From: an uncultured bacterium
GTDB lineage: Bacteria > AUK180
NCBI GenBank assembly: GCA_937863565.1
Contig: CALMGJ010000028.1
Span: 40,802-104,801, forward strand
Direction of reading: 5' to 3'
Length of the DNA: 64,000 nucleotides
Part shown: one piece after another, positions 1 to 64,000 of the stretch
How the letters are laid out: every line of letters starts with the position of its first letter
Numbering within the stretch: the first letter of the stretch is position 1
The notes under the pieces: generated by a model
Database searches by the model: none
Told to the model about the DNA's origin: nothing
The model's input: the letters and a program-made list of their open reading frames with translations, nothing else
Made by a program: the position numbers and the translations under genes

Positions 1-1327
1 TTTCTTTTTTCGAAACTGCATTGAGCCGGTTGCGTATCTCCTCGTTCTTCATAAGCGACCTTGAAAGGCTTTCATTCGCCATATTCAGTTCGAGTTCGAT
101 CTTGGAGGAGGAATCCTTCACTTCGAGTGCGATCTCCTGAACGTTTTTGGCAAGATCGCCCACCTGGCTGCTCTGCTTGGCAAGACGGTCCCTGATCACA
201 CTGTTGAATATGATAAGAGAAAGCTGCTTGGAAAGTTCGGAAAAAAGGTCGATAAGGAATTGGTTGAAATAATATTTCTCGTTGGATTCCAAGTCGATGA
301 GCCCGATGACCGTTTCCTTATAGATGAGCGGGATGGTGAGTTCGGAGTGTATGCCTCTCACTCCTTCATAGTAATTCGGGTCCTTATACACGTCAGGTAT
401 ATAGATTATCTGCTTGGATTCGACCGATTTTCCCACAAGGCCCTCTCCGAGGGGCAACGACTCAAGGCGGTCCAGAAGGAGTTCAGCCGGTTTGCAGATC
501 TTAAGTATATTCGTCTTTTTCTCATGATCGGTGAGCCAAATGGATATGAAATGTATCCTGTAGAGGGAAAGGATCGAATCTATGATCGCGTGCAACTGCT
601 CGTCAAGAGTGTTCTTCTCGATCACCTTGCCCATCATGGAAAGAAGCAGCCTGTATTTTCTTTTAGTCTCGTAATAATTAGTGATCGTCTGCACGAGGGC
701 GATTATAGAGATGAAAATGAAGCAGAACAGAAGAACGCCCGGGATCTGCATCTTGTCCCAGAAAAGGATATAACCTATCTGGAACACATAGAGGATCAGC
801 GTAACCGATATCATAGCGGCAAGGCTTCTGAAAACGACTATCCTGTTCAGTTTCTTAAGGAAGGTCAGGTAAAGGAAATTAAGCACCTGGTAGCAGAAAA
901 CTACCAGAAAACCGAACAGCAGGAATCTTTTTACATTGAATTGCAGCGTAAGAAAAAGGAAGGCATCGCTGAATTTTTTGAATATGATGCCGGACAGAAG
1001 CATTGTCGAAGTGAGAAGGAAGATCCTTCTTAATATATCCTGATACCTGGTGCGGATAATAATGTCTATCAAAAGGAAAAGCACTATCGTTATCGCCGTG
1101 CCGAGATAGGGATTATTGAAAATGAAGAAAGATGCGTATATTGGTATGAGTTCGAGGGAAATGGTGATGTTCTCGCCGTCGAATTTAAGCCTGAAGAAAG
1201 AAAAAGGTAATGCAAAGAGAACGAATATGGCGATCTTGGCCAGATTCTCGCCGGAAAAACTTACAAACGTGGCGAGAAGACCCATAAGAAGAGCGCAGCA
1301 AATAGTGAACAGCAGATTTTTCTTCAT
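1..1327 (-). CDS. membrane-anchored GAF-domain sensor protein, N-terminal portion (3' end of gene lies left of window)
   Basis: Minus-strand frame appears open from ATG (cat at 1325-1327) to position 1, spot-translated at both ends and mid-gene. N-terminus MKKNLLFTICCALLMGLLATFV is hydrophobic; internal LPLGEGLVGKSVESKQIIYIPDVYKDPNYY is GAF-like. Absent from ORF track because no stop in window; plus ORF 260-1033 is its shadow. Confidence 0.6.
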   Translation of the reverse strand, partial: MKKNLLFTICCALLMGLLATFVSFSGENLAKIAIFVLFALPFSFFRLKFDGENITISLELIPIYASFFIFNNPYLGTAITIVLFLLIDIIIRTRYQDILRRIFLLTSTMLLSGIIFKKFSDAFLFLTLQFNVKRFLLFGFLVVFCYQVLNFLYLTFLKKLNRIVVFRSLAAMISVTLILYVFQIGYILFWDKMQIPGVLLFCFIFISIIALVQTITNYYETKRKYRLLLSMMGKVIEKNTLDEQLHAIIDSILSLYRIHFISIWLTDHEKKTNILKICKPAELLLDRLESLPLGEGLVGKSVESKQIIYIPDVYKDPNYYEGVRGIHSELTIPLIYKETVIGLIDLESNEKYYFNQFLIDLFSELSKQLSLIIFNSVIRDRLAKQSSQVGDLAKNVQEIALEVKDSSSKIELELNMANESLSRSLMKNEEIRNRLNAVSKKE

Positions 1328-1348
1328 AAGTTTATTATATTAAAATAT

Positions 1349-1924
1349 TTATTCTTTTTCAAGTATTTTAAGGGAAAAGGCCTTTGAGGCGATAATGGAT
1401 ATCTTCCCGTATTTATACGTTATACTGCAGACATAGGCGTCATCCCCGTCAAAAAATGCCGCATCGTAAAGCCTGTTGCCGTAAAAAGTGATACGGGCGC
1501 GTTCTTCATTGTCGTATAAATAGGAGAAGAAAGTGAATTTCCCGTGTTCCCTCTTTATGTAGGTAAAAGGATCGTCCAGGAGCCGCAGCAGGATTTTTGA
1601 GAAAGGTAGCATTCCGGAAGGTAAAGGTTCGCCTTCCTTACCTCCGAATTTATAGGCTTTGCCTGTGAACGGATGAAACAGGACGGCGGATCTTTCGGCA
1701 AGTGAGATCCTGGCGGAAAGATTTATCCTCTTTCCCTCGAATTCAGCGTTCACCGAGGCCCGGATATCCTTCTTGTAGAGCATCTCCAGATTGGAGCGGA
1801 GGACATTTTCGGGATCCTTTTCACCGCGGGTGCAGCCCGAGACAAGAAGAAGGATAAGAAAAAAGAAGAAATTAAATACTTTCGCCGGCCTTCTCATTCT
1901 CCAGACCTTTGATGCCCCCGGCAT
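1349..1924 (-). CDS. hypothetical lipoprotein (probable start at internal Met near 1897)
   Basis: Signal peptide with lipobox FFFFLILLLVSGC; no recognisable catalytic motif. Confidence 0.55.
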   Translation of the reverse strand: MPGASKVWRMRRPAKVFNFFFFLILLLVSGCTRGEKDPENVLRSNLEMLYKKDIRASVNAEFEGKRINLSARISLAERSAVLFHPFTGKAYKFGGKEGEPLPSGMLPFSKILLRLLDDPFTYIKREHGKFTFFSYLYDNEERARITFYGNRLYDAAFFDGDDAYVCSITYKYGKISIIASKAFSLKILEKE

Positions 1925-2456
1925 AGTAGAACATCTCCTTTACGGCATTTTTATCCTTTACTTTTTTCATAAAGGAAGGAAGCGTACCCCTTCCCTTTAT
2001 GAAAGTTATCGCTGCGGGAAGCCCGAGATACTTTTTCGCGCCTTCGAGCATCCGGAAATAAATGGGAGAATCCGTCCTAACCGAACTTTTCAATCTCAAA
2101 TATTCCAGATCGTTCTTGAATTGAGCGTTCGTCATCATTTTCGTTTTAAGCGTTTTCCCGGTTAAAAGTTCCGCACCGGGAAGACCGTTTCTTCCCGTGA
2201 TCCCGTAAAACCGTTTAGGCCAGGCCGAAAGGAGCATATATGACGGCAGATCTATCCTTAAAGGACATTCTGCAAGACAGTTCCCGCAAAAACTGCACGC
2301 AAGGGATTCGTTCCGGACGATGCCTTCTTTCAAGATCAGGATCTTCCCTCTAGGCGAGAATACCTGGTCGCGCATCCTTTCGTAAAGCGGGCAGTTGTAG
2401 AGGCATTTCCCGCAGAAAACACAGCGTTCTATGTCGATATTCTCTTTAAAGTTCAT
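1872..2456 (-). CDS. (Fe-S)-binding protein with HdrD/GlcF-type 2x[4Fe-4S] N-domain, lacking CCG domain
   Basis: CVFCGKCLYNCPLY...SPRGK and CSFCGNCLAECP motifs; C-terminal ~110 aa contain no cysteine. Confidence 0.55.
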   Translation of the reverse strand: MNFKENIDIERCVFCGKCLYNCPLYERMRDQVFSPRGKILILKEGIVRNESLACSFCGNCLAECPLRIDLPSYMLLSAWPKRFYGITGRNGLPGAELLTGKTLKTKMMTNAQFKNDLEYLRLKSSVRTDSPIYFRMLEGAKKYLGLPAAITFIKGRGTLPSFMKKVKDKNAVKEMFYYAGGIKGLENEKAGESI

Positions 2457-3849
2457 TGAAATACCTTATCATCCCGTACAATTTGTCGCCCGGACAGGTA
2501 GTGAATTTCTCTGACAGGTCACGATGCCCGTAAACAGGTAATCTTTCCTTCCTTCCCGCTTTTTCAAGGATATAAAGAAGAGATGCCGTCTGGGCGGCGC
2601 CGGGCTCGGTCAGATTGAAATCCCCGATAAGGGCGATACCGAGATTGCCTTCGTTCTTTCCCCGCACATGTGCGCCGGCCGACCGGGTATCCCTTCCTTT
2701 GAATATCTCTCCTTTCCTTCCTATCACGAAATGATATCCGATATCGTCAAATTCCCTTATCCGGATATGATAATCCTTTATCTTCCCGAATATTTCTTTA
2801 TCGTCAGCTTTTCCGAAATTGAACGAATTGGTGTGATGCAGAGTGATCATCTTATAACCGGAGATGTCCATGTTCTCGACCGCGGGGGATTTTATATCCT
2901 TCTCGCGGTATAAAGTAAAATTCTTCCCTTCGAAGATGAAACGGCCGTTTATGAAATCCTTACTCGTCATTTCATTCTTACCGTAAGGCTTCACGCTGAG
3001 TATATCTATACTGCCCTCGCCGCAACGCACGGTAAAAGAATCCTTTCCTACCGCTGTCACCATTCCCGGAAGGGCCTTTCCGGAAGAGCATCCGGATATC
3101 CGGGCTTTGAGGAGTTTAATAGGCCGGCCGTTCAGATACGTGAACGCCTGCGGCCATTCGCAAAATGCGGCGATCGTCCTTTTCACTTTTCCGGCATCGA
3201 GATACCAGTTCACATTGGCCATGTCGGGGCTTAAATACGGCGTATAATCGGTTGCGGTCTCGTCTTGGGGTCTTGCGCTCTCCAGAAGTTCTTCAAGATC
3301 CCTTAAAACATCTGCGATACAATCCCCGGAAAGATCGGTCAATTTTTTCTCTAAAGAGAAATAATCGTCATCTTCAGTGATGACGGCCGTTTTTTCGAAT
3401 ATAACATCTCCCGCATCCATCTTTTCATTCATCCGGATAAACGAAATACCCGTCTTTTTATAACCGTTCAAAAGTGCATATGTTATTGGCGAGGAACCCC
3501 GGAGTTGGGGAAGGAGCGAATAGTGAAGGTTCACGGAAGCGGTCTTGGGCAGAGCGAGAACCTTCCCGGGCAGGATCATCCCGTAAGCAAAAACGAAAAA
3601 TACATCCGCATTCAAGGGTTTAAGAGCCTGGACGAGCGAATCATCCGGTTTTTCCGGGGTCAGCACTGTTATCCCGTTCTTCAAGCAGAACTCTTTCACC
3701 GGGGAGGCTTTCATTTCCCTTTTCCTGCCGGCCGGTTTATCGGGCCTGGTTACCGCGGCCTTGACAATAAAATGTTCATTAAGTTTTTCCAGTATGGTCC
3801 TTGAGACCTCTGGAGTGCCGAAGAAGACGAGACTAATGTTTTTTCCCAT
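2446..3849 (-). CDS. fmt: methionyl-tRNA formyltransferase fused to a C-terminal N-acetylmuramoyl-L-alanine amidase (Amidase_2/PGRP) domain
   Basis: N-terminal ~310 aa Fmt-like (LVFFGTPE..., immediately downstream of def, 17-nt overlap). C-terminal ~150 aa carry DIGYHFVIGRKGEIFKGRDTRSAGAHVRGKNEGNLGIALIGDFN and PVYGHRDL...TTCPG, typical of AmpD/PGRP zinc amidases. Single uninterrupted ORF. Confidence 0.8.
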   Translation of the reverse strand: MGKNISLVFFGTPEVSRTILEKLNEHFIVKAAVTRPDKPAGRKREMKASPVKEFCLKNGITVLTPEKPDDSLVQALKPLNADVFFVFAYGMILPGKVLALPKTASVNLHYSLLPQLRGSSPITYALLNGYKKTGISFIRMNEKMDAGDVIFEKTAVITEDDDYFSLEKKLTDLSGDCIADVLRDLEELLESARPQDETATDYTPYLSPDMANVNWYLDAGKVKRTIAAFCEWPQAFTYLNGRPIKLLKARISGCSSGKALPGMVTAVGKDSFTVRCGEGSIDILSVKPYGKNEMTSKDFINGRFIFEGKNFTLYREKDIKSPAVENMDISGYKMITLHHTNSFNFGKADDKEIFGKIKDYHIRIREFDDIGYHFVIGRKGEIFKGRDTRSAGAHVRGKNEGNLGIALIGDFNLTEPGAAQTASLLYILEKAGRKERLPVYGHRDLSEKFTTCPGDKLYGMIRYFNEL

Positions 3850-4360
3850 TTTTCCCGGCGAGTTCCTTCAAAAGCGGCTTGATCTTCATGTATTCCGTTT
3901 CCGAAAGCCGGTCGATAAAAAGTATACCCATAAGATGATCGTATTCGTGCTGGAACACGACCGCATTCATCCCCCTCAGAGTTTCCCTGATCTTTTCACC
4001 GTTTCCGTTGATATATTCCACTTCGATCTCTTTTGGACGCTCTACGTCAGCGAATATGTCCGGAACTGACAGACAACCTTCCTGATAAACGATCTTATCC
4101 GGTGAGCGCGAGTTGATCTTCGGGTTTATCACGATGCGTTTAACTCCTCCTTCAGTGATGGATGTGTCCATTACGAAGAAATCCTCGAAAATGCCTGTCT
4201 GAGGAGCCGCAAGGCCCACTCCGTCGCGGAGTTTCATGAATTCATAAAAATCCACTGTGAGGAATTTAAGCAGATCGCCGGTTATCTCTTTAATCTCGAT
4301 GCTCCTCTTTCTGAGTTTTTTATCGGGATAAATAAGGACATTTAATTCCTTCTTGGGCAT
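3833..4360 (-). CDS. def: peptide deformylase
   Basis: GVGLAAPQ, EGCLS and QHEYDHL motifs; ATG verified at 4358-4360. Confidence 0.93.
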   Translation of the reverse strand: MPKKELNVLIYPDKKLRKRSIEIKEITGDLLKFLTVDFYEFMKLRDGVGLAAPQTGIFEDFFVMDTSITEGGVKRIVINPKINSRSPDKIVYQEGCLSVPDIFADVERPKEIEVEYINGNGEKIRETLRGMNAVVFQHEYDHLMGILFIDRLSETEYMKIKPLLKELAGKNGKKH

Positions 4361-4366
4361 TTTTTT

Positions 4367-4843
4367 CTACCCTTTCGAAACGGTATTAATGAAATCGTCC
4401 GCCGTTCTCACGCATGTCTCGTTGAATTCCCTGAAATTCGGGAAAGCCGAAACCGCGCCCGGCAAAGCGCCTTTGGCCGACAACATGCTCCTGATCTGCT
4501 CGCCGGCCTTCTGCCAATCATCGCCGCCGAGTGTGAAGAACACATGCACTTTCTTCCCTTCAAGAGGAGCGTGATTGATGAAGAAGTTGACGGCGGGGCA
4601 GGTTTTTCCCGCCCACACGGGAAGTCCGAGGAATATCTCTGCATACGGACCAATATCCTTGAACGGAAGAAGCTTTTCCTCAAGACCCCGGACGGCCTTG
4701 AACCCGCCTACGAAGAAATGCACCAGGCCTCTCCTTTTTTTCTCTTCTTCGAGGCGAATGGTCTCGCAGTTCAACTTCCCGGCAATGTATTCCGCAACCT
4801 TCTTCGTATGACCGGAATGAGAGAAATAGATTGCAATTTTCAT
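4367..4843 (-). CDS. flavodoxin-like protein
   Basis: MKIAIYFSHSGHTKKVA N-terminal flavodoxin signature; 158 aa. Confidence 0.7.
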   Translation of the reverse strand: MKIAIYFSHSGHTKKVAEYIAGKLNCETIRLEEEKKRRGLVHFFVGGFKAVRGLEEKLLPFKDIGPYAEIFLGLPVWAGKTCPAVNFFINHAPLEGKKVHVFFTLGGDDWQKAGEQIRSMLSAKGALPGAVSAFPNFREFNETCVRTADDFINTVSKG

Positions 4844-4846
4844 TTC

Positions 4847-5398
4847 TTACCTTTTGTAGTAAACATCGAAAACGGTTCTTTTTTCGCCCTTGAAATGTTT
4901 ATATTCGATGCTTGAAGCCTTTGCCGAGGTCGAAGCAAGGATCCCTTCCACAAAACCGGCAAAGCGCTCGAAGAAAACATGATTCTCATCCACATTGTCA
5001 AGCTGGAACTGCAGATAATCCTTCCCTGTTTCCGTATGTTTAAGCGTTCCTTCGTCGAAATACTGGCTGAAGATCATCGATGCCCTTTTTAAAGCGTACT
5101 CTGGGGTTGCGATCTTCAAAAATATCCTGTATATTCCCTTCATATTGTTCATTGCTCCGTATTTCGCAGCGTCGCGCAGTATCCGCCTGTTCTTTTCTCC
5201 GTACTTGCGCTGGATGATCTCATTTATTTCGATGAACAGTTCGATAGGATACCAGTTCCCCGGAAAAATATCTCCGTCCGGAAGATGCTTTTTCGATCCT
5301 TCGCCCAGTTCATTGAAGATCTCCGACCATTTCTCCTTGCCGAAATTATCCTCGATGTACTCCTGGCAGTTTTTTATCGATACACCCTTGATGTTCAT
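4847..5398 (-). CDS. uncharacterised 183-aa protein, tandem paralog A (N-terminus H-NOX-like; unverified)
   Basis: Closely similar to adjacent 5417-5968 product; N-term IKGVSIKNCQEYIEDNFGKEKWSEI resembles H-NOX helix A (G..K..Q....FG.E.W..I) but no YxSxR seen. Confidence 0.6.
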   Translation of the reverse strand: MNIKGVSIKNCQEYIEDNFGKEKWSEIFNELGEGSKKHLPDGDIFPGNWYPIELFIEINEIIQRKYGEKNRRILRDAAKYGAMNNMKGIYRIFLKIATPEYALKRASMIFSQYFDEGTLKHTETGKDYLQFQLDNVDENHVFFERFAGFVEGILASTSAKASSIEYKHFKGEKRTVFDVYYKR

Positions 5399-5416
5399 AT
5401 CCGGTTCACCCTTTTT

Positions 5417-5968
5417 TTATTTCGAATATCGCACATCGAAAACAGCTCTTCTGTCGTGCTGCAAATAATCGTATTTTACATCGCAGGATCTTGCAGAAGT
5501 AGATGCGATGACGCCTTCCATATATCCCGCAACGCGCTCGAATATCATCGGCAATTCCGGCACATTTTCGAGATGAAGAACGATGTTCGAGCCGTCGCTT
5601 TTAATGTGTTTCATGTGTCCGAAATCGTAGAATTGACTGAACATCACGGCCGCTTTTTTCACGACGTAATCTACGGTGGCCACTTTCATGAAGATCCTGT
5701 AGACCGTCTTGAGATTGTTCATCGCGCCGTATTTGGCGGCATCGCGAATGATGCGGCCATTGCCTGAACCGTACTTTTTCAGCATTACTTCGTTCACGTC
5801 AACGAATACCCGGACCGGATACCAGTTGCTCGGGAAAACCACTCCGTCCGGCAGATGCTCTTTCGATGATTGCGGCAGGTCCTTTATGATCTCGCCCCAT
5901 TTCTCCTTGCCGTACTTGCTCTCAATGTAGTCCTGACAGTTTTTGATCGATACGCCCTTAACCTGCAT
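5417..5968 (-). CDS. uncharacterised 183-aa protein, tandem paralog B
   Basis: MQVKGVSIKNCQDYIESKYGKEKWGEI...; shares AAKYGAMNN and FERVAGY blocks with paralog A. Confidence 0.6.
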   Translation of the reverse strand: MQVKGVSIKNCQDYIESKYGKEKWGEIIKDLPQSSKEHLPDGVVFPSNWYPVRVFVDVNEVMLKKYGSGNGRIIRDAAKYGAMNNLKTVYRIFMKVATVDYVVKKAAVMFSQFYDFGHMKHIKSDGSNIVLHLENVPELPMIFERVAGYMEGVIASTSARSCDVKYDYLQHDRRAVFDVRYSK

Positions 5969-5979
5969 ACATTCTCCTA

Positions 5980-6537
5980 TTAGTCTTTATCGATGCATCC
6001 GCGGCAGCGCGCTTCGTAGATATCGCCCGCGCCGACGAGGATCTGCTCGTCGCTTTTCACGATCCTTTTCGTTTTCGTGGCGGGATTCCCGCATTTCACA
6101 CAGATCGCCTGCGTCTTGCTCACCTGGTCAGCAACGGCCATCAGTTCGGGTATGGGTCCGAACGGTTCTCCCCTGTAATCCTGGTCCAGGCCCGCAACGA
6201 TCACCCGGATATTCCTTTTCGCAAGCTCTTTGACCGTTTCGATGATCCCCTTATCGAAGAACTGGGCTTCGTCTATGCCTACGACCTCGGTGCCGGGTTC
6301 AACGTATTTCATTATCTCGCCCGAATTCGCAATATTTATGGCTTTCATCTTCTGGTACGAATGGGATACCACATAGGCCTCATCATACCTTTTGTCGATC
6401 TCCGGTTTGAAGATCACAACTTTCTTCTTCGCGATCTCCGCCCTTCTAAGCCTTCTTATGAGCTCTTCGGATTTTCCGGAGAACATGCAGCCCGCGATGA
6501 CTTCTATCCATCCCATTTCCTTAGGAATGAAATTCAT
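5980..6537 (-). CDS. tdk: thymidine kinase
   Basis: P-loop CMFSGKSEEL, VIGIDEAQFF, C-terminal zinc ribbon CVKCG...CRGC. Confidence 0.92.
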   Translation of the reverse strand: MNFIPKEMGWIEVIAGCMFSGKSEELIRRLRRAEIAKKKVVIFKPEIDKRYDEAYVVSHSYQKMKAINIANSGEIMKYVEPGTEVVGIDEAQFFDKGIIETVKELAKRNIRVIVAGLDQDYRGEPFGPIPELMAVADQVSKTQAICVKCGNPATKTKRIVKSDEQILVGAGDIYEARCRGCIDKD

Positions 6538-7904
6538 ATCTTCTCCTCTTCTATATTGTAAGACTTTATCTTGTTTATCAGGGTCGCCCTCGATATGCCG
6601 AGCGCCTGCGCGGCCTTCGTATGGTTGTTATTGTATTTTTTCAAATTCGCGATCACCGCCTGCCTCTCTATCTCGGACAGCGGCACATCTGCGCTTATCC
6701 CTTTTCCGTTACCGTTCCCCCTCCTTGGCTTGGCGATGCCCGCGATATAATCGGGAAGCATCCCGGGTTCTATGGCGCCGCCGTTATTGAAGACCACGAT
6801 ATGCTCGATGAGGTTCTTGAGTTCCCTGATATTCCCCGGCCACGCATATTCATTCATAAGTTTCACCGTCTCTTTGGAGAAAGTGAAGAGCGGTTTCTGG
6901 TACTTGCGGGAATAGTCGATCATGAAGAAATTGGCAAGAGGATATATGTCCGCAGGCCTGTCCCTCAATGCGGGAATGTCTATCTGCACCACCTTGATCC
7001 TGTAATAAAAATCCTCCCGGAACTTCCCTTCCTCGATGAGTTTTATAAGATCTTTGTTCGTCGCGAAAACGATGCGCGTATCGATCTTTTTAACTTCGGT
7101 GCTCCCGACAGGCGTTATCTCCTTCGACTCCAAGAACCTCAGAAGCTTCACCTGGGTAAAAAGGGAGAGCTCGCCTATCTCGTCCAGAAAGAGCGTGCCG
7201 CCGGCGGCCAGCTCGAATTTGCCCTTTTTAGACGATACGGCGCCCGTAAAAGCGCCTTTCTCGTGACCGAACAGTTCCGATTCCAGAAGCGTCTCGGGGA
7301 GCGCCGAGCAGTTTATCGGGATAAGGGGTCCGTCGCGCCGCTGCGAATTGTAATGAATGGTCCGGGCTATCACCTCTTTGCCCGTGCCCGATTCCCCGGT
7401 AAGAAGCACATTGGCGTCCGTCGGCGCGATCTGCTTTATCTTGCTTATGATCGTTTCCATTTCGGAAGAGGCGAAAATGATATTCTCGAAATTGTACCTG
7501 TCGAGAAGTTTCTCCTTGAGGTTTTTTACCTCCTTCTGAAGTCCGAGCTTCTCATAGGCCTTCTCTACGAAGATCTCCAGTTCCTCTAATTTGAACGGCT
7601 TCATCAGGTACTGGTAGGCCCCGCTTTTAATGGCCTCGATGGCCACATCTATCGACGACACCCCGGTGATGACTATGATCTCCCCGTTCTTCCCCGAACC
7701 TTTCAGTATCTTGATAAGTTCCATACCGCTTTTATCCCTCAGATTGAGATCGGTCACGACCACGTCGAAATCGTTCTTCTTGAGAAGTTCCAGCGCGTCC
7801 TCGACGGAATCCGCTCCCTCCACAAAGTCCTTCTTGAACCTGAAGTAATCGATGACGGACTGCCTTATCCCGGCATTATCCTCTACGATCAGAAGTTTTC
7901 TCAT
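6534..7904 (-). CDS. sigma-54-dependent response regulator (NtrC family: REC + AAA+ + Fis-type HTH)
   Basis: LLIVEDN...VVVTDLNL receiver; GESGTGKE Walker A; ESELFGHEKGAFTGA GAFTGA motif; C-terminal HTH AAQALGISRATLINK. Track start 7913 is TTG; ATG at 7904 preferred. Confidence 0.9.
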   Translation of the reverse strand: MRKLLIVEDNAGIRQSVIDYFRFKKDFVEGADSVEDALELLKKNDFDVVVTDLNLRDKSGMELIKILKGSGKNGEIIVITGVSSIDVAIEAIKSGAYQYLMKPFKLEELEIFVEKAYEKLGLQKEVKNLKEKLLDRYNFENIIFASSEMETIISKIKQIAPTDANVLLTGESGTGKEVIARTIHYNSQRRDGPLIPINCSALPETLLESELFGHEKGAFTGAVSSKKGKFELAAGGTLFLDEIGELSLFTQVKLLRFLESKEITPVGSTEVKKIDTRIVFATNKDLIKLIEEGKFREDFYYRIKVVQIDIPALRDRPADIYPLANFFMIDYSRKYQKPLFTFSKETVKLMNEYAWPGNIRELKNLIEHIVVFNNGGAIEPGMLPDYIAGIAKPRRGNGNGKGISADVPLSEIERQAVIANLKKYNNNHTKAAQALGISRATLINKIKSYNIEEEKI

Positions 7905-8565
7905 AAACCTCAAGGTCCTCCGGAAAATCGAATTTGAATACCGTTTTCATATCGTTCGAAATAAAATCTATATTTCCTTTCAGATGCTCCGCGAAGCGCT
8001 TGGAGATGGCAAGCCCCATACCGCTCCCCTGCTCCTTCGTCGTGAACATCGGCTCGAATACGCGATCCCTCAGGCCCTCCTCTATCTTCGGCCCGGCATT
8101 CTCAACGCTGAACATGATGCTCTCGCCTGTCTTTACCGTGGAGATGAGTATCTCGGAACCCTCATTGCAGGCCTCTATGGCGTTTTTTACAAGGTTCATT
8201 ATCACGGTCTGAACCTTGAAACCGTCCTGGTTCACCGCGCCTATCTGAAGATCGAAAGCGAGTTTCACTCTCGCGCCTTTCTCGTTTATATAGCCCTGAA
8301 GGTCGTCCACGATCTCCTTGATCATCAGGTGCAGATCGAACCTCTTCACATCGTTCTCCGTTTTCTGGAAAAGGTTAACATTGCGCGCCATCTCATAGAG
8401 CTTGTCGGCCTGGACGAGAAGTTTTGAAAGCAGGCGTTTTTCTATCTCGTTCTTCTCGGGGCTCTTATCATAGGCCTTTTTCAAAAATTGGAGATTGAAG
8501 ATGATCGGCTGCGCCGCGTTCTTGATCTCGTGGATGAGGTATTTCAGAGTATCTTTTTCGTCCAT
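7876..8565 (-). CDS. histidine kinase lacking any sensor/TM domain (DHp + HATPase_c only)
   Basis: H-box LIHEIKNAAQP near N-terminus; G-boxes EQGSGMGLAISK; 229 aa; overlaps the regulator start. Confidence 0.8.
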   Translation of the reverse strand: MDEKDTLKYLIHEIKNAAQPIIFNLQFLKKAYDKSPEKNEIEKRLLSKLLVQADKLYEMARNVNLFQKTENDVKRFDLHLMIKEIVDDLQGYINEKGARVKLAFDLQIGAVNQDGFKVQTVIMNLVKNAIEACNEGSEILISTVKTGESIMFSVENAGPKIEEGLRDRVFEPMFTTKEQGSGMGLAISKRFAEHLKGNIDFISNDMKTVFKFDFPEDLEVYEKTSDRRG

Positions 8566-8925
8566 ACTGCGTATTATAGCAAAAAAATAGAAAATGTAAA
8601 AATATTTTACACTCCGATAAGGTGAAATATCTCACATTTATTTTAATATTGGACATTAATGGAAATCCTTAAAAATAGGGATTTTATCCGTGAAAACCGC
8701 CTATCCGTGGCCTTTTTGCTTTATTCTGTTCGTATCATCTGCATTTTCATTATTCACTGCGCTTCGCATAACTCTCAACTTATTTAGACAGTTCACTATT
8801 CACTTCGTTTCGGCCGACTTTCAACTGTCAACTCTTTCTCTATCTTCTCTTTTATCGTTCATTATTCATTATTCTTAGATTGTGACGTTATGTAAAATAT
8901 AAAGACCAGGTACCTTCACATTTAC

Positions 8926-9456
8926 TTATTTAGGTTTTATCGACGTATATTTTCTAAATTCAGGATCGCCATTCTTATAATTTGTATTTTCATAATATGG
9001 AACTATTTCTTTAAATGGTGATTTAAATTTCTGATAATATCTCTTACCTTTAAATTTACATACAATAATTGGTTTCGAATCTTCACTATCACAGTCTCTT
9101 ATATATTCAATCCACTCAAATGGAACTATACCAACAGGAATATTTCCACCTTTTTTGTCGAGAATAAATTGAACTCCATATTCTTGAATAATCGTGTAGA
9201 GTTCTGCGCCCTGTTTATAGTAGGTATTGTTTGTTTCATCTTTTCGTTCAGCATTATACTTTTTGACATCTGCAAGAATTATTTTTTTATACAATACAAT
9301 CTCTCGAATTTGCTTAGTTATTTTCATCTCATGTTCATATTTTTCTCTTGCTGATATTTGCTGTGTTAACGCGTATAGATGATACCCTACGAACACACCG
9401 ACAATTATCGCGATTAATGCTATTAGATTATCCCAAAAATAAAACGTAAAGTCCAT
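8926..9456 (-). CDS. hypothetical single-pass membrane protein (AT-rich island)
   Basis: N-terminal TM NLIALIAIIVGVFVGYHLYAL; N/K/Y-rich composition; ATG verified at 9454-9456. Confidence 0.55.
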   Translation of the reverse strand: MDFTFYFWDNLIALIAIIVGVFVGYHLYALTQQISAREKYEHEMKITKQIREIVLYKKIILADVKKYNAERKDETNNTYYKQGAELYTIIQEYGVQFILDKKGGNIPVGIVPFEWIEYIRDCDSEDSKPIIVCKFKGKRYYQKFKSPFKEIVPYYENTNYKNGDPEFRKYTSIKPK

Positions 9457-9543
9457 TTAATCCCACTCTTCATAATAGATTGTGTTACTTTCATCTATCG
9501 CGCCCAAAAACATATTTTTCCAGACATGTATTTTCACGCGGAA

Positions 9544-10707
9544 CTATCTATTCCCTTTTGCCTGATTATGCGTTTTGCACAGCATTTGGCAATTAGCGGC
9601 ATCCGTAGCGCCTCCTTTGCTCCATGCTGTAACATGATCCGCGTCCATTTCATTTAATTTCCAGACCTTGCCTTTATTGGCATCGTGGCCCAGTGCGCAT
9701 AGCGGGCAATTTGAATGGCCGTTCCTTTCGGCTTCTTCCGTTTGCTTTGCATAAACGGTCTTCTTTGTGGCATCGTCAAATACCCTTACATTGAGTAGTT
9801 TTGTCTCTTTGGACCCTCCGAGAATATATTCAAATATCCCCTTCCGGTTTTTGATATACGGATCCCCGTAGAGTTCTTTCACCTGATCGGATACGGCTTT
9901 GGGATCATATGAATTCTTATGATATTTTTCATAAAGCCTGCCCCACTCCAATCCTTTCATCTCGCTTTCCACATCAATGAATACGCCCGATACCCAATCT
10001 ATGACGCTATTGAAATAAACTTTCAGTTCTTTAATATTATCGTCATAACGGTGCTTGCTCATATATTCACCGATATTGCCTTTGCTTACCCAATCCAGCG
10101 CGCATTCCATAAATTGCTGGCGGTTCACGCTTCCCGATATATAGGCGCTCCATTTCTGGATATTGGAATTTTGACTATTGCTGAACTCTTCCTTCCCCAA
10201 AGTAACAAATGGGCCCGAATAAACGGCATTGAGCAGTTCCTGGTCATTAAGCGGAACGCCCGCGATATTGATAGTTCTAAACCATTCTTTTATTTCGCTT
10301 TCCGTGCCTTCGCATTCATAGATGAGAAGATTGGTATTCAAGATCTTATCCTGTTTGTCCTCTGCTATCCCGCTGAAATACTGCTCCATCCCGTTCTCGT
10401 CTTTGACGGCGAACTTATTGGTAACGAAACGGCCGAAACTCGTGATGCGCTGTTGGCCGTCCAATACTTCGAGCTTATCCTCGCTTACTTTATTGAAATA
10501 GATCAATCCGAGAGGATAACCCTTGAGCAGCGATTCGATAACGGCAACATCCTTTTTGCCGTCCGCATAAATATAATTACGCTGATACTCCGGCTGTATC
10601 GTCAATCGCCCCGATAGACCGAAAAGACCCTTGCCTTCCAGTTCATTATAAACAAAACCATCGCAGATGTCTTTTACGGTGATGTCGATCTTTAAATTTG
10701 TTCTCAT
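9544..10707 (-). CDS. DUF262 (ParB-like, DGQQR) domain fused to C-terminal HNH endonuclease; GmrSD-like nuclease
   Basis: IQPEYQRNY and [12 protein letters not shown] in N-domain; C-terminal CPLC...[32 protein letters not shown] is a canonical HNH; ATG 2 nt downstream of methyltransferase stop. Confidence 0.8.
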
Positions 10708-10709
10708 TT

Positions 10710-11765
10710 TTATTTCCTGTGTTTAATTAGAATTCGAAAATATGGGCAGGCACCGTTTTTTAATCGCAAATCCTTTTCATCATTTCCATGCCTGAATTTT
10801 ATAATCTCAAACTGCTCCGGTGAATATTTGTCCAGAAAACTGATCGGAACTCCCATCACTCCGTCATAATCGCTCGGTATGGCATCCGTAAACGGGACCT
10901 CTATGGCATCATAATTGTCATATTTTTGATATTCCTTTCCCTTGATCTCTTTATGTTTGCTGTATTTTATATTGTCTTCCATTGTCATCAGGGGCAATGG
11001 TTGGTGACGCCTTCCATGATCAAGATTGGTGAACCAACGAACGCCTTTAATCCGCAAGAATTTATTCCCGTCTTTGTCAATTCTCCACCCGGCGGCAGTT
11101 ATTGGATAATCATCCGGCACTTGAAATTCTCTATCTCCGCTTCTAATACTTGGGCCGAGCCACATTCTATCACTTTTTATCAAAGGAAATACTTCTTTGT
11201 ATGTAATTGAATTCATATTCCCAATAATTAAAAATTGCTTTTCCCATTCCGTAATCCATGCCAGAAATTCCCTGAACAATGAAAAAGGCGGATTGGTAAT
11301 AATGATATCTGCCTCATCGCGTAATTTCGTAACTTCTTTGCTTCGAAAGTCGCCGTCCCCTTCCATATAATGCCATTCCAGGTCATCCACATCTATTTTG
11401 CCGTTCCCTGTTCTATCGTGATTTAATATAAATATCTTTCCGTTCTTGGCGGTTTTATTCTTGTCGAATTTAGGGTCGCTTGTTTCAAATAAAGTGGGTT
11501 GATAATTGGATTTACATTTTTTACTTTCCGCAGCATAACTCGTGCTTATGAGTTTTTTCAGCCCGAACCTGTGGAAGTTCTGAGCAAAGTACTTGGTAAA
11601 ATTGCTCCATTCGGGATCATCGCAGGGTAATAAAAGCGTCTTACCGCGGAATACATTGTGATCATACTCTATATACGCATTGATCTCTTTTTCTATATCA
11701 TTGTATTGAGTATAGAACTCATCGTTTTTCGCATTTTTAGCATTTGATAAATTGCTATTCGCCAT
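10710..11765 (-). CDS. N6-adenine DNA methyltransferase, EcoRI-methylase-like family
   Basis: KNDEFYTQ near N-terminus and IITNPPFS (motif IV); family assignment from memory of EcoRI methylase. ATG verified at 11763-11765; track start is an upstream extension. Confidence 0.65.
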
Positions 11766-11923
11766 AATATTATTATAATACTTTCCCCCGTATATTTCAA
11801 ATCTTTTCTTAATGAAAAAGAGGGACGTTGGTTGAAAAAGGTGAAATTTCCATATTGTTTCATGCAATCTTGATTTCAGCGCGGATTTCGTTATAATATT
11901 ACGGAACAGGGAAATGTTTTAAA

Positions 11924-12667
11924 ATGAAACTCCGAATAACGGCAACGGTCCTGATGTGCTTATTGCTTGCCGCTTCCTGCGGTAAGCAGAGCATCTCGCA
12001 AAAGGGGGAAAATACTATGGAAGAGAGCGGTCAATTCGCACAGAGAAGGAGTGAGATGGTGCAGTACCAGATCCGGGCGCGCGACATTACAAATAAAAAG
12101 GTCATCGAAGCGATGCTCAAAGTGGAGAGGCACAGATTCGTTCCGGAAGATGTTAAGGAGTACTCCTACGAAGACTATCCCCTTCCTATCGGGGAGGGTC
12201 AGACGATCTCCCAGCCGTATATCGTAGCCTTCATGACGGAGATGATCGCGCCCGGACCCGAAGACAAGGTGCTCGAGATCGGAACGGGATCCGGATACCA
12301 GGCGGCTATACTTGCGGAGATCGTGGCGGAAGTATTCACTATCGAGATCAATGAAGCGCTTTACAGAAGAACAAAAGCCCTCCTTTCCGGAATGGGATAT
12401 AAGAATATCCATACGATCTGCGGCGACGGATTTGCGGGTTATCCTGAAGCCGCGCCATTCGACAAGATAATAGTCACCGCCGCATCGAGCGAAGTACCGC
12501 CGAAACTCTTCGAGCAACTCCGCGAAGGCGGAAAGATGATAATACCGGTAGGCGAAGGGTATCAGGAACTCCTTCTCATCACTAAATTAAATGGGCAGAT
12601 GATAAGGGAGAATGTGCTGCCGGTGAGATTCGTTCCATTGATCGATAAAAACGGAAAACGATATTAA
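11924..12667 (+). CDS. pcm: protein-L-isoaspartate O-methyltransferase with lipoprotein signal
   Basis: ISQPYIVA, VLEIGTGSGYQAA SAM motif; N-terminal LLLAASCG lipobox. Confidence 0.9.
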   Translation: MKLRITATVLMCLLLAASCGKQSISQKGENTMEESGQFAQRRSEMVQYQIRARDITNKKVIEAMLKVERHRFVPEDVKEYSYEDYPLPIGEGQTISQPYIVAFMTEMIAPGPEDKVLEIGTGSGYQAAILAEIVAEVFTIEINEALYRRTKALLSGMGYKNIHTICGDGFAGYPEAAPFDKIIVTAASSEVPPKLFEQLREGGKMIIPVGEGYQELLLITKLNGQMIRENVLPVRFVPLIDKNGKRY

Positions 12668-12771
12668 GAACTGTTAAAAATTCACATACAAAACTTGTCA
12701 AGGTGTAAAATTATTTGACGATCCCCTATGCGGGACAAGGACAATATTCCCAATATGTCATTATTTACTAA

Positions 12772-12790
12772 CTTGGCACAGGCATTGCTT
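12772..12790 (+). promoter_or_regulatory. sigma-54 (RpoN) -24/-12 promoter
   Basis: TTGGCACaggcaTTGCT at 12773-12789 (TGGCAC-N5-TTGC spacing as in consensus), ~30 nt upstream of hsp20 ATG at 12818; GGAGG RBS at 12808-12812. Confidence 0.7.
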
Positions 12791-12817
12791 AATATAAAAA
12801 GTAATGCGGAGGTATGA

Positions 12818-13153
12818 ATGAGAGCATACAATGAACTCGACCTTAATGTAAAAATGATCAAGGACCGGATCGAGATCAGCGTGGAAGTCCCCGGACTCAA
12901 CCGCGACGATATCGATATCATGGTCTTCGGTAATCTTTTCCGTATAGTGGCTAAATATCCCGAGTTCACGGATAACGACCGCTTCCTTCTGAAGGAGATA
13001 AGAAGGAACGGAACGGTGGAGCGCGAGTTCAGGCTCGATCAGCCCGTAGATACCGGCAAGATAAGCGCCGAATTAAAAGGCGACGGCATTCTCAGAATCA
13101 CTCTTCCGCTTACCAGGGAAGAAAAGAAAATAATAAACATCAGGGAGGTGTGA
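12818..13153 (+). CDS. Hsp20/alpha-crystallin small heat-shock protein
   Basis: alpha-crystallin domain, GILRITLP motif. Confidence 0.85.
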   Translation: MRAYNELDLNVKMIKDRIEISVEVPGLNRDDIDIMVFGNLFRIVAKYPEFTDNDRFLLKEIRRNGTVEREFRLDQPVDTGKISAELKGDGILRITLPLTREEKKIINIREV

Positions 13154-13154
13154 T

Positions 13155-13604
13155 ATGAAGATCAGAAAATTTTACGATGACGACGGAGTGTTCAAGAAGC
13201 TCGCCAGGCTTGAGAATTTCTTCAGTGATGTCTTCGAGGACGGGGATTTCAAATCTTCACCTCTGGTTCAGACGAACTGGGCGCCGAAGATCGACATCAA
13301 GGAGAAAAAGGATTCCTACGAAGTGACGGCGGAATTCCCGGGAATGAACAAGGAAGACATAGAAATCTCGCTCGAGGACAATATCCTTGTTTTCAAGGGA
13401 GAGAAGAAATTCGAGGAGAAAAAGGAGGAGGATAACTACCTCCACATAGAAAGGTCCTACGGTAATTTCTACCGCTCTTTCAAACTCCCCGAAGCGATCG
13501 ATACGGAAAAAGTCGATGCTTCATTTAAAAACGGCGTTCTGCATCTCGTTCTTAAGAAAAAGCCCGAAAGCAAGGGCAAGAAGATCGAGATCAAAGGCGA
13601 GTAA
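13155..13604 (+). CDS. Hsp20/alpha-crystallin small heat-shock protein
   Basis: SYGNFYRSFKLP...GVLHLVLKK alpha-crystallin motifs. Confidence 0.88.
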   Translation: MKIRKFYDDDGVFKKLARLENFFSDVFEDGDFKSSPLVQTNWAPKIDIKEKKDSYEVTAEFPGMNKEDIEISLEDNILVFKGEKKFEEKKEEDNYLHIERSYGNFYRSFKLPEAIDTEKVDASFKNGVLHLVLKKKPESKGKKIEIKGE

Positions 13605-13614
13605 CGGCAATCTT

Positions 13615-13653
13615 CGGAGGGCGGATTAAAAACGCCCTCCGCTCTTTCTATTT
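13615..13653 (+). terminator. hairpin (9-bp stem CGGAGGGCG / CGCCCTCCG, 9-nt loop) followed by T-rich tract; probable intrinsic terminator/attenuator between hsp20 and dnaK
   Basis: Perfect inverted repeat 13615-13623 / 13633-13641, then ctctttctattt. Confidence 0.5.
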
Positions 13654-13664
13654 AGGAGAATGAT

Positions 13665-15605
13665 ATGGCACAGAAAAAAGTGATCGGTATCGACCTCGGT
13701 ACCACGAACTCATGCGTAGCGGTAATGGAGAACGGACAGCCCAAAGTACTTTACAATACTGAAGGATCCAGAACAACGCCGTCCGTCGTCGCTTTCAAGG
13801 ATAACGACGAGATCATAGTCGGCGCGGCCGCGAAGAGACAGGCAATAACCAACCCTTTGAATACGGTATTCTCGGTAAAAAGGCTCATAGGCCGTTCTTA
13901 TGAGGAAATAAACGAAGAACTGAAACTGATCTCGTACAAGGTATCCAAGGGCAAATCCCAGAATGTCCTCCTCGAGATCGGCAATAAGAAATATACGCCT
14001 CAGGAGATATCCTCGATGGTACTCAAAGAAATGAAGAAGATCGCCGAGGATTATCTCGGAGAAAAAGTCGAGGACGCGGTCATAACAGTGCCGGCATATT
14101 TCAACGATTCCCAAAGGCAGGCGACGAAGGACGCAGGCAAGATCGCCGGGCTTAATGTGCTTCGTATTATAAATGAGCCCACTGCAGCGGCGCTTGCTTT
14201 CGGCGCCGACAAGAAGAAGGATGTTAAAATAGCCGTATACGACCTCGGCGGCGGCACCTTCGATATCTCCATTCTTGAGATCAATGAAGGCGTTTTCGAA
14301 GTGAAATCCACCAACGGCGATACCCATCTCGGCGGCGACAACTTCGACCTTGCGATTTTGAACTGGATAGCCGATTCGTTCAAGAAAGAGAAAGGCATCG
14401 ACCTTACTAAGGACCCGATACCGCTACAGAGATTGAGGGATGCGGCGGAGAAGGCCAAGATCGAACTTTCTTCGAAGCTCGAAACGGAGATAAATCTGCC
14501 TTTCGTTACAGCGGATGCCAACGGCCCGCAGCACCTGCAGATGACGCTTTCCAGGGCAAAATTCGAGAATCTCGTAACGGATCTCATCGAGAAATCCATA
14601 GAACCGTGCAAGAAAGCGCTCAAGGATGCGAAGACCTCCGCCAAAGACATTGATGAAGTACTTCTCGTCGGCGGAATGACCAGAGTGCCGATGGTGCAGA
14701 AGAAAGTGGAGGAATTCTTCGGTAAAAAACCGAACAAAGGCATCAACCCCGACGAAGCGGTTGCGGTCGGCGCGGCGATCCAGGGTTCGATCCTTGCCGG
14801 GGACAAGACGTCGGGCGACATTCTGCTCGTTGATGTTACTCCCCTGACCCTCGGCATTGAAACGCTGGGCGGAGTATCAACTCCCCTCATAACGCGCAAT
14901 ACGCCTATTCCTACAAAGAAATCCGAAATCTTCACAACGGCGGACAATAATCAGCCGGCGGTCGATATCAGAGTGCTTCAGGGCGAGAGACCCATGTCTG
15001 CGGATAATAAGCTCATCGGGCAATTCCAGCTTGCAGGCATACCCCCTGCGCCGAGAGGCATACCGCAGATCGAAGTAACTTTCGATATCGACGCAAACGG
15101 CATTCTCCATGTCACAGCAAAAGATAAGGCCACCGGAAAGGAACAGACGATCAAGATACAAGTCTCAAGCGGTCTTTCAGATGCCGAGATAGACAAAATG
15201 GTCAATGAAGCCAAGGAACACGAGGAAGAGGACAAGAAAAGGCGCGAGCTCATCGAAGCACGCAATAAGGCCGAATCGCTTATATACCAGACGGAGAACC
15301 TTCTCAAGGAGATGAAAGAGAACAATAAGCTTGATGCGAAGGAAGGCCAGGAATTGAGCGAAAAGATCGAGAAATTGAAAGAGGTGGCTAAAGGCGAAAG
15401 CAAAGAGGCCATAGAAAAATCTATAGACGATCTTTCGAAATTCTTCGCGGGCATATATCAGAAATACGGTCAGACAGCTGGACAACCCGGAGGCAATGCG
15501 GGTCCCGGTCCTGAAGCCGGCACTCAGCCTGAGAGCGGCGCGGGCCCTGAAGGTCCAGAAGCCAAGAAAGACGACGTCATAGACGCAGATTTCGACGAGA
15601 AATAG
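13665..15605 (+). CDS. dnaK: molecular chaperone DnaK (Hsp70)
   Basis: [33 protein letters not shown] signatures; 646 aa. Confidence 0.97.
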
Positions 15606-15616
15606 TTCACATATAC

Positions 15617-15652
15617 GGGAGGCCTTCGCGCGGAGGCCTCCCTGTTTTGTTT
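15617..15652 (+). terminator. hairpin GGGAGGCC / GGCCTCCC followed by TGTTTTGTTT; intrinsic terminator after dnaK
   Basis: Inverted repeat 15617-15624 / 15635-15642, T-rich tail. Confidence 0.55.
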
Positions 15653-15657
15653 AAGCG

Positions 15658-16716
15658 ATGGAAATAAAAGATTATTATAAAGTTCTCAATGTCCCCGAAA
15701 GCGCCACGCTCGATGAGATCAAAAGGTCATTTCGCGAACTTGCAAAAAAATACCATCCTGATATTAACAAGGCACCCGATGCCGAAGCAAAATTCAAGGA
15801 AGTAAACGAAGCCTATCAGATCCTCTCCGATCCCGACAAGAAGATAAAATACGACGAATACAAAAAGTACGGCGGTAATCCTTTTGCGGGCGGAGGAGGA
15901 GGCGGGGGCAGCGCGCAGGATATTTTTGCCGATCTTTTCGGAGGAGGGTTCAGATCGGGAGGAGTTGAGGATATTTCAGACCTTTTCTCGGGTTTCTTCG
16001 GAGGCGGAGAGAGGAGGAATTCATACGAGGACCTTGCCATCCATATCCAGATCACGCTCACTTTCGAAGAATCCTATTCCGGTACGGAAAAATATATATC
16101 CTTCAACCGGGCCTCTCCTTGCGCATTCTGCGGGGGAAGCGGCGCGACGGAAAAAACAGCCTGCCCTCACTGCAAAGGGAGAGGCAGCATCGCCAGCAAC
16201 TCCGGTTTTTTCTCAATGCAGAGAACTTGCCCTTACTGCAAAGGCACGGGAAGCATTGCCAAGACCAAATGCAATGTTTGCCAGGGTACCGGAAAGAAGC
16301 ATATCACTGAAAAGAAAGCGGTTAAAATACCTTCCGGAGCAAGGACGGGAGACAAACTTACGATAAAAGGTCTGGGAAATTCCGAGAACGGCATGGCCGG
16401 GCCTTTGGTGATCCATATTGCCGTTATGAGCTCTCCCGTTTATTCCCGCGAAGGCAATAATCTCGTGCTGAACCTTAAAATAGATCTGAAGCAGGCGCTT
16501 GCAGGAGATAAAGTGAAGATAAGGCATTTCGGAAAGGAACTGACCGTCACGATCCCCCCGGGGACCAATAACGGGGATGTGCTTTCATTGCGGGGCATGG
16601 GAATGAAACGCGGGCGCGATGCGGGCAACCTTCACCTTAAGATCTCTCTCACGCTTCCGAAGAAACTCACAAAGAAACAGAAGGATAAACTCGACGAATT
16701 CCTGAAGACCCTGTAA
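15658..16716 (+). CDS. dnaJ: DnaJ-family co-chaperone (J domain, G/F region, 4x CxxCxGxG zinc finger)
   Basis: DYYKVL...YHPD J domain; glycine-rich linker; CAFCGGSG, CPHCKGRG, CPYCKGTG, CNVCQGTG. Confidence 0.85.
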   Translation: MEIKDYYKVLNVPESATLDEIKRSFRELAKKYHPDINKAPDAEAKFKEVNEAYQILSDPDKKIKYDEYKKYGGNPFAGGGGGGGSAQDIFADLFGGGFRSGGVEDISDLFSGFFGGGERRNSYEDLAIHIQITLTFEESYSGTEKYISFNRASPCAFCGGSGATEKTACPHCKGRGSIASNSGFFSMQRTCPYCKGTGSIAKTKCNVCQGTGKKHITEKKAVKIPSGARTGDKLTIKGLGNSENGMAGPLVIHIAVMSSPVYSREGNNLVLNLKIDLKQALAGDKVKIRHFGKELTVTIPPGTNNGDVLSLRGMGMKRGRDAGNLHLKISLTLPKKLTKKQKDKLDEFLKTL

Positions 16717-16726
16717 TGGGCAGATA

Positions 16727-18013
16727 TTATTTCATAGTTTTAAGAAGCTCTCTCGTCTTTTTAAGCCAGAACCTTGAATCCATGGCCAAGAAAGCATCTT
16801 CCGCCTTTCCGGCATATCTCTTCGCCTCAGCGGGACGGAAGACTCTCAAAGCCGAAGCCAGTTCGTAAAGCGTGATGCCGAATTCAAAGCGGTTTCTCAT
16901 TTTTCCGGCAACGGATACGGCCTTTTTCAGACAGCCGACTGCGATTTTTTCCGGAGCGTTTCTGCGCAATTTCGCTTTGCACCTGAGATAAACGATCTCC
17001 GCTTCCTCGTTTCCGTATTTCGCAAGAAGTATCCCCGCCTTCTTAAGATACTCTTCCGCTTTCATTTTATCGTCCGCGGCATGAAACGCTTCCGAGAGAG
17101 CCGCATAGACTACAGGGAGATGTGCCTCAGCCCCGCATGAAGAAAAGCTTTCCTCCGCCATTATCAGCAGGCCGGCGGCTTTCCCCGGCATGTCTCTGTG
17201 AAGATATATCATGCCCATACTGAAATGTGCGAATCCGGCGCCGATCCTGTAACCTACCTGTTCGGATATCGAAAGGCATCGTTTGAAACTCTCCTCGGCG
17301 GTCTTCAGTTTTCCCAGATTGAAATATGTCTGCCCGATGTTGCCTTCGATGCTTGCCAGCCCCATTCTGTAATTCACTGCCTTGAACGTATCCTTTGCTT
17401 TCATGTAATATTTCAACGCTTCGGGCAGTTCGCCGACAGTCCGGCAGATTATTCCGATATTGGTATTTGCGATCGCGGTTCCCATCCTGTCCTTCAGTTC
17501 TTCCGAGTTTTTAAGCCTCTTTTCCAGATACTTCAGCGCGAGGCCGTATTTTCTTTTGTTCCAATAAATAAGTCCCGTTATATTGTAGGCGATCCCGAGA
17601 TTGATTTTATCGCCCGTTCTGATGAATATATCCCGTGCTTTCCTGCTGTGTTCCAAAGCTTTGTCGTACTCGCCTCTTTCCCACTCGATAGTGGAAAGGA
17701 CATGGAGGCCGTACGCGAAAAGTTTGGGATCCTTCCGCGAACCGATATAACGGAAACCTCTGCCGAGCAGTTTCAGGGCTTCAACATGGTTTCTTTTCCC
17801 CCGGTCGAAAATATTGGCAAGATCGAAGCTTATTTTGGCAGTCAGTGACCGGTCTCTGATGTTCTGTTTTCTACATATTTGAAGTGAAAGTTCAAGGTCG
17901 CTTATAGCTTTGTCCGTATTCCCAATGATGTCGTACACAAGGCCGCGGAGGCTCAGAGCACGCGCATAGAGCATTCCCGGGGCCTTAGCCGTACTTCTGC
18001 GGTTAAAGTTCAT
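16727..18013 (-). CDS. TPR-repeat protein
   Basis: repeated AxxNxGxxYxxxGxxxxAxxYYxKA units. Confidence 0.8.
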   Translation of the reverse strand: MNFNRRSTAKAPGMLYARALSLRGLVYDIIGNTDKAISDLELSLQICRKQNIRDRSLTAKISFDLANIFDRGKRNHVEALKLLGRGFRYIGSRKDPKLFAYGLHVLSTIEWERGEYDKALEHSRKARDIFIRTGDKINLGIAYNITGLIYWNKRKYGLALKYLEKRLKNSEELKDRMGTAIANTNIGIICRTVGELPEALKYYMKAKDTFKAVNYRMGLASIEGNIGQTYFNLGKLKTAEESFKRCLSISEQVGYRIGAGFAHFSMGMIYLHRDMPGKAAGLLIMAEESFSSCGAEAHLPVVYAALSEAFHAADDKMKAEEYLKKAGILLAKYGNEEAEIVYLRCKAKLRRNAPEKIAVGCLKKAVSVAGKMRNRFEFGITLYELASALRVFRPAEAKRYAGKAEDAFLAMDSRFWLKKTRELLKTMK

Positions 18014-18621
18014 TCTTCTCCGCCCGGCAGTTCATTACTGCAGGCCGGGCAGACCGTTTTCCCGTCCTTTTTTTTAAGATAAGGTTCCGCCGTTTTCTCA
18101 CCGCAGATATCGCATCTTCCGGAAACGAATATCCTCGCTGTTCCGGGCATTTTTCCCACAGGACGGCCGAGCTTTATATATTTCTCTTCCGGATCCGTCA
18201 ATATCCTTTTGATCCTTCTTTCCTTGATCTCACTCTTCTCTTTCCTTTCGGAATCCGTAAGTACGTCTTTTTTCGCAAGTTCGATAAAGCGTTTGTCGTC
18301 ATCGTCGTCTTTATAGTACGGTTCCGCATATATCCTCACGCCTTTACCCGTCTTGCGGTTGTAGAACGTGTAAACATTCTTACCGCGGTCCCTGATGATA
18401 AGGTTCCCCTTCCCCGCCGTGCAGCCGCATATGATCTGTATGGCGTCTATGCCGCAGGCGCCGTTCTCCACGACAGCTACGAATTCTTCATCATCCGCCC
18501 GACCGGATGAAAGTTCTCTTAGCGCTATCGTTGCCACTCTGTACCCGACGGCAAGTCCGGGGCAGGAATGCCCGTGAAATTTCACGGCGTCCTTGAACGA
18601 TGCTGATTTTTTATTTCCCAT
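18010..18621 (-). CDS. FmdE-family protein with C-terminal zinc ribbon
   Basis: FHGHSCPGLAVGYR motif; C-terminal CDICG...CPAC. Confidence 0.7.
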   Translation of the reverse strand: MGNKKSASFKDAVKFHGHSCPGLAVGYRVATIALRELSSGRADDEEFVAVVENGACGIDAIQIICGCTAGKGNLIIRDRGKNVYTFYNRKTGKGVRIYAEPYYKDDDDDKRFIELAKKDVLTDSERKEKSEIKERRIKRILTDPEEKYIKLGRPVGKMPGTARIFVSGRCDICGEKTAEPYLKKKDGKTVCPACSNELPGGEE

Positions 18622-19606
18622 TCTCCGTCTCCTTTGAAAGGCGGCTTACCAGTTCTGCGCGGTCCTTCCAGCCAAGTTTATTAAAGATCTCCGCCGCTTT
18701 AGCCAGATTGTCTTTTCCGGTCATCTTGCCCGTCATCCGGAAAAGTTTTTCCGCATATTTTTCCGCTTTCTTTATTTTATCGGATTCGATGATTGTCTGA
18801 ATTAAGTTAATAAAACTCTCTTCCTCGCCGCTGCGGTCGTTTATCTCGTGCCTGATATGAACCGCTTTCTCAAGAAAAGAAACAGCATCGGACGAGTTCC
18901 CGGAAAGGGCAAGCAATCGCCCGAGATTATTGAGATTCACAGCCTGTCCGTACTTGTCCCCTATCCTGATTCTGATTTCAAGCGATCTTTTAAAACAACC
19001 GATAGCCCCTTTATAATCCTTTTTTAAATAACACAGATAACCGACATTATTACAGTTGCTTGCTTCACCCTTCAAATCCCTATATTTCACACATATCGTA
19101 AGGGAATCGCTAAAACACTCATGTGCAGATGAATAATCCCTGAGAATATTGTAAATAACGCCCTTATTATTCAGTATTAAAGCCGCTGTTTCCGGATCAT
19201 GACTTTTCTTCGCGGCGGCATATGCTTCCGAATAACATTGAAGAGCCTTTTGATGAGCACCCAGTTTTTTATAAGCGACACCCAAAGAATTCAAGCAATT
19301 CACAGCACTCTTTTTCAATCCCGCTTTCTTCATAAGTGATAGGGCTGCTTCTTCTATTCTCAGCATTTCAGAATCTTTACCAAGAACCCCTTTTATATGA
19401 CCTATCTCCATCATACATACGGACTCGTTTATAGGATCATCGATCCTGCGCGATATCCTCAACGCTTTTTTCAAGTCTTCAAGAGCCCGGAAAGGTCTTC
19501 CCGTCAGTTTATACAAGTTGGCCCGCATTCTGAGAGCACGGCAGTATGTTTTAAGGTCTTTTATCTTATATTTATTTTTCAACGGGACCAGCGGACGACA
19601 AGGCAT
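18611..19606 (-). CDS. TPR-repeat protein
   Basis: TPR units throughout. Confidence 0.8.
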   Translation of the reverse strand: MPCRPLVPLKNKYKIKDLKTYCRALRMRANLYKLTGRPFRALEDLKKALRISRRIDDPINESVCMMEIGHIKGVLGKDSEMLRIEEAALSLMKKAGLKKSAVNCLNSLGVAYKKLGAHQKALQCYSEAYAAAKKSHDPETAALILNNKGVIYNILRDYSSAHECFSDSLTICVKYRDLKGEASNCNNVGYLCYLKKDYKGAIGCFKRSLEIRIRIGDKYGQAVNLNNLGRLLALSGNSSDAVSFLEKAVHIRHEINDRSGEEESFINLIQTIIESDKIKKAEKYAEKLFRMTGKMTGKDNLAKAAEIFNKLGWKDRAELVSRLSKETENGK

Positions 19607-19646
19607 AGATCAGCCGAAACCGATATATATTTGAGAGAAAAGCCCG

Positions 19647-20309
19647 TTAGATTTTCACGCATGTAAAAACGGCCGTATTATCCCATTGTTTCCTTATTTC
19701 TGCAATTTTAAATCCTGCCTCCAAGAATAACCGGATCTGCGTATCATTTGACAATGGCGTATCATAATGATATAAACCTGTAGAAATATTATTCGCTTTT
19801 CTTATTCTCTCACTTTCTTTTTGAAAATAAACTTCTTTATCTTTAGTCCGAACGGTATAATCGCCTTCAATATATACGGCATTCGGTTTTAGGGAATTAT
19901 ATATCTTCTTATAGAGCGATAATTTAGAGTCCGGACTGAAATGATGAAGCGAGTATGTTGAAATTGCCCAGTCATATTTCGAGAAGCCGTATTCAACATC
20001 GAAGTATGAGGCACACATTATATGGAGTTGATCTTTCTTTTCCTTGAATTTTTCCAATAGTTTTTCCAGCATTTTATCTGAAATGTCGATGCAGGTAATT
20101 TGAGCATTTGGGGCCGAAAGAAAAATATTTGAAATTTCCAGGCCCGTGCCGCAGCCGATATCTAATATTTGAGCGTTTGGCGGTCCTTTGGGGAAGTACT
20201 CGGCGATAGCATCATAAAATTCCCGAAGATTTAATTCTTCCAGCATATGCAGATCATATGTCTGAGCCCGAGAATTAAAAAAATCCTTCATCTCTTCCGG
20301 TTTTTCCAT
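19647..20309 (-). CDS. class I SAM-dependent methyltransferase
   Basis: ILDIGCGTGLE motif I; ATG at 20307-20309 with GGAGG RBS preferred over track start 20399. Confidence 0.75.
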   Translation of the reverse strand: MEKPEEMKDFFNSRAQTYDLHMLEELNLREFYDAIAEYFPKGPPNAQILDIGCGTGLEISNIFLSAPNAQITCIDISDKMLEKLLEKFKEKKDQLHIMCASYFDVEYGFSKYDWAISTYSLHHFSPDSKLSLYKKIYNSLKPNAVYIEGDYTVRTKDKEVYFQKESERIRKANNISTGLYHYDTPLSNDTQIRLFLEAGFKIAEIRKQWDNTAVFTCVKI

Positions 20310-20355
20310 CTTTTCCTCCTTCAGCCCCGCCAGAATGTACAACGGAATAATACCC

Positions 20356-21072
20356 TCAGAAGACACCGGGGAGCAACCGGTAACGCACACGGCGAACATA
20401 ATCCCGATACCCCGGCAATTCTTCCTGTAAAGTCTTATCTTCCAGAGCGGTCCTTATCACGGCAATGATCAGAGCTGCTATCACCGGAATGATCGTCCAA
20501 ACTGAGCTTAAAGCCAGCACAATGCCCGGCAGTGCCAGGAGATTTCCGGCATAGCCCGGATGTCTTACGATCCGATACGGGCCAGTATCACATACCATAT
20601 GTCCCCGGTCAGTCTGTATGCGCACTACGCTTGAGAAGAAGCGGTTCTCTATTAAAGCCCATCCGGCGAAAGAGTATCCGAATACGATCAGGATGAAGCC
20701 CGGGATATTGAGCCATATCGGGAATACGGGTGACCAACCGAAGCGGTGATCTAATCCTGCCACAATAAATAATGGAAAAGATATACTTACCGCCATTAAT
20801 GGAGAAAGCACTTTATCCCACGATTTCACATCCTGAGCTTTTCCGAATTTACTTCGTTCTGCCATCAATCCGGGATGCCTTTTTTCTGCCCGGATACGCG
20901 GACCTATGCCTGCTGCGATTATCAGGGCCGAATAAAACCACCCCTGCCACCAACCGGGATCCCGTCCGCATATCAAGAGAACCGGCGGTATGAGGAGATA
21001 TGTTATTATTACAGCCAAATATTTAGGGTTTGCTGTATTAAACGTATTTGGGTTAATTGTATTAGACATCAT
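20356..21072 (-). CDS. isoprenylcysteine carboxyl methyltransferase (ICMT/PEMT) family membrane protein
   Basis: multiple TM helices; RIVRHPGYAGN motif. Confidence 0.7.
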   Translation of the reverse strand: MMSNTINPNTFNTANPKYLAVIITYLLIPPVLLICGRDPGWWQGWFYSALIIAAGIGPRIRAEKRHPGLMAERSKFGKAQDVKSWDKVLSPLMAVSISFPLFIVAGLDHRFGWSPVFPIWLNIPGFILIVFGYSFAGWALIENRFFSSVVRIQTDRGHMVCDTGPYRIVRHPGYAGNLLALPGIVLALSSVWTIIPVIAALIIAVIRTALEDKTLQEELPGYRDYVRRVRYRLLPGVF

Positions 21073-21147
21073 ATTTAATCCCTCCCTTTTTCCGCTGCTT
21101 TCATCGGTATCCCGATGCGGATATCCTGCCTCATTTTCTCAAACGAT

Positions 21148-22221
21148 CTATTGAACGTTCGTTGCCCTACCGGCTGGCATCAATACTCCGGTTTCATCGA
21201 TGATTATTCCGTTTTCCGGGATGTCCTCATCTGTAAGTTTGATGATCTCCTTAAGCGCGGTATTCCCATCATCGGCGACCGGAATGCCCCGGCCGATCTG
21301 TTTTATGGATATGATATTGCCCTCTATGAACTCTCCCCGGGCATTTAATTTCGCTTTGAGTATCGGGGCCACGCCATTAGAGCCCTGCAGATTGAACCTT
21401 CCGTATGTGCAGAAATTGCCCAGACTGTATGCGATCAGGCGGCCTTTATAGACCTCCACTGCTCTTGAGACATGAGGGCCGTGGCCGAGTACAAGGTCCG
21501 CGCCGGCATCTACCGCGAGATGCGCGAATTCGTTTACATTCCCTCTGTATTCGGAGAAATAGTATTCCTTCTTTCCGGTGACATGCCTGTATTTGCTGCC
21601 TTCCCCGCCGCCGTGGAACGATACGATTACGATATCGTTCTCCTGTTTCAGTGCAGAGATCATCTTTGCGGCGCAGGGATAATCGTTCATATTATTGGTT
21701 CTTCTGTTCGGCGAGAATGCGATAAAGCCTATTTTCAATCCATTCGCTTCGAATTCACAGAAAGGTATATCCTCCGTGCCGGCATAATTGAACCCGTTAG
21801 CTTCAAGAGTTTTTACGGTTGTCCGCATGCCTTCTTCGCCGAAATCCCATATATGGTTATTGGCGATGCTGAGAAGACTGAAACCCGCATCCGAAATGAT
21901 CTTCCCGAAGCTCTCCGGCATTTTGAACACATAGCAGGCGCTCTTCTCCCTTCCCCGGCATTTTTTCGATTCGATCCTTTTGTCGCAGAGCGTGCCCTCA
22001 AGGTTCCCGAACACTATATCCGCTTCAAGATAATCTTTTACACCGTTAAAAATATCCTTGCCGCTATCAGGCGGGAGATAGGATCTGTTCGGATACCATG
22101 TTCCGATCATGATATCGCCGACAGCACTGATCGTTATCGCAGGCGTATCTCCGCCTTGATAAGAGTATCCGAAAGTGATCGAGGAAAAAAGAATGAGAAA
22201 TAGAACGGAAAATACTCTCAT
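21148..22221 (-). CDS. CapA/PgsA-family metallophosphatase-like protein
   Basis: signal peptide; GNLEG, ANNH, SFHGGGEG, GHGPHV motifs. Confidence 0.75.
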   Translation of the reverse strand: MRVFSVLFLILFSSITFGYSYQGGDTPAITISAVGDIMIGTWYPNRSYLPPDSGKDIFNGVKDYLEADIVFGNLEGTLCDKRIESKKCRGREKSACYVFKMPESFGKIISDAGFSLLSIANNHIWDFGEEGMRTTVKTLEANGFNYAGTEDIPFCEFEANGLKIGFIAFSPNRRTNNMNDYPCAAKMISALKQENDIVIVSFHGGGEGSKYRHVTGKKEYYFSEYRGNVNEFAHLAVDAGADLVLGHGPHVSRAVEVYKGRLIAYSLGNFCTYGRFNLQGSNGVAPILKAKLNARGEFIEGNIISIKQIGRGIPVADDGNTALKEIIKLTDEDIPENGIIIDETGVLMPAGRATNVQ

Positions 22222-22320
22222 ATCAGTAAGTTATCATATTTTCCGGTGTTTTTCAAATCATCTTACCGGACAGCCGGCGCCGGCTTAAAGACCATGCCCG
22301 CTTAGTATCAATTAAATACT

Positions 22321-22482
22321 ACTCAGAGATGAAATGAATAACAGCATGCAAAAGCGCAAATAGAAGCGCAAGCGCACCGGATATCTTATGGAGTTTCAGT
22401 TTCCACTTCATTAGTCCGCTCAAACCGGTTAGAATGATGAATACTAAAGTAAGAATACCCGCAAGGCCGAAGATCCTGTTCA
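22321..22482 (-). CDS. putative small hydrophobic protein (about 53 aa), not in ORF track
   Basis: ATG at 22480-22482 preceded by AGGAG (5-nt spacer); hand translation MNRIFGLAGILTLVFIILTGLSGLMKWKLKLHKISGALALLFALLHAVIHFISE; stop followed by GC-rich palindrome AGCCGGCGCCGGCT. Confidence 0.35.
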
Positions 22483-22497
22483 TGGTCACTCCTATTA

Positions 22498-22974
22498 TTA
22501 CCTGTTAAGTTCTTTGAGAACGCCGAGAAGTTCCTTGACATCCGGAACTTCTTTGATCGGATATATCTTGTAGAATAGTATCCTCCTTTTTTCACCTACG
22601 ATAACATTCGCTCTCTGCGAGAATCCCTTTTCATCATCAAAAAGACGGAGTTTTTTGCTGAATTTCCCGTGAGGCCAGAAATCGGAAAGAAGAAGAAGTT
22701 TTTTCAATTTAAGATGTTCTGCCCATGCATGTTTGCACGGTACGGGGTCCACGGAAACGCCCAAAGGCAGGCAATCGAGTTTTAAAAACTCATCATAATT
22801 CTCTTCCAGCGACAGCATCTGGTCCGTGCATACTTTGGTCCAGGCCAAAGGATGGAAAGAGAAAAGGACAAAGCCCCCTTTATGTTCCGTGAGTCTGAAC
22901 TCTTTTGCATGATGGTCCGGAAGAATCGCCTGTTTTATCTCCTCCCCGACGGGGTTCTCAATTATCTTTTGCAT
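22498..22974 (-). CDS. peroxiredoxin-like thioredoxin-fold protein (AhpC/TSA family)
   Basis: FHPLAWTKVCT resembles the Prx F.P..FT.VC active-site motif. Confidence 0.6.
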   Translation of the reverse strand: MQKIIENPVGEEIKQAILPDHHAKEFRLTEHKGGFVLFSFHPLAWTKVCTDQMLSLEENYDEFLKLDCLPLGVSVDPVPCKHAWAEHLKLKKLLLLSDFWPHGKFSKKLRLFDDEKGFSQRANVIVGEKRRILFYKIYPIKEVPDVKELLGVLKELNR

Positions 22975-23001
22975 ATGAACTCCTTATATTGTTTCTTATG
23001 T

Positions 23002-24552
23002 TTAAAGACATCGGGTCCGCAGATCCTCGACTTTTTTCAAATAACGCCTGTTCCCTGTCTTGCGGAACGCTCCGCTTGCTTTTCTAAGAAAGGCGAGCGT
23101 GTCATTCTTTCTGCCCTTAAAGAAAGCATATTCCGCATAATGATAGAAGGCCTTTGCAAGTTCGAAAGAACGTTTGATGTCGGAATAGATTTCGAACGCT
23201 TTGCGGAAGCACCGATCGGCCGCCCCGGCATCCTCTGAAGGCAACTTGGACAATGACCGGGCTTTTATAAGAAGGGCGTCCGCCATACCTATTTTGGATT
23301 TTATACCGGCGGAGATATCGTATGCTTTCTCTGCGCTTTCAAGCGCTTCGTCGTACCTGCCGAGCGCGATCGACAAAGAAGCTTTGCACAGTTCGTATTT
23401 CCTTGCGGAATCCGCGGACGGGCTTCCGCTCATAAGATTCCCCGCCATATCCAGATATTCTCCCGCCTCTTTAAGTCTGTTCATTTCGATCAACACGGAA
23501 CAAAGACTTATCGCGCAACTGCACTTTTCCCTTTCGGAGCGAAGCTCCTCAGATATGTTCATCGAACGCTTAAAACACTCCATCGCCTCCTCAAGATCGC
23601 CGAGCCTGTTATTGAGGTGGCCCATGTTCTCGAGCGTAGCCGCTTCCCCCTTTCTATCGCCGATCCTTTCTTTCATTTCCAGTGAAGCAGAAAAACATTC
23701 CAGTGTCGTTCTGTACTTTCCCAGAGCATAGCAGATGACGCCGATATTATTGTATGAAACAGAAAGGGAACTTCTGTCGCCGATCTCGATGAAGATATCC
23801 CTTGCTTTATTGTGACATTCAAGGGCTTTTGAATAATTCCCCGCACGCTGGTAGAATCCTCCCAGGCGGGTATGGCACATCCCCTGCCCGTGTCTGTCCC
23901 CTATAGCGGTCCTTATCTCAAGCGCTTTCAAATAGTATTTGTACGCTTCTTCATTTTTCCCGATATATTCATTTGCATTGCCGATATTGTTCAAGCACAT
24001 CGCTTCCGTTTTCAGATCGGCGCTTTTTTTCGACAATTTCAGCGCACGCATGAAAAAAGCCATCGCACGCCCCGGATCCCCGATGCTCAGATAAGCCGTT
24101 GCGGCATTATTGAGGCTCTGTCCCTTTCCTGTAAGGTCCTTCTCCCGAAAAGTGCACGCTGCCTTAAGAAAATAACCAAGGGCTTTCCGGTGATCTCCGA
24201 ATCCGCTTTGAACCGCACCGAGATTGTTGTACGATTCTGCTGAGATCTTTCTGTTCCCTGTCTTTTGCGAGATCTTCAGCGCTTTTAATGCTCTGTTTTC
24301 CATATCGCCGTACATGCTCAGCGAGCCGTATACATTGCTTTGAAGAAGACAGGTAAGTGCGGCGTATTCCCTGTTGCGGACGGTTTTGGACAATTTTTCA
24401 GCGTTGTTCAGATCCGTTAAAGCATCGTGATTGCGCCCGATAAGCCCGTACACATCGGCCCTTCCGTGAAGGGCTTTTATAACAGTTTCCATCTTCCCGT
24501 TCTTTTTCTGTCCGGACAGGGACTTCATAGTGATTGAGCCTGTTTTCTCCAT
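23002..24552 (-). CDS. TPR-repeat protein
   Basis: tandem LxNIGxxYxxxGxYxxALxYYxxAL...IGDRxG units. Confidence 0.8.
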   Translation of the reverse strand: MEKTGSITMKSLSGQKKNGKMETVIKALHGRADVYGLIGRNHDALTDLNNAEKLSKTVRNREYAALTCLLQSNVYGSLSMYGDMENRALKALKISQKTGNRKISAESYNNLGAVQSGFGDHRKALGYFLKAACTFREKDLTGKGQSLNNAATAYLSIGDPGRAMAFFMRALKLSKKSADLKTEAMCLNNIGNANEYIGKNEEAYKYYLKALEIRTAIGDRHGQGMCHTRLGGFYQRAGNYSKALECHNKARDIFIEIGDRSSLSVSYNNIGVICYALGKYRTTLECFSASLEMKERIGDRKGEAATLENMGHLNNRLGDLEEAMECFKRSMNISEELRSEREKCSCAISLCSVLIEMNRLKEAGEYLDMAGNLMSGSPSADSARKYELCKASLSIALGRYDEALESAEKAYDISAGIKSKIGMADALLIKARSLSKLPSEDAGAADRCFRKAFEIYSDIKRSFELAKAFYHYAEYAFFKGRKNDTLAFLRKASGAFRKTGNRRYLKKVEDLRTRCL

Positions 24553-25931
24553 CTCATATTACCCAAACGGTTGAATAGTTCGATCGCTTTTTTCTTGAAT
24601 TCAATCATCTCATCCGTTTTTCCGCTTCTTTTCAGTTCTTCCGCAAAATAATAATAGCATCGCGCAAGTTCCTGCGGAGCATTCACCTTTTCCAGCGTAT
24701 CGCAGGCTTTTCTGAAATGGAGAGCGGCTTTTTCCATATCCCCTTTTTTTGACAGTATCCTTCCCCGGAAGGCCTCCGCCAGTCCTATCTGTTCTCCCTG
24801 GGCGAAAGACACTTCGAGCGGGGAGCACTTCTCCAGAAAAGCTGAAGCGGCAGCAAGATATGCCGGGTCGGGGACCTTGAGGCCGCAGTATGTCTCGATC
24901 TCGATCTCTGCAGCGGTCAGATACCCTTTCAACAGGTACTCTTTCGAGCCTATCGACTCCGCAAGACCGATAGCCTTTGTACAATGCAATCTGGCATTTT
25001 TAAAATCCTTTTTTTCCGATAATATGAGTGCAATGTTGCCGCTTGTTATCATCACTCCGAATCTGTCCCCCATCGCTTCTTTTATCCGGACCGATTCCTC
25101 ATAACACTCCACTGTCTTTTCGCTGCGGCCCAGATAGAAATATGTTCCGCCAAGATTGTTGAGCATGTGGGCTATTCCCTGCCTGTCTCCTATGATTCTC
25201 ATTATCTTCAAGGATTGCAGATAATACTTCAAAGCTGGACCGTACTCCCCCTTTGCGAAATGTACGCCTCCAATACCGGAGAGGCTGTTCGCCCGGCCGA
25301 GAGCATCCTGTATCCGTTCCTGGATCAAAAGCGCCTTTTTGTAGTGTTCGAGCGCATCTTGCCTTTCGTTCATCTGAAAACGGACGTATCCGATTGCAAA
25401 AAGCGTGACCCCTTCCTGGTACGCATCGCCGAGCATTCTGCTTTTAACGAGCGAGCGGCCGAAGTATTCAAGCGCTTTGTTCAGCTCTCCCCTTACGAAA
25501 TAGATATTCCCGATATTTTTAAGTATGCCGGCAGTCTTTGCCGCGTACTTCCTCCTGCTTTTAAATATATCGTAGGCCTTCAAAAGATATTTCAGCGCTT
25601 CCTCCGTTCTGGCTTTGTAGTAATAATAACGTCCCAGGGCATTAAGGCTCGCTCCCATACCTTCCGCATCCTTGAGCGCGGTGTAATTCTTTAGAGTTTT
25701 TTCCGAAATGGAAAGGAATTCCTCCCATTCGCCGCAGGAAGAATGAACTTCGGCCAAAACGAGAAGAAGAGACAGTTTTAATGCCTTGTTGCGGGAATCT
25801 TCAAGAACGGATATGCCGGCATTGATCACTTCTTTCGCCTCGGCAGTTCTGCCGATCCGGGAAAGAAGCTGGGTTTTATTGCGGAAAGCCGAAGCGGCAA
25901 GAGAATGTATCCGGCTCTCTGTAATGGTCAT
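24525..25931 (-). CDS. TPR-repeat protein
   Basis: TPR units; overlaps neighbours at both ends. Confidence 0.8.
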   Translation of the reverse strand: MTITESRIHSLAASAFRNKTQLLSRIGRTAEAKEVINAGISVLEDSRNKALKLSLLLVLAEVHSSCGEWEEFLSISEKTLKNYTALKDAEGMGASLNALGRYYYYKARTEEALKYLLKAYDIFKSRRKYAAKTAGILKNIGNIYFVRGELNKALEYFGRSLVKSRMLGDAYQEGVTLFAIGYVRFQMNERQDALEHYKKALLIQERIQDALGRANSLSGIGGVHFAKGEYGPALKYYLQSLKIMRIIGDRQGIAHMLNNLGGTYFYLGRSEKTVECYEESVRIKEAMGDRFGVMITSGNIALILSEKKDFKNARLHCTKAIGLAESIGSKEYLLKGYLTAAEIEIETYCGLKVPDPAYLAAASAFLEKCSPLEVSFAQGEQIGLAEAFRGRILSKKGDMEKAALHFRKACDTLEKVNAPQELARCYYYFAEELKRSGKTDEMIEFKKKAIELFNRLGNMRWRKQAQSL

Positions 25932-28069
25932 TTAAGAACGACCTTTCCTTCCTCGATAGTAACGGTTATCCTGTCATCCTTCGTCTCCACGATATAGTCA
26001 ACAAGCGCCGGCATGAGTTCGTTTTTAATAAAAATGTCCACAAACACGCCGAAATCCTTCGTCAGGGATTCTCCGGCGATATACTCAACTATTCCCGGCA
26101 AATACTCAAGTGTTCTTTTAAATTCGTTTTTTATCCGGTCCGAAACCTTGGCAAGTTTCGCCTCCGTAACGGACTTCATGGAATCCTTGTCCAAGGCAGT
26201 GAATTCAATGATCTCGTCCACGGCCGGTAATACGGCTTCAAAAGCGGCAGAGAGGGATGTTCCGCCTTCGTCGCTCTTTCCCTGCAGAAATCCCATAGAT
26301 GGCCTTGCACTCTTCCCCGACGCCGCCATGAAGACCACGGTAATCGAAGAAAGGTAATGCTGTCTTCCTATGGCATCTGAGAAATTCCCTCTTTGCAAGG
26401 CCTCTGAAATGAAATTGACAATGAAAGGATGCGCACTTTCAAGGCCTGTGAAAACGATGATCGAATGGGGATTGTCATCCACCGTTTTCACTAAAAACCC
26501 TCTCTCGCCGTAACCGACATAACCGGGCGGCGAACCGATCATCTTAGCGATATAATGCGGCTCATTGTATCCGGACAGGTCGATCTCGCAGACCTTGTCC
26601 TGCCTTCCGAAGAGAAATTCCGCAAGGGAAAATACCATTTCACTTTTTCCCGTTCCGGACGGACCGGTAAAAATAAAAACGCCGTCCGGACGGGCCGGAT
26701 TCGGATCAAGCTCGAGCTTGGTGATCCTGAGTATCCTGCATAGTTTATTGATCGCCTGTTCCTGCCCGAACACTTTATGTTTCAGATATAGAGGCAGCGT
26801 AGAATAGTAAACTTTCGCATCCCTCTTAAAGGCACCTGGCGGCAGGCCGGTTATCTCGGATACGGTCATCCTTACCGTTTCAAGGTCCAGAGCATCCATC
26901 ATTCTTGATGCGGCTTTCGCACATGAACGGTCCAGAAGATCGATCGCTTTATCCGGAAAAGCCCTCTGCGGAATGTATAAGCGAGAAAGCGTGATTATCT
27001 CGGGAAGGAGTTTATCCTCGATTTTAAGCTTGTGATGCTTTTCGAATTTATCCTTGATCCTCTTCAGTATCACTTCAAGAGTATCCGCATCAGGTTCATT
27101 GAGAAGAATCGGATTGAACCGTCTGGAAAGAGCTTCGTCATTGACAAAATATTTATAATACTCGTCCGAGGTCGTTGCTCCGATCACTGTGATCTCATTA
27201 TTGCCCAGAGCAGCTTTAAGGAGATTGGCCACATCACCTTGTCCCTCAGGCCCGCCGGCGGCAAAGAGAGTGTGTATCTCGTCAAAGAAAAGTATGACAT
27301 GCTTGCCTGCGTTCTTTACGGCGCCTATGAGTTCCTTGATCCTTCTTTCCGTATCCCCGATATATTTGACATTGGCCAAAAGGAGGTTGCGGTCCACTTC
27401 ATATATGATGACATCCTTTAGACGCAACGGTACATCTTCCTGTTCTATTCTTTCCGCTACAGCACGAATGACCGCGGTTTTCCCTACTCCCGCACGGCCG
27501 AGGATCAGGGGGTTATTCTTGAGGAACCTGCACAGCGTCTCGAGAATGCATTCTATTTCCGCATCTCTACCTATCACGGGAAGATAATCCCCTCTTTTGA
27601 CATCCTCGTTGAGGTTCCTTCCGAATGCGTCCAGAACACTTTTTACATCCGGAGGAAGCGCATAAGATACTTTTGCCTGCGCACTCTTGTCCTGTTTTAT
27701 GTTTTCGAGGAATGAAAGACCCGGATCGCCCTTATAAAAGGCTTCGGCCAGATCGGAGAGATCGGCCTTCTCCTTTTGCTTACTGATGGCTATATCGACG
27801 GCATTGTTCAGGATCGCTTGAACGTCTTTGGAGACCGTAAGAGATTCTCCCGCACCTTTCAGAGGCTCCATTCTTCTCTTTTTCTCCTGATAATGGACTT
27901 CCATGGCGGGATCGCCGTCTTTGAGTTTTTCCAGAAGCGTCAGAAGCAGGACGGAAGCATTGAGCACTCCGCAGTAGCGGCAAGCCATTGATTTCGCCTG
28001 TTCGAAAATGAAGAGGACTTCATTCGAAAGAGCGCTTAAGATAGCTTCTTTTTTGCGGAGTTCACCCAT
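25928..28069 (-). CDS. ClpA/ClpB-family double-AAA+ ATPase with degenerate D2 Walker B
   Basis: D1: GRAGVGKT Walker A, ILFFDEIHTL Walker B. D2: GPSGTGKSE Walker A but IIVFTGLESAHP where hhhhDEIEKAHP is expected. 713 aa, no obvious middle coiled-coil. Confidence 0.75.
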   Translation of the reverse strand: MGELRKKEAILSALSNEVLFIFEQAKSMACRYCGVLNASVLLLTLLEKLKDGDPAMEVHYQEKKRRMEPLKGAGESLTVSKDVQAILNNAVDIAISKQKEKADLSDLAEAFYKGDPGLSFLENIKQDKSAQAKVSYALPPDVKSVLDAFGRNLNEDVKRGDYLPVIGRDAEIECILETLCRFLKNNPLILGRAGVGKTAVIRAVAERIEQEDVPLRLKDVIIYEVDRNLLLANVKYIGDTERRIKELIGAVKNAGKHVILFFDEIHTLFAAGGPEGQGDVANLLKAALGNNEITVIGATTSDEYYKYFVNDEALSRRFNPILLNEPDADTLEVILKRIKDKFEKHHKLKIEDKLLPEIITLSRLYIPQRAFPDKAIDLLDRSCAKAASRMMDALDLETVRMTVSEITGLPPGAFKRDAKVYYSTLPLYLKHKVFGQEQAINKLCRILRITKLELDPNPARPDGVFIFTGPSGTGKSEMVFSLAEFLFGRQDKVCEIDLSGYNEPHYIAKMIGSPPGYVGYGERGFLVKTVDDNPHSIIVFTGLESAHPFIVNFISEALQRGNFSDAIGRQHYLSSITVVFMAASGKSARPSMGFLQGKSDEGGTSLSAAFEAVLPAVDEIIEFTALDKDSMKSVTEAKLAKVSDRIKNEFKRTLEYLPGIVEYIAGESLTKDFGVFVDIFIKNELMPALVDYIVETKDDRITVTIEEGKVVLK

Positions 28070-28600
28070 TTATTCCCATTTCTCCTTTTTGTCGAGATCG
28101 GTGAAATCAGTTTTCTTTTTCTGTCCTTCCAGCGATTGCTGAGTAGTAAGGCCGCCGAAATTCTGAACAATATAATCATCATTGCTGTCCGCGATAAGCG
28201 CAGCATTCTCGATCGCGTTCTCGAGCTCCTCCTTAGTTACTGTAGGACCGAAGATATCATAGAAAAAGACAACATTGCCGTATCCGGGTTTCTCCTTGTA
28301 TTCGTTGTAGCAGAGGCCGCCGAACATTATCTGGACATTCTTCGTTGCTATCCAGCTCAGCACCTCGGGCTTTTTAGGGGTTTGATACGTCAGCACCGCA
28401 GACACAGTAACGACGGATTGGGTATTCTTGTACATGTAAACATTGGTCTGCACATCGGTTGAGCCCCTGTACATGGCTAAAGTGAAATCATTCCCCTCCG
28501 CGTCCTTCAGAATCCCGACATTGCGTTCACCGTAAAGAAGCACGAGCATGTGTTTCACTTTTAAAAACACTTCCTTTTGCTGTTCATTCAGAAACGGCAT
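28070..28600 (-). CDS. uncharacterised small soluble protein, translationally coupled to the AAA+ ATPase (possibly YbjN-like; unverified)
   Basis: Stop TAA abuts ATPase ATG at 28067-28069; own GGGAGGG RBS upstream of ATG at 28600. Confidence 0.5.
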   Translation of the reverse strand: MPFLNEQQKEVFLKVKHMLVLLYGERNVGILKDAEGNDFTLAMYRGSTDVQTNVYMYKNTQSVVTVSAVLTYQTPKKPEVLSWIATKNVQIMFGGLCYNEYKEKPGYGNVVFFYDIFGPTVTKEELENAIENAALIADSNDDYIVQNFGGLTTQQSLEGQKKKTDFTDLDKKEKWE

Positions 28601-28671
28601 ACAACCCTCCCTTTTTTTTTATTATAACATAAACGCTTCAATTCAACAATCCCGGTCTGAAGCCGCTGTTT

Positions 28672-29733
28672 TTAAATACTCTCATTCACGCCCAAGGCAT
28701 TACGCAGTTCCGCGATCCTTTTTTCCAGTTCCGCGTCCTGAGGAAGCCCTTTTTCCTTCGCATAATGCAGAGCTTTCTTATAATCATCAAACGCGGCCAT
28801 TCTTCTTCCCAGGCAAAAATTAGCCTCACCCGAACCTACAAGGCAATTATACACGCCGGGCGGATAATTCAATTTCATACTCAATTCCAGGGCTTTACAG
28901 AAATATTTCAAAGCTCGGGCGGGCTGTCCCGTACGAATACAGCAGGAACCGAGATTCTGAAGACATGAAAAAGTCCCGAACAGGTTACGTGTAGGCTCTA
29001 TGAGCTTGTAGGCCTTTATAAGAAATCTTACCGCATCATCATGGCGTTGTGTATTTTTATAGATAACCCCGATATTATAGAGGCTATTCGCTATTCCGAT
29101 CGTGTACATGAGCCGCTCCGACATTTCAAGAGATCTTTTGAAATAGTTCAATGCTTCATCATAGTTCTTCTGCTGAAGATAATACATGCCCAATCCAACA
29201 ATGGTATGCGTTTTAACGGCCAGATCGTTCCCTCCGGAAGCGCTGTCATAGGCTTTTTTTATAAATTTGAACTGGCTCTCGGGTTCATTCTTTCTGTAGT
29301 AGAGATACGAGATCTCGGCACAGAGTTCGGAGATCGGTTCATTGAGTGCTTCCTTTATCTCAAGGGCCCGCATGAAATGATCCAGGGAATCGTCGTATCT
29401 CCCCGCATTGAAATATACTTTCCCGAGATAGAAGCAAGCGTTGCCTAACCAGCTTCGATTCCCTGTTTTCTCAGAAAGAACGGCTGCATCCCGTGCGTTT
29501 TTCTCTGCCTCCTCATGCCGGCCCATGATAATGAATATACTGCAATAGAGAAGATGCGCCCTGATTATGCGGAGATCGTCCTCGAGGCCGGTTACGGTCT
29601 TGTAATATTCATCAAGATCTGAGAGGGCTTCCATATTCTTCCCGATGAAATTATGCAGTTCATGCCTTTTATACAGGGCGGTCAGGTAAAGATTTTCGTA
29701 TGATTTGAGGTTTTTCAAGGATGCTTCCTTCAT
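28672..29733 (-). CDS. TPR-repeat protein
   Basis: TPR units. Confidence 0.8.
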   Translation of the reverse strand: MKEASLKNLKSYENLYLTALYKRHELHNFIGKNMEALSDLDEYYKTVTGLEDDLRIIRAHLLYCSIFIIMGRHEEAEKNARDAAVLSEKTGNRSWLGNACFYLGKVYFNAGRYDDSLDHFMRALEIKEALNEPISELCAEISYLYYRKNEPESQFKFIKKAYDSASGGNDLAVKTHTIVGLGMYYLQQKNYDEALNYFKRSLEMSERLMYTIGIANSLYNIGVIYKNTQRHDDAVRFLIKAYKLIEPTRNLFGTFSCLQNLGSCCIRTGQPARALKYFCKALELSMKLNYPPGVYNCLVGSGEANFCLGRRMAAFDDYKKALHYAKEKGLPQDAELEKRIAELRNALGVNESI

Positions 29734-29766
29734 ATATATCCGCTTTCTTAAGCGGATTTTGCGGCC

Positions 29767-30540
29767 TCAGTACACATAATTGGCCTCGGCAAAGATCCTG
29801 CTTATAATCTGCTCCATCGAATAGAGTCCTTTTGGTTTTCCGATAAGCCATTTGGCCGCAAATATAGCGCCCTGGCCGAAGGCCGAACGGTTAATGCTCT
29901 CGTGAACAAGGCGTATTGTCTGGTTTGGAAGGCCGAACACTATTTCATGTCTTCCCACCACGCCGCCGACGCGTATCGAGTTTATCTTTTTTGTTTCGTC
30001 GAGGCTGAGAGCTTTCGCGATCTTCTTGGCTGTCCCGGATATCTCCTCCTTCTCGCGGAAGTGCTCTTCGATTATCTCGATATCAGCGTGGGGCGCGATC
30101 TTCCTCAATAGCTGCGAAGCTATGAGCAGGAAATTGATCCCGAGAGTGATATTGGGAGAATAGAGCACGGCGGTCTTCCTCTTTAGCGCCATCAGCATCT
30201 CATAATCGTCCGTATCGTATTTTGATACTGCCGAGATCAGTTTAATTCCTTCATCAGCAGCTGCCTTATAAGACCTCACCGCGTGAGTACCGGCAAAATC
30301 CACTATGATGTCCACAGGATTCTTCTTATAGAAATCTTCACCTATATCATTGCGCGAAAAAATCTCCCCTTCATCCTTTTCATGGCCTAAAAGCCTGCTT
30401 GCATATTTATGGTGTTCGTTCTTGGTTCTCCTCACGACCCATTTTACGTCGAATATCGGGTCCTTTATGAATTCATTTACTACGAGTTTTCCGGTTCTTC
30501 CGAAACCGAACATTCCAACTGCGACCTTCTTCATGATCAC
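29767..30540 (-). CDS. DapB-family (4-hydroxy-tetrahydrodipicolinate reductase-like) oxidoreductase
   Basis: N-terminal GFGRTGK Rossmann loop; EEHFREKEEISGTA versus DapB consensus E.HH..K.DAPSGTA. Confidence 0.6.
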   Translation of the reverse strand: MIMKKVAVGMFGFGRTGKLVVNEFIKDPIFDVKWVVRRTKNEHHKYASRLLGHEKDEGEIFSRNDIGEDFYKKNPVDIIVDFAGTHAVRSYKAAADEGIKLISAVSKYDTDDYEMLMALKRKTAVLYSPNITLGINFLLIASQLLRKIAPHADIEIIEEHFREKEEISGTAKKIAKALSLDETKKINSIRVGGVVGRHEIVFGLPNQTIRLVHESINRSAFGQGAIFAAKWLIGKPKGLYSMEQIISRIFAEANYVY

Positions 30541-30579
30541 CTCCGTTCAAAACTTCCCAGCGTTCCGACTTTAATTAAA

Positions 30580-31923
30580 TCAGAATGCAGTGCAGACCGC
30601 TATACGAAAACCGTCCTTCAAAGGCATCATGGACAATGCCGGGAACGACTCGATCGAACCCGTATCCTTCGCTCTGTGGTTTATGAACGTATTCCGTACA
30701 AGAATCGTACTTACAGCGCCGGTAACAAGAGAGGCAGCGAAATAGATATATCCCTCCGTGGAATCCGAACCGAGCACATATGTCATTCCGGCCCCGATGA
30801 GAGAGCCTGTCGTACCTGCCAGCATTATTAGAAAACCCTCATTGCCCTTATAATGATCCTGTCCCCTGAGGAATTTATCGCCTAGTACAAGGCCGCCGAG
30901 TGTCAGGGGGATCGAGAGCACCGCGCATTCAGTAGGTTTTTCCCACCAGTCGAACATATCGATGAGGCATAAAGAGAGTTGTATCGCGAGAGTGCCTGAT
31001 GTGCGGATTATATAAGCATCTCCGGTCTCATAGTTACGCGCTCTTCCCCAGAAATATCCTGTTATCAGGTTGCCCGCGGAGATAATTGGCGCAAGCGCCA
31101 AATAACCCTTCGTTTTGCCGTAATCGTTCACCGGGTCCTTTTCTTCAAGTTCATACATCGCCGATAAACCTATTAATATCCCCCAGCCAAGACCGAAATC
31201 ACCCCAAACGCCCATGGATTCGGCTGTACCTGAGCTAATTTCGCGGGAGCGTGAAAGTGCATAAAGGCCGCCTGCAGAAACGATGCTCGTCATCAACATG
31301 TAAAAATTCAATTCGCTCCAATCGCTCTCCTCGACCTCCGCGTCCGTAAGAGCGCTCCCGAGCGTCCATCCCCAGGCTATGCCTCTTGTTCCACCGTAAG
31401 TGAAGAGTTTTGCGTCGGCCATATCGATATCCTTATTCCTTGAAAGGTAGAAAGGCAGAAAGAACCCTGTTCCTGAAGTGAGAAGATAAATCCCCATACC
31501 GAGCTTGAAATCGTCTACCTCGAGAGCGACAGGGAGGCTCCAGCCCCAGAAGGCAAGCGCGAGCGTGGATGAACCGTATATAAGAGCTCGACGGGAGGAG
31601 ATATCAGTATCCCCGTGACGGATGTTCTTGAGGACCGATATTTTATCTCTCAGTTCCCCTAATTCGTATTCGGATAGGATCTTTATTTTCCGGATAATGT
31701 CCGGGCCTATCCTGTACCTCAATTCGAGCGTATAAACATTCTCCGTTTCGAATATCTCACCTGAGATGAACTCCCCGGTATCGTGGAAAAGGCCCAGTTC
31801 TCTCTCAAGTTCTGGGCCGTATATTTGTATCCTTCCTTCTGCATCGAACGGTATCTGCCTGGAATCCGGGAAAGATAATGCCGATACCGTGAATATTAAA
31901 AGGATGAGAATGATTTTCTTCAT
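30580..31923 (-). CDS. hypothetical secreted polytopic membrane protein, Gly-rich TM region
   Basis: ATG at 31921-31923 with AAGGAGG RBS; signal peptide MKKIILILLIFTVSALS; repeated GxxxG-rich hydrophobic segments. Confidence 0.55.
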   Translation of the reverse strand: MKKIILILLIFTVSALSFPDSRQIPFDAEGRIQIYGPELERELGLFHDTGEFISGEIFETENVYTLELRYRIGPDIIRKIKILSEYELGELRDKISVLKNIRHGDTDISSRRALIYGSSTLALAFWGWSLPVALEVDDFKLGMGIYLLTSGTGFFLPFYLSRNKDIDMADAKLFTYGGTRGIAWGWTLGSALTDAEVEESDWSELNFYMLMTSIVSAGGLYALSRSREISSGTAESMGVWGDFGLGWGILIGLSAMYELEEKDPVNDYGKTKGYLALAPIISAGNLITGYFWGRARNYETGDAYIIRTSGTLAIQLSLCLIDMFDWWEKPTECAVLSIPLTLGGLVLGDKFLRGQDHYKGNEGFLIMLAGTTGSLIGAGMTYVLGSDSTEGYIYFAASLVTGAVSTILVRNTFINHRAKDTGSIESFPALSMMPLKDGFRIAVCTAF

Positions 31924-32018
31924 AAGGCCTCCTTGAATAATTATAGCAATTTTCGAGTACTCAGTCAAGATTATAACGGGGCGGTCTTCAGTGGAGCGCT
32001 GTGCCTTATTCTGTCCTT

Positions 32019-33128
32019 CTAGACTTTTTCTCGAGTCTTTCGAACGGCATTCTTCAATTGTTCGATATGTGCCGCGACCTCCGCGTATTCGCTGTGCAGG
32101 TTCATTTTCTTTGCCGTTGCAGCAGTATGTTCATATGCTCTCAGAGCCTCGGGGATCCTTTTCAAAGCCTTATATGCATCACCAAGACCCGCCGAACATT
32201 CGTATTCTCCCAGGTGATAACCGATCTCTATGCTCAAGACAAGCCCTTTCTTCAATATGCTTTCCGCTTTCCCCCAAGCGTTCATCTCGTTGTATGTGAG
32301 ACCCATGTTCGTAAGGTTCGTTACCTGGCTTCTTTTATCGCCTATCTCCGCATTTATGCGGCTCGCTCTGTCGAAAAAGGGTAGGGCGTTTTGGTATTCT
32401 TTCATGAGACGGTGGGCAAAACCGATCGCGTTCAGACACATGGCGCTTTTTGTTCTGTGGCCTATCTTGTCGTTTATTTCCAGGGAACCGTGCAGCAATT
32501 CCAAAGCATTTTCGTATTCGCCGAGATATAATTGGGCGATGCCCAGGTGGAGAAGTGCAAAGGCCTCCGTATACAAGTCATTGCTTTTCCGGGCGAGCAA
32601 AATGGATCTTTTAAGCGGCTCTTTTGCTTTTTCGGGTTTTTTCATGTGAATATACGTGAGCCCTCTGTTGCTGTACAACATCGGCACCTCTTTTTTCAGC
32701 GCTTTTTCTGCGCAAACCTCAATGGCTTTTTTATTATAGTAGAGAGCGCCTCTGGTCCTGCCCGTAAATGACATAAGATTCGCCATATTGTTGAAAAACA
32801 GGAAAAGGAGGTTCGGGCTGGGGTTCTTTAAAAGCGTTTTCCCGGCTTTTCTTAAATGCTTCTCCGCTTCCGCCATCCTGCCCATATCAAGATACATGAT
32901 ATTGCTCAAGACGATACTGCCCCAGGAGACAAGATCGCTTTCCTTCGATTCTACTGCGCATTCATGAAAATACCGCATGTCCTCCTCAGCCCTATCTTTC
33001 ATCCCTACTCTTCTGTACATCTCCATCCTTTCCCATAGTACGCTGAAAAAGAGCCTGCGAAGATCCATATTTTCAAGATAAGTCCTTATAGAAAGTCCCC
33101 TATTCTTACTTTTTTCCTGCTTTCTCAT
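32019..33128 (-). CDS. TPR-repeat protein, tandem paralog 3 of 3
   Basis: N-terminal LFFSVLWERMEMY shared with the next two genes. Confidence 0.8.
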   Translation of the reverse strand: MRKQEKSKNRGLSIRTYLENMDLRRLFFSVLWERMEMYRRVGMKDRAEEDMRYFHECAVESKESDLVSWGSIVLSNIMYLDMGRMAEAEKHLRKAGKTLLKNPSPNLLFLFFNNMANLMSFTGRTRGALYYNKKAIEVCAEKALKKEVPMLYSNRGLTYIHMKKPEKAKEPLKRSILLARKSNDLYTEAFALLHLGIAQLYLGEYENALELLHGSLEINDKIGHRTKSAMCLNAIGFAHRLMKEYQNALPFFDRASRINAEIGDKRSQVTNLTNMGLTYNEMNAWGKAESILKKGLVLSIEIGYHLGEYECSAGLGDAYKALKRIPEALRAYEHTAATAKKMNLHSEYAEVAAHIEQLKNAVRKTREKV

Positions 33129-34248
33129 TCTCTTTTATCTCCCTGATGCGCGCGGTTGCAATCTCAGGAAGCGGTAGGCCTTTCTTGCGGGCGAGGGCCG
33201 ATGCTTTATTAAAGAGTGCCATTGCTTTTTTCCCGCGTTCCTCGGCAGACGAAGGATTCTGGCCTTTTCGGGATTTATTTCTCATCGTCCAGTAGGCGTT
33301 CCCCAGAAGGCAATAACCGTCGATCAACAATGGTATGCTTGCTGCTTTACTGCATGCCCTAATGATTTCCTCTTCTATCTTTAACGCACTTAACGCGCGA
33401 TCAAGTTCAATAAATGAATTCCCGGCATTTATCAAATTTGTTGCCTGATCGTAGTAATTCAGTATTCCGGAATTGATGCGGTATGCCCGCATAAAATATG
33501 GAAGCGCTTTTTCATGCTCGTTCTTTAATTGATAGATATGCCCTATTATATTTAGGCACTGGGCGATCTTGCCGGCGTGCAGGATCTTCTCGTTGATCTC
33601 GAGGGATCTCTGCGCATATGCAAGGGCCCGTCCGTACCTGCCCGTTTTCAAGCCGGCGATGCTTAAATAGATCAGGGCAAAGGCTTCAATATAGAGGTCC
33701 TTCTTCGTTCTCGAAAGGGCAATGGCCTTTTCCAGGTATTCCTCCGCTTTGTCCGCATCATCCATCTGAAGACACAGTATGCCCATATTATTGTATAACA
33801 TGGGTATCTCTTCATCAAGCCCGCATTTCCTGCACACTTTGAGCGCTTTGAGATAAAAAGGCATAGCTTCTCTGAACCGTCCCGTATATCCCATTATATT
33901 TGCCAGATTATTGTAACAATGCCTGAGAAGCGCCCGGTCTCCTCCTCTACGCAGGATATCAAGCGCTTTGTGAATATATTTTTCGTATGCGCCGCAGTGT
34001 TCCATATCCATGTACATTCGGTTGCTTAGGATGATATAGCCCCAGGCCATATAAGTCCGATCGCCTGTCTTGAGGGCTTTTTCATAACAGAGATCAAGGT
34101 CTCTTTCGGCAAGTTCTCTTTGACCGGTCTTTCTGTAAAGTTCGCTTCTTTCCCACAATGCATCGTAGAACATCCTGTGAAATTCATTTCTTCCTGAATG
34201 CCCGGCTTCTTTTCCCAAAAGATCAAATGTTCTTTTTGTTCTTTTCAA
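33106..34248 (-). CDS. TPR-repeat protein, tandem paralog 2 of 3
   Basis: MFYDALWERSELY; PMLYNNMG; IEAFALIYL. Confidence 0.8.
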   Translation of the reverse strand: MKRTKRTFDLLGKEAGHSGRNEFHRMFYDALWERSELYRKTGQRELAERDLDLCYEKALKTGDRTYMAWGYIILSNRMYMDMEHCGAYEKYIHKALDILRRGGDRALLRHCYNNLANIMGYTGRFREAMPFYLKALKVCRKCGLDEEIPMLYNNMGILCLQMDDADKAEEYLEKAIALSRTKKDLYIEAFALIYLSIAGLKTGRYGRALAYAQRSLEINEKILHAGKIAQCLNIIGHIYQLKNEHEKALPYFMRAYRINSGILNYYDQATNLINAGNSFIELDRALSALKIEEEIIRACSKAASIPLLIDGYCLLGNAYWTMRNKSRKGQNPSSAEERGKKAMALFNKASALARKKGLPLPEIATARIREIKENEKAGKK

Positions 34249-35293
34249 TTTTCATCTCCGCAAGCCTTTCTTTTGCCTTGCCGGGATAAGGCAGGCTTTT
34301 ATGAAGATTCGATACCTTAAGCGCCTGCCGGTAATATGCGGCCGCTTTTTTACGGTCCTTCATCGCGCGGCAAGCCTCTCCCATGCCGTATAATGCCTGG
34401 ACCTTTCCCGCCGGGTCGCCTGTAACATCAGTTATTGCGCCGGCTTTCTTGAAATATTCAAAAGCGGGTCCGCTCTCGCCCAGAAGCAGATATACTTCGG
34501 CTATATTGAGAAGATTCGTACTCTGGCCGTAAAGATTTTGGTTATCAAGGTTCAAAGCATATGATCTTTTAAAATTATGAAGCGCTTTCCGGTATTTTCC
34601 CCTTGTTTTTAAGATGAACCCTAATGTATTGAGACACATTGGTATTTTCTGCAAGTACATGGCCTTTTCCGCGAGTTTCAACGATCTCAGGGCCTGCTCC
34701 TCGGCTTCCTTCATATTGCCCTGTTTTATTCTGATAATGGCAAGATGTATCCTGCTCCTTGTCTCAGAAAAGAGGTCTTTGATCTTTAAAGATGCTTGGA
34801 TGGCTTTCTGAATATATTCTTCCGCACAACTGATATCGTTCATATGAAGATGGAGAACGGCAATATTATTATAGAGTGTGGCTGCATCAGGCCCCGGGCC
34901 TTCCCGGGAATCGAGTATCTTCTTGAAGTATTGGAAAGCCTTCGAATGATCGCCGCGGAACCCGCAGATATTCCCCAGGCCGTTCCAGCATGTGAGTATC
35001 ACTTTACGGTATTCTTTCCTGGAAGCCAGCGAAAGCGCTTTCAACGTATACTCCTCCGCTTTTTTTACATTGCCGGCACGGAAATTCGTATTTCCAAGAC
35101 CAAGCAATCCCCAGGCCACCTTGGAATCATCGCCGTATTCTGCCGCTTTCTTGTGATATGAACTGATATCGTCCAAAGCGCGGTTATAAGCGCTGATAGC
35201 AGTATAAAGTTCCATTCTCTCCCATAATGCTTCAAAGAAGAGCTTTTGCGGATCATTCCTCTTCAATGACGGGGAGAGACTTTTTTCCTTCAT
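34223..35293 (-). CDS. TPR-repeat protein, tandem paralog 1 of 3
   Basis: LFFEALWERMELY; overlapping stop/start with paralog 2. Confidence 0.8.
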   Translation of the reverse strand: MKEKSLSPSLKRNDPQKLFFEALWERMELYTAISAYNRALDDISSYHKKAAEYGDDSKVAWGLLGLGNTNFRAGNVKKAEEYTLKALSLASRKEYRKVILTCWNGLGNICGFRGDHSKAFQYFKKILDSREGPGPDAATLYNNIAVLHLHMNDISCAEEYIQKAIQASLKIKDLFSETRSRIHLAIIRIKQGNMKEAEEQALRSLKLAEKAMYLQKIPMCLNTLGFILKTRGKYRKALHNFKRSYALNLDNQNLYGQSTNLLNIAEVYLLLGESGPAFEYFKKAGAITDVTGDPAGKVQALYGMGEACRAMKDRKKAAAYYRQALKVSNLHKSLPYPGKAKERLAEMKIEKNKKNI

Positions 35294-35383
35294 GATGTAT
35301 TTTATCCCTGAAAAGATAAAAAATCAAATCGCGGCAGGAATGGCCGCCCGGAAAAAAGGAGTGAGTTATGCTTTATGAAAAGA

Positions 35384-35590
35384 TTACGAGATGATGTATT
35401 TCTGCATTCTCTTCATTCTTCTGCGTCTTCTTCGTTCGGCCTTGGCTATCTTCTTTCTGATAGCGATCGAGGGCTTGTCGTAGTATCTCTTGTTCTTGAG
35501 AACGGACAGAATGCCTTCCTTGGCGATCTTTTTCTTGAGGATCAGAAGAGCTTTTTCAATGTTCGAGTCGTTAACCGTAACTCTAACCAT
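35384..35590 (-). CDS. rpsU: 30S ribosomal protein S21
   Basis: MVRVTVNDSNIEKALLILKKK...KRYYDKPS...RRRRR; 68 aa. Confidence 0.9.
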   Translation of the reverse strand: MVRVTVNDSNIEKALLILKKKIAKEGILSVLKNKRYYDKPSIAIRKKIAKAERRRRRRMKRMQKYIIS

Positions 35591-35639
35591 CTTTTATCAC
35601 CACCTTGTAAATAAAAATTATTTTACCCTGATTTTCATA

Positions 35640-36212
35640 TTAAATCAAGTTATTTTTGCAAATATCCTTGCCGATCCGATCCCGGTCGGACGGGTATTCC
35701 CGATCTCTTCTGCTGAAATGCTCATAAGTTTTATTGAATATGAAAGCATTTACAATACCTGTAAGAAGACCGAGAAGCAAGGCAAGGCCTAGGAGTTTTC
35801 CGTTGTATCTGATCCCGTATACAGTCCCCAGCACGATGAGCTGACCTGTATTATGGACCGTACCGCCTGCCGCGCTGATGCCGTATACCGAGAAAAAACC
35901 CGTTCGGTGAAGCGCGATCATGACGGATACGCTAAGAAGGGATCCGCAAAGTCCCATAAGGAACATCGGAGTGAAAAGCCTTCCGAGGACAAAGGAGCCA
36001 AAAACCGTTTTAAAAATTGAAATAAGGAATGCCTTTCTGCTTCCGAGCGCGAACAGGGCATAGATGACGACAATATTGGACACTCCGAGACGGAGGAAAG
36101 GGAAAACTTTCGGCAGCACTCCTTCGATGATGTTGATCAAAGAGGCCAATATGATGAAATACAGGGTCCGGAGGTCTTCCCGGTCTATATTGTAATCATC
36201 TGGAAACCGCAT
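35640..36212 (-). CDS. Gx transporter family membrane protein (heptaprenyl diphosphate synthase component I-like)
   Basis: polytopic membrane protein immediately downstream of, and overlapping, a NusG domain II protein, the usual pairing for this family. Confidence 0.6.
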   Translation of the reverse strand: MRFPDDYNIDREDLRTLYFIILASLINIIEGVLPKVFPFLRLGVSNIVVIYALFALGSRKAFLISIFKTVFGSFVLGRLFTPMFLMGLCGSLLSVSVMIALHRTGFFSVYGISAAGGTVHNTGQLIVLGTVYGIRYNGKLLGLALLLGLLTGIVNAFIFNKTYEHFSRRDREYPSDRDRIGKDICKNNLI

Positions 36213-36555
36213 CTACGACACCTCTGCCTATTACGATCTGAAATCTTGACGGTACGCAGATTATCTCCTCTCCTTTTCCGGAGATGAACCCCCTTTTTAC
36301 GCATAATTTATCGGGACAGGGGGAATCGTTCACTCTCACGGCACCGTCCTTCACCTCCACTATGATCGCGCTTCCTGAGGCAGGATAGGCGATGAGCCTG
36401 TTCTCCGAAAGATCGAGTTTTTCCATAAGTTTGCCTTTATAGTAGATCTCGGCATAACCTCCCCTGCCGCTATTTCGTGCTATCAGCCATAGCGAAGAGA
36501 ATGAGATAACGGCAATAAGGACTATGTCGGGGAAACGAATCCTTCTATGTGCCAA
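36196..36555 (-). CDS. NusG domain II-containing protein (DUF1312-like)
   Basis: N-terminal TM anchor; size and beta-rich composition; gene context with Gx transporter family protein. Confidence 0.55.
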
Positions 36556-37801
36556 GGGTCCAGGAATTCAGATATTTCTTCTGTTCCGCGGTGAGAACAT
36601 CTATGTCCACTCCCATCGTTTTAAGTTTCAATTTTGCGATATTGATATCGATCGATTCGGGAATGACATAAACCTCTTTTTTGAATTTCTTGTGGTTTTT
36701 CCAAATATATTCCGCCGAAAGCGACTGGTTGGCAAAACTCATATCCATGACCATTGAAGGATGTCCTTCCGCGGCGGAAAGATTGACCAGACGTCCGTCG
36801 GCCAGAAGATTGATCCTTATTCCTTTCTTCATCACGAAAGTCTCAACGAAAGGCCTTGAAATGTAGGATTTCACGGATATCTGCTTCAGGACCTTTTTAT
36901 TGATCTCGGCATCGAAATGGCCTGAATTGCAGACGATAGCATTATCCTTCATCTTCATGAAATGGACCTTGTCGATGACATTGATATCGCCTGTGGCCGT
37001 AATGAACACATCCCCGAGAGGTGCGGCCTGCACCATCTTCATTACCTTGAACCCGTCCATAACGGCCTCGAGCGCTTTTATATAATCCACTTCGGTGATG
37101 ATGACATTGGCGCCCATTCCTCTTGCTTTGTTGGCGATGCCTCTCGAACACCATCCGTAACCGGCTATAACAACGGTCTGACCGGCAAGAAGGATATTCG
37201 TGGCCCTTAGAACGCCGTCCAGGGTGGACTGTCCCGTGCCGTACCTGTTGTCAAAAAGGTGTTTTGTCATAGCATCGTTCACCGCAATGATCGGGTATTT
37301 CAGTTTTTTCTCCTTTGCCATGGCTTTTAATCTTATCACGCCCGTTGTTGTTTCCTCCGTGCCGCCGAGCACATTGAAACTCCACTTTCTCTTCGGAGCA
37401 TGGTAAAGAGCGACAAGATCCGCGCCGTCATCCATCGTTATCTGGGGTTTCAGCGCAAGTATCGCTTCAAGATGCTTATAATACGTGGTATTGTTCTCGC
37501 CTTTCACGGCGAAAACGGGAATGCCATGGTCCTTGACCAATGAAGCAGCCACTTCATCCTGAGTCGAAAGAGGATTGGAGGCCGCAAGTCTCACATTCGC
37601 TCCGCCTGCTTTGAGAGCTATCATCAGATTGGCCGTTTCGGAAGTAACGTGCAGGCAGGCACCGATGCGCACGTTCTTTAGAGGTTTTTCCTTCAGGAAG
37701 CGTTCTTTCACCGTTCTCAGAACGGGCATATTCCTCTCGGCCCATTCGATCTTATCCTTACCGGCTTTAGCTAAAGCAATGTTCTTTACATCATGTTCCA
37801 T
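36545..37801 (-). CDS. ahcY: adenosylhomocysteinase (short form)
   Basis: [16 protein letters not shown]-binding GYGWCSRG; 418 aa. Confidence 0.92.
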
Positions 37802-37818
37802 TTTCTATCTCCTTATTA

Positions 37819-39360
37819 TTATTTCAACCGCATGAAGATCGGTTCATTTTTTTTATATGCGGCCGCCGTATCCAGCAAGCCCCACTTGAGTTCCTGTTCG
37901 AATTCAATACCTTCCGGCGGGCGGTTCAGGTTCTTTAATACAATTCCCGCCGTGCCGGGCATGACCGGGTATAACATCACGGCGGCATTGCGCAGCGATT
38001 CGAGCACGTGATAGATTATCGTTGAGGTCCTGGCCTTATCATTATCGGCGGATTTGAAAGGTTCGGTATCCTGAATGTAGCCGTTAATTGCGCGCACAAA
38101 ATCCATGATATCCTTCAATGCCATATTGATCCTGAATTCCCTGAAATGTTTTCTGTATGCCGCAGAAGCCTGTGCAAAAGAGTTTTTAAGTTTTTCCTCA
38201 TGCTCTCCGGGGGCGACAGCCGCGAATTTTCCGCCGAGGTATTTCTCGAACATCGTCATCGTTCTGTGCAGCGAATTCGAGAATGTGTTCACGAGATCAT
38301 TGTTGAATTTTTCAACAAGACGGTCTTCGCTGTAATCCGTGTCAGCGCCTTCGGGGAGTTCGGAAAGCAGGAAGTATTTCAGCGGTTCCACTCCGTATTT
38401 ATCGGAAAGTTCGAAAGGGTCTATGACCGAGCCGGTCCTTTTCGACATTTTTCCGCCTTTAAAAAGCCAGTATCCGTGCGCATAAACGGCGGGGAGCTCT
38501 ACTCCCAGCGCTTCCAGAATCGAATACCAGAAGAGCGTATGGAACCAGAGGATATCCTTGGCGATCACATGGGCATCGGCCGGCCAGAAACGGTTGAACA
38601 TATCCATATCATCGGGATATCCCAAGGCGGTGATGTAGTTCAGGATCGCATCGAACCAAACATATGTCACTTGCTTCTCGTCGAACGGCAGAGGTATGCC
38701 CCAGTCAAAATCCGATCGGGAAATGCTTTTATCATCCATCGCACCGTCTATTTTCCCCATTATTTCATTGTATCTTATCTCCGGTTTGATAAGAAGCGGG
38801 TTTTTAATAAGTTTCTCTTTAATGATATCTTTGTATTTCGACATCCTGAAGAAGTAGTTCTCCTCGCTCACATGCTTGACCGGCCCACCGCATTGAGGAC
38901 ATTTGCCGTCTTTCAATTCGCCCTCGTTCCAGAACGATTCGCACGGAACGCACTGGAAGGCCTCGTAGCGCCCTTTGTATATATCTCCTTTTTCCCATAA
39001 TATGCCGAGGATCTTCTTGACCCTTTCCTCATGATCGGTATCCGTTGTTCTAATGAATTTATCGTATCCGATCTCCATCCGTTTCCACAGCTCCACGAAG
39101 TAGCTTACGTTCTCGTCTGCAAGGGCTTTGGGAGTTTTTCCCTGTTTCTGAGCGGCATCGAATATCTTTTGCCCGTGCTCGTCGCTGCCCGTGAGAAAGA
39201 AGACCTTTTTACCGCAGGCCTTGTAATATCGGGCGAGTGCATCGCTGAAAACGGTTGTATAAGTATGTCCCACATGAAGTTTTGCATTCACGTAATACAA
39301 AGGAGTAGTTATATAGAATTTATCCACGAACAGTTCACTGCCCCGGATCGGGATCGACAT
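37819..39360 (-). CDS. metG: methionine--tRNA ligase
   Basis: HVGHTYT (HIGH), KMSKR (KMSKS), CxxC...CPQCG zinc knuckle. Confidence 0.92.
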   Translation of the reverse strand: MSIPIRGSELFVDKFYITTPLYYVNAKLHVGHTYTTVFSDALARYYKACGKKVFFLTGSDEHGQKIFDAAQKQGKTPKALADENVSYFVELWKRMEIGYDKFIRTTDTDHEERVKKILGILWEKGDIYKGRYEAFQCVPCESFWNEGELKDGKCPQCGGPVKHVSEENYFFRMSKYKDIIKEKLIKNPLLIKPEIRYNEIMGKIDGAMDDKSISRSDFDWGIPLPFDEKQVTYVWFDAILNYITALGYPDDMDMFNRFWPADAHVIAKDILWFHTLFWYSILEALGVELPAVYAHGYWLFKGGKMSKRTGSVIDPFELSDKYGVEPLKYFLLSELPEGADTDYSEDRLVEKFNNDLVNTFSNSLHRTMTMFEKYLGGKFAAVAPGEHEEKLKNSFAQASAAYRKHFREFRINMALKDIMDFVRAINGYIQDTEPFKSADNDKARTSTIIYHVLESLRNAAVMLYPVMPGTAGIVLKNLNRPPEGIEFEQELKWGLLDTAAAYKKNEPIFMRLK

Positions 39361-39709
39361 AACCGGTATTATCGATCACCAGTTGAACGATGTCGCTTCT
39401 TGCCAGGAATCCGCCGCTCTCGTTATACCCCTCGCAGAAGACCGATATCGTACCCTCGTATTTCGTTGAATCGAGCGAGAAAACATAGGGTGCAGTGTTC
39501 TTCGTTGTGACCTTGCCCGATTGGATGAAAAGAGAGACTATCTTAATAGAAGAATCGTTGACGGATATCTTAACGCTGACCGTTCCGCTTACCGTCTGGC
39601 CCGATACAAGATTTGATATATAGATGTCCTGCAATTCCGGATCGAAGACCTTGTCCGAGCAGGAGAAAAGGATCAATGCGGCAATAATGAAAACCAATAT
39701 TTTTTTCAT
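39335..39709 (-). CDS. hypothetical lipoprotein
   Basis: MKKILVFIIAALILFSCSD signal/lipobox; overlaps metG start. Confidence 0.55.
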   Translation of the reverse strand: MKKILVFIIAALILFSCSDKVFDPELQDIYISNLVSGQTVSGTVSVKISVNDSSIKIVSLFIQSGKVTTKNTAPYVFSLDSTKYEGTISVFCEGYNESGGFLARSDIVQLVIDNTGYVDPDPGQ

Positions 39710-39873
39710 TGTTTTATTTTACATGATTTTTTATGATTTTTCAAGTATTTTTTAAGATTCAACTTAACTGAATAAAAGACGCAGGGATGGTGACATATAC
39801 TGTGCTGTTATTCGATACTGCCGGCAGACGCAGCATTCATCTGACCGCGATATATTAAAGTGCAACAGCGCAC

Positions 39874-40332
39874 CTATTTTAGCACTCTTCTGATTATCTT
39901 TTTCAATGGTTCGGAGCCTTTATCGATGGAGAGATTATAACGGACCTCGGCTATCTCCGCATTTGGCGGGCCATCCTCATTTTCGATGTAATTCCCCGTA
40001 TGTTCAAGACAGAATATGCTTAGAACCCCGTTTTTCATCGCGATCTCTTTGACCTCGAACACATTGATCCCTGTCTTATACCATACCGGCAGGCTGTCCG
40101 CCGGTATATCCCCTATCTGCGTAATTCCGATGGTTATCCGGCATCCGTTGAAGGCGGGATCGCCTCTGCCTGTCTCTACGACCTTTGCGATGACCTCTTT
40201 TCCGGATACCGTCCTTATATTAAGGACACTGCTTAAAAAATCGTATCCGCAGCCTGATGTTTTTAAGAAATCCACATCGGCAATCGTCAGCAAGGATAAT
40301 AACATCAAAAGCGAGAACATTGCCTTTTTCAT
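39874..40332 (-). CDS. hypothetical secreted protein
   Basis: Internal ATG at 40330-40332 gives signal peptide MKKAMFSLLMLLSLLTIA; the track's 246-aa N-terminal extension is rejected. Confidence 0.5.
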   Translation of the reverse strand: MKKAMFSLLMLLSLLTIADVDFLKTSGCGYDFLSSVLNIRTVSGKEVIAKVVETGRGDPAFNGCRITIGITQIGDIPADSLPVWYKTGINVFEVKEIAMKNGVLSIFCLEHTGNYIENEDGPPNAEIAEVRYNLSIDKGSEPLKKIIRRVLK

Positions 40333-40429
40333 ATCTGCCTCCATTGAGCATATTAATGCAAATTCAATACCATTTGCGGATCGTTTGCTTTTTGCCCTGG
40401 ATTTTATTATAATATGCAAGAGGTGGGGA

Positions 40430-41215
40430 GTGAATAAAATACTTGTTAATATCGCGGTACTTAGTGTCTTTTTGCTTTTTTCGGCATGCGCTAAAAAGGA
40501 AGGTATTGCACCTCCTTCAGAAATAAATGAACCCCGGACAGAAAATATTTTCACCGTCGCGGGAAGCCATGATCTGCCATTCAGGATATTCAACGGAGAA
40601 GAGGTATGCGGCATCTATTTCGATATAATCAAGGAAATAGGGCAAAGATGCGGGATTAAGTTCAAATTCGTGAACTGCACTTTCGAAAGGGCATTGGAGC
40701 TCATGCGCACAGGCGGGGCCGATATCATGATCGGAGCGGTTGTTAAGGAAAACAGGAAAGATTACATGGTATATCTCGAACCGTATTTCAGGGCCGAAGC
40801 AAAGAACTTTTACGGAAAAAAAGAGACAGTGGAGAAGATCCGTTCCTATGACGATCTTAAAGGTTTTACCATATCCGTTCATATAGGGAAAACCTACTTC
40901 GAGCCTTTTGACAGCGATCAAGGCTTAAAAAAAGACCCCGTGAGCAGTTATGAGATCGCCGTTGACAAAGTGCTTGCCGGAAGGAGCGATCTCGTCATCA
41001 TGCCCGAATGCGAAGGAAGAACGCTTTTAACCCGAATGGGCGTCTATCTTGATACTGCTCCTTTCATGATAAAAGGGACACCTTGTCACGTGACCTTGTC
41101 AAAGAGATCCGTTTTGAACGCAAGAAGCGGGGAAATAGAAAAAACGCTTCGGGAACTGATGACGGAGGGCGTAATAGACCGGCTTTTCAAGCAATACGGC
41201 TGTAACGATGAATAA
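40430..41215 (+). CDS. periplasmic solute-binding protein (family 3-like) with lipoprotein signal
   Basis: GTG at 40430-40432 just downstream of GAGGTGGGGA; signal LSVFLLFSAC; 4-nt overlap with downstream kinase. Confidence 0.65.
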   Translation: MNKILVNIAVLSVFLLFSACAKKEGIAPPSEINEPRTENIFTVAGSHDLPFRIFNGEEVCGIYFDIIKEIGQRCGIKFKFVNCTFERALELMRTGGADIMIGAVVKENRKDYMVYLEPYFRAEAKNFYGKKETVEKIRSYDDLKGFTISVHIGKTYFEPFDSDQGLKKDPVSSYEIAVDKVLAGRSDLVIMPECEGRTLLTRMGVYLDTAPFMIKGTPCHVTLSKRSVLNARSGEIEKTLRELMTEGVIDRLFKQYGCNDE

Positions 41216-42917
41216 AAGATCTCTTTACAAGGCGCTTACAATAAATCTAGCCATAACATCCGTGATAATACTCCTTCTGGGAAGCTTGACCTATTATTCC
41301 TACCTCTCACAGCTTCGCCGCAGTAATATCGAGAAGAGCGCCAATGATATTACAGAGAGCATAGTGAACGCCGTAGAGATACCTCTTTGGAACCTCGATA
41401 AGAAAGGCGTTGAAAAGAGCCTCCATCTTTACTTGCAGAATCCGGATATCGCCGGTATCGACCTTAAGAGCGATGTAGAGTTGAGCATACGGAATGAAAT
41501 GAAGGACGCCTCCGTAATGAAACGCGTTCACATCGAAAAACGCGCCTTAGACCATGAAGGATATCCCCTGGGAGAGCTTACCGTTTACTTCGACAGGACG
41601 CCGGACCGGAGCGATTTTTGGAATACGCTTGCTTTTGTGATCGTTTTCTTCTTTCTTCTCGTTCTTCTTGTGCTCGCAGGCATAAGACTGATCGTGAAGC
41701 TTTATGTGAAGGGGCCTAATAATGCCATCACGGAAGTTATAAAGAGCATTACGGAAGGATGCTATGACATAGAAGTCCCGTCTTCAAGATATGCAGAGCC
41801 GGACCTTATCTTGAGGAATATCGCCCATATGAAAAGAGAGATATTAAGAAGGGACGGGAGCCTCAGGGATTCAGAAAGGAAGTACAGAACGCTTAACAAT
41901 ACAATGCCTCTCGGTGTTTTCATTCTTGACAAGGACGGGGCTATACTCGATGCGAACCTGACCGCCGAAGAGATGTACGGATACACCAAAGAAGAGTTCA
42001 TTGCCGAACGAAGGTACTTCATCATGAATGACACGTACAGCGAGGAAAAACCTCTTTTTTATGTTTCCAAGTCCATTAACGGCCCGGAGCAGTCATTCGA
42101 CGGGATCATGCGGAGGAAGGACGGGACCGAATTCCCCTGTTTGATCAGGATGAAAAGGGTCGCGGAGGATGGAAAAGATCATGTTATTATGACCGTATCC
42201 GATATTTCGCACTTGAAAGCGCTGGAAAAGGAACGGGAAGAACTGAGACACCAGTTCATCTGGAGCGAGAAACTCGCCATGATCGGTCAGATGACCTCTT
42301 CTGTGGTGCATGAGATGCGCAATATCATGACGGTCATTCTGGGTAATTCACAGATAATGGCCCAAAGGACCGAGAAGGACAGTGAGACACAAAGATGCCT
42401 GAAGGATATCCGAGATGTGTCCGAAAAAGCTCTCGGGATACTGGGAGAAGTCCTCACTTTCTCGAGGAACGAGGACAGGAAAAAGGAGGATATCGATCTC
42501 AACGGCATTATTTCCGAATACCTAAGCGTCCTTGAACTGCTCGTTAAGAAAAAAGCATCCCTTGAGTTCATTCCCGGAGACAATGTCGGCAGCATCAATT
42601 GCATTCCCGGCAGTATAGAGAATATCATCGTCAATCTTGTAATGAACGCCAGGGACGCGGTATCGGATAAAGGCAGGATCGAGATAGCCACATCCGTAGA
42701 AGGAGCGAGAAAGTGCATAAGGATATCCGACAACGGATGCGGGTTGGATAAAGAAGATATTAAAAAGATCTTTCTGCCTTTCTATACTACAAAAGAAAGA
42801 GGCAGAGGGACGGGGCTCGGTCTGTCTGTCGTGATGCAGATCGTTAAGCAACACGGCGGGACAATAGATGTCAATTCGGAGAAAGGGTCCGGCACAACAT
42901 TCCGCATTTTCTTTTAA
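41208..42917 (+). CDS. sensor histidine kinase (2 TM + periplasmic domain, PAS, DHp, HATPase_c)
   Basis: TM segments; PAS-like LGVFILDKDGAILDAN; H-box SSVVHEMRNIMT; G-boxes GTGLGLSVV. Confidence 0.88.
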   Translation: MNKRSLYKALTINLAITSVIILLLGSLTYYSYLSQLRRSNIEKSANDITESIVNAVEIPLWNLDKKGVEKSLHLYLQNPDIAGIDLKSDVELSIRNEMKDASVMKRVHIEKRALDHEGYPLGELTVYFDRTPDRSDFWNTLAFVIVFFFLLVLLVLAGIRLIVKLYVKGPNNAITEVIKSITEGCYDIEVPSSRYAEPDLILRNIAHMKREILRRDGSLRDSERKYRTLNNTMPLGVFILDKDGAILDANLTAEEMYGYTKEEFIAERRYFIMNDTYSEEKPLFYVSKSINGPEQSFDGIMRRKDGTEFPCLIRMKRVAEDGKDHVIMTVSDISHLKALEKEREELRHQFIWSEKLAMIGQMTSSVVHEMRNIMTVILGNSQIMAQRTEKDSETQRCLKDIRDVSEKALGILGEVLTFSRNEDRKKEDIDLNGIISEYLSVLELLVKKKASLEFIPGDNVGSINCIPGSIENIIVNLVMNARDAVSDKGRIEIATSVEGARKCIRISDNGCGLDKEDIKKIFLPFYTTKERGRGTGLGLSVVMQIVKQHGGTIDVNSEKGSGTTFRIFF

Positions 42918-42946
42918 AAAAAACAGGTAATATATTCGGAAATCCG

Positions 42947-43960
42947 TCAGCAGATCCTGGGCGTCAGGGAGAAATCCAGTTCTTTCAGTATCCTTTCTTT
43001 GCCGTTCTTCATTTCGACTGTAAGCTCAGAACCCGAGGGCCTCTCTACTATCCCAATGACAGACGCCCTTGTGTACCCCGTTTTTTTCAATGCGGAGACA
43101 ACTGAACGCGAGATATCCGGGGAGCAGATGATCAGCATCCTTCCTTCGCAGGCGAAGTAAAGATGGTCCATCCCTGTCAGTTCCGCGAGGGCAAGAACAT
43201 TCCTGCCGACCGGAATATCCTTTCCTTTCAATGATATGCTTTTACCTGATTTAACGGCGATCTCATGAAGGTTGTGAGCGATGCCGCCCCTTGTAGGGTC
43301 CCTCATAAAATGTATTTTATCACCGAACCGTTTAACGGCATTGAAAAGGCCTGTCAGTCCCTCGCAGTCAGAACGCATCTTTGTCGAGAACATTCCGGAC
43401 TTTTCATTGAAGATCGCTGCCTCATGCTCTCCTGCAGTACCGTTGATGATAACAGGATCACCTGTTTTAATCCTTTCCGGGGATATATTAAGCACCTTTC
43501 TTCCGATCCCGGAACACGAGATGAAAAGTCCGTCGCATTTCCCTTTCTCAACTACTTTCGTGTCGCCGCAGGCCAGTTCAATACCGCATTTTTCGGCTTC
43601 ACGGGCCATTGATGCCATGATCCGTTCCAGGTCGGAGAAGGAAAAACCCTCTTCAATGATCAGGTTCATCGACATATAAAGCGGATCCCCGCCCTGCGCA
43701 AGGATATCGTTCACGGTTCCGCAAACTGCAAGCTTCCCAATATTCCCGCCCGGGAAGAAAAGCGGGTTCACTGTAAAACTGTCCGACGTGAAGATCAAGG
43801 CGGTTGAGGGCAGATCGATAACGGCGCTGTCGTCAAGCGCTCCGAGAACAGCGCCTTTGAAGTATTTTAATATGCATCTTCCTATCAACTCGGAAGTAAG
43901 GGCACCTCCCGCGCCGTGAGCAAGGCTAATTCTTTCTTTTTTTATATTTATACCAGGCAC
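42947..43960 (-). CDS. hypE: hydrogenase expression/formation protein HypE
   Basis: AIR-synthase-like fold motifs; C-terminal PRIC. Confidence 0.88.
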   Translation of the reverse strand: MPGINIKKERISLAHGAGGALTSELIGRCILKYFKGAVLGALDDSAVIDLPSTALIFTSDSFTVNPLFFPGGNIGKLAVCGTVNDILAQGGDPLYMSMNLIIEEGFSFSDLERIMASMAREAEKCGIELACGDTKVVEKGKCDGLFISCSGIGRKVLNISPERIKTGDPVIINGTAGEHEAAIFNEKSGMFSTKMRSDCEGLTGLFNAVKRFGDKIHFMRDPTRGGIAHNLHEIAVKSGKSISLKGKDIPVGRNVLALAELTGMDHLYFACEGRMLIICSPDISRSVVSALKKTGYTRASVIGIVERPSGSELTVEMKNGKERILKELDFSLTPRIC

Positions 43961-44990
43961 TGCATGCTCCTTCCGATGACACCATGCAAGGTCCGATCGG
44001 ATACCGCGGATTGCATTTCAAAGCAAATGAAGGACAGTCGAACGGCGTTTTTCTGCCCCGTAATATATCACCGCAAATGCATGCGCTCTTCTTTTTTTGT
44101 TTTTTTACGGTCACACCGAACTTCAAAGCCGCATCGTATTCCGAATAACCGGGCCTTATCCCGTAACCGCTTCCCGGTATCATGCCGAAACCCCGCCATT
44201 CCGAATCGCAGACAGAGAAGATTTCATTCATGGTCCTCAGCATCGCGGGATTCCCCTTTTTCCCGGCAGCTTTCGTATAAGCGTTCTTGATCCCTAAAAA
44301 GCCCGTTGAGATCATTCCGAGGCAAACGGTTATCCCGTCTGCCATTTCGCCGTATTCGAAACCGGTAACGGTCCCCCGTATCTTGAGACCTTCGTAGTAA
44401 TCCGTTCCCGTGATCACTGTAACGTGACCGGGCAGAAGAAAAGCGTCTATGTTCAGTTCTCTGTCCGAGGAAAGAAGCTTTAGCGCGGGATACAAGCGTT
44501 TATGGGCCGAGAGAACGCTGAAGTTCCGGAGTTTCCTTCTCTTCGCCTCCTTGATCAGGAATGCGATAAGGGGGGCCGTAGTCTCAAAACCTATTCCCGC
44601 AAAAACAAACTCATTTCCCTGCCTGTCGCATATATCAAATGCGCGGTCGGGACTGTAGACAGTGAATATATCCCCGGCCGGAAGATCGCCAAGTCTCCTC
44701 CCGTTCTCATCAGGCACTTTGATAAGATCTCCGAATGTGATCACTTTAATCCCCTTGCCTGCCAGTTCAAGAAGAGCGGCGATATATCCGCTTTCGGTAA
44801 CACAAACAGGGCAGCCGGGCCCGGATACCAGTTCGATATTAGCGGGAAGGGCCTCTTTGAGCCCCGTTCGGGCCAGATTCATCGTATGCGTACCGCAAAC
44901 TTCCATTATCCTGATCTTCCTTCTGATGGAAGAAGCAAGTATTTCTATGGCGTTAAGAGAATTTGAGGTGTTACTTTCTTTTCTCATCAT
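43926..44990 (-). CDS. hypD: hydrogenase formation protein HypD
   Basis: CGTHT, GPGCPVC, FETTAP motifs. Confidence 0.9.
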   Translation of the reverse strand: MMRKESNTSNSLNAIEILASSIRRKIRIMEVCGTHTMNLARTGLKEALPANIELVSGPGCPVCVTESGYIAALLELAGKGIKVITFGDLIKVPDENGRRLGDLPAGDIFTVYSPDRAFDICDRQGNEFVFAGIGFETTAPLIAFLIKEAKRRKLRNFSVLSAHKRLYPALKLLSSDRELNIDAFLLPGHVTVITGTDYYEGLKIRGTVTGFEYGEMADGITVCLGMISTGFLGIKNAYTKAAGKKGNPAMLRTMNEIFSVCDSEWRGFGMIPGSGYGIRPGYSEYDAALKFGVTVKKQKKKSACICGDILRGRKTPFDCPSFALKCNPRYPIGPCMVSSEGACSAWYKYKKRKN

Positions 44991-45201
44991 CCAGCAAGCT
45001 TTTTAAAAGATCCAGGACCTCTTCGGCCTCCTTTTCACCTATCATCTCTATCGAAAAACCGGCGTGAACCAGTACATGATCGTTCTTTTTCACGCCCGGC
45101 GTGAAAGCGGTGTTTATCAATATCCTGGCACCGTGGATGAGCGCTTCCGCGTGCTGCGCATCAATGATCTTTTTTATCTTTACCGGAATTGCAAGACACA
45201 T
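44971..45201 (-). CDS. hypC: hydrogenase assembly chaperone HypC
   Basis: MCLAIPVKI N-terminus; track ORF extended upstream into hypF. Confidence 0.85.
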   Translation of the reverse strand: MCLAIPVKIKKIIDAQHAEALIHGARILINTAFTPGVKKNDHVLVHAGFSIEMIGEKEAEEVLDLLKSLLDDEKRK

Positions 45202-45205
45202 ATGT

Positions 45206-47452
45206 TCAGATCCTCCTTGAGGCAAGATAGGCCTGACCTGCTGAAATACCGTTATCAGAAGGAGAAAGCTGCCTGTGCGTATGCACTTTGAGATCAGCGC
45301 ATTCAAGCCTTTCCCTGATCAGAGCGGGGATATAAGCATTTAGGAAAACACCTCCGGACAGCAGGACTTCCGACAGGCCGTACTCTTCTCTCATTACCTT
45401 TATCATGTTCACGGCGATATCGGACAATGTGAAAATGAACCGGGAAGAGATCTCGCTTATATCGCGTTTTCTTTCCATAGAATCCGCTATCTCGGCGATC
45501 ATGATATCGGGATCGATGATGTATTTTCCGTCTTTCTGTATTATCCTTATTGAGTACGGGTCTTTTAAAAAATCCTTTTTCACAGCGCTTTCAAGCGCTA
45601 TCGCCGCCTCGCCGGAGAATGTGTTCCAATCCTTCAAACCCGTCAAGAAAGCCACTGCATCGATCAAACGTCCTACTGAAGATGTAAGGGGGCAGTTCAT
45701 TCCGTTGAGGATCATCTTCGAGATCTTTTCCGTAAGGTCATAAGAAAGCGGCACTCTTTTCAATTTCTTCATATCAAGGCGCGCTCTGAGAGCATAAGAA
45801 GCGGCAATCCTCGATATATCGGAAGATGCGGCATCACCTCCGGGAAGCTCGATATATTTAAGGTGCCCGATTCTCTGGAAGCCCTGATGGGAATACACCA
45901 TGAACTCCCCTCCCCACATATTGCCGTCCTCTCCGTAACCGCTGCCGTCCCAGGCTATCCCGATTGCTTTTCCCGTTACTTTATTCTCGTACGCGCAGGA
46001 GGCCAGATGAGCATAGTGATGCTGGATCTTGAGCAAAGGCACTTTCTCTTTTGCCGCCATTTTCTCGAACAGTCCCGTCGTGAGATAACCCGGGTGCTTG
46101 TCGCAAACGAGGATATCGGGAGTGAAGGAGAAAAGCTTCATGAACCGCTTCAGTTCTGAATGATAGGCCTCCAGGTTCTCCTTGTCCTCTATATCCCCCA
46201 AGTATTGGGAAGGATACGCTCTTCCTTCCTTGACAATGCAGAACGAGCAATTCTCCGAAGCGCCGGAGGCAAGTATGTTCTTCCCGCTGCGAAGATCGAA
46301 GGTGGAAGGGACATATCCCCTGCTTCTTCTGAGAAATACCGCTCCGTCCCCGGTCTTTTTGATCACGCTGTCGTCACATCTTGCCAGGATCGAAAGGCCG
46401 TGGGTCAGAACAGGGCCCTTGAAATGCTCTTTTGCTTTTTCATCGGCCGTTACAGTAGGCGCAGAGGCCGGATTGAGGCTCGTGTATACAAGAAGATCCA
46501 AGTGTGAAGAGCCGAAAAGGAGTTTATGCGCAAAAGAGTATGGGAGCATTATCCCTACTCGGTCATTATCGGGAGAGACTGAATTAAGGAAAGACTTCGA
46601 AGGATTTTTCCTAAGAAGGACGATCGGGCGCGCCGGGGAAAGTAAAATAGATTCCGCGGCCGCATCAATGAAAGCATACTGTGATGCCTTATCAATCGAA
46701 GATGCCATGAGTGCAAGCGGTTTTGTTCCCCTTGATTTCAATGATCTTAGCTTTTTAATCGCTTGCGGGTTCTTCGGGTCTCCCACAAGATGAAAGCCTC
46801 CGATCCCTTTTACGGCAATGATATTTCCGGCCTTTATGTGTTCGGCCGCCTTTTTGAAAGCATTTTCTCCCTTGAAATTTCCGAGCCTGTAAGAGGGACC
46901 GCAGGAGGGACAGGTTATCGTCTGAGCATGGAATCTGCGATTTCCGGGGTCCCCGTATTCGATCCCGCATGAAGGGCATATTGAGAATTCGCCATAGGCA
47001 AGGTTTTTCCTGTCATAAGGAAAGGCATTAAGTACGCTGAATCGCGGGCCGCATGATAAACAGGAAGTAAACGGATACTTGAAGCGTTTATTCCCCTTTT
47101 CGTTGAAATCCTCCTCGCATTCCCGGCAGTATGCAAGATCCGGCGGAATCTGCGGATTGGCATTATCTTCTGAAGAGCTTTTTTCAATGAAGAACTGCTT
47201 TCCGGAGACCTTTCCGCCCGGCAACTGTATAATGCTGTCGATCCTGGCACCCGGCGGGGATTCTTTCTTTATCCGGACGATGAGCGCATCGATGTTTCCG
47301 GGTTCCGAGAAAAAAATGACCTCGACCCCCTTTTTCGTGTTCCTTACGGATCCCCGTACCGAAAGTTCATCTGCCTTTCTTTTGATGAAAGGCCTGAAAC
47401 CAACCCCTTGGACAATCCCGCGGATGAGGAACTTCTTACAGATCTTTTCCAA
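45206..47452 (-). CDS. hypF: carbamoyltransferase HypF
   Basis: acylphosphatase N-domain, two CxxC zinc-finger pairs, YrdC-like and Kae1-like domains; 748 aa. Confidence 0.92.
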   Translation of the reverse strand: MEKICKKFLIRGIVQGVGFRPFIKRKADELSVRGSVRNTKKGVEVIFFSEPGNIDALIVRIKKESPPGARIDSIIQLPGGKVSGKQFFIEKSSSEDNANPQIPPDLAYCRECEEDFNEKGNKRFKYPFTSCLSCGPRFSVLNAFPYDRKNLAYGEFSICPSCGIEYGDPGNRRFHAQTITCPSCGPSYRLGNFKGENAFKKAAEHIKAGNIIAVKGIGGFHLVGDPKNPQAIKKLRSLKSRGTKPLALMASSIDKASQYAFIDAAAESILLSPARPIVLLRKNPSKSFLNSVSPDNDRVGIMLPYSFAHKLLFGSSHLDLLVYTSLNPASAPTVTADEKAKEHFKGPVLTHGLSILARCDDSVIKKTGDGAVFLRRSRGYVPSTFDLRSGKNILASGASENCSFCIVKEGRAYPSQYLGDIEDKENLEAYHSELKRFMKLFSFTPDILVCDKHPGYLTTGLFEKMAAKEKVPLLKIQHHYAHLASCAYENKVTGKAIGIAWDGSGYGEDGNMWGGEFMVYSHQGFQRIGHLKYIELPGGDAASSDISRIAASYALRARLDMKKLKRVPLSYDLTEKISKMILNGMNCPLTSSVGRLIDAVAFLTGLKDWNTFSGEAAIALESAVKKDFLKDPYSIRIIQKDGKYIIDPDIMIAEIADSMERKRDISEISSRFIFTLSDIAVNMIKVMREEYGLSEVLLSGGVFLNAYIPALIRERLECADLKVHTHRQLSPSDNGISAGQAYLASRRI

Positions 47453-47457
47453 ACGCC

Positions 47458-48951
47458 CTATCTTGAGAGCTTCTTTATAAGATGCCTTTCATGGTCATAT
47501 ATGTTCAGCGTAAGCGGCATCTGACCTGGAAGAGAATGCGTTGCGCAAGCCATGCACGGGTCATATGCCCTGAAAGCCATTTCGACTTTATTGAGGATCT
47601 CGTCGGAAACCTGGCCTTTTTTAATAAGGTTCTCAGCCGCCTTCGTTATGGACATTGATATCGCCGCGGCATTGCCGTATGTGGCCACAAGCAGGTTCAC
47701 GTAGTTTAAAACACCGCGTTCATCCGTCCGGTAATGATGGATGAGGGTCCCCCTTGGAGCTTCGACAACGCCGATGCCTTCCTCGGGTTTTCTTTCAGGC
47801 AAATTCCTGAGGTCCTTAGATGTAATGCTTTTATCTGACGAGAGTTCAAGCAGTCTTTCTGCGGCATAGAGCATCTCGACGAGCCTTGCCCAATGGAATG
47901 CCAAGGTGTGATGTGAAGGTTTGCCCCCCAGTGTCTTGAACATCGCGTCATGCTCCTTATCCGCGTATTCGGTAGCCATGCCGTCAGAGGCATTGAGTCT
48001 CGCAAGAGGGGCCACTCTGTAAACACCGCTCTTTTCACCGTCCGTGAACCCTTTCCAGCCTATCTTTTTCAGATAAGGGAATTTCACATAGCTCCATTCC
48101 TCCTTGTGTTCTGCGATATGGTCCCCGAAATCTTTCACATCGAACTTGGCGAACTCCCGGCCGTCCGGATTTACTACGCGGATCTTCCCGTCATAGAAAT
48201 TGACCTTATTGTTCTTGTCTACAAGACCCATATAATATGTGCGATGCCTGTAGATGTCGCCGGTGATGAGCTTGACATATTCTTCATTCTTGAGAACGAT
48301 ATTTCGGAAGGCATCAAGCGAGAATTTCGCAAAATCGATCGCATCTCGCGCGATACCTTCAATATTCTTTCTTTCATTTTCATCAAGCCCTTTCGAAACA
48401 CCGCCGGGAAGTCCGCATACGGGATGTATCACGCGACCGCCGAAGAATGTGATGATGCTGCGCAAACGCTTCCGCATTTCAATGACCCTTTTACCCGTTT
48501 CAAGGCCGACCTTCTCGATCACGCCCAGTATATTCCTGCTTCCCGCGGGAGCGCCCGGGCCTACGATGAAATCGGGACTTCCCAGAAAATAGAAATGCAG
48601 GGCATGGTCCTCGACCATGAAGGCGCAGTATATGATCTCTCTTATCTTCCTGGCGGTTTCCGTAGGTTCTATCTTGTAAAGGTCGTCCAGGGCCTTAGTA
48701 GAGGCCATATGATGCGCTGTCGGGCATACACCGCAGATCTTAGGCGTGATCCTCGGCATCTCTTCGGCGGCACGGCCGAGCGAGAACACTTCAAATCCTC
48801 TTAATTCGGGGATCTGCAGATAGGCGTTCTTCACATTGCCTTTATCGTCAAGGAATATCTCTATCTTGCCGTGGCCTTCAAGCCTTGTTATGGGATCGAT
48901 CGTGATCTTCTTCACTTCTTCCTCCGGGTCATCCTCTGAGCATCCATCCAT
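47458..48951 (-). CDS. [NiFe]-hydrogenase large subunit (group 3 / Mvh-like)
   Basis: RLEGHGK, KICGVCPTAHH (L1), C-terminal DPCMACATHS. Confidence 0.9.
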   Translation of the reverse strand: MDGCSEDDPEEEVKKITIDPITRLEGHGKIEIFLDDKGNVKNAYLQIPELRGFEVFSLGRAAEEMPRITPKICGVCPTAHHMASTKALDDLYKIEPTETARKIREIIYCAFMVEDHALHFYFLGSPDFIVGPGAPAGSRNILGVIEKVGLETGKRVIEMRKRLRSIITFFGGRVIHPVCGLPGGVSKGLDENERKNIEGIARDAIDFAKFSLDAFRNIVLKNEEYVKLITGDIYRHRTYYMGLVDKNNKVNFYDGKIRVVNPDGREFAKFDVKDFGDHIAEHKEEWSYVKFPYLKKIGWKGFTDGEKSGVYRVAPLARLNASDGMATEYADKEHDAMFKTLGGKPSHHTLAFHWARLVEMLYAAERLLELSSDKSITSKDLRNLPERKPEEGIGVVEAPRGTLIHHYRTDERGVLNYVNLLVATYGNAAAISMSITKAAENLIKKGQVSDEILNKVEMAFRAYDPCMACATHSLPGQMPLTLNIYDHERHLIKKLSR

Positions 48952-49583
48952 TCCGAGACTTTATGTATTCCGGACCCTGTCTTTCCGGACGTTTCGATCA
49001 CTTTCGCTTTCGGATTGACCGATCTGAGATTCTTAAGAAAGGTCTTTTTATCGAAATCGACATATGGCAGAAGGTCTATCTTGTTCAGGATGACAAGATC
49101 CGCTTTATTGAATGCCAGCGGGTATTTAGCAGGTTTATCATCGCCTTCCGGTACGGAAAGAACGACAATGTTCCGATGGGAGCCGGTATCGAATTCTGCA
49201 GGGCAGACAAGATTGCCGATATTCTCGATAATGACGGTTTTCACTTTTTTCAGATCGAGTTCCCCGAGAGCCGTCCTTATCCAGGAAGCCTCGAGATGGC
49301 AGTCGCCGCCGAACGGCCCCGTATTGATCGAAACCACTTTGACCTTTTTCTTTGAGATGCGTTCCGAATCGAGAGTCGTCTCGATATCCCCTTCCAGTAC
49401 TGCGACGGAACTCCTATCCTTCATTGTTCCGACAATGCTTTCGATGATCGTCGTTTTCCCTGAACCGGGGGAGCTCATCATATTGAAGGCTGTGATGCCT
49501 TTTCCGTTGAACCATTCCCTCGTACTTCCGGCAAGCTGATCGTTCGCTTTCAAAACACTTGTCAGGATCTTGATCTTATTCAA
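48912..49583 (-). CDS. hypB: hydrogenase nickel-incorporation GTPase HypB
   Basis: GSGKTT P-loop, ENIGNLVCP, NKIDL. Confidence 0.9.
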   Translation of the reverse strand: MNKIKILTSVLKANDQLAGSTREWFNGKGITAFNMMSSPGSGKTTIIESIVGTMKDRSSVAVLEGDIETTLDSERISKKKVKVVSINTGPFGGDCHLEASWIRTALGELDLKKVKTVIIENIGNLVCPAEFDTGSHRNIVVLSVPEGDDKPAKYPLAFNKADLVILNKIDLLPYVDFDKKTFLKNLRSVNPKAKVIETSGKTGSGIHKVSEWMDAQRMTRRKK

Positions 49584-49918
49584 TCATTAACCTCCACATA
49601 TTCGATGTTCAATTCCCTTCCTTTTACTATTTCAACGTCCCGGGAAGGACATTCGGGGCATTGAAGGACGAACCTGTCCTTAAGTACCGCACCGGCACCG
49701 CATTTTCTGCATCTTACGGACACCTTCACTCTTTTGATCTTGAGTTCCGCATCTTCCAGGGCGGTCCCTTTCTTTGCTATATCGAAAGAGAAACGCAACG
49801 CCTCAACTGAAACGCCTGATATATCCCCGACAGCCATCTTAAGCGCCCTGATCTTTTTATCCGGCACTTTTTCCGTGATGATATCGAATATATTCATGAC
49901 GATGCTCAGTTCGTGCAA
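49580..49918 (-). CDS. hypA: hydrogenase nickel-insertion protein HypA
   Basis: MHELSI N-terminus; CRKCG...CPEC zinc site. Confidence 0.9.
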   Translation of the reverse strand: MHELSIVMNIFDIITEKVPDKKIRALKMAVGDISGVSVEALRFSFDIAKKGTALEDAELKIKRVKVSVRCRKCGAGAVLKDRFVLQCPECPSRDVEIVKGRELNIEYVEVND

Positions 49919-50367
49919 AACGTCAACTCCCTCATCCGGCCAACGATCCCGGGGAAAAGGGACTGCATCCCGGGAGTAAGTTCTTCCGAAAATGTGACAT
50001 TGTCAATGACCTCGATCCCGAAGAACCTGATATCGTCCGCAATGCCGATCCCGTATTTCCGGCCGAGATCCAGAAGGTCGAAGAGATTGAGCCCGTGATA
50101 CCTGGAAGGGTTCGACCTGAATTCGCCGATCCTGCTTCTGTCCATTTCCAGAATATGTCCCGGAGGGTATTTTCCTGTCAGCATCGAATCTATAAAACAA
50201 ACGCTCGGTTCTCCCTCTATCTCGTAAATAAGATCAAGATTGCATATTTCGACGATCCTGCTTTTCAAGCCCGGGATATCCCTTTTCAGCGCTTCCACGA
50301 TCCTTATTCCAATGGAATCATCGCATAATATCATGTTCCCCAGGCCGACGAAAAGTGTGCCGCTCAT
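49906..50367 (-). CDS. hydrogenase maturation endopeptidase (HycI/HyaD family)
   Basis: LFVGLGNMILCDDSIGIR N-terminal motif; 153 aa. Confidence 0.8.
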   Translation of the reverse strand: MSGTLFVGLGNMILCDDSIGIRIVEALKRDIPGLKSRIVEICNLDLIYEIEGEPSVCFIDSMLTGKYPPGHILEMDRSRIGEFRSNPSRYHGLNLFDLLDLGRKYGIGIADDIRFFGIEVIDNVTFSEELTPGMQSLFPGIVGRMRELTFCTN

Positions 50368-50375
50368 TCCCGGGT

Positions 50376-51725
50376 CTACTCCTTCGGCGGCGCGGCGATG
50401 ATCTTGTTCTTCATTGCCAGATGAACGAGTTTCTGAGCTCTTTTGATCTTTTCGGCCGCGCTTTTCCTGAGTTCCTCTTCTGAAAGCGGTCTTCTTGCAG
50501 TACCGTCCTTCACCGCTTTAAGGCCGCAAGCCACTGCTTCGTCGATGAACGCTTCCGTATCGTCCATATCGGGGATGATATAGTCTTCTCTGAGACCGCG
50601 TTTCTGAGCTGTCTTGGCCAGCGATTCAGCCGCGGCAACGCACATCTCGTCTGTCACCGTTTTCGCCCAGACATCAAGTACCCCTCTGAATATGGCAGGG
50701 AACCCGAGTGAATTGTTCACCTGATTCGGAAAATCGCTCCTTCCGGTCGATACGATCCTCGCACCGGCCTCTTTTGCCTCCCATGGCCATATTTCCGGTA
50801 CGGGATTGGCGCAGGCGAATATGATCGCATCCTTGTTCATCCCTTTTATCCAATCCTTTTCGATCGTATTCGGGCCAGGTTTAGAAAGCGCGATGCATAC
50901 ATCGGCCCCGGCCATGGCCTCTTTGATCCCGCCTTTCTTGCCTTCGGCATTGCTCACTTCGCAGATATGCCATTTCTCCTTCGTTTTCGGGTCATTGAGA
51001 TCCGTCCTTTCCTTGTTCAATATACCCTTGGTATCTACCATGACGAGATTTCCCGGATCCACGCCCGCCAGCATTATGATCCTTGAAATGGCAATATTGG
51101 CAGCTCCGGCGCCGATCATCGTTATCTTTGCCGTTTTTATATCCTTCCCCACGACCTTGAGCGCATTGATCAGGCCGGCGAGGGTCACGGTGGCTGTTCC
51201 CTGCTGGTCGTCGTGCCATACCGGTATGTTCATCTCGTTTCTTAGTCTTTCAAGGATATAGAAGCATTTAGGCTGAGAAATGTCCTCAAGGTTAATGCCT
51301 CCGAACGTGGGTTCGAGCGCCTTAACGATCTCGATGAATTTATCGGGGTCCTTCTCTTTGATGCAAAGAGGGAAGGCATCAACGCCTCCGAGATATTTAA
51401 AAAGAAGCCCTTTGCCTTCCATTACGGGAAGACCTGCTTCCGGCCCGATATCCCCGAGACCAAGGACCCTTGTCCCGTCGGATATGACCGCTACGAAATT
51501 GCTTTTATTGGTGTGCTCCCATACCTTTTCGGGATATTCCTTGATCTCCTTGCAGGGAGCGGCGACACCGGGCGTATACCATATGGCAAAATCCCGGAAA
51601 TCCCTCACGCATGCTTTGAGCGTGATCTCAATCTTGCCTTTATAGAAAGGGTGCAGTTTCAGCGCATCGGCGGCCGGTTTTTTGGCCTTAGCAAGCAATT
51701 CCTCGACATTCACCTTTTTATCCAT
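50376..51725 (-). CDS. NAD(P)-dependent malic enzyme
   Basis: ATG at 51723-51725 with AGGAGG RBS; malic-enzyme N-domain and NAD-binding [10 protein letters not shown]. Confidence 0.88.
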
Positions 51726-51738
51726 AGTTACCTCCTCC

Positions 51739-53406
51739 TTAAAATATATCAAGTATTCTCTGCAGTACGGCCTTCCCGCGGTATTCGGGCAGCAGTATCG
51801 GGGCTCTTCGTTCCGTTTTTATCCCTGCTTCCTTCAGCTCTTTACCGTAGCGTTCGAGATGCTTGAAGGAAAGGTCGCCGTTCTCCTTGTGCTTTTTTAT
51901 ATATTCCGCCGCAGTTGCGCCGGAGATCCTGCCGAAAACAATGCAGTCCAGTGTCGAATTCCCCATCAGGCGGTTCTTGCCGTGAACGCCGCCGGAAACC
52001 TCGCCCGCAACGAGCAATCCCTCGATATTGGTCCTCCCCTCCGGGTCGGTCTCGACCCCGCCGTTCTGGTAATGGAGCGTAGGGAAGACGAGAACAGGAT
52101 CCTTTATCATATCTATGCCGAAACGCTTGAACATCCTCACCATGCCGGGGAATGAATTCTCTATCGCGCCTTTGCCCTTGATCAGATCGATGAGCGGCGT
52201 ATCGAGCCAGACGCCTTTCATCCCGGTAGGCGTATCAACGCCGAGACCGTTCACATAGCATTCCTTGATAAAAGCTGAGGCTTCCACATCCCTCGGTTCA
52301 AGAGGATAAACAAAAGCGTCGCCGTTCACATTGACGGGCTGGCCGCCCATTGACCTCAATTTTTCCGTAAGAAGAAGACCGACGATCTGCTGGGGATATG
52401 CGGCGCCTGTCGGGTGGTATTGAACGGTATCCGTATCCCTGAGCTTTGCCCCGGTCCTGTAAGCGAGCACGACGCCGTCATTCGTTGCGCCGTAATGATT
52501 GGTCGTGGGGAAACCACGTATATGGAGCCGCCCGAAACCGCCTGTGGCAAGGATAGTTATCCTGGAGCGGACTATCTTGTACTCTCCGGTCTCCATTTCC
52601 CAGAGCACTGCGCCGGTGACCTTGCCTGTTCCAGGGTCGGTGAGAAGCTCTACGACAGGATTGAATTCGAGGCATGGTATTTTCCTGTTGCGGAATTCAT
52701 CCCTGAGCACGCGGAGTTCTTCCATCCCCGTATAGTCCTTGCAAGCATGCATTCTTTTCCTTGAAGTGCCGCCGCCCGGAAGTCTTACGAAATCCCCGTC
52801 CTCCATGCGGTCGAACAGAACACCGAGCCCCGTCATCCATTGGAGCGCAACGGGCGCTTCGCTGACAAGAGCCTTTAACACGTCCGGTTTATTGGTAAAA
52901 TGCCCTCCGCCCAAAGCATCGATGAAATGTATCGGAGGAGAATCCTCCTTCGAATCGGCAACTTGAGTTCCGCCCTGGGCCATGATCGAATTTGAATCCC
53001 CATGGCGCAGCTTGTTCACAAGGAGTATCCTTTCAACGGGAATGCCGTTGTCATTTGCAAGTAGCGCGGCCGAAGTGCCGGCAAGTCCGCCGCCGATGAT
53101 CAGGATATCGGTATCGATATCGATCTTTTTAAGATCAACGGAGCGGGTATCTATCAGAGGATGGGCTTCAATAAGGTCGGCAACTTCGCTTGGGGCCAGA
53201 TCGCCTTTGTTCACGCCGATCTTGAGAGCTCTTTTGCCCTCCTTGTGATAATCCGGATGGCAGAGGTTCAGGACATCGTCCCGGGCCGCCAGGCTCATCG
53301 CGGGAACGGATGTCTTAAGTCTTTTCGATCTGGTCGCTTCCACCTTTTTTATCGATTCCCTCATACTCTTGGGATAACCGCCAATGAGTTTGTATTCTTC
53401 GCCCAT
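51739..53406 (-). CDS. fumarate reductase/succinate dehydrogenase flavoprotein-like subunit with ~100-aa N-terminal extension
   Basis: ILIIGGGLAG FAD fold; RSMGGQ and HYQNGGV motifs; no Tat signal in the extension. Confidence 0.8.
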   Translation of the reverse strand: MGEEYKLIGGYPKSMRESIKKVEATRSKRLKTSVPAMSLAARDDVLNLCHPDYHKEGKRALKIGVNKGDLAPSEVADLIEAHPLIDTRSVDLKKIDIDTDILIIGGGLAGTSAALLANDNGIPVERILLVNKLRHGDSNSIMAQGGTQVADSKEDSPPIHFIDALGGGHFTNKPDVLKALVSEAPVALQWMTGLGVLFDRMEDGDFVRLPGGGTSRKRMHACKDYTGMEELRVLRDEFRNRKIPCLEFNPVVELLTDPGTGKVTGAVLWEMETGEYKIVRSRITILATGGFGRLHIRGFPTTNHYGATNDGVVLAYRTGAKLRDTDTVQYHPTGAAYPQQIVGLLLTEKLRSMGGQPVNVNGDAFVYPLEPRDVEASAFIKECYVNGLGVDTPTGMKGVWLDTPLIDLIKGKGAIENSFPGMVRMFKRFGIDMIKDPVLVFPTLHYQNGGVETDPEGRTNIEGLLVAGEVSGGVHGKNRLMGNSTLDCIVFGRISGATAAEYIKKHKENGDLSFKHLERYGKELKEAGIKTERRAPILLPEYRGKAVLQRILDIF

Positions 53407-53407
53407 C

Positions 53408-54178
53408 CTATCCTCCTTTAATGAATTTGTCCTTGTTGGCCAGCTGATCCTTGTAGATCTTTACAAGTTCATCCTTGTTCTTCTTGACAAGATCCTTGAA
53501 CTCCTTGTCGTAAACACCCTTTTTTATATCGCTGACCCTTTTATCAAGGACTGCATTCCTCGGATACCCGTACCTTCCGTACATCTCCCGCCCGAATTGG
53601 GCAACATGGTAATGTACGATCTCAGCTGGGCATCTGACAGCGCACATCCCGCATTGGATGCAGTCAAAAGAGAGCTCGGAAACCTTTTTGAAATCCCCTC
53701 TCAAGGCGGCTTGGATATAATCCATGACCTGAAGGTCCTGCGGACAGGCCTTTGTGCAGGTATTACATGAAACGCAGCGGGCGATCTCGGGAAAATACGC
53801 CAGAAAAGCCCCGTCTTCGTATCCGGTCTTCTCGATATTCCATCTCGGTTTAACTGCCGGCGAGAATGGAAGCTGAACGAGGAACATGCCCTCTTCAACC
53901 CTGGTCTGGCATGCCATCGCCGTTTTAAGCCTGTAATCGCCTTTTAAACGGTATATGGTCGAACAGGCGCCGCAGAAACCCGCGCGGCACCCGCATGAAT
54001 GGATGAAGCGGAAACCGGCATATTCCATCGCCTGCATTATCGTAAGATCGGCCGGGACCTCGTATCTTTGCCCCATGATATAGATATTGGCCCAGTGTTT
54101 GATCTCGCTTTTATCGACCCCCTTGATCACGGAACTGTTCGCTTTCGCGATCTCACCCATGATGTCTTTTTTCGACAT
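53408..54178 (-). CDS. fumarate reductase/succinate dehydrogenase iron-sulfur subunit
   Basis: 2Fe-2S CGCRAGFCGACS; CVSCNTCTKACP and CIQCGMCAVRCP cluster motifs. Confidence 0.85.
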   Translation of the reverse strand: MSKKDIMGEIAKANSSVIKGVDKSEIKHWANIYIMGQRYEVPADLTIMQAMEYAGFRFIHSCGCRAGFCGACSTIYRLKGDYRLKTAMACQTRVEEGMFLVQLPFSPAVKPRWNIEKTGYEDGAFLAYFPEIARCVSCNTCTKACPQDLQVMDYIQAALRGDFKKVSELSFDCIQCGMCAVRCPAEIVHYHVAQFGREMYGRYGYPRNAVLDKRVSDIKKGVYDKEFKDLVKKNKDELVKIYKDQLANKDKFIKGG

Positions 54179-54190
54179 ATGAAGCCTCCC

Positions 54191-55084
54191 TTATCTTTTT
54201 ATTTTCTTTTCGCCGGTCTGCGCGAGGGCCGTCTTTATGAACCCCGGTTCCTCATCCCATTCTCCCGGGTCCATTCCAAGAGCATAGGCCGACAATTCGG
54301 TGAAGTATGCCACAGGGATCCCTTTGAAATCCGGATATGCAGCGCATATTTCATTTTGGATATCTTTCAGATTGAAAAAACAAAGAGGACAAGCGGTAAT
54401 GACGGCATCCGCACCCGATTCTATTGCGGATGTAAGTATCTTATATGCCAGTTCGACTACCTTCTCCCTGGCGTTAACCGTCTGATATGAGCCGCAACAC
54501 AAGCGGGAGAAGGGCGTACTCAGGGCCTCTGCACCGAAAGTCTCCACATATCTTTCCAATATCACCGGTGCTTCGGCGTCATCGAGGGATGCCTCCTTCG
54601 GTCTTAAAAGCGTACAGCCGTAATAAACGAAAACCTTCAGGCCCTTGAGCTTTCTTTTCAGTTTGACCGAACCCGGTTCAATGCTCTTGAACAACTCGAG
54701 GAAATGAAGAACGGAGACATTGCCCTGATAAGCGCTCTCAGTATCCATGATGTTCTTTATTTTACTTCTGTCTTCAGCTGAATTCTTATAGCGTATATTA
54801 GCCCTTTTCAGCGTATTAAAGCACATCGAACAAAGCGTGACGAGTGTTTCCTCGCTTAGAAACGCCCCTTCTTTCATATCCTGAACCCTGACAAGATTCC
54901 TGATCGGGGCGAGGTGATGGATCAGATCATCGGACGAAAGGGAGAAGACAGCGCCGCAACAATTCCAGTTGGGAAGCTCAATAAATTCATAACCGAGCTT
55001 TTCCGCTGTGTAAAGCGCCGTTTTTTCGAATATCTTCGCCTTTGTCTTCAGAGTGCAACCCGGATAGTATCCTATCTTCTTCAT
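54191..55084 (-). CDS. HdrB-like / SdhE-type protein with two CCG domains
   Basis: YYPGC and CCG motifs twice (NWNCCGA, CCGS...CPLC). Confidence 0.85.
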   Translation of the reverse strand: MKKIGYYPGCTLKTKAKIFEKTALYTAEKLGYEFIELPNWNCCGAVFSLSSDDLIHHLAPIRNLVRVQDMKEGAFLSEETLVTLCSMCFNTLKRANIRYKNSAEDRSKIKNIMDTESAYQGNVSVLHFLELFKSIEPGSVKLKRKLKGLKVFVYYGCTLLRPKEASLDDAEAPVILERYVETFGAEALSTPFSRLCCGSYQTVNAREKVVELAYKILTSAIESGADAVITACPLCFFNLKDIQNEICAAYPDFKGIPVAYFTELSAYALGMDPGEWDEEPGFIKTALAQTGEKKIKR

Positions 55085-55093
55085 ATTCTTCCC

Positions 55094-55516
55094 CTAACCC
55101 GTCATTTTCCGCAAAGCCGCAACAAGCGCGATCTGGGGAAGTTTTTCCAGTTCGGCCGGAGTCAGTTTTGAAAGGTCGATCCTGTTCACGGAATCCCTCA
55201 GGATGATCTGCCTCAGGGCTTCAGCCACTTTTGAGATATCTATGCCCCTCGGACACCGTACCGTGCATGTATAACAGGAAGCGCAGTACCAGATGATGTC
55301 CGAACCGAGGATCTCCTTCTGCCCGAGGGCGGCCATCCTCATCATCAGGCTCGGGGAGGTCTCCGCTTTATCGCACATGGGGCATCCGCCAGAGCAAGTC
55401 CCACACTGTTCGCATAATGTTACGATCTCGCCTGAAAGTTCGATGATCTTTTTCGTGAACTCGGCACTTTCTTTGTCAAGAATTATCTTTTTGCTCATCA
55501 TTTCTCCTTTTATCAC
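55094..55516 (-). CDS. HdrC-like 2x[4Fe-4S] ferredoxin-domain protein
   Basis: CEQCGTCSGGCP and CASCYTCTVRCP. Confidence 0.8.
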   Translation of the reverse strand: MIKGEMMSKKIILDKESAEFTKKIIELSGEIVTLCEQCGTCSGGCPMCDKAETSPSLMMRMAALGQKEILGSDIIWYCASCYTCTVRCPRGIDISKVAEALRQIILRDSVNRIDLSKLTPAELEKLPQIALVAALRKMTG

Positions 55517-56480
55517 CGAGATTTGAGGCCGGAAGGCTGTACATATAGAAGAGGCCGACAGGGTCAGGTATCGAATCGATCAGCCGGGACACATCCTCCT
55601 CGCTTGCGATCTCTTCTTCATCTATTCCAAGAAGCGACGCAATGGCGGAGAGTATCTTCGCCCCCTGGTCATAAACCCGAGGGGAAGGTCCGAAGCATCC
55701 CCGGCAGGGCATATTGGCATTGATGCAACGCTCGCCGCAGCCGGAGCGGGTGGCCGGTCCCAAACAAATTATACCTTCGGAAAGGAAGCATTTCTCGGGA
55801 TCATGTATGACCTCATGAGGCCTTTTCAACTCTTTTATACTGAATTTATCCGGTTTTTTATCCCGTAGAGGGCATGTGTCGCAAAGTGATTTATCCGAAG
55901 CGAACACTGTGCCCTTTGGAGGTAATTCGCCCTTCAGAAAAGCAGTTAACCCTTTAAGTATGATGTCGGCCGGCGGCGCGCAGCCAGGGATATAGTAGTC
56001 CACATCGATGGTTTGGTCCAAAGTCCTTACATATTCGCATATTTCCGGAATCTCCAGTTCGTTCCCATCCGCTTTTGAGAGCGGTTTCGGCACCGTTCTA
56101 TCGTCATTCGTTTCAAGGTCTTCATAAATAAGTTTCAGAAGTTTTTCTTTTGCGAATTGATTGCCGAGTCCCGGTATACCCCCGATATGCGCGCAGGAAC
56201 CGAAAGCTGCCACATACGCGGACTTCTTTCTCAATAATCTCACCATCTCTTCCTGTTCCCTTGTCCTGATCGCACCGTTAATGAAACTTACCGCAATGCT
56301 CCGGTCGGACAATTTTTCGACATCGCTCCTTTTAAAATCAAGGGCGACCGGCCAGAAAACGATGTCCACTTTTTCGGCTACCTGGAGCAGGTCTTCATTG
56401 AGATCCACAACGGCTTCTTCGCAACCGCCGCAGGAAGCGCACCAGTAGAAAGCCACTTTCGGTTTACTCATAGTATTCAC
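55476..56480 (-). CDS. [NiFe]-hydrogenase small subunit (group 3 / MvhG-like)
   Basis: VAFYWCASCGGCEEA proximal-cluster motif, GSCAHIGG, C-terminal Cys clusters; GTG start at 56480 or ATG at 56471. Confidence 0.85.
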   Translation of the reverse strand: MNTMSKPKVAFYWCASCGGCEEAVVDLNEDLLQVAEKVDIVFWPVALDFKRSDVEKLSDRSIAVSFINGAIRTREQEEMVRLLRKKSAYVAAFGSCAHIGGIPGLGNQFAKEKLLKLIYEDLETNDDRTVPKPLSKADGNELEIPEICEYVRTLDQTIDVDYYIPGCAPPADIILKGLTAFLKGELPPKGTVFASDKSLCDTCPLRDKKPDKFSIKELKRPHEVIHDPEKCFLSEGIICLGPATRSGCGERCINANMPCRGCFGPSPRVYDQGAKILSAIASLLGIDEEEIASEEDVSRLIDSIPDPVGLFYMYSLPASNLGDKRRNDEQKDNS

Positions 56481-56538
56481 CTGTTAATAAACGAAATGGA
56501 TTATATTTAGCATTATATATCTCAAAATCATTTTTATA

Positions 56539-56955
56539 TCATGCATTCTTCGGAGGGCCAAGTTCGATCATCTTTTCAATGGTAGAATTTACAACGGATG
56601 CGAATCTTTCTCCCTCGCTTGCCGACACCCAGTCTATGGTCAGCCTCTCCTTCTCATAACCCATATCCTCAAGCACTCTTTTAAGAAGAAGCGTTCTTCT
56701 GAGAGCTTTATAATTCCCGTTTTTATAGTGGCAGTCTCCGGGATGGCAGCCGAGGATGAGGACGCCCCACGCACCTTTCTTGAAAGCTTCCAATACGGTA
56801 TCCGGTTCTACTCTGCTTGAACACATTGTCCTTATGATCCTGAAATACGGTTTTATGTCCATTTTCGATACACCGGCATTATCCGCGCCGGCATACGAGC
56901 ACCAGTTGCAGCAGAAAACCACAAGTTTCGGTCTTTCTATTGTTCCCTTCTTCAT
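56539..56955 (-). CDS. MvhD-like hydrogenase iron-sulfur subunit
   Basis: LVVFCCNWCSYAGADNAG motif; ATG at 56953-56955 overlaps HdrA stop (ATGA). Confidence 0.85.
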   Translation of the reverse strand: MKKGTIERPKLVVFCCNWCSYAGADNAGVSKMDIKPYFRIIRTMCSSRVEPDTVLEAFKKGAWGVLILGCHPGDCHYKNGNYKALRRTLLLKRVLEDMGYEKERLTIDWVSASEGERFASVVNSTIEKMIELGPPKNA

Positions 56956-58889
56956 AATATCGCCCTGAGCATCTCTTTGATCTGTTCGGTATTGAACCAT
57001 TTCTGCTGGGCGGCGCCGGACGGACAGCTTCCGGCGCATGAACCGCAGCCCTTACAGAGCATTTCATTGACCTTGGCGAATTTCCTTGCCCCCTCTGCCT
57101 CGAAGGCGATGGCATCATACGGACAAACGCTGATACAGACCCCGCAGCCGGCGCACAGCTCCTCGTCTATTGAGGCGGTTATCGGCTCCGCCTCGTATTC
57201 GCCCTTGTTCATGAGCCTGATCGCACGGGCGGCAGCGGCAGAGGCCTGGGCAACCGTATCGGGTATATCCTTAGGACCCTGGACAGTACCCGCGAGAAAG
57301 ATGCCCTCTGTAAGGGTATCGACCGGTTTAAATTTCGGATGTGCTTCGGCAAGAAAACCGTCCGTGGTCCTTCCTATCCTTAGGATATCGCGTATCTTCT
57401 TCGTCCCTTCGCTTGGGACCATGCCGGTAGAAAGTATCACCGTATCGAACTCCCCTTCGATGAGACTTCTAGTAAGCGTATCTTCAACTTTCAATATAAG
57501 TTTTTTATTCTTGGGATTTTCCTGTATTTCCGCCGTCCGGCCTCTTATATATTTCACGCCATTCTTCTGGGCCCTTTTATAATACTCCTCGAAGCCTTTC
57601 CCGTAGGCTCGTAGATCCGTATAGAAGATGTAGATATCCCGTTCGGGCCTGTTCCTTTTCAGAAGCTGCGCGAGTTTTGTAGCATACATGCAGCACACTC
57701 TCGAACAGTACTCCTTTTTTATCTGCTCATCCCGCGATCCTACGCATTGGATGAAAGCGATCTTATTGCCGATATCGACAAGGTTTTTCCCGGATTCCTC
57801 ATGTTCCACAAGCCTTTCCAATTGAAGCGCAGTAAGAACATTTTCGTATTTCCCGAATCCGAATACCGGTTTTTCTGCCGGATTGAAGATATCGAAACCC
57901 GTCGCCACGATTATCGTGTCTACGGTGATATCCATCGTTTTCTCGTACTGATCGTAATTTATGGCCTTCGCATCGCAGGCGTCCCTGCATTTGGCGCAGG
58001 CAAGAGGAAGTAGGCCGAGACAATTCTCTATATCAAGCGTAAATGAATGAGGTACGGCGATATCAGTGGGAATATAGATCGCTTTTCTGAACGAGAGACC
58101 TTCATTGAACTCATTGGGGACATCCACCGGACAGACCTCGGAGCAATCCCCGCAGCATGTGCATTTCGAAGGGTCTACATAAGTAGGTTTGATCTTTATC
58201 TTCGCATTGTAATTGCCGAGATATCCGGAAATTGCAATAACCTCGGAATATGTCAGAAGTTCGATGTTCGGATGCGCAGCGACATCGGACATCTTTGGAG
58301 AGAGGATGCAGGCGGAACAATCCTCTGTCGGGAATGTTTTTGAAAGTTGGGCCATATGCCCACCGATCGTAGGCTTCTCCTCTACAAGATATACTTTGAA
58401 CCCCGCATCGCCGAGGTCAAGCGCGGCCTGAATACCGGCAATGCCGCCGCCGATCACGAGAACTCTTTTCCCGATGGGCATTTTTGCTTTACTAAGCGGA
58501 GTATCCAACCTGACCTTCGAAATGGCTATATTAGTGAGGTCCTTAGCTTTTTCCGTTGCTTCCTCGGGATAATTGATGTGAGCCCATGAACACTGTTCCC
58601 GGATATTGGCCATTTCAAGAACATAAGGATTGAGACCCGCGCGCTCCATCATTTTCATGAAAGTCTGGCCCTGGAATGAAGGCGAGCAGGCTGCTATGAC
58701 GATCTTGTCCAGCTTGAATTCCCTGATATCGCTTAAAACGAGCATCTGGCCTTCATTAGAACAGATATGGCCGTTGTCGCGTACAAGTACCACATCTTTC
58801 TGTTTTTTTGCGAATTCGACCGCTTCTCCGATATTGACAATATCGGAAATATTTCCCCCGCAATGGCAAATATATACACCTATTCTCAT
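56952..58889 (-). CDS. HdrA-like FAD/Fe-S flavoprotein (heterodisulfide reductase subunit A family)
   Basis: VLVIGGGIAGIQAALDLGDAG FAD fold; several 4Fe-4S motifs (CTCCGDCSEVCP, CAGCGVCISVCP, CKGCGSCAGSCP); 645 aa. Confidence 0.88.
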   Translation of the reverse strand: MRIGVYICHCGGNISDIVNIGEAVEFAKKQKDVVLVRDNGHICSNEGQMLVLSDIREFKLDKIVIAACSPSFQGQTFMKMMERAGLNPYVLEMANIREQCSWAHINYPEEATEKAKDLTNIAISKVRLDTPLSKAKMPIGKRVLVIGGGIAGIQAALDLGDAGFKVYLVEEKPTIGGHMAQLSKTFPTEDCSACILSPKMSDVAAHPNIELLTYSEVIAISGYLGNYNAKIKIKPTYVDPSKCTCCGDCSEVCPVDVPNEFNEGLSFRKAIYIPTDIAVPHSFTLDIENCLGLLPLACAKCRDACDAKAINYDQYEKTMDITVDTIIVATGFDIFNPAEKPVFGFGKYENVLTALQLERLVEHEESGKNLVDIGNKIAFIQCVGSRDEQIKKEYCSRVCCMYATKLAQLLKRNRPERDIYIFYTDLRAYGKGFEEYYKRAQKNGVKYIRGRTAEIQENPKNKKLILKVEDTLTRSLIEGEFDTVILSTGMVPSEGTKKIRDILRIGRTTDGFLAEAHPKFKPVDTLTEGIFLAGTVQGPKDIPDTVAQASAAAARAIRLMNKGEYEAEPITASIDEELCAGCGVCISVCPYDAIAFEAEGARKFAKVNEMLCKGCGSCAGSCPSGAAQQKWFNTEQIKEMLRAIL

Positions 58890-59458
58890 TTAACAACCCC
58901 TTTCGGCTTTTTCCCGGCGGTCCGTTCGAGGGCATGAGCGTATCCCTTTTCAAAAGCGGAAACATTCAAAGCGATGAATTTTTCCGGAACTGATTCTTTA
59001 ATGGCCCTTAACATTGCTTCCTTCGATGCGATCTTCGCCTTTGCCGTTATGAACCCGAGCATTACGATATTGGCTACGATCTTCTTTCCCATCTCTTCGG
59101 CAAGTCTTGTACAGGGAATATCGAAAACCTTCGTTTTTGCATGATGTCTTACGTTTTTAACAAGGTCGGTTTCATAGAAGACCGTCCCTCCCTCGTCTAC
59201 GATGCCCTTGAAAGTATCGTACCCTTCCTGCGAAAGAGCGATGAGCACATCCGCTTTATCTACTAGCGGATAATTAACTTCTGTCCCGCTTATCACGAGC
59301 TGGGAGCTGCAGGCTCCGCCTCTCGATTCCGGGCCGTAGGCTTCGGTCATGGCCGAGAACTTACCGTCGTAGATAGAGACGGCCTTACCCAGGATATATG
59401 CCATCAGTATTATCCCCTGTCCGCCGAATCCGGCTATCTTGACCCTCTGTTCTTCCAT
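58886..59458 (-). CDS. 2-oxoacid:ferredoxin oxidoreductase gamma subunit
   Basis: IAGFGGQGIILMA signature. Confidence 0.85.
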   Translation of the reverse strand: MEEQRVKIAGFGGQGIILMAYILGKAVSIYDGKFSAMTEAYGPESRGGACSSQLVISGTEVNYPLVDKADVLIALSQEGYDTFKGIVDEGGTVFYETDLVKNVRHHAKTKVFDIPCTRLAEEMGKKIVANIVMLGFITAKAKIASKEAMLRAIKESVPEKFIALNVSAFEKGYAHALERTAGKKPKGVVK

Positions 59459-59465
59459 AAGGTTC

Positions 59466-60344
59466 CTATTCCTCCATATGCTTTTTTTCGAGATATATAT
59501 TCGGGAATCTTTTCTTGAGACCGGCCTGGACAGTATCCCAGAAAGTGGGTTTCTCGATGTTCACGAATTCCCCGCAGACGATCTTTCCGTCCATATCCAA
59601 TGGTATCTTGGTCGGGTCCGCCGTATGGTCTATTACTGACCTTCCCGCAAATTCCTTGAGAAGGTCAAGACCTGTGCCGCCCCTGTTCTTCCTTGCATAG
59701 ACAGTAGGGCATGGGGAGACGACCTCGATAAAGGAGAATCCCTTTCTTTTAAAGGCAGTGGATACCGACTCCGACAGGCGCCTTGTATGAAGCGCTGTCC
59801 ATCTGGCCACATAGGAAGCGCCGGCAGATGCGGCTATGCCCACAAGATTGAAAGGCTCCTCGCAGTTGCCGTAAGGTGCAGTGGAACTATAGGCGGAGAT
59901 CGGAGTGGTCGGCGCATTCTGGCCGCCCGTCATCCCGTAGATGAAATTATTCACGCAGATCACGGTCAGGTCCACATTCCTCCTAGCCGCATGTATCAAG
60001 TGATTACCGCCGATCGCGAAGAGGTCACCATCGCCGGAAAAAACGACCACTTTGAGATCCTGATTGGCAAGTTTAATGCCTGTCGCGAAAGGAATGGCGC
60101 GGCCGTGAGTTGTATGGTACGAATCGAGTTTGATATATCCTGCGATCCTTGCCGTACAGCCTATACCGGACACAACAACGGTGCTGTTATAGTCGGCTCC
60201 GGCCAATTTCAGCCCCTCCACAAATGCGGTCATAGCGGTCCCCAGGCCGCAGCCCGAGCACCAGATATGAGGCATTCTGTCCATCCTCAGAATATCTCCC
60301 ATGGGATGGGATTCGGGATTCACGATCTTATTTTTTCTTGCCAT
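59466..60344 (-). CDS. 2-oxoacid:ferredoxin oxidoreductase beta subunit (TPP-binding)
   Basis: WCSGCG, GDGD TPP motif. Confidence 0.88.
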   Translation of the reverse strand: MARKNKIVNPESHPMGDILRMDRMPHIWCSGCGLGTAMTAFVEGLKLAGADYNSTVVVSGIGCTARIAGYIKLDSYHTTHGRAIPFATGIKLANQDLKVVVFSGDGDLFAIGGNHLIHAARRNVDLTVICVNNFIYGMTGGQNAPTTPISAYSSTAPYGNCEEPFNLVGIAASAGASYVARWTALHTRRLSESVSTAFKRKGFSFIEVVSPCPTVYARKNRGGTGLDLLKEFAGRSVIDHTADPTKIPLDMDGKIVCGEFVNIEKPTFWDTVQAGLKKRFPNIYLEKKHMEE

Positions 60345-61791
60345 GGGCCGCCTCCGTTATCGCTTTTACGATATCCTCGGTCCTGATGATGCCGCCCCCG
60401 GCATGTCCGATCCCGGCCACGGTGCAATTCTTCCCTGAACAACGCTCCACTTCCAGAACGATCTGGCCGAGGTTCATTTCCGGGACTACGAAACCGGATA
60501 CGCGCTTTGAAAGTTCTCTAATCCTTTTCTCCGGGAAAGGCCAGACCGTGACCAGCCTGAGAGAACCCACTTTGATCCCTTTCTTTTTCGCAATGGCGAT
60601 AGCAGGTGCGGATAACCTTGAAGTGATGCCATAGGAAATGACAATGACATCGGCTTTTTCGGTATCTTTCTCCTCGAGGATGATGATATCGTCGGCATGG
60701 GCCTTTATCTTATTCACAAGCCGATTTACGAGTTTCTGATGCGCTTCCTCGCTCATATCGGGATATCCCCTTTCATCGTGAGTCAGCCCGGTAGTATGAT
60801 AACGGTATCCGTCCCCCGCTTTGGCGAATTCGGGTACAAGGTCGGGGCCGGCCTCATAAGGTTTGTATTTATCCGCGGTCTTGCGCGTATATTTCCTTTC
60901 GACGAGTTTGAGCTTCTCGACCGGGGGGATCACTACTTTTTCGGTCATATGCCCTACGATCCCGTCGCTCATTATGAATACCGGAAGCCTGTATTTCTCG
61001 GAATAGTTGAACGCCATGACCGTGAGGTCGAACATTTCCTGGCATGATTTCGGGCACAGAGCGATGCTTCCGTAATCGCCGTGAGAGCCCCATCTGGCCT
61101 GCATCATATCGGATTGTCCCCACGATGTGGGAAGACCTGTGGAAGGCGAGCCTCGCTGAACATTCACTATTACCGCCGGGACCTCCATCATCATGCCGAG
61201 GCCGATATTCTCGTTCATAAGCGAAATACCGGGGCCGGAGGTGGCCGTCATCGATTTTCTTCCCGCCCAGGAAGCGCCCAAAATGCCGGCAATGGATGCG
61301 ATCTCGTCCTCGAACTGGATGAAAACCCCTTTCAGCCGAGGCAGGACGACAGACATATGTTCGGCGATCTCGGAGGCCGGCGTTATCGGGTAAGCTCCGA
61401 AAAACCGGCAACCCGCCGCCAGAGCGCCTTCAGCACAGGCGATATCTCCCTGCATGAAGAATTCGCCCCTTAAGGGGCTCGGGAAAAATTCGATGTTCTG
61501 TTTCCGCCTGGGTTCCTGTATCGTTATCCTCTGTGTGTTCTCATGTTCAAGGTATATGGCAAAATCGGGGCAGATCCTCTCGCAGAGGCCGCAGAAAGTG
61601 CATGCATCCTCATTGGCCACTTTAGGGGGGTGATATCCTTTTGTATTGAACCCTTCCGATCTAACTAGAACATCGCGCGGGCAGTAATCGATGCAGTAAT
61701 CGCATCCCTTGCACCGGTCAGCGATCACTACAACACGGCCGGGAAGCTTTTTATGTTTGATCTTTACCTTCGGATTACCGTATGGCTGCAT
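60328..61791 (-). CDS. 2-oxoacid:ferredoxin oxidoreductase alpha subunit with fused N-terminal 2x[4Fe-4S] ferredoxin (delta) domain
   Basis: CKGCDYCIDYCP and CTFCGLCERICP, then alpha-type YPITPASE core. Confidence 0.88.
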   Translation of the reverse strand: MQPYGNPKVKIKHKKLPGRVVVIADRCKGCDYCIDYCPRDVLVRSEGFNTKGYHPPKVANEDACTFCGLCERICPDFAIYLEHENTQRITIQEPRRKQNIEFFPSPLRGEFFMQGDIACAEGALAAGCRFFGAYPITPASEIAEHMSVVLPRLKGVFIQFEDEIASIAGILGASWAGRKSMTATSGPGISLMNENIGLGMMMEVPAVIVNVQRGSPSTGLPTSWGQSDMMQARWGSHGDYGSIALCPKSCQEMFDLTVMAFNYSEKYRLPVFIMSDGIVGHMTEKVVIPPVEKLKLVERKYTRKTADKYKPYEAGPDLVPEFAKAGDGYRYHTTGLTHDERGYPDMSEEAHQKLVNRLVNKIKAHADDIIILEEKDTEKADVIVISYGITSRLSAPAIAIAKKKGIKVGSLRLVTVWPFPEKRIRELSKRVSGFVVPEMNLGQIVLEVERCSGKNCTVAGIGHAGGGIIRTEDIVKAITEAAHGKKK

Positions 61792-61799
61792 CTTCGCTC

Positions 61800-62363
61800 C
61801 TATTTTTTCGTTTTCAGGAATTCTTCAACGCCTTTTTTATAAAGGTCATCACCGTACATGTCATTTGCCACTGTACAGGGAAAATCCTCAACGGTAAGTT
61901 TCCTTATCGCTTCAGCCTTCAATTCCTCGTATGCTATGACCTCGGCGTTCTTGATCGTCTTGGCGATCAAAGCAGCTGCGCCGCCTATTGCTGCGAGATA
62001 TACTCCTTTATTCTCGATAAGCGAGTTCACGACATCCTGTCCTCTATTACCTTTCCCTATGCAGGCCTTGAGGCCGTTTCGGAGAAGTATGGGAGTGTAC
62101 GGGTCCATCCTGTAGCTCGTCGTGGGACCTGCAGATCCGATCGGCATGCCTGGTTTTGCGGGAGAGGGTCCCACATAGTAGATCACGGCGCCTTTAAGAT
62201 CAAAGGGCAGTTTCTCCCCTTTCTCCAGAAGCTCCACAAGCTTTTTATGTGCGGCATCACGGGCAGTATATATGATCCCGCTCAGATAAACGGTATCGCC
62301 GATCCTGAGTTCTTTAATGATATCATCGGTCAGAGGTGTTTTTATCTTATGTATCTTGCTCAT
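61800..62363 (-). CDS. class I fumarate hydratase, beta (C-terminal) subunit
   Basis: Fe-S hydro-lyase tartrate/fumarate family beta motifs (YYVGPSPAKPG). Confidence 0.85.
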   Translation of the reverse strand: MSKIHKIKTPLTDDIIKELRIGDTVYLSGIIYTARDAAHKKLVELLEKGEKLPFDLKGAVIYYVGPSPAKPGMPIGSAGPTTSYRMDPYTPILLRNGLKACIGKGNRGQDVVNSLIENKGVYLAAIGGAAALIAKTIKNAEVIAYEELKAEAIRKLTVEDFPCTVANDMYGDDLYKKGVEEFLKTKK

Positions 62364-62372
62364 TCCTGACTC

Positions 62373-63218
62373 CTATAATATTATTTCCTTATGTCTGGCG
62401 GCATGGCAATTGATATTGATGGCCACCGGCATGGATGCGATATGACACGGCACATGCTCGATGAAAACTTCGAGCGCGGTGGTCTCTCCTCCGAATCCCA
62501 TCGCGCCGATGCCGAGTTCATTGATCTTCTTCAGGATCTCTATTTCGAGTTCCGCGTATTTCTGATCAGCGTTTCTTTCTCCGAATCTTCGCAGCAGCGC
62601 CTTCTTGGCCAGTATGGCGCTCTGCTCGAAATCCCCTCCTATCCCGATCCCGACGATCACCGGCGGGCAGGGATTGCCGCCTGACCTTTTCACACGGTCA
62701 ACGGCAAAGTCTATTATGCCTTTTGTTCCGTCAGCGGCCTTCATCATCCTCACTTCGCTCATATTCTCGGAGCCCCCGCCTTTCGGGGCGGCAGTCATTT
62801 TCACGTTCTCACCCGGAACGATCTTTATGTGCAGCACCGGGGGATTATTGTCACCGGTGTTCTTTCTTTCCATTACGGGATCGCCGACCATGGATTTTCT
62901 CAGATAGCCCTCCGAATAACCTTTCCTTACGCCTTCAGCGATCGCTTTTTCGAAATCCCCTCCCGAAAAATGGACATCCTGGCCTATCTCCATGAAAAGA
63001 ACCGCAACTCCCGTATCCTGACATAGCGGCATCTTCTCAGAGGCCGAAATATCATGGTTTTTCAGGATTATCTTGAGGATCTCTTTGGCCGTTTCCGAAG
63101 TTTCGCGCTCGAGCGCTTTCTTCAATGATCCGGCCACATCTTCGGGAATGTAGTAATTGGCATCGATGAACAGTTTGCAGACGGCATCCGACAGTTCGGA
63201 GACATTGATTTCCCTCAT
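62373..63218 (-). CDS. class I fumarate hydratase, alpha (N-terminal) subunit
   Basis: Fe-S hydro-lyase alpha motifs (CQDTGV, PCPPV). Confidence 0.85.
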   Translation of the reverse strand: MREINVSELSDAVCKLFIDANYYIPEDVAGSLKKALERETSETAKEILKIILKNHDISASEKMPLCQDTGVAVLFMEIGQDVHFSGGDFEKAIAEGVRKGYSEGYLRKSMVGDPVMERKNTGDNNPPVLHIKIVPGENVKMTAAPKGGGSENMSEVRMMKAADGTKGIIDFAVDRVKRSGGNPCPPVIVGIGIGGDFEQSAILAKKALLRRFGERNADQKYAELEIEILKKINELGIGAMGFGGETTALEVFIEHVPCHIASMPVAININCHAARHKEIIL

Positions 63219-63467
63219 ATGCTAACTCCTTTTCCGTTTTCATTTTCGAATGTAAAAGAATCATCAGCCGAATTTTTCACCAGTTTATTATAACAAAATA
63301 GAACTGTAAATCCAAACGGAATTTAATTATTTCCCGAATGGGGGATATTCACCAATATAATAGTATTTATGTAGATTACGCACGCCGCTGCGTTACTGCA
63401 GGCCGAGCTTGATCGATTACCGATCAGAGATAATTGGCATTATCCGTATCCGGAAGTATCACTGTTC

Positions 63468-64000
63468 TCAGCTCAGGGATTTAATAAAAAGTGCGGCGAG
63501 AAACCCTGCAAGGGTTGACAGCCCGACGATCGCTCCTCCCTGTTCAAAAGCTTCCGGAAGCATTGTTTCGGCAATCATCGTCAGCATCGCCCCGGCCGCT
63601 ACGCCTTCTATCACCGCCATCCAGTAATGAGGGATGTCCCTGAAGAACATATTGCCGGCAAAGGCGCAGAATCCGGCCATGATTGCGATCGAAGACCACA
63701 TGATCATTATCTTCTTGAAAGAATATTTCTGCTGTTTCATAAGTACGGAACTGGACATGGCCTCGGGAAGATTTGCCAGAAATACTCCCGCGAATAAAGG
63801 CCATGGAATATCCGTTTTAGCCGAAATGGAGATACCTATCACTAACGATTCGGGAATGCCGTCCAGAAGGTTGCCGAGCCATATTCCCAATGCCGCATCG
63901 CCGTGGGATCGTGCCGCTTCACCTATATCATGTGCCGTTGCCCGGAAATCCATATTCTCCAAGTATTTGGATGTCTCCTTTTTCCATCTCAGGGCTACAT
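63468..64000 (-). CDS. ZIP-family metal transporter, C-terminal part (gene probably starts right of window)
   Basis: Hydrophobic helices with LLDGIPESLVIG resembling the ZIP PEG motif; track start at 63962 is TTG. Confidence 0.5.
   Translation of the reverse strand, partial: VALRWKKETSKYLENMDFRATAHDIGEAARSHGDAALGIWLGNLLDGIPESLVIGISISAKTDIPWPLFAGVFLANLPEAMSSSVLMKQQKYSFKKIMIMWSSIAIMAGFCAFAGNMFFRDIPHYWMAVIEGVAAGAMLTMIAETMLPEAFEQGGAIVGLSTLAGFLAALFIKSLS

Follow-up and report, generated by a model that had tools for sequence, protein, structure and literature searches.

Two adjacent genes, A and B, lie on the minus strand of the window (the whole stretch of 64,000 nucleotides that was analyzed) and encode proteins of equal length (Table 1), which align from end to end without gaps at 52% identity and 78% similarity (BLASTP, E = 2e-81). 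On this alignment the likeness of A and B is far above chance level, and the open reading frames, together with the identity, confirm the original prediction of two adjacent, closely similar 183-residue proteins at positions 4847–5968. The common N-terminus described there is also found in both proteins and reads M-x-[IV]-KGVSIKNCQ-x-YIE-xx-[FY]GKEKW-x-EI. Of the three blocks reported to be shared, AAKYGAMNN and VFDV occur in A and B, but FERVAGY is present in B only, the corresponding segment of A being FERFAGF. The two genes are 63% identical at the nucleotide level and 43% identical at third codon positions, which are nearly randomized; dS is close to saturation and dN/dS is ~0.18, a value because of which we consider both genes to be under purifying selection. 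Taken together, the nucleotide identity, the near saturation of dS and the low dN/dS suggest that the duplication is old and that both genes have been kept.

Table 1. Features of the locus, with positions numbered along the window
Feature	Positions	Strand	Basis or remark
Formyltransferase gene (fmt), fused to an Amidase_2 domain	2446..3849	-	annotated in the gene string
Peptide deformylase gene (def)	3833..4360	-	named from sequence
Flavodoxin-like gene (fld)	4367..4843	-	Pfam Flavodoxin_4 35.4 bits, Flavodoxin_5 34 bits, both above gathering score
Paralog A	4847..5398	-	ORF, 183 aa
Paralog B	5417..5968	-	ORF, 183 aa
Thymidine kinase gene (tdk)	5980..6537	-	Pfam TK, E = 2.8e-55; between regulator and paralogs
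NtrC-type sigma54-dependent response regulator gene (RR)	6534..7913	-	Pfam Response_reg, Sigma54_activat (E = 1.3e-70), HTH_8
Minimal histidine kinase gene (HK), 229 aa	7876..8565	-	Pfam HATPase_c only, residues 116-216
Sigma70-like promoter candidate	8573..8600	-	TTTACA-16-TATAAT + extended TG; 11/12 matches, best-scoring site
Exact sigma54 promoter, TGGCACAGGCATTGC	12774-12788		before hsp20-hsp20-dnaK-dnaJ operon, 5 kb away

The pair belongs to a string of genes on the minus strand, in the order HK-RR-tdk-B-A-fld-def-fmt, and the intergenic gaps are of 18 nt at most or the genes overlap. Flavodoxin and tdk had been named as the flanking genes, and Pfam bears this out (Table 1); the flavodoxin-like protein also gives a weak match to an NCBIfam flavodoxin subfamily. 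Because the ATG of fld lies 3 nt past the stop codon of A, translation of the two genes is likely coupled. The sequence AGGAG is found 7 nt 5' of the start codon of B, an ATG, and the start of tdk overlaps the stop of the regulator gene (ATGA). The regulator combines a receiver, an AAA+ domain and a Fis-type HTH. The kinase has no input domain, since its H-box begins as early as residue 12 (YLIHEIKNA, residues 9–17), and no transmembrane domain. The sigma70-like site upstream of the kinase gene, a consensus match only, may be the start of the entire HK-to-fmt string, and no terminator-like hairpin was found on the minus strand from the kinase gene until inside fmt. This pattern of promoter and terminator fits one long transcription unit, although it is not proof of one. 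An Rfam search across the whole window gave no matches at gathering thresholds.

The protein family of A and B

A profile of the pair, run exhaustively with HMMER against 1.84 billion representatives, returned 1,137 proteins at E <= 1e-3, of which 195 reach E <= 1e-10; E <= 1e-30 was reached by two only, the pair's own cluster and a protein, P0003, of 34% identity. As this is the closest outside relative, what is inferred for the family carries over to A and B loosely. Nothing closer than 34% identity was found in a scan of metagenomes, the contigs of which are mostly short, and a word-indexed protein search with A returned A and B only. The family HMM, for its part, matches A with E = 9.6e-61 and B with E = 5.2e-60, and the hmmsearch E-values which tie the pair to its relatives lie between 1e-20 and 1e-27. 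Nearly all of the best 150 relatives are stand-alone proteins of 180–190 residues (about 185), and one relative is a chemoreceptor of 709 residues (HAMP and MCPsignal) with the family domain at its C-terminus. Names in the sources are uninformative, the 18 proteins found with an 89-sequence profile and the 4 found with a cysteine-less profile all being called 'hypothetical protein'. Searches of NCBIfam, PADLOC and PHROGs with A and B gave nothing significant, and a role in defence or in phage biology was rejected on these grounds.

Taken alone, A and B remain below the gathering score of HNOB (Pfam PF07700; 25.5 bits), with 16.0 bits (E = 0.012) and 15.3 bits (E = 0.019), respectively, in matches confined to the model's N-terminal half, and neither protein matches V4R (PF02830) at E <= 1; the uncertainty expressed earlier about the family assignment was thus well placed. 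Individual Pfam matches among 89 aligned relatives are to V4R in 15 (taken at E <= 0.01), to HNOB in 14 and to DUF2378 in 7. The consensus of the family matches exactly the three profiles named in the original prediction as those to check: HNOB with 30.5 bits (cut-off 25.5) in the N-terminal 95 residues only, V4R with 36.6 bits (cut-off 31) in the C-terminal 50 residues (132–183), and DUF2378 (cut-off 22.2). With the consensus of all 89 aligned sequences, DUF2378 scores 25.3 bits and TIGR02265 is narrowly missed (24.9 bits against a cut-off of 25). The family bridges the two best-known branches of the superfamily, with an HNOB-like N-terminal and a V4R-like C-terminal half. The consensus of a cysteine-bearing subgroup matches DUF2378 (33.9 bits) as well as TIGR02265 (38.2 bits) over its full length, and because both curated thresholds are passed, the family is, on profile evidence, a broad extension of DUF2378/TIGR02265.

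Proteins of DUF2378 (PF09536)/TIGR02265 ('Mxa') resemble A and B in standing alone, in their length of ~180–200 residues and in an architecture that is alike from end to end. They have no known function and, by one description, are confined to myxobacteria (PMC9257966), whereas the family of A and B is far broader, its members having been located in Bacteroidales MAGs, unclassified MAGs and metagenomes, with the nearest relatives in unclassified MAGs. Moreover, the zinc motif of Cys and His that marks the subgroup with the best TIGR02265 match is missing from A and B, and no DUF2378 or TIGR02265 match was obtained with A, with B or with the consensus of a six-member cysteine-less alignment. 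Judged by the profiles and the predicted fold, A and B keep the full H-NOX topology and are best seen as a distant, cysteine-less branch of a family like DUF2378/TIGR02265. The H-NOX/V4R superfamily thereby gains two genes that had no annotation, along with over 1,000 representative clusters for which Pfam coverage is scant.

Predicted fold, heme site and zinc site

An AlphaFold run with A and B only was mediocre (pLDDT 69.9) and was superseded by a run with a 19-sequence alignment, in which the model of A reached a pLDDT of 92.2 and a pTM of 0.88. The predicted model consists of seven helices and a four-stranded antiparallel sheet in H-NOX order, arranged in a distal and a proximal subdomain, as described for the H-NOX fold (PMC8196705), and the V4R/Bet3 alpha-beta core fold is also present in it. 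The top fold matches of the model are H-NOX proteins, namely those of S. oneidensis (score 16.1; 166 residues, 2.9 A), K. algicida (15.2) and Nostoc (14.9), and sGC beta1 (13.4); further matches are the N-terminal domain of VirS (11.0), YslB (10.7), TRAPP/Bet3 subunits (9–10), BcsD (9.1), the V4R protein MJ1460 (9.1), PoxR (8.3) and DmpR (7.9). As the predicted fold is H-NOX-like, the proposal of an H-NOX-superfamily-like domain is not overturned by structure prediction, and a confident unrelated fold did not appear.

Sequence identity to H-NOX proteins is weak (9–17%), and a PDB sequence search with the pair profile or with the 89-sequence profile gave no significant match. When compared with four H-NOX sequences, a profile of the family aligned over 161 columns with a probability of 82% (E = 1.1e-5), and a larger family profile over 174 columns with a probability of 61% (E = 8.3e-5), the register of alphaF differing between the two comparisons. 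The four reference sequences were verified against the PDB, three being residue-identical to 2o09, 6jt0_B and 2kii, and the fourth matching wild-type 1u4h over its full length (415 bits). G5, G20 and G148 of the pair are the structural glycines G3, G18 and G143 of the Tt H-NOX protein, and the glycine aligned with G143 is conserved throughout the family; G78, which aligns with the glycine of the H-NOX 'FG', is Gly in 74/89 sequences and Ala in A and B. Other positions conserved family-wide are aromatic or hydrophobic (W49, Y50, Y90, F93, Y113, W/F/Y149 and W/Y181). Given the predicted fold, A and B very probably belong to the H-NOX/V4R superfamily as non-canonical members as regards heme and without the zinc site. 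The sub-threshold HNOB matches, the fold and the matches of the family consensus support the original prediction of an H-NOX-superfamily-like, possibly non-heme pair as essentially correct. This placement overturns nothing, and an H-NOX fold free of heme is unsurprising in view of sGC alpha and of the apo form of the Vibrio cholerae (Vc) H-NOX protein.

In H-NOX proteins the heme iron is ligated by a proximal histidine on alphaF (His102 in Tt, His105 in sGC beta1), and the heme propionates are held by the motif Y-x-S-x-R. Across the four reference sequences the invariant residues are, in Tt numbering, M1, G3, G18, F78, D99, H102, P115, Y131, S133, R135 and G143. The segment of A and B equivalent to alphaF (residues 99–117) contains no histidine, and at no column of this segment is His found in more than 5 of the 89 sequences. 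His102 aligns with T118 in A and H118 in B in one register and with a gap in the other, and the T118/H118 column has His in 1/89 sequences. An equivalent of Pro115 is missing from both proteins in the profile-profile alignment, and the segment aligned to YxSxR is LDNVDENH in A and LENVPELP in B; the regular expression Y.S.R is absent from A, B and all 89 aligned relatives, in keeping with the earlier failure to find this motif. In comparison with H-NOX proteins (HNOB PF07700: SO2144/HnoX, Alr2278, Tt and sGC beta1), the alphaF region of A and B is also shorter, by a gap of 6 or 14 residues depending on the profile comparison. The proximal histidine is absolutely conserved in 598 H-NOX homologs (PMC7108781). 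Since the invariant, defining residues are absent from A and B, canonical heme binding is excluded, and with the proximal His, Pro115 and the Tyr-Ser-Arg clamp all lacking, membership of the canonical heme H-NOX proteins is ruled out; the suggestion that the domain is possibly non-heme holds in this respect. Such genes should not be named 'heme NO-binding'. They offer instead natural, stand-alone, heme-free H-NOX folds to H-NOX research.

In another scenario, A and B are genuine heme-binding sensors of NO or O2 that ligate heme in a non-canonical manner, via H121 in strand beta1 and/or C11 in alphaA. The H-NOX-like fold over the full length would suit such a role; C11, H38 and H121 are invariant between A and B, and H121 takes the place of a V/I/L column in the window pair only (2/89). 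The three residues are, however, not conserved in the nearest relatives, P0003, P0004, P0008 and P0009, and A and B lack the very heme-site residues that all four verified H-NOX sequences share. The hybrid-cluster protein, which is tied to NO and hydroxylamine stress, provides a further hint, a family gene adjoining hcp (Pfam Prismane); the two genes nevertheless converge, and only two related MAGs show this arrangement. On balance, heme binding by A and B is highly improbable.

The motif C-x21-[H/E]-x2-C-x7-C is found in 26/89 relatives, and the profile of the cysteine-bearing subgroup matches MopR (7vqf) in a PDB sequence search (E = 0.0055). The four positions of the motif align residue for residue with C155, E178, C181 and C189 of MopR, which, as numbered from the alignment, we take to be its zinc site. 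That site consists of three Cys and one Glu (PMC10715001), and the zinc site of S. oneidensis H-NOX, formed by C139, H161, C164 and C172, has identical spacing (PMC7108781). Because the spacing in the relatives equals that of both MopR and the S. oneidensis protein, the zinc site seems to be an ancient trait of the superfamily at large, and an optional one. A has one cysteine and B two, and none is at a zinc-site position; the motif positions are occupied by F143, Y166, F/L169 and T/A175, and the four nearest relatives are likewise without zinc ligands. By this comparison, the zinc site that some relatives possess has been lost from the pair. A precedent is mouse TRAPPC3, in which the zinc site is replaced by a hydrogen bond (PMC10933270). 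With all four ligand positions substituted in A and B, membership of the zinc-V4R proteins is ruled out. Compared with V4R proteins (PF02830; MopR/PoxR/DmpR, MJ1460, MsvR and TRAPPC3/Bet3, the last being eukaryotic descendants of V4R domains), A and B not only are without a Pfam V4R match and zinc ligands but also have a longer N-terminal subdomain, of the H-NOX type.

Gene context and proposed function

Two collection scans yielded 51 loci with a gene of the family. Tandem copies are present in one, a Bacteroidales MAG with three in a row, and the other 50 are single-copy; tandem arrays are thus rare and of independent origin. A BLAST search with 11 neighbors of the pair in the window found neither tdk nor flavodoxin beside a family gene in the first 28 loci; the only window neighbor to recur there is the NtrC-type regulator, in divergent orientation next to the family gene and at a single locus (L006). 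A response regulator lies within two genes of the family gene in 5/22 scanned genome loci, of which one is L006 and four are from apparently closely related Bacteroidales, with a convergent HisKA_3/LuxR pair. In the four Bacteroidales loci the family gene is downstream of relA/spoT, and three of the RelA/SpoT proteins are 81–83% identical to the fourth. A Pfam census of 70 neighbors revealed no dominant partner family, and the neighborhood therefore yields weak hints only. Over the loci compared, the gene context of the pair is not conserved.

We favor the view, with a probability of roughly 0.6, that A and B are stand-alone, cofactor-less proteins of the H-NOX/V4R fold which bind a ligand. 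The binding of a small ligand is, by analogy with other branches of the superfamily, probably their function; phenols and palmitate are bound in the cavities of V4R proteins and TRAPPC3 (PMC10933270). In the predicted fold the distal helical subdomain (alphaA-E) is packed on the proximal one (alphaF, alphaG and the four-stranded sheet), and the cleft that separates them would take up a small ligand, probably a hydrophobic one. Possibly, as in H-NOX, occupancy by the ligand causes a rigid-body shift of the subdomains about a glycine hinge and so alters the binding of the partner. The evidence for a sensor role comes from the chemoreceptor that carries the family domain, the rest of the family standing alone.

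A and B could act as homo- or heterodimers. V4R homodimers, the TRAPPC3/C6 heterodimer and the sGC alpha/beta H-NOX pair are precedents for dimers. In sGC alpha, a pseudo-H-NOX domain without heme is paired with the paralogous beta domain (PMC8196705), and A and B are also paralogous, but the alpha domain belongs to an enzyme of several domains and A and B are stand-alone. If A and B form an obligate complex, they could also be non-sensing structural or adaptor subunits with a fold of the V4R/TRAPP/BcsD type and no ligand, a scenario that fits the maintained duplication. Nevertheless, the single-copy state of 50/51 loci and the chemoreceptor fusion both argue against it, and we regard it as rather unlikely.

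Nor is it likely that A and B are carriers or chaperones of a tetrapyrrole or of a redox-active hydrophobic metabolite which work with the flavodoxin-like protein and, in the manner of BchJ, handle a substrate instead of signalling. The closeness of the stop codon of A to fld is suggestive of such a partnership, and proteins of the two better-known superfamily branches deal with tetrapyrroles or hydrophobic ligands (PMC8196705, PMC10933270). BchJ (TIGR02019) itself aligns from end to end with the cysteine-bearing subgroup's consensus (E = 0.0012), with 18.7 bits, far below the cut-off of 74.3 bits. That subgroup excludes A and B, however; flavodoxin is not among the 25 most frequent neighbor families in 22 related loci, a homolog of the window flavodoxin is absent from the first 28 loci, and the annotated neighborhood of 1.3–11.9 kb contains no genes for tetrapyrrole biosynthesis.

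As for the partner of these putative ligand-binding proteins, the 229-residue kinase is, again by analogy, the foremost candidate in this genome, though such a partnership is less likely than not. It would be regulated in trans by A and B, with the sigma54-dependent regulator as its follower, in parallel to the inhibition of HnoK by H-NOX. H-NOX blocks the autophosphorylation of HnoK, also in its heme-free form, by means of alphaA-C/alphaF surfaces and a glycine hinge (PMC7108781). The heme-free H-NOX protein of Vc still regulates HnoK (PMC8196705, PMC7108781), and A and B are likewise free of heme ligands, but the Vc protein signals by oxidation of its zinc-site cysteines, and A and B lack these. 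Moreover, the kinase gene of the window is, as compared with the H-NOX/HnoK arrangement, not an immediate neighbor, two genes lying between, one of them the housekeeping gene tdk, and def and fmt come after the pair. The co-location of pair and kinase may have a compact genome alone as its cause.

A bolder extension starts from the exact sigma54 promoter TGGCACAGGCATTGC (Table 1). In this scenario A and B would be a heterodimeric sensor, free of heme and zinc, of a hydrophobic or redox cue, and would act through the kinase and the sigma54 activator on that promoter and on hsp20-hsp20-dnaK-dnaJ; it is very unlikely. In a variant of it, C11 and H121, unique to the pair and putatively facing the pocket, would form a new ligation of a metal or of heme within the H-NOX fold. 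If the scenario is true, A, B, the kinase and the sigma54 activator would make up a novel route by which an accessory sensor induces chaperones.

A candidate sigma54 promoter and the small histidine kinase

A scan of the 64 kb window for exact sigma54 -24/-12 matches returned a single site, TGGCACAGGCATTGC, where 0.09 would be expected by chance. It lies about 30 nt from the first of two small ORFs resembling Hsp20-type chaperones, which are followed by dnaK and then dnaJ; these names were assigned by eye, those of dnaK and dnaJ from N-terminal sequences. Since the exact consensus sits upstream of these ORFs (see the table), the hsp20-dnaK-dnaJ chaperone operon may be sigma54-dependent, and the NtrC-type regulator of the kinase operon is possibly its controller. 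The histidine kinase has only 229 aa, with its H-box at residue 12 and neither an input nor a membrane domain. It must be either constitutive or controlled in trans.

Coordinates and strands of the features discussed (window positions unless a related locus, L, is named)
Feature	Position	Strand	Remarks
Methionyl-tRNA formyltransferase + C-terminal Amidase_2	2446-3849	-	single ORF, 467 aa
NtrC-type regulator	6534..7913	-	kinase operon
Histidine kinase	7876-8565	-	kinase operon
Low-GC stretch	8900-11900	-	
GmrSD_N+HNH protein	9544..10707	-	inside low-GC stretch
EcoRI-type adenine methyltransferase	10710..11867	-	inside low-GC stretch
Exact sigma54 -24/-12 consensus	12774-12788	+	upstream of ORFs 12818..13153, 13155..13604, 13665..15605, 15658..16716
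ORFs with F(F/Y)xALWERxELY, and further TPR-like ORFs	32019-35293, 16727-18013, 18611-19606, 23002-25931, 28672-29733	-	
Hydrogenase maturation-like, heterodisulfide-reductase-like and 2-oxoacid:ferredoxin oxidoreductase-like genes	42947-50367 and 53408-61791	-	N-terminal sequences, by eye
Three tandem H-NOX-fold family copies	L012 7407-9135	+	185 aa each; Bacteroidales MAG CAYQWX010000028.1
Cysteine-less relatives next to hcp	L007 660-2891; L008 7869-10442	tail to tail	two related unclassified MAGs

Relatives of the H-NOX-fold pair

Among the 51 related loci, the only tandem array besides the A/B pair is that of L012, a triplication independent of the A/B duplication. In L007 and L008, the cysteine-less proteins most closely related to A and B are encoded beside the hybrid-cluster protein gene hcp (Pfam Prismane, E = 3.9e-162), an adjacency that could hint at a link to nitrosative stress or be a coincidence. 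Another relative, the 709-aa representative protein P0135, is a methyl-accepting chemotaxis protein (HAMP + MCPsignal) that carries the family domain, with its zinc motif, at the extreme C-terminus (residues 538-693). The order is thus opposite to that of the Tt chemoreceptor, in which the H-NOX domain is N-terminal.

Other genes of the window

The low-GC stretch, with a GC content of 0.40 versus about 0.47-0.50, is probably a restriction/defence islet inserted immediately upstream of the kinase operon. In the formyltransferase ORF, Formyl_trans_N and Formyl_trans_C precede an Amidase_2 (N-acetylmuramoyl-L-alanine amidase) domain, a pairing believed to be unusual. The putative hydrogenase maturation cluster resembles, by eye, hypE/D/F/B/A, and includes an ORF like the NiFe hydrogenase large subunit; together with the other redox genes listed, these hydrogenase-like genes suggest that the host is an anaerobe. 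Finally, an N-terminal motif, F(F/Y)xALWERxELY, is common to three ORFs that lie in tandem and are each about 360-380 aa long, and several additional ORFs were judged TPR-like by eye. These ORFs appear to form an expanded paralogous family.

Follow-up and report, generated by a model that had tools for sequence, protein, structure and literature searches.

An AT-rich island carrying a probable BanLI-type restriction-modification module with a DUF262-HNH nuclease

Results

Organization of the locus

An AT-rich island (8566-11923) in the window, the whole 64-kb stretch of DNA analyzed, probably carries a horizontally acquired Type II restriction-modification (R-M) module of the BanLI type, as judged from homology. 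On the minus strand, between a sigma-54 two-component pair and pcm, it contains genes for an EcoRI-family m6A methyltransferase, a DUF262 (GmrSD_N)-HNH nuclease and a single-pass membrane protein. The original prediction offered two readings of these genes. The first, a type II-like system with the DUF262-HNH protein as its restriction part, is supported by the almost invariable operonic pairing of the two genes and by their homology to the REBASE-named BanLI system. On sequence grounds, the methylase-nuclease pair is a member of the already catalogued BanLI family rather than a new kind of system, and it is ordinary-looking but little studied.

The program-made list of minus-strand ORFs (8926-9456, 176 aa; 9544-10707, 387 aa; and 10710-11867) and Pfam searches bore out the predicted layout of three minus-strand genes flanked by a two-component operon and pcm (Table 1). 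The methylase most likely starts at the ATG at 11765 (351 aa, MANSNL...), because exactly this 351-aa protein is a called gene in a public collection. The spacer between the methylase stop codon (10712-10710) and the nuclease ATG (10707) is 2 nt, as had also been predicted, so that the nuclease would be transcribed and translated after the methylase.

Table 1. Features of the island and its flanks (coordinates in the window)
Feature	Coordinates	Strand	Basis
Predicted EcoRI-family N6-adenine DNA methyltransferase, 351 aa, M.BanLI/M.EcoRI homolog; modification gene, first of the pair	10710..11765	-	Pfam, PADLOC, homology
Predicted DUF262 (ParB/Srx-like, DGQQR)-helical middle domain-HNH nuclease, 387 aa, R.BanLI homolog; restriction gene	9544..10707	-	
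Promoter-like site TTGAAA-17-TATAAT (11/12), directly 5' of the methylase ATG; putative promoter for both genes of the pair	11772..11800	-	Consensus scan, pattern match only
176-aa protein with one N-terminal hydrophobic helix; neighboring cargo, outside the R-M module	8926..9456	-	Absent from related loci
AT-rich island with all three genes, from the histidine-kinase start to the pcm start	8566..11923	.	Lowest-GC 3358-bp window
Flank: HATPase_c kinase	7876-8565		Pfam
Flank: sigma-54 response regulator	6534-7913		Pfam
Flank: PCMT (pcm)	11924-12667		Pfam

Composition and signs of insertion

The island has a GC content of 0.379, whereas the mean of the window is 0.474 (sd 0.025, 3358-bp windows), and no other window of this length within the 64 kb has a lower value. 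GC content is 0.298 for the small gene, 0.440 for the nuclease and 0.385 for the methylase, with GC3 values of 0.23, 0.51 and 0.41, respectively, versus 0.55-0.69 in neighboring genes. The predicted contrast (30-40% against 48-50% GC) applies to the whole island but less to the nuclease gene, which is only mildly AT-shifted. A tRNA search at the locus was negative, no tyrosine-integrase homolog was detected in the 64-kb window, and the Rfam search gave no convincing match. The best candidate for a flanking repeat was a 13-nt sequence matching at 12 of 13 positions (8619-8631 and 11838-11850), which was not convincing, as about 0.1-0.3 such matches are expected by chance (our back-of-envelope estimate, made with no tool). 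The adjacent histidine kinase has no relative with more than 32% identity among 5.8 billion proteins, so no sister genome was found for an empty-site comparison. Horizontal acquisition of the R-M pair is indicated by foreign composition, the sole basis on which we infer insertion.

The 176-aa membrane protein matched no Pfam, PADLOC, NCBIfam or PHROG family. Its approximately 140 homologs (51-65% identity) occur in diverse phyla, in contexts unrelated to R-M, and it is absent from 165 related nuclease loci (85 from genomes or metagenomes and 80 viral). These results speak against the proposal that it is an accessory effector; its gene, the most AT-rich of the island, is separate cargo outside the R-M module.

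Methylase and nuclease

The methylase was assigned to EcoRI_methylase by Pfam (PF13651; 1.3e-130) and to MTase_II by PADLOC (PDLC03297; 7e-103). It is colinear with M.EcoRI of plasmid pU90-3 (48% identity, E 5e-102) and aligns over its full length with M.BanLI (41% identity, E 7e-85); a sequence search of the PDB yielded no match. Its translation contains NDEFYTQY and ITNPPFS, in which NPPF is the catalytic motif. M.EcoRI and M.BanLI are 46% identical to each other, yet they recognize GAATTC and RTCAGG, respectively. The target sequence is therefore not inferable here, and we rejected assignment of a recognition site from methylase similarity. Palindrome avoidance was likewise dropped as a guide: GAATTC had an observed/expected ratio of 0.74 in 550 kb of host flanks (rank 6 of 64), where it is among generally avoided palindromes, and it was not depleted in the 64-kb window (1.01).

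The nuclease contains GmrSD_N (PF03235; 5.6e-22) and HNH (PF01844; 9e-7) domains according to Pfam, and the predicted domain content of both proteins was correct. There was no Pfam match to a helicase domain or to DUF1524 (PF07510); the C-terminus is a PF01844 HNH with CxxC...CxxH zinc ligands, following the zinc-ribbon pattern CxxC...DH...N...CxxH-N. The translation includes [18 protein letters not shown] and CPLC...DADH...[15 protein letters not shown], and all the motifs quoted in the original prediction for the two proteins were present. Across relatives sharing 33-65% identity, the catalytic residues of the two nuclease domains do not vary. Within the DGQQR motif, D83, G84 and R87 are invariant and Q85 and Q86 at least 90% conserved, and conservation is at least 90% for all three DUF262 nucleotide-pocket motifs (QRxxxY, DGQQR and FxxxN, as defined in PMC12065111). 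This conservation of the HNH catalytic and DGQQR residues leaves the R-M reading unrefuted. The best PADLOC match was to REase_II (PDLC03418; 1.4e-87), covering positions 8-371 of 372, followed by NsnA (5.8e-29), limited to residues 33-229 in the N-terminal half. Searches of the PDB with the single nuclease sequence gave spurious matches only; the family profile retrieved HNH domains only, plus, weakly, the DUF262 domain of BrxU. A lead to CATG enzymes (NlaIII/CviAII) was dropped, CviAII being of unknown fold and not HNH (Orlowski and Bujnicki 2008); BanLI is the real relative.

Pairing and distribution

The methylase and nuclease are kept together in about 95% of some 150 loci, which come from many phyla and from plasmids and phages. 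The pairing extends down to 40% identity, with the genes 2-12 nt apart or overlapping. In 85 genome or metagenome loci, a same-strand EcoRI-family methylase gene lies upstream wherever this can be judged, except at L043. Six of these loci had no methylase match, and in five of the six the nuclease gene is at most about 250 nt from a contig end. The methylase is upstream in 70 of 74 viral or prophage loci and downstream in one more, and pairing on plasmids holds down to 42% identity. Loci with two or three methylases were also found. Orphan methylases occur and solitary nucleases are rare, an asymmetry to be anticipated for a nuclease that is toxic in the absence of its methylase. The few nucleases without an adjacent methylase (L043, L128, L150 and L159) and the weak restriction reported for BanLI (see below) count against the Type II reading. 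Nevertheless, the almost constant co-occurrence of nuclease relatives with a methylase does not refute it.

This pairing also bears on the second reading originally offered, in which a Type IV, modification-dependent nuclease of the GmrSD kind merely travels with an unrelated orphan methylase. A DUF262 domain with a His-Me finger is indeed the architecture of GmrSD, BrxU and SspE. The solved structures closest to the DUF262 part are those of BrxU, SspE and DndI-type proteins, which are modification-dependent or modification-sensing, together with CTP-switch ParB proteins, and some homologs bear the automatic name "McrA" at JGI. However, the methylase partner is kept in close apposition over the full range of divergence, the two proteins co-diverge, and the C-terminal nuclease is PF01844 HNH rather than DUF1524. 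Moreover, cognate methylation relieves, rather than provokes, BanLI restriction, and a nuclease dependent on the mark of its own neighbor would be suicidal. We therefore consider the Type IV reading very unlikely indeed.

At depth, the co-divergence of methylase and nuclease is close (40/43% and 58/57% identity). Unusually, the nuclease is the slower-evolving of the two proteins, and it hardly tracks methylase clade, a behavior not predicted by a simple model in which both proteins read the same site. In the plasmid sample, DUF262-HNH proteins are commoner partners of EcoRI-type methylases than EcoRI-fold enzymes, and PADLOC files the nuclease as a Type II REase, at odds with the original description of the module as non-canonical and of the EcoRI fold as the normal partner. 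In a neighbor-joining tree (no bootstrap), the EcoRI-partnered methylases form one small clade inside the DUF262-HNH-partnered radiation. The nuclease family has at least 575 matches among one-genome-per-species contigs and is present on 321 viral contigs; it forms 462 clusters at 50% identity (E<=1e-30). A recent sweep behind the approximately 80% identity seen across phyla was rejected, as synonymous sites are saturated (pS ~0.89), with the protein tightly conserved, and the GC content of the gene follows that of its host (r 0.66).

This combination of occurrence across phyla, saturated synonymous sites and tight protein conservation would also fit a primarily selfish addiction cassette, in which residual nuclease kills cells that have lost the methylase (post-segregational killing). 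The pair is frequent on small plasmids of 8.4-10.5 kb carrying little else (in Moraxella, Apilactobacillus, Pediococcus and an uncultured-bacterium plasmid), copies occur in phages and at prophage ends, and the phage protection conferred by BanLI is weak. However, many copies lie in chromosomal defence islands, beside GmrSD, Type IIG, Shedu or toxin genes, and addiction does not exclude defence, as classical Type II systems do both. A primarily selfish role is thus possible but rather unlikely.

Kinship with BanLI and proposed mechanism

The nuclease is 40% identical to R.BanLI of Bifidobacterium animalis (residues 9-387 against 8-372, E 2e-98). The BanLI locus was retrieved from gut metagenome contigs with a primer-derived 21-mer; a cluster look-up of diverged representatives gave no Bifidobacterium link. 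R.BanLI scores 905 bits against PDLC03418, the PADLOC "Type II REase" model, over the whole model (1-372 of 372), which shows that the model was seeded on it. [quoted passage not shown] 2014, PMC3990576). Expression of M.BanLI in E. coli yields RTC(m6A)GG, so that a single methylase methylates a single strand. The cloned R-M pair lowers P1vir plating about 10-fold (EOP ~0.1), and pre-methylation increases transformation 1.8-fold. The authors considered the system partly defective and suggested the loss of a second methylase (PMC3990576). The entry of a DUF262-annotated gene in REBASE as a Type II REase has also been reported (PMC13091528). A literature search on DUF262 with HNH, EcoRI or type II retrieved no mechanistic paper on the methylase/DUF262-HNH pairing. 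That the methylase makes m6A, and that restriction is weak and relieved by methylation, is taken from the BanLI literature and would apply to the present locus by analogy.

On the preferred Type II reading, the EcoRI-family SAM-dependent methyltransferase would mark the host's own DNA at N6-adenine within a short target, and the nuclease would attack DNA without this mark. The N-terminal ParB/sulfiredoxin-like DUF262 domain may bind or hydrolyse a nucleotide, licensing or regulating cutting. The helical middle domain, which resembles the DNA-binding domains of SspE, GmrSD and NsnA, may read the site, with the C-terminal zinc-ribbon HNH predicted to cut. By analogy with BanLI, methylation would block cleavage here; this polarity rests on the genetics of one homolog and on gene context, because the solved DUF262 relatives are all modification-dependent or modification-sensing.

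The single-strand methylation of RTCAGG by M.BanLI alone raises the question of whether the enzyme is nucleotide-gated and Type III-like. An asymmetric site would then be methylated on one strand, and DUF262 would act as a ParB-like NTP switch allowing the nuclease to close on, slide along or dimerize across DNA. Cutting would require two unmethylated sites or a particular orientation, sparing hemimethylated daughter duplexes. The weak restriction of P1 and of a 13-site plasmid by BanLI would fit such a requirement. One methylase accompanies one nuclease in about 95% of loci, so the lost-methylase idea of the BanLI authors does not generalize. The conserved nucleotide-pocket motifs, the NTP-regulated (BrxU, SspE) and CTP-switch ParB structural neighbors and the near indifference of the nuclease to methylase clade also point in this direction. 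However, the methylase is nearer to M.EcoRI, whose palindromic site is methylated on both strands, than to M.BanLI, so one-strand methylation may not apply here. In addition, the nuclease lacks the helicase or translocase domain of true Type III Res subunits, and the arrangement at loci with two or three methylases is closer to Type IIS solutions. We consider this reading improbable for the locus.

Equally tentative is the broader proposal, which we think unlikely, that the BanLI family, with the present pair as a typical member, constitutes a distinct, very widespread restriction class, with a GmrSD-type ParB-like NTPase-HNH aimed at unmodified DNA and acting as a nucleotide-gated clamp or switch in a Type III-like manner. 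A single EcoRI-family methylase would mark one strand, and sites would have to communicate for cleavage to occur. If true, it would explain the single methylase, the weak restriction of P1 and a single plasmid by BanLI, and why the nuclease evolves unusually slowly and is indifferent to methylase clade; the classical EcoRI pair would then represent a side-branch, formed when the methylase family acquired a PD-(D/E)XK partner.

Comparison with known systems

For the window itself the finding matters little: a defence-type insertion holds another copy of an R-M family that is already catalogued. The family itself is of wider significance. The literature regards DUF262 nucleases as sensors of modified DNA, and a 2025 survey still gave as a possibility that they "may target non-modified genomes" (PMC12065111); the BanLI family is a natural test case for this and could yield restriction enzymes with new properties. 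The DUF262-HNH pairing also revises the picture of the usual partner of the EcoRI methylase family.

Like EcoRI, the locus has a methylase homologous to M.EcoRI, but the DUF262-HNH nuclease is unrelated to the PD-(D/E)XK R.EcoRI and the methylase gene comes first, whereas EcoRI has the order R then M. The island contains no further ORF whose size would suit an EcoRI-fold endonuclease, and the sole adjacent nuclease is the GmrSD_N-HNH protein. An N-terminal DUF262 with DGQQR is shared with the Type IV enzymes GmrSD and BrxU. The present nuclease is nevertheless shorter (~390 aa against ~600), has a zinc-ribbon HNH (PF01844) instead of DUF1524, is accompanied by a conserved cognate methylase and, judging from its homology to BanLI, would be blocked rather than activated by modification. 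SspE, the nickase of SspABCD-SspE, has a DUF1524 nuclease and recognizes the PT mark that a multi-gene modification system places on host DNA, whereas the partner here is a single m6A methylase. NsnA of Menshen has a similar arrangement of DUF262 and helical DNA-binding domains (as described in PMC12065111), but no NsnB ABC-ATPase or NsnC effector is encoded nearby, the nuclease domain is fused in cis and the partner is a methylase. [quoted passage not shown] The closest likeness is to BanLI, which has the same two protein families over their full length, the same M-then-R order, abutting genes and the same PADLOC models. It differs in having an integrase gene directly upstream, which the present locus lacks; the copy described here is flanked by an unrelated small membrane-protein gene and, at only about 40% identity, need not recognize RTCAGG.

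The AT-rich island and its surroundings

The original prediction placed three AT-rich minus-strand genes at 8566-11923, between two-component genes and pcm. The ORFs, the Pfam assignments of the flanking genes and base composition all agree with this arrangement, and every motif quoted in the prediction was found in the translations. The GC content of the island, 0.379, is the lowest of any 3358-bp interval in the 64 kb (window mean 0.474, sd 0.025). GC3 was 0.23, 0.51 and 0.41 for the small gene, the nuclease and the methylase, respectively, versus 0.55-0.69 in neighbouring genes. The methylase ORF extends mechanically up to 11867.

Genes of the AT-rich island and its flanks
Feature	Coordinates	Strand	Remarks
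EcoRI-family methyltransferase	10710-11765	-	351 aa; start MANSNL, as called in public collection
Nuclease	9544-10707	-	387 aa; ATG 2 nt past methylase stop
Small protein	8926-9456	-	176 aa; one N-terminal hydrophobic helix; 87-nt gap after nuclease
Histidine kinase	7876-8565		One flank of island; label confirmed by Pfam
Sigma-54 response regulator	6534-7913		Same flank as histidine kinase; label confirmed by Pfam
pcm	11924-12667		Opposite flank of island; label confirmed by Pfam

In agreement with the original prediction, no tyrosine-integrase homolog or convincing flanking repeat was found in searches of the window and the island flanks, which also yielded no tRNA or Rfam match. A 13-nt direct repeat, AAGGTGAAAT[A/T]TC (12/13 matching; 8619-8631 and 11838-11850), lies in intergenic DNA and brackets all three genes, but is not in itself evidence of an insertion scar, because, by our rough estimate, chance alone would yield 0.1-0.3 matches of this kind.

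The adjacent histidine kinase had no relative with more than 32% identity among 5.8 billion proteins, and close relatives of the source organism have apparently not been sequenced. On the far side of pcm, two tandem Hsp20 genes followed by dnaK and dnaJ form an ordinary heat-shock cluster (12818-16716). Two tandem paralogous minus-strand ORFs of 183 aa (MNIKGVSIKNCQEY... and MQVKGVSIKNCQDY...; 4847-5398 and 5417-5968), upstream of thymidine kinase, matched no Pfam family. GC content is also lowered (0.37-0.42) at 750-1500 and at 18750-20250, the latter containing, as read from translations, a putative TPR-like ORF (331 aa) and a putative methyltransferase-like ORF (250 aa). Over the whole window (1-64000), CTAG (O/E 0.26) and ACGT (O/E 0.42, z -6.5) are strongly under-represented; pressure exerted by another restriction system could explain the shortage of ACGT.

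Domain composition and predicted structure

Profile searches upheld the predicted domains: the methylase matched Pfam EcoRI_methylase (1.3e-130) and PADLOC MTase_II (7e-103), and the nuclease matched GmrSD_N/DUF262 (5.6e-22) and HNH (8.6e-7). The PADLOC model REase_II PDLC03418 covered the whole nuclease (1.4e-87, 8-371 of 372), with weaker partial matches to NsnA (Menshen), PD-T4-2_A and HEC-05/06, which have only the DUF262 part in common with it. The three DUF262 pocket motifs, as defined in PMC12065111, are QRxxxY (Q42, R43, Y47), DGQQR (83-87) and FxxxN (F143, N147). In the alignment of relatives they are invariant or at least 90% conserved, and the HNH residues C334, C337, D357, H358, N372 and C377 are equally conserved, so both sets of predicted residues withstood this check. 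Variation is greatest in the middle helical domain (mean identity 35%, versus 43-47% in the other two). An AlphaFold model built with 65 relatives (33-65% identity) was confident (pLDDT 93.3, pTM 0.80). The nearest solved structures were sulfiredoxin/ParB-like domains (about 5.5) and, for the C-terminus, EcoKMcrA, phage GVE2 HNH and Cas9 HNH; no Type II enzyme figured among the matches.

Distribution of the pair

Word-sharing relatives of the nuclease number more than 8000; the best 120, the window's own protein set aside, are 81-87% identical and come from different phyla. Scanning one genome per species recovered at least 575 relatives, from Chloroflexota, Patescibacteria, Bacteroidota, Proteobacteria, Firmicutes, Spirochaetes and others, and a profile scan of viral and prophage contigs recovered 321. 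Co-occurrence with a methylase was near-universal. In the 85 genome and metagenome loci, tblastn placed an EcoRI-family methylase upstream of the nuclease and on its strand wherever upstream DNA suffices, with the exception of L043; in viral loci it lies upstream in 70 of the 74 that have room for it and downstream in one other, and three solitary nucleases lie at prophage ends. The pair is also carried by Flavobacterium phage laban6-1 and, down to 42% identity, by plasmids of Moraxella, Enterococcus, Macrococcoides, Mammaliicoccus, Ligilactobacillus, Aeromonas, Variovorax, Dietzia and several actinobacteria. The many tiny plasmids bearing it make a selfish addiction role plausible, and such a role is compatible with restriction-modification. 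The two proteins co-diverge at depth (40% vs 43%, 58% vs 57%).

Solitary nucleases lacking an adjacent EcoRI-family methylase are rare (L043:37-4446, L128:4001-5176, L150:4001-5173 and L159). At L043 the genes ahead of the nuclease are AAA_13 and DUF2130, and the solitary prophage copies adjoin Bro-N, integrase or KAP-NTPase genes. In a few loci a single DUF262-HNH nuclease is preceded by tandem full-length methylase genes, such as three in L066 (2499-7158) and two in L104 (716-4553). In the tree the L066 paralogs group with one another, suggesting that they were duplicated in situ; tandem methylases may be linked to asymmetric sites needing strand-specific methylation. Only 22 of 171 loci have an adjoining integrase. 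In some genomes the pair occupies a defence-island setting (L001:3526-10151, L002, L105): in Cloacimonas it adjoins an integrase plus a full GmrSD (DUF262+DUF1524) or a Type IIG enzyme, and in Dietzia a Shedu nuclease.

The small membrane protein had been proposed as an accessory effector. It is absent from all 165 nuclease loci (genome, metagenome and viral), and its approximately 140 homologs (51-65% identity; Bacteroidota, CPR and others) occupy unrelated neighbourhoods, in one case with a serine recombinase alongside. The small protein is thus separate cargo within this AT-rich stretch and does not belong to the restriction-modification module. Searches of Pfam, PHROG, PADLOC and NCBIfam gave no match; the family is an unannotated mobile orphan gene.

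Divergence of methylase and nuclease

Comparison of the window with other loci showed saturation at synonymous sites (pS about 0.89) and non-synonymous differences of 0.118 (nuclease) and 0.206 (methylase), and the GC content of the genes follows that of their hosts (r 0.66). Identity of roughly 80% across phyla is thus the product of strong purifying selection and not of a recent sweep. The methylases form two clades sharing only 54% identity; for their nucleases, identity is 80% across the two clades and 81-83% inside each (Mantel r 0.23). The nuclease was the more conserved protein in 98% of locus pairs, a comparison biased by the choice of loci on nuclease similarity. Type II endonucleases usually evolve fast; the slower divergence of this nuclease reverses that pattern, the selection bias notwithstanding.

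Relationship to EcoRI methylases

M.EcoRI, 48% identical to and colinear with the window methylase, is encoded on a small E. coli plasmid, where the R gene, annotated "type-2 restriction enzyme EcoRI", comes directly before it. Near-full-length nucleases occurred in 44 plasmid records and near-full-length methylases in 65. Among the plasmid methylases sampled, three adjoin an EcoRI-family endonuclease (R then M), at least eight a DUF262(-HNH) partner (M then R), and two are orphans. In a neighbour-joining tree, without bootstrap, the methylases with an EcoRI partner fall into a single small clade within the DUF262-HNH-partnered radiation, a nesting that should be considered indicative only. 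These counts and the tree do not bear out, in the sampled data, the premise that EcoRI-type methylases normally have an EcoRI-fold partner. As M.EcoRI and M.BanLI are 46% identical despite different specificities, the target of the window methylase cannot be inferred from similarity.

Mode of action and relationship to BanLI

The composition of the pair, initially considered non-canonical, is in fact covered by PDLC03418 and R.BanLI. O'Connell Motherway et al. (2014; PMC3990576) described M.BanLI (41.7 kDa), which they aligned to M.EcoRI, and R.BanLI (43.5 kDa). M.BanLI expressed in E. coli gave single-strand RTC(m6A)GG; the cloned pair lowered P1vir plating about 10-fold, and pre-methylation raised transformation 1.8-fold. 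In REBASE, the putative Type II REase Ban8145ORF124P (RTCAGG) is a gene annotated "DUF262 domain-containing protein" (PMC13091528). A 21-mer at the end of banLI.M, from the primer table of PMC3990576, retrieved five human-gut contigs. On one of these (L189), an integrase whose first codons match the RM.BanLIF primer is followed by M.BanLI (370 aa, ending EEAQGK) and an abutting 372-aa protein with RPRYQREFVY, LDGQQRT and CPLC...ADH...N...C. This protein scored 905 bits on PDLC03418, over 1-372 of 372; the model is therefore derived from R.BanLI.

The window pair is a genuine, horizontally acquired restriction-modification module. The pairing and the BanLI homology favour the predicted type II-like system with the DUF262-HNH protein as its restriction part, and restriction blocked by methylation is the probable explanation. 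The methylase would mark adenines in its target sequence, and the nuclease would bind DNA via its middle domain and cut unmarked DNA with its HNH finger. In BrxU, GmrSD and SspE the nucleotide pocket licenses or regulates activity, and the conserved DUF262 pocket would do likewise here. The other reading initially offered, a methylase paired with a modification-sensing (Type IV) nuclease, is very unlikely. In the BanLI study, BanLI was described as an "incomplete Type IIS" system from which a second methylase had been lost (PMC3990576). It is conceivable, albeit rather doubtful, that having one methylase and methylating one strand are instead native to the family and not a defect, in a Type III-like logic; a ParB-like NTP switch providing site-to-site communication, part of the same reading, is equally tentative. 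The methylation-protected system remains our preferred reading.

Our literature search found no paper analysing the architecture and mechanism of the BanLI-type family, and it is there that the remaining interest lies. The window pair is an added member of this family, already present in REBASE, PADLOC and one experimental paper. Both its proteins have BanLI homologs (nuclease, 40% identity over the full length, E 2e-98; methylase, 41%, E 7e-85), encoded in L189 with the methylase first and the nuclease abutting it.

Follow-up and report, generated by a model that had tools for sequence, protein, structure and literature searches.

Predicted sigma-54 control of an hsp20-hsp20-dnaK-dnaJ operon and a 17-bp dyad shared with the promoter of a nearby activator operon

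The hsp20-hsp20-dnaK-dnaJ gene cluster

The stretch of DNA analysed here (64 kb, referred to as the window) is from an uncultured bacterium that is described as an anaerobe. The only relative with published assembly statistics has a genome of 2.7 Mb, and the lineage is one of small genomes. The window includes a chaperone operon, and Pfam searches confirmed its gene products as HSP20, HSP20, HSP70/DnaK and DnaJ. The operon and the gene preceding it are arranged as follows.

11924-12667, + strand: pcm, protein-L-isoaspartate O-methyltransferase, with a sigma-70-like promoter (TTGATT-16-TATAAT) at 11870-11897
12818-13153, + strand: hsp20a, 111 aa, HSP20; alpha-crystallin domain, nearly no N-terminal arm, C-terminal I-N-I motif
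13155-13604, + strand: hsp20b, 149 aa, canonical HSP20; N-terminal arm, alpha-crystallin domain, I-E-I motif
13615-13641, + strand: hairpin between hsp20b and dnaK; 9-bp GC-rich stem, 9-nt loop, U-rich tail CUCUUUCUAUUU, z -2.9
13665-15605, + strand: dnaK, 646 aa, HSP70 (869 bits)
15617-15652, + strand: terminator-like hairpin between dnaK and dnaJ; 11-bp stem (15617-15642), 4-nt loop, then UGUUUUGUUU, z -3.4
15658-16716, + strand: dnaJ, type I; J domain, zinc finger, C-terminal domain

The two small heat-shock proteins share 33% identity and, with their I-N-I and I-E-I tails, appear to fit a two-sHsp (IbpA/IbpB-like) arrangement. Translation of hsp20b is coupled to that of hsp20a, and the single hsp20 found in relatives is orthologous to hsp20b. 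The dnaJ gene lacks a good Shine-Dalgarno sequence, and its start lies 15 nt past the second hairpin. No GrpE, RpoN or HrcA domain was found among the 63 window ORFs scanned (the 79-aa ORF at 35375-35614 was left out), in agreement with the first-pass annotation, which had remarked on the lack of grpE in the operon; a dnaK operon without grpE is, however, ordinary.

Both intergenic hairpins had been located earlier (at 13615-13641 and 15617-15642) and were found again as terminator-like structures. The second, together with UGUUUUGUUU, is called as an intrinsic terminator both by a terminator scan and by folding. The first has an interrupted U tract and a 9-nt loop, and is probably a partial terminator or a transcript stabiliser. 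Comparable hairpins lie between hsp20 and dnaK in Ignavibacteria, and one lies at the dnaK/dnaJ position in the related locus L003, in each case with a different sequence. This recurrence at the same positions upholds, computationally, the earlier suggestion that the internal hairpins may set the hsp20:dnaK stoichiometry. No terminator was found between pcm and hsp20, and read-through from pcm is a possible source of basal transcription of the operon.

The sigma-54 promoter

12774-12789, + strand: sigma-54 promoter TGGCACAGGCATTGCT, with GG at -25/-24 and GC at -13/-12
12800, + strand: predicted transcription start (A), 12 nt past the C of the GC element according to the standard -24/-12 geometry
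12808-12812, + strand: GGAGG, ribosome-binding site of the first hsp20

The motif TGGCAC-N5-TTGC at 12774-12788 is the sole exact match in the window, and these are the coordinates at which it had been reported. It is on the same strand as the operon. The reported distance of about 30 nt to the first hsp20 applies when measured from the -12 element, whereas the T of TGGCAC is 44 nt from the hsp20a ATG at 12818. GG and GC are exactly 10 nt apart within TGGCACG-N4-TTGCW. A start at 12800 would give a leader of 18 nt, for which the predicted fold is not significant (z -1.0).

A shuffled window is expected to contain 0.08 exact matches, and at least one was seen in 6 of 100 such windows. When one mismatch is allowed, the window contains 2 matches and 2.25 are expected by chance; because these counts are equal to expectation, the motif count by itself is not significant. 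Scored with a weight matrix, TGGCACAGGCATTGCT reached 17.8 bits, the highest of 128,000 positions in the window, and was the only intergenic site above 11 bits, the runner-up (14.5 bits) being intragenic.

Searches for other types of heat-shock control were negative. The CIRCE element (TTAGCACTC-N9-GAGTGCTAA), earlier noted as missing upstream of the operon, has no match with up to 3 mismatches anywhere in the window. For HAIR (CTTGAGT-N7-ACTCAAG) only two 3-mismatch matches were found in the window, at 45287 and 49739, which is the chance rate and far from the operon. The best candidate sigma-32 promoter (CTTGAAA, 13-17 nt spacer, CCCCATNT) in 12560-12817 matches 9 of 14 bases, and the + strand of the window has more than 1,000 matches as good. 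No sigma-70-like or sigma-32-like promoter was found on the + strand at 12668-12817, and Rfam gave no match of any kind in the window, RNA thermometers (ROSE, fourU or others) included.

Conservation of the promoter

Sigma-54 sites of at least 13 bits were found at 35 of 41 hsp20-dnaK loci and at 7 of 114 dnaK loci that lack hsp20; on the opposite strand, 5 of all 155 loci have one. The exact TGGCAC-N5-TTGC motif is also found ahead of hsp20-dnaK-dnaJ in L001-3, L172/173 and L174/175, three related clades that consist of uncultured metagenome-assembled genomes, one of them classed in GTDB phylum UBP15. A sigma-54 promoter also precedes hsp20-dnaK in Ignavibacteria and Balneolales, and sigma-54-driven hsp20-dnaK modules can now be extended to these groups. 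No activator gene was found within 5-6 kb of the modules in either.

Retention of the -24/-12 element in several lineages, and the lack of any detected rival promoter or operator, support the prediction that hsp20-dnaK-dnaJ is transcribed by sigma-54 RNA polymerase and gated by an activator, as the first-pass annotation had proposed.

The kinase-activator-tdk operon

5980-6537, - strand: thymidine kinase gene (tdk), overlapping the activator stop codon and co-operonic in every ortholog
6534-7904, - strand: NtrC-type sigma-54 activator; REC, AAA+ Sigma54_activat with GAFTGA, HTH_8
7876-8565, - strand: soluble histidine kinase, 229 aa; dimerisation/His (IHEIKN) and ATPase domains
8573-8600, - strand: sigma-70-type promoter of the operon (TTTACA-16-TATAAT)

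The gene at 6534-7904, which had been annotated as a sigma-54 enhancer-binding regulator, is 4 kb from the chaperone operon and has the expected domains (PF00072, PF00158, PF25601 and PF02954). The GAFTGA motif is intact (ESELFGHEKGAFTGA), an indirect pointer to rpoN in the genome, and the REC aspartate is present. The second helix of the HTH (SR[AP][TS]L[IL]xKI[KS]) is near-identical across six orthologs and different in remoter homologs. The adjacent kinase has no recognisable sensor domain and is predicted to be the cognate kinase of this activator, and the kinase-activator-thymidine kinase trio is kept in all orthologous contexts. The kinase mRNA would be leaderless or nearly so, since 7 nt separate the -10 box from the ATG; the same promoter architecture is seen for the kinase-activator operon in L165 and L168.

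A 17-bp dyad at both promoters

12704-12720: dyad TGTAAAATTATTTGACG, predicted upstream activator site; centre 62 nt upstream of the T of TGGCAC, at about -88
8595-8611: perfect dyad TGTAAAAATATTTTACA, putative autoregulatory site overlapping the -35 box of the kinase-activator promoter

A 17-bp dyad, TGTMAA-N5-TTKACA, is found on the kinase-activator operon promoter in three clades, exactly in the window and also in two orthologous operons. The pattern was derived from these kinase-promoter sites and then searched for elsewhere. Within 12668-12770, where the first-pass annotation had recommended a motif search for activator sites, the dyad lies at 12704-12720, with one mismatch (TTGACG for TTGACA). 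Apart from the kinase-promoter site itself, no other 17-mer in the window has 3 or fewer differences from the kinase-promoter sites, and this one, read as its reverse complement, agrees with the L168 site at 15 of 17 bases. Among 1.73 million positions, it is one of only 3 non-training 17-mers with 2 or fewer differences. A search of 1.76 Mb with the generalised pattern TGTMAANNNNNTTKACA gave 11 exact matches, all of them either upstream of an hsp20 sigma-54 promoter or at a kinase-activator promoter of this clade. For GCA_021162505.1 and GCA_964453935.1, the sources of the kinase-promoter sites, a dyad upstream of their own hsp20-dnaK was predicted beforehand and found.

In four clades the dyad-symmetric site, at about -88, is within the range of about 70-150 bp upstream of the sigma-54 promoter that is typical of NtrC-type sites. 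The distance from its centre to TGGCAC is 62 nt in the window, L001-3, L172 and L173, and 60 nt in L174 and L175. A second, distal dyad is present at 99-101 nt in L172 and L174, and no clear counterpart was seen at that distance in the window. Since the four clades are related, the conservation could be partly inherited rather than selected; this reading is weakened because the flanks have diverged, those of the window and L003 having no significant k-mers in common.

The first-pass annotation had suggested that the nearby NtrC-type regulator may control the operon. Gene linkage does not uphold this, as in the relative GCA_023144005.1 the orthologous activator and hsp20-dnaK are on separate contigs. 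There, no dyad adjoins the kinase of the activator operon, and the only near-match is a one-mismatch dyad inside exbD, 3 kb upstream. However, because the dyad is common to both operons, the suggestion now has backing from sequence. The new element is the 17-bp dyad that the chaperone promoter shares with the activator operon promoter.

Proposed regulatory circuit

The reading that we favour, and consider reasonably probable, is that of a stress-inducible sigma-54 chaperone operon opened by the 6534-7904 activator through the dyad, autoregulated and graded by hairpins. Sequence itself shows the framework of this circuit: a promoter and dyads that are conserved and keep a fixed spacing, and the domains of the proteins. 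Under stress, sigma-54 polymerase would transcribe hsp20a-hsp20b-dnaK-dnaJ from 12774-12789, starting near 12800. The activator would bind the dyad at 12704-12720, oligomerise, reach the polymerase via DNA looping and open the closed complex, with its activity set through phosphorylation by the sensor-less kinase. It would also bind the perfect dyad at 8595-8611, over its own -35 box, giving autoregulation. The partial terminator past hsp20b and the stronger one past dnaK would lead to sHsp > DnaK > DnaJ, and basal transcription may come from pcm read-through. What we infer is that this activator binds the dyad, which kind of signal it answers to (heat or unfolded protein) and in which direction the autoregulation acts.

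An alternative that we regard as unlikely is that the sigma-54 promoter is real and served by another, unlinked activator, the dyad being the site of another regulator of both operons (for instance a paralogous activator or a regulator of global stress responses). It would be consistent with the linkage between activator and hsp20-dnaK not being kept and with the absence of activator genes near the Ignavibacteria and Balneolales modules, and the literature found assigns no activator to the Bacteroidota sigma-54 chaperone regulons, three candidates being given in PMC9723704. However, a centre at about -88 is the classical position of a sigma-54 activator site and odd for a repressor, and the dyad otherwise occurs, in three clades, at the promoter of an operon that itself encodes a sigma-54 activator. 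NtrC is well known to autoregulate from its own sites, and the 7-3-7 / 6-5-6 architecture of the 17-bp dyad fits known NtrC-family sites.

It is improbable that the operon is transcribed mainly by read-through from the sigma-70-type promoter of pcm, or from an unrecognised housekeeping promoter, with the sigma-54 element contributing little or nothing. In favour of it, pcm is on the same strand and has no terminator ahead of hsp20; DnaK is normally needed at a basal level, and a sigma-54 promoter stays silent unless its activator is active. Against this, the upstream gene differs or is divergent in L003, L172 and L174, where the sigma-54 promoter and the dyad are nevertheless kept at fixed spacing, and the spacer contains no recognisable sigma-70-like or sigma-32-like promoter. 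A chance -24/-12 match in an AT-rich spacer, as the one-mismatch count and the exact matches in 6% of shuffled windows might suggest, is untenable because of the position, the strand, the conservation in at least six lineages and the fixed spacing to a conserved dyad, and is effectively refuted by the comparative data.

The favoured circuit admits a wider reading, which we hold to be quite doubtful, in which the sensor-less kinase and the NtrC-type activator would run the core cytosolic chaperone operon of this clade as a proteotoxic-stress or temperature sensor, with the same logic served by lineage-specific activators in Ignavibacteria, Balneolales and Bacteroidota, for whose modules the literature searched names none. 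The kinase might, for instance, be titrated by DnaK/DnaJ or by the small heat-shock proteins; if true, this would recreate the homeostatic feedback loop of sigma-32 and DnaK around a sigma-54 AAA+ activator.

Comparison with known systems

Textbook accounts of heat-shock control usually name sigma-32, HrcA/CIRCE or HspR. Sigma-54 with an ATP-driven activator is a fourth solution, reported in Bacteroidota and predicted in Planctomycetota, for which the literature found names no activator or sensing mechanism. The window and its relatives offer a compact candidate circuit of promoter, fixed-spacing 17-bp site, activator with kinase, and autoregulatory site. As the parts are short enough to synthesise and E. 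coli has sigma-54, the activator's signal is directly testable.

In Flavobacterium psychrophilum, sigma-54 promoters with mapped starts are found at dnaK, grpE-dnaJ, groESL, lon, htpG and clpB (PMC9723704), and sigma-54 control of chaperone genes has been predicted for Planctomycetota (PMC12316311). Sigma-54 control of chaperones is thus already documented, and the operon described here is a new, well-resolved example. As in those regulons, -24/-12 promoters are directly upstream of dnaK, dnaJ and small heat-shock genes; the shared traits also include grpE outside the dnaK operon, and sigma-32/CIRCE-type elements were not found at the promoter here. The differences are the uncultured clade, with one classified relative in UBP15, the hsp20-hsp20-dnaK-dnaJ operon rather than dnaK alone, and a candidate activator with its DNA site, where PMC9723704 and PMC12316311 assign none.

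The HsfB/HsfA two-component system of Myxococcus xanthus activates the heat-shock gene lonD (Ueki and Inouye 2002, cited in PMC9109919). That system likewise pairs a histidine kinase with an NtrC-like response regulator and directly activates a heat-shock gene. The likeness is one of architecture. HsfB is a hybrid kinase, whereas the kinase here is a 229-aa core without sensor or receiver domain, and the target is lonD rather than an hsp20-dnaK-dnaJ operon.

Enteric NtrC, at glnAp2/glnAp1 and glnL, uses 17-bp dyads upstream of a sigma-54 promoter and over a sigma-70 promoter, the latter giving autoregulation. The dyad layout and the REC-AAA+-HTH_8 order are as here. However, the NtrC site is TGCACC-N5-GGTGCA rather than TGTMAA-N5-TTKACA, the regulon is that of nitrogen assimilation rather than chaperones, and NtrB has a PAS sensor that the kinase here lacks. 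The upstream activator sequence of NifA, TGT-N10-ACA at about -90 to -130 from the sigma-54 promoter, has the same TGT...ACA dyad symmetry, whereas the site here is TGT-N11-ACA with conserved inner bases, and NifA carries a GAF domain in place of REC.

PspF lacks a receiver domain and is regulated through the binding of PspA; E. coli ibpB is behind the sigma-32-driven ibpA, and E. coli dnaK is a sigma-32 gene. By contrast, the activator described here has REC, and dnaK is behind a sigma-54 promoter. The E. coli PspF-pspA and ibpB cases resemble the present operon in that a stress-protective or small heat-shock gene is under sigma-54 (cf. PMC2831329).

Gene content and promoter of the hsp20-dnaK operon

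The first-pass annotation described an hsp20-hsp20-dnaK-dnaJ operon behind a sigma-54 promoter, and Pfam confirmed the gene content. All the sequence features it named were found where it placed them; those concerned are listed below.

Features of the operon and the candidate activator (window coordinates, strand, feature, basis)
6534-7904, - strand, NtrC-type activator with REC, AAA+ (GAFTGA intact) and HTH_8 domains, Pfam and sequence
12774-12788, + strand, -24/-12 element TGGCACAGGCATTGC, sequence reading
12808-12812, + strand, ribosome-binding GGAGG, sequence reading (ATG of the first hsp20 at 12818)
12818-13153, + strand, HSP20 gene hsp20a, 111 aa, Pfam
13155-13604, + strand, HSP20 gene hsp20b, 149 aa, Pfam
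13665-15605, + strand, dnaK, Pfam
15658-16716, + strand, type I dnaJ, Pfam

The TGGCAC-N5-TTGC element reported upstream of the first hsp20 is present, and is the only exact match to the -24/-12 pattern in the window, where shuffles expect 0.08 and 6 of 100 shuffles contain one or more. With one mismatch allowed, the motif count equals that expected by chance, and the count by itself is thus little proof of a sigma-54 promoter. In a weight-matrix scan of the window, the site at 12774-12788 ranks first among all positions on both strands (17.8 bits). The runner-up (14.5 bits) lies within a gene, and the operon site is the only strong sigma-54 site of the window that is intergenic. It predicts a transcription start near 12800.

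Other modes of heat-shock control were also considered. The absence of a CIRCE element was borne out (none in the window at up to three mismatches), as was that of grpE from the operon; neither grpE, rpoN nor hrcA is found among the 63 ORFs of the window scanned with Pfam, a set that leaves out a 79-aa ORF at 35375-35614. No HAIR element was found near the operon, and the spacer before hsp20 has no conspicuous promoter of the sigma-32-like type or, on the + strand, of the sigma-70-like type. A known RNA thermometer or leader was rejected, since Rfam gave zero matches over the whole window at gathering thresholds, and the fold of the short leader of the operon is not significant.

Distribution of the promoter among dnaK loci

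For comparison, 160 dnaK loci were taken from collections of genomes and metagenomes and counted as positive when the 1 kb upstream of dnaK held a coding-strand sigma-54 site scoring 13 bits or more. Where hsp20 is directly upstream of dnaK, 35 of 41 loci carry such a site, though counts of this type overstate the number of independent cases because many Balneolales loci are closely related; the lineages themselves are independent. Sites were found in 7 of 114 dnaK loci that lack hsp20, and in 5 of 155 in the opposite-strand control. The positive lineages are the clade of the window, Ignavibacteria (L004, L006, L050 and L082), about 30 Balneolales, and two unidentified AT-rich contigs (L132 and L135). 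The other three groups of the clade (L001-3, L172/173 and L174/175) all have exact TGGCAC-N5-TTGC ahead of hsp20-dnaK-dnaJ, with differing neighbour genes upstream. From its conservation at hsp20-dnaK loci in separate lineages and the exact motif across the clade, the predicted promoter was judged to be probably functional.

Upstream regions in the other lineages have features of their own. In Balneolales (L008, L011-L038, L084-L101), a conserved motif, TGTCAATACGTCA (variant CTGCCAAAGCGACAG), lies immediately upstream of the hsp20-dnaK sigma-54 promoter, approximately 22-45 nt from the -24 element and sometimes in tandem duplicate. It is much nearer the promoter than a classical activator site, and may be the site for a regulator of that lineage. 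The Ignavibacteria loci L004, L006 and L050 have repeated TTCACAA/TTGTGAA-type elements before the promoters and an extremely A-rich leader of 45-65 nt after them, an upstream architecture unlike that in the clade of the window.

The activator and its operon

The product of 6534-7904, previously annotated as a sigma-54 enhancer-binding response regulator, does have the REC domain, intact GAFTGA and HTH_8 expected of one. Gene order at first spoke against its link to the operon. Every other sigma-54 hsp20-dnaK locus lacks an activator gene in the surrounding 5-6 kb, and in GCA_023144005.1 the ortholog (66% identity) is on contig 31 and hsp20-dnaK-dnaJ on contig 20. The linkage test for the activator was negative.

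Genes for a mini-kinase (7876-8565), the activator and a thymidine kinase (tdk, 5980-6537) form an overlapping operon in 6 of 6 orthologous contexts (window 5980-8611, - strand; L161-L170), though the surroundings differ. The 229-aa kinase consists of a soluble core, has the H-box IHEIKN and carries no recognisable sensor domain. The sigma-70-type promoter of its gene, TTTACA-16-TATAAT, is found in the window, L165/167 and L168. As the -10 box ends 6-7 nt before the ATG, the kinase-activator-tdk mRNA is predicted to have no leader or almost none. In the C-terminal HTH of the activator (residues about 400-456), the sequence of the second helix, SR[AP][TS]L[IL]xKI[KS], hardly varies among the six orthologs and is different in more distant homologs. 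No sigma-54 sites above 12.4 bits, which could mark further targets, were found near the activator orthologs.

A dyad shared by the hsp20 and kinase promoters

A 17-bp dyad (TGTMAA-N5-TTKACA) lies on or just upstream of the kinase -35 box in the window (TGTAAAAATATTTTACA, 8595-8611), L165 (TGTCAAAATATTTTACA) and L168 (CGTCAAAATATTTTACA). The hsp20 upstream region, where the first-pass annotation had suggested a search for activator sites (12668-12770), contains a further copy with one mismatch, TGTAAAATTATTTGACG at 12704-12720, the reverse complement of which shares 15 of 17 positions with the L168 site. The spacing to the promoter is kept in relatives. The corresponding region of L001-3 contains TGTAAAGTTTCTTTACA, and in both cases the distance from the dyad centre down to the T of TGGCAC is exactly 62 nt. 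Shared k-mers between the upstream regions of the window and L003 are at the chance level of shuffled sequences, a comparison that missed the dyad because its spacer differs. An earlier candidate site, TTGTCAA-N13-TTGACGA (12695-12721), occurs once and is not significant; it was replaced by the overlapping TGTAAA-N5-TTGACG dyad.

When the three kinase-promoter sites alone were used for training and 1.73 million positions were scanned, only three non-training 17-mers had two or fewer differences, the hsp20 site of the window among them. Within the window, this site is the sole non-training match at up to three differences. An out-of-sample test was provided by the hsp20-dnaK loci of the genomes that donated kinase-promoter sites, GCA_021162505.1 (L172) and GCA_964453935.1 (L174), both of which have a sigma-54 promoter. 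Dyads are found at the predicted place in each, at 62 and 101 nt in L172 (TGTCAAAAAAAATGACA and TGTCAAAAAATTTGACA) and at 60 and 99 nt in L174 (TGTAAAAATATTTGACA and TGTAAAATTATTTAACA). Exact matches to the generalised pattern TGTMAANNNNNTTKACA number 11 in 1.76 Mb and represent six independent sites. All of them fall in one of two contexts, the region upstream of an hsp20 sigma-54 promoter and the kinase-activator promoter of this clade; the approximately 160 other loci contain none.

NtrC-family activator sites classically have this geometry, a 17-bp dyad at about -88, and sites overlapping the sigma-70 promoter of the regulator's own gene are the classical autoregulatory arrangement of NtrC. 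The dyad common to the hsp20 and kinase-activator promoters, the conservation of the HTH helix and the NtrC-like geometry together allow the neighbouring activator to be assigned to the hsp20 promoter with moderate confidence. The view that chaperone expression is gated by an enhancer-binding protein, and its tentative link to the nearby NtrC-type regulator, are thus supported computationally, via a shared DNA site and not proximity.

No IHF consensus was seen by eye between the dyad and the promoter. A semi-conserved ATTCCCAAT(AT) element, also not an IHF consensus, lies between the dyad and the -24 element, approximately 20-30 nt upstream of TGGCAC, in 3 of 4 clades (window 12744-12756, L174 ∼3050-3062, L172 ∼4262-4285).

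Variation and expression within the operon

The hsp20a product is an alpha-crystallin domain nearly without an N-terminal arm, with an I-N-I tail, whereas hsp20b predicts a small heat-shock protein of canonical form, the tail motif of which is I-E-I. The two are 33% identical, their genes are separated by 1 nt, and the pair resembles two-sHsp systems. Relatives have the hsp20b ortholog alone, with a longer leader or a small ORF in front. In L172, a 52-aa ORF (4336-4494) begins at the position equivalent to hsp20a in a similar RBS/start context (GCGGAGaTGAAAATG versus GCGGAGGTATGAATG); it has no sHsp similarity and could represent either a remnant or a leader peptide. In L001 (3632-3800) and L002 (5733-6000), close relatives of L003, hsp20 has large internal deletions, reflecting either real gene decay or assembly differences, and promoter, dyad and dnaK are intact despite these.

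The two hairpins noted previously both fold as described, with z-scores of -2.9 (hsp20b-dnaK) and -3.4 (dnaK-dnaJ). The latter is a canonical terminator, an 11-bp stem followed by UGUUUUGUUU. A GC-rich hairpin is also found in the hsp20-dnaK gap of Ignavibacteria, and the dnaK-dnaJ gap of L003 contains a hairpin unlike that of the window in sequence. Hairpins at the same places support a predicted grading of expression, sHsp > DnaK > DnaJ. The dnaJ gene has no good ribosome-binding site. Upstream on the same strand, pcm has a promoter of sigma-70-like type, and no terminator separates it from hsp20; read-through from pcm may supply basal DnaK.

In L003, dnaJ is followed on the same strand by a gene for a 611-aa rhomboid-domain protein (9070-10905). 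Targets of sigma-54 promoters in Flavobacterium psychrophilum include a rhomboid protease (PMC9723704).

Surrounding genes and source organism

Directly downstream of tdk are genes for tandem paralogous 183-aa proteins (4847-5398 and 5417-5968, - strand) with no Pfam match, and L161 has a 182-aa gene at the matching position. Between the activator operon and pcm is a restriction-modification pair (9544-11867, - strand), with genes for a GmrSD_N/HNH nuclease and an EcoRI-like adenine methyltransferase. As L161 has Wzy_C, TPR and ExbBD genes upstream of the kinase instead, this segment appears to be an inserted restriction or defence island. The independent assemblies of L164, L165, L167 and L169 break 30-410 nt upstream of the mini-kinase gene, which suggests a repeat or variable region there. 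On the other side of the operon (16727-35293, - strand), at least 8 genes for TPR-repeat proteins are interspersed with a Clp-like ATPase, a peroxiredoxin, methyltransferases and an FmdE-like gene. The ATPase (25928-28069) is a 713-aa double-AAA+ protein without a Clp_N domain, and no sigma-54 site precedes its gene.

Elsewhere in the window are genes for hydrogenase maturation proteins, a NiFe hydrogenase, proteins of the heterodisulfide-reductase-like and 2-oxoacid:ferredoxin oxidoreductase types and many TPR proteins, a content that marks the source organism as an anaerobe. Close public sequences are few. Four groups of uncultured genomes have a DnaK 77-78% identical to that of the window, and identity is at most 68% elsewhere, with Calditrichia, Zixibacteria, Latescibacteria and Bacteroidetes as the nearest outgroups. 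DnaK identity never exceeded 65% in a metagenome scan for closer relatives, and exact look-up of the DnaK and activator proteins gave no record. A high-scoring 939-aa DnaK match (P0122) was rejected as a relative because it belongs to an unrelated GC-rich organism. By similarity, the window falls in the same deep, uncultured clade as RS_10.bin.39 (JAGLGN, GCA_023144005.1), a 2.67 Mb genome, 96.6% complete, classified in GTDB phylum UBP15 and obtained from a South China Sea cold seep (PMC9357000).

Comparison with known systems

Sigma-54 control of chaperone genes in general is not new. Start-site mapping in F. psychrophilum placed -24/-12 promoters at groESL, lon, dnaK, grpE-dnaJ, htpG and clpB, and the authors noted three candidate activators, none of which was assigned (PMC9723704). 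In a 2025 matrix survey, the predicted sigma-54 targets of Bacteroidota and Planctomycetota were enriched in IbpA, DnaK, DnaJ, GrpE and GroESL (PMC12316311). In Myxococcus xanthus, direct activation of the heat-shock gene lonD is reported for the HsfBA phosphorelay, which has an NtrC-like regulator (PMC9109919). Operons with dnaK but no grpE are common too; in F. psychrophilum, dnaK stands alone and grpE-dnaJ is at another locus. What is added here is the extension of predicted sigma-54 hsp20-dnaK control to an uncultured clade near a UBP15-classed MAG, to Ignavibacteria and to Balneolales, together with a concrete putative activator site at fixed spacing and a specific candidate activator with a putative autoregulatory site. 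The proposed circuit is small enough to be rebuilt in E. coli, and would bear on how a sigma-54 activator senses proteotoxic stress.

Follow-up and report, generated by a model that had tools for sequence, protein, structure and literature searches.

A conserved gene pair of a Clp-type ATPase with a degenerate second ring and a small protein of predicted secretion-chaperone fold

What does a double-ring ATPase of the Clp type do when its second ring appears to be dead, and which of its neighbours belong to it? The question is raised by a minus-strand gene cluster in a window of 64 kb (the whole stretch of DNA analysed, 64,000 nucleotides) from an uncultured bacterium. An earlier note on this DNA had proposed a specialised, partly inactive Clp-like remodelling machine with TPR adaptors and a small partner protein.

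Gene layout and the two rings of the ATPase

The genes and the elements between them are, from upstream to downstream:

28672-29733, minus strand: TPR353, a TPR-only protein of 353 aa, TPR_12 type (Pfam)
28621-28649, minus strand: promoter-like element TTGTTG-17 nt-TATAAT with extended TG, read from the sequence, putative function
28605-28613, minus strand: ribosome-binding site AAGGGAGGG after the promoter-like element, read from the sequence
28070-28600, minus strand: small partner protein of 176 aa, predicted YbjN / type III secretion class I chaperone (TY-Chap1) fold
25928-28069, minus strand: Clp/Hsp100 class I ATPase of 713 aa (Pfam, NCBIfam, PDB alignments, family statistics)
24525-25931, minus strand: TPR468, a TPR-only protein of 468 aa, TPR_12 type (Pfam), local neighbour
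23002-24552, minus strand: TPR516, a TPR-only protein of 516 aa (508 aa if the start is Met9), TPR_12 type (Pfam), local neighbour

The TAA of the small gene directly abuts the ATG of the ATPase gene. The ATPase TGA and the TPR468 ATG overlap as ATGA. Counted from Met1, the overlap between TPR468 and TPR516 is 28 nt; if Met9 is the true start, it is ATGA. Overlapping or abutting boundaries, described earlier for all five genes, are thus present from the small gene to TPR516 and not at TPR353, which is separated from the small gene by 71 nt. The promoter-like element and the ribosome-binding site in this gap suggest that TPR353 may have a transcript of its own, apart from the small gene. The element is absent from the list of a consensus scan, which was without overall enrichment.

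The ATPase has the domain order Clp_N-like N-domain, D1, D2 and no M-domain:

27650-28069, minus strand: N-domain, about residues 1-140, Clp_N double-repeat fold, divergent in sequence
26885-27592, minus strand: D1 AAA+ module, about residues 160-395, fully intact
25931-26797, minus strand: D2 AAA+ module, about residues 425-713, predicted pseudo-ATPase
26444-26449, minus strand: codons of T541-G542 at the Asp-Glu positions of the D2 Walker B (HMMER alignments to ClpC, ClpE and ClpB)
26288-26296, minus strand: codons of M592-G593-F594, candidate ClpP-docking tripeptide (alignment and conservation)

The N-domain shows the double repeat of Hsp100/Clp class I proteins, with ClpV/TssH as best structural match. 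Pfam places AAA at residues 188-319, AAA_lid_9 at 333-390 and AAA_2 at 460-591. This is the tandem arrangement of class I, in which a D1 of the classic clade, carrying AAA_lid_9, is followed by a D2 of the HCLR clade (AAA_2). The closest solved structures are ClpC, ClpC1 and ClpE chains, with an E-value of about 1e-96 to ClpC (HMMER). The linker between D1 lid and D2 has 62 aa versus 122-123 in the ClpC sequences aligned alongside. An identity as ClpC was rejected on the missing coiled-coil M-domain between D1 and D2. The protein stays far below every NCBIfam Clp equivalog cut-off: ClpV1 (TIGR03345), the top match, gives 453 bits versus a cut-off of 885, ClpA (TIGR02639) 420 versus 993 and ClpB 396 versus 1232. 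ClpB was also rejected for the absence of an M-domain and the presence of an xGF loop, which ClpB controls lack. The earlier view that this is not a housekeeping ClpA, ClpB, ClpC or ClpV agrees with these scores.

D1 contains Walker A GRAGVGKT (191-198), Walker B FFDEIH (261-266), the pore loop KYIG, sensor-1 GATT and the Arg fingers SRRF. Family statistics were obtained from the 120 nearest homologues and motifs were tabulated for 90 Clp loci. Walker A, Walker B, sensor-1 and Arg-finger residues of D1 are kept in all 120 homologues, and the D1 pore aromatic residue is Tyr or Phe.

D2 retains Walker A GPSGTGKS (469-476) with its Lys and the pore loop GYVG with its Tyr. Its Walker B region reads IIVFTGLESAHP (537-548). 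In HMMER alignments to solved ClpC, ClpC1-like, ClpE and ClpB chains, T541-G542 is located exactly on the Asp-Glu of 'vilfDEiEkAHP'. E544 falls on the non-catalytic second Glu of the canonical motif, and therefore the objection that an acidic pair is present in a shifted position fails. The same alignments reveal the loss of the sensor-1 Asn (FMAASG versus MTSNxG), the Arg finger (LPAVDE versus FLNRxDE) and the sensor-2 Arg (FGVF versus FGAR). The residues of D2 competence in canonical Hsp100 proteins are replaced by TG, A, A and F. The earlier note had contrasted a D1 with GRAGVGKT and FFDEIH to a D2 with a degenerate Walker B and had called the ATPase partly inactive; the alignments bear this out, with a whole D1 and a D2 that is predicted to be catalytically dead at Walker B, sensor 1, Arg finger and sensor 2.

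By the counts among homologues, the loss of the catalytic Asp-Glu, the Arg finger and the sensor-2 Arg is a family trait (each canonical residue in 0 of 120), while the D2 pore Tyr is present in 120/120 and the D2 Walker A Lys in 119/120. The window ATPase is atypical in its family. Its Walker B has TG and not [RK]N, and its D2 Walker A has the canonical Ser where 99 of the 120 have His; its behaviour may differ from that of the family bulk. Judged from these motifs, the ATPase belongs to a branch of double-ring unfoldases of the ClpA/ClpC type that is widespread, has a dead D2 and is still uncharacterised. Neither a curated family nor a paper was found for this branch, and its genes are now automatically labelled 'ATP-dependent Clp protease ATP-binding subunit ClpA/ClpC'.

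The candidate ClpP loop and the small partner

The earlier note had suggested a search for a ClpP-binding loop, and a candidate was found. M592-G593-F594 aligns with the IGL of ClpA: 'SMGFL' stands opposite 'SIGLI' of ClpA (BAP chimera 5ofo) and 'NVGF' of ClpE. In ClpC, the docking loop for ClpP at this position is LGF. The absence of an M-domain together with an IGL/IGF-type loop after D2 sensor 1 is as in ClpA. Gly and Phe of the loop are invariant in 120/120 homologues from several phyla, which argues for a maintained function. A ClpP gene was found neither in the 64-kb window nor in any fetched locus, and no other Clp ATPase is encoded in the window. Yet clpP is usually not located beside clpA or clpC either, so that the case for ClpP docking is built on one conserved loop. 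The candidate loop could make another contact instead.

The small protein is assigned to the YbjN / type III secretion class I chaperone fold by modelling and family matches. Its own match to the TY-Chap1 Pfam family is weak (20.9 bits at a cut-off of 27). Matches to PF22551/PF10722 are found in a homologue with 52% identity to it and in the partners from other phyla. The model has moderate confidence (pLDDT 62) and predicts an alpha-beta-beta-beta-alpha-beta-beta-alpha fold, followed by a disordered acidic tail (residues 154-176, pLDDT <50). The tail ends in one further feature of the locus:

28073-28084, minus strand: codons of the C-terminal tail E173-K174-W175-E176, conserved E-x-W-E motif

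W175 is nearly invariant in A2, and such tails were seen in all partner genes. Among wider TY-Chap1 representatives, the Trp tail is rare (18/150). It is present in 108 of 118 Chloroflexota YbjN proteins; four of their loci were inspected, and in these the YbjN gene immediately follows that of a Clp ATPase lacking the M-domain. Kinesin-light-chain TPR domains bind W-acidic and Y-acidic peptides, which the Trp-acidic tail of the partner resembles (PMC6214655).

The partner gene adjoins the ATPase gene in 16 of 18 genome loci with a degenerate D2. One exception is at a contig edge, and its partner is located elsewhere in the assembly, on a second contig; the other, L012, has no partner within 6 kb. 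In an independent sample of metagenome loci, adjacency was seen in 20 of 20 evaluable cases, all with E-x-W-E tails. Only one of about 65 Clp loci with a canonical D2 has such a partner. The conserved unit is two genes, ATPase and small partner, not five. The small partner of the earlier note has thus gained in support: its adjacency to the ATPase is kept across phyla.

The reading as an unfoldase that docks on ClpP and is powered only by D1, with the small protein as dedicated chaperone-type adaptor, has about an even chance of being correct; the mechanism is conjectural. A remodelling chaperone independent of ClpP is rather unlikely. It would use D1 only for detaching clients from the TY-chaperone partner or recycling them, with the xGF loop as a vestige or the site of another contact. 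Such a function would agree with the death of the ring by which clients are normally translocated into ClpP, with the absence of ClpP from the window and the fetched loci, and with a partner fold known from chaperones which an ATPase releases from clients. In type III secretion, the ATPase strips effectors from their chaperones. Against it, the loop Gly and Phe are invariant in all 120 sequences across several phyla, a sign of a maintained function, and the missing M-domain and the position of the loop, absent in the ClpB controls, are the architecture of a ClpP partner.

The TPR genes and less probable readings

The three flanking TPR genes encode TPR_12 / TPR_1 repeats (Pfam E-values 1e-32 to 8e-49). 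TPR516 also matches Pfam SNAP (E 5e-11), a likeness due to the generic helical repeat. The earlier note had taken the TPR proteins as dedicated adaptors of a partly inactive remodeller, with the small protein as an extra partner in one five-gene machine, and had proposed to check the co-occurrence of ATPase and TPR genes in other genomes. This reading is unlikely. ATGA overlaps link the ATPase gene to TPR468 and, with a Met9 start, TPR468 to TPR516. Clp-type ATPases of Spirochaetota MAGs (L016, L017, L025, L039) have an N-terminal TPR fused in place of Clp_N. The Trp-acidic tail is like the ligands of kinesin-light-chain TPR domains (PMC6214655), and the neighbours are of the TPR_12 type. Against these observations, 20 of 21 other module loci are without window-like TPR genes, and the single case is 3.5 kb away. 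Nearest relatives have a flavin-reductase gene in the place of TPR468, overlapping the ATPase stop. The window holds at least eight TPR paralogues (22-43% identity) scattered over 19 kb beside unrelated genes. The E-x-W-E tail is kept in lineages without TPR neighbours, and the promoter-like gap sets off TPR353. In the gene tables of L003 and L004, a Trans_reg_C-TPR regulator gene is located about 3 kb downstream. The flanking TPR genes are peculiar to the locus in the window and lie outside the conserved module. A lineage-specific TPR link is possible, based on the translational coupling in the window and the Spirochaetota TPR-Clp fusions.

A secretion component, either a ClpV/TssH-like sheath recycler or the ATPase of a cryptic type III-like export, is highly improbable: ClpV1 is the top NCBIfam match and the partner has the fold of type III secretion chaperones, but the score of 453 is far from the cut-off of 885, the window and all module loci are free of T6SS and T3SS genes, and the ATPase has a ClpP-type loop, which ClpV is not known to have. 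A system for anti-phage defence or conflict is just as improbable, and so is a Clp paralogue in decay that has lost its function: AAA+ and TPR proteins are frequent in defence islands, D2 is degenerate, and TY-Chap1 was first described within ADP-ribose-centred conflict systems (PMC9503650), but PADLOC gave only generic AAA/TPR models and no match for the small protein, the neighbours are housekeeping genes, the ORF is intact with a perfectly conserved D1 and many invariant D2 positions, and the pair is maintained across phyla.

A possible D1-driven Clp protease partner

As a ClpP-docking unfoldase, the ATPase would form a hexamer powered by D1 only. D2 would be a static ring, possibly nucleotide-bound, which forms part of the channel wall and makes the contact to ClpP. 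This would be an NSF-like division of labour between D1 and D2 within a Clp protease partner. The small partner would act as dedicated adaptor or holdase, gripping a client segment in extended form and tethering the client via its Trp-acidic tail. We propose that, with the client held in extended form, a weak D1-only motor would suffice. D2 accounts for 80-90% of the ATP hydrolysis of ClpA, and an engineered ClpA with an inactive D2 cannot cope with many folded substrates (PMC7568338). This failure fits a need for pre-unfolded, chaperone-held clients. It also counts against the proposal: the ring that is dead here is the one that mainly drives ClpA, and D1 alone may give a ClpP partner too little power. 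TPR468 and TPR516, two of many TPR paralogues, are translationally coupled to the pair and may themselves act as lineage-specific clients or co-adaptors. It is a doubtful extension that Trp-acidic-tailed proteins of the YbjN/T3SS fold form a so far unrecognised class of Clp adaptors that feeds extended clients into ClpP via a D2-off unfoldase, with co-transcribed TPR proteins of the kinesin-light-chain type reading EKWE in this lineage. The reading of EKWE would be a counterpart, in bacteria, to W-acidic cargo recognition, and the TPR array would diversify the choice of client or adaptor.

Several known systems share parts of this arrangement. The gene clpS is located immediately upstream of clpA. 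ClpA is alike in Clp_N, two AAA+ rings, the absence of an M-domain, a tripeptide at the same position (IGL versus MGF) and a small partner gene directly upstream, which encodes its adaptor ClpS. It differs in D2, the principal motor of ClpA (PMC7568338), and in the partner, a ClpS fold versus a predicted YbjN/T3SS-chaperone fold. ClpC, ClpC1 and ClpE, with MecA or McsB adaptors, have the xGF loop and an adaptor dependence that the window ATPase may share; the latter lacks the M-domain, has a dead D2 and another partner. NSF with its SNAP adaptors is also an AAA+ protein of two rings, with a working D1 and a D2 that is structural and does not hydrolyse ATP, but it has no family-level homology and no protease partner. 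The fold of the small partner is common to type III secretion class I chaperones (SicP, ExsC, CesT, SycH) and YbjN proteins (DR_1245, AmyR, Tll0839). In contrast to these, the window partner has an E-x-W-E tail, a Clp-type ATPase as neighbour and no secretion system nearby. No paper was found on a YbjN/T3SS-fold protein with an E-x-W-E tail paired to a Clp-type ATPase. ClpV/TssH provides the top NCBIfam and N-domain matches and differs in the low score, the T6SS context and the ClpP-type loop. ClpI of Actinomycetota is likewise a bioinformatically defined extra double-ring Clp class, with sub-classes with or without an LGF motif; it has intact ATPase modules and an M-domain of ClpC length (PMC10149685), both missing in the degenerate-D2 family.

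Work on ClpA, ClpB and ClpC regards D2 as the main engine. The degenerate-D2 family, a large one, appears to have naturally fixed the D2-inactive state in several phyla and still keeps a candidate ClpP loop and the D2 pore Tyr beside one particular small partner. The automatic annotation of these genes as ClpA/ClpC subunits is corrected. If the proposal is true, the family would be a natural test system for the capacities of a Clp protease with D1 as its only motor. It would provide the first concrete role for part of the poorly understood YbjN family and would link a secretion-chaperone fold to regulated proteolysis.

Catalytic residues and family of the ATPase

Five open reading frames occupy positions 23002-29733 of the window, all on the minus strand:

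28672-29733, minus strand: TPR353, a TPR-only protein of 353 aa
28070-28600, minus strand: partner gene, a small protein of 176 aa with a YbjN/type III secretion chaperone (TY-Chap1) fold
25928-28069, minus strand: Clp/Hsp100-type double-ring ATPase, 713 aa
24525-25931, minus strand: TPR468, TPR-only, 468 aa
23002-24552, minus strand: TPR516, TPR-only, 516 aa

The gene junctions proposed in an earlier note on the sequence were confirmed. The TAA of the partner gene directly adjoins the ATG of the ATPase gene, the ATPase TGA overlaps the TPR468 ATG, and the TPR468 and TPR516 genes overlap. A gap of 71 nt separates TPR353 from the partner gene. The transcription unit likely begins at the partner gene, because this gap carries a strong ribosome-binding site as well as a promoter-like sequence, TTGTTG-17 nt-TATAAT, extended by a TG. 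A consensus scan for promoters and terminators did not single this element out and gave no overall enrichment. Transcription may proceed through TPR468 and TPR516 into an AhpC/TSA gene located 27 nt past these two TPR genes.

The ATPase matched the Pfam models AAA, AAA_lid_9 and AAA_2, and its N-domain has the Clp_N fold. An exact-sequence look-up returned no record, and NCBIfam scores were all far under the equivalog cut-offs (ClpV1 453/885, ClpA 420/993, ClpB 396/1232). The linker between the first and second AAA+ modules (D1 and D2) has 62 aa versus 122 aa in ClpC, so the protein is without an M-domain. ClpI was rejected as its identity, being a different group.

The ATPase was aligned to solved chains of ClpC, a ClpC1-like protein, ClpE, ClpB and the ClpB-ClpA 'BAP' chimera. 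D1 has all catalytic and pore residues. The D2 Walker B Asp-Glu positions are occupied by T541-G542, the substitution already read in the earlier note. A displaced pair is ruled out: Glu544 corresponds to the non-catalytic Glu of DEIEKAHP, and an acidic pair is absent within two residues. D2 further lacks the sensor-1 Asn, Arg finger and sensor-2 Arg but preserves the Walker A motif (GPSGTGKS) and the pore loop (GYVG). A candidate ClpP-binding loop, raised as a question in the earlier note, is present: 'SMGFL' matches the ClpA docking loop 'SIGLI' residue on residue. By these alignments, D1 is complete and D2 catalytically dead yet conserved.

The 120 best homologues share 35-56% identity with the window ATPase and derive from Acidobacteriota/Blastocatellia, WOR-3, unclassified MAGs and one MAG labelled Dependentiae. 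The D2 Asp-Glu is missing in 120/120, with [RK]-N in its place, and so are the D2 Arg finger and sensor-2 Arg. D1 catalytic residues, the D2 pore Tyr and the docking-loop G-F are kept in all 120, the D2 Walker A Lys in 119. Judged by these residues, the dead D2 is a family trait and no accident of one protein. The window ATPase is itself atypical, with T-G at Walker B and the canonical Walker A Ser versus a His in most members.

A further Clp-like group (L028:2833-4620, L033:4024-5775, L084:5938-7734 and L056:557-1783, loci from other genomes or contigs; mostly 583-598 aa) has lost the D2 Walker B Asp (F[AE]N or LEN) and has Trp in place of the Arg finger. The xIGF loop is retained, and going by length the N-domain is apparently absent. 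No small partner was detected beside these four ATPases. From its motifs, the group is considered a separate, naturally degenerate D2 lineage.

Linkage to a small chaperone-fold partner

Searching with the sequence of the small protein alone gave just one homologue, and BLASTP against the ORF upstream of the ATPase at another locus (L002) was negative. Homology was recovered only by an HMM built from the partners of several loci. A genome collection was scanned with D1 motif patterns, and the 80 loci obtained were therefore mostly ordinary ClpC/ClpA, which served as controls. The partner HMM placed a partner beside the ATPase in 16 of the 18 degenerate-D2 genome or contig loci, and in only one of about 65 canonical-D2 loci. 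One of the two exceptions lies at a contig edge; its partner sits terminally on a different contig from that assembly. An independent metagenome sample of 30 loci was retrieved via the degenerate Walker B motif alone. All 20 evaluable loci had an ATPase-adjacent partner; in four more, the partner is cut short where the contig stops. The linkage of the two genes is tight and specific, and the small partner protein suggested in the earlier note is a conserved neighbour. The partner gene is located upstream of the ATPase gene in the window, WOR-3 and the nearest relatives, and downstream in Blastocatellia.

A structure model of moderate confidence supports a chaperone fold for the partner, which also has a conserved tail. 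All partners but one carry E-x-W-E at the very C-terminus (EKWE in the window, E[YF]WE in Blastocatellia, EEWE in WOR-3), and disorder is predicted for the tail. At locus L089:17-1701 the ATPase is preceded by a tandem array of three partner paralogues; E-x-W-E is missing from the copy closest to the ATPase and present in the other two. NCBIfam and PADLOC models and the literature searched describe neither the ATPase family nor its pairing with the partner, and literature on TY-Chap or YbjN together with Clp yielded nothing relevant.

The definition of TY-Chap1 comes from a different context (PMC9503650). Across its wider representatives, a Trp tail is rare (18/150). Chloroflexota YbjN proteins form a branch ending in DLDW[GE]xx, and at the four loci examined (L018, L020, L091, L093) the gene lies directly downstream of a Clp ATPase without M-domain. 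One ATPase type there has a canonical D2 and a D1 pore loop without aromatic residue or Tyr (GQIGEFE). In the second type D2 is degenerate: its Walker A reads GPSDTSKN, its Walker B has H-D, and the Arg finger is missing. Some TY-Chap1 representatives (P0261, P0272, P0268 and P0276) end in G[FY]YL, much like the GQYL at the C-terminus of mycobacterial proteasome activators. By this analogy, such ends may be another instance of a TY-Chap1 fold with a protease-docking tail. Multidomain TY-Chap1 proteins included no fusion to Clp; P0390, P0385 and P0295 are fused to the C-terminal part of FHIPEP (FlhA-type export gate), to TrkA_N and RyR, and to a Card1-like endonuclease domain.

TPR genes and genomic surroundings

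The earlier note had assigned dedicated TPR adaptors to the system. Window-like TPR proteins occurred in one of 21 other module loci only, at a distance of 3.5 kb. According to the gene tables, L003/L004 carry a gene for a Trans_reg_C-TPR regulator some 3 kb downstream. In the two nearest relatives (L001:1837-2352, L089:3902-4417), a Flavin_Reduct gene takes the TPR468 position, with a 4-nt overlap with the ATPase stop. In the window, at least eight TPR_12-type, TPR-only paralogues (428, 331, 516, 468, 353, 369, 380 and 356 aa; 22-43% identical) are spread over 19 kb of the minus strand (16727-35293), a striking local expansion. Between them lie unrelated genes: FmdE with zinc ribbon, SAM methyltransferase, ICMT/PEMT-like, PGA_cap, AhpC/TSA, DapB-like and a membrane protein. 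Given this rarity elsewhere and the interleaved paralogues, dedicated TPR adaptors are unsupported as a system property. Gene conservation points to the small protein, not the TPR proteins, as the conserved partner of the ATPase.

A lineage-specific TPR link to the module is possible, in view of the translational coupling seen in the window and of TPR-Clp fusions in Spirochaetota MAGs (L016:204-2981, L017:3633-6458, L025:635-3142, L039:4942-7749; 835-941 aa). These double-ring ATPases, 'Rosetta stone' fusions, have an N-terminal TPR in place of Clp_N, a canonical D2 and an xGF loop. By analogy only, the Trp-acidic partner tail resembles ligands of the kinesin-light-chain TPR groove, which binds W-acidic and Y-acidic peptides (PMC6214655).

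The AhpC/TSA gene of the window (22498-22974) encodes a peroxiredoxin, unlike the Flavin_Reduct gene of the nearest relatives. At L087:2478-4477, genes for OsmC, a thioredoxin-like protein, glutaredoxin and Cpn10 lie divergently upstream of the partner. Together these neighbours are a possible hint at a redox-stress theme.

Positions 8000-12000 of the window have a low GC content (0.40 vs about 0.47-0.50) and, judged by eye, look like an acquired restriction or defence island:

9544-10707: ORF of 387 aa with DGQQR and C-terminal HNH-like motifs
10710-11867: ORF of 385 aa with an NPPF methyltransferase motif

Translations read by eye gave a NiFe hydrogenase maturation-like cluster (HypE, HypD, HypF, HypB-like) with a hydrogenase large subunit at 42947-49583, and beyond it heterodisulfide-reductase-like and 2-oxoacid:ferredoxin oxidoreductase genes. 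These genes suggest that the source organism is a strict anaerobe.

A proposed working mode and its alternatives

The hexamer would be powered by D1. D2 would be a structural ring, possibly holding nucleotide, that lines the pore and provides the docking site for ClpP. The arrangement is similar to NSF, where D1 is active and D2 structural. The small, putative adaptor gene upstream of the ATPase gene resembles that of ClpS, which precedes clpA, and passing a client from the partner to the ATPase would parallel the chaperone-to-ATPase hand-over in type III secretion. Docking on ClpP is in line with the xGF loop, which is invariant throughout the family alignment. ClpP genes were found neither in the window nor at any locus examined, and the main rival explanation is a ClpP-independent machine for chaperone recycling, which we regard as unlikely. 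A secretion role for the pair is poorly supported; so are a defence role, PADLOC being negative for the system, and a decaying Clp paralogue.

D2 accounts for 80-90% of ATP hydrolysis in ClpA and acts as its main unfoldase; many substrates cannot be processed by a variant in which D2 is inactive (PMC7568338). Since D2 is the main ClpA motor, one would not expect a lineage to fix a dead D2 and yet keep the ClpP loop of that ring. For the ATPase with its partner, we propose that the partner keeps a client segment extended and tethers the client via its tail. Holding and tethering the client in this way would make up for a weak motor.
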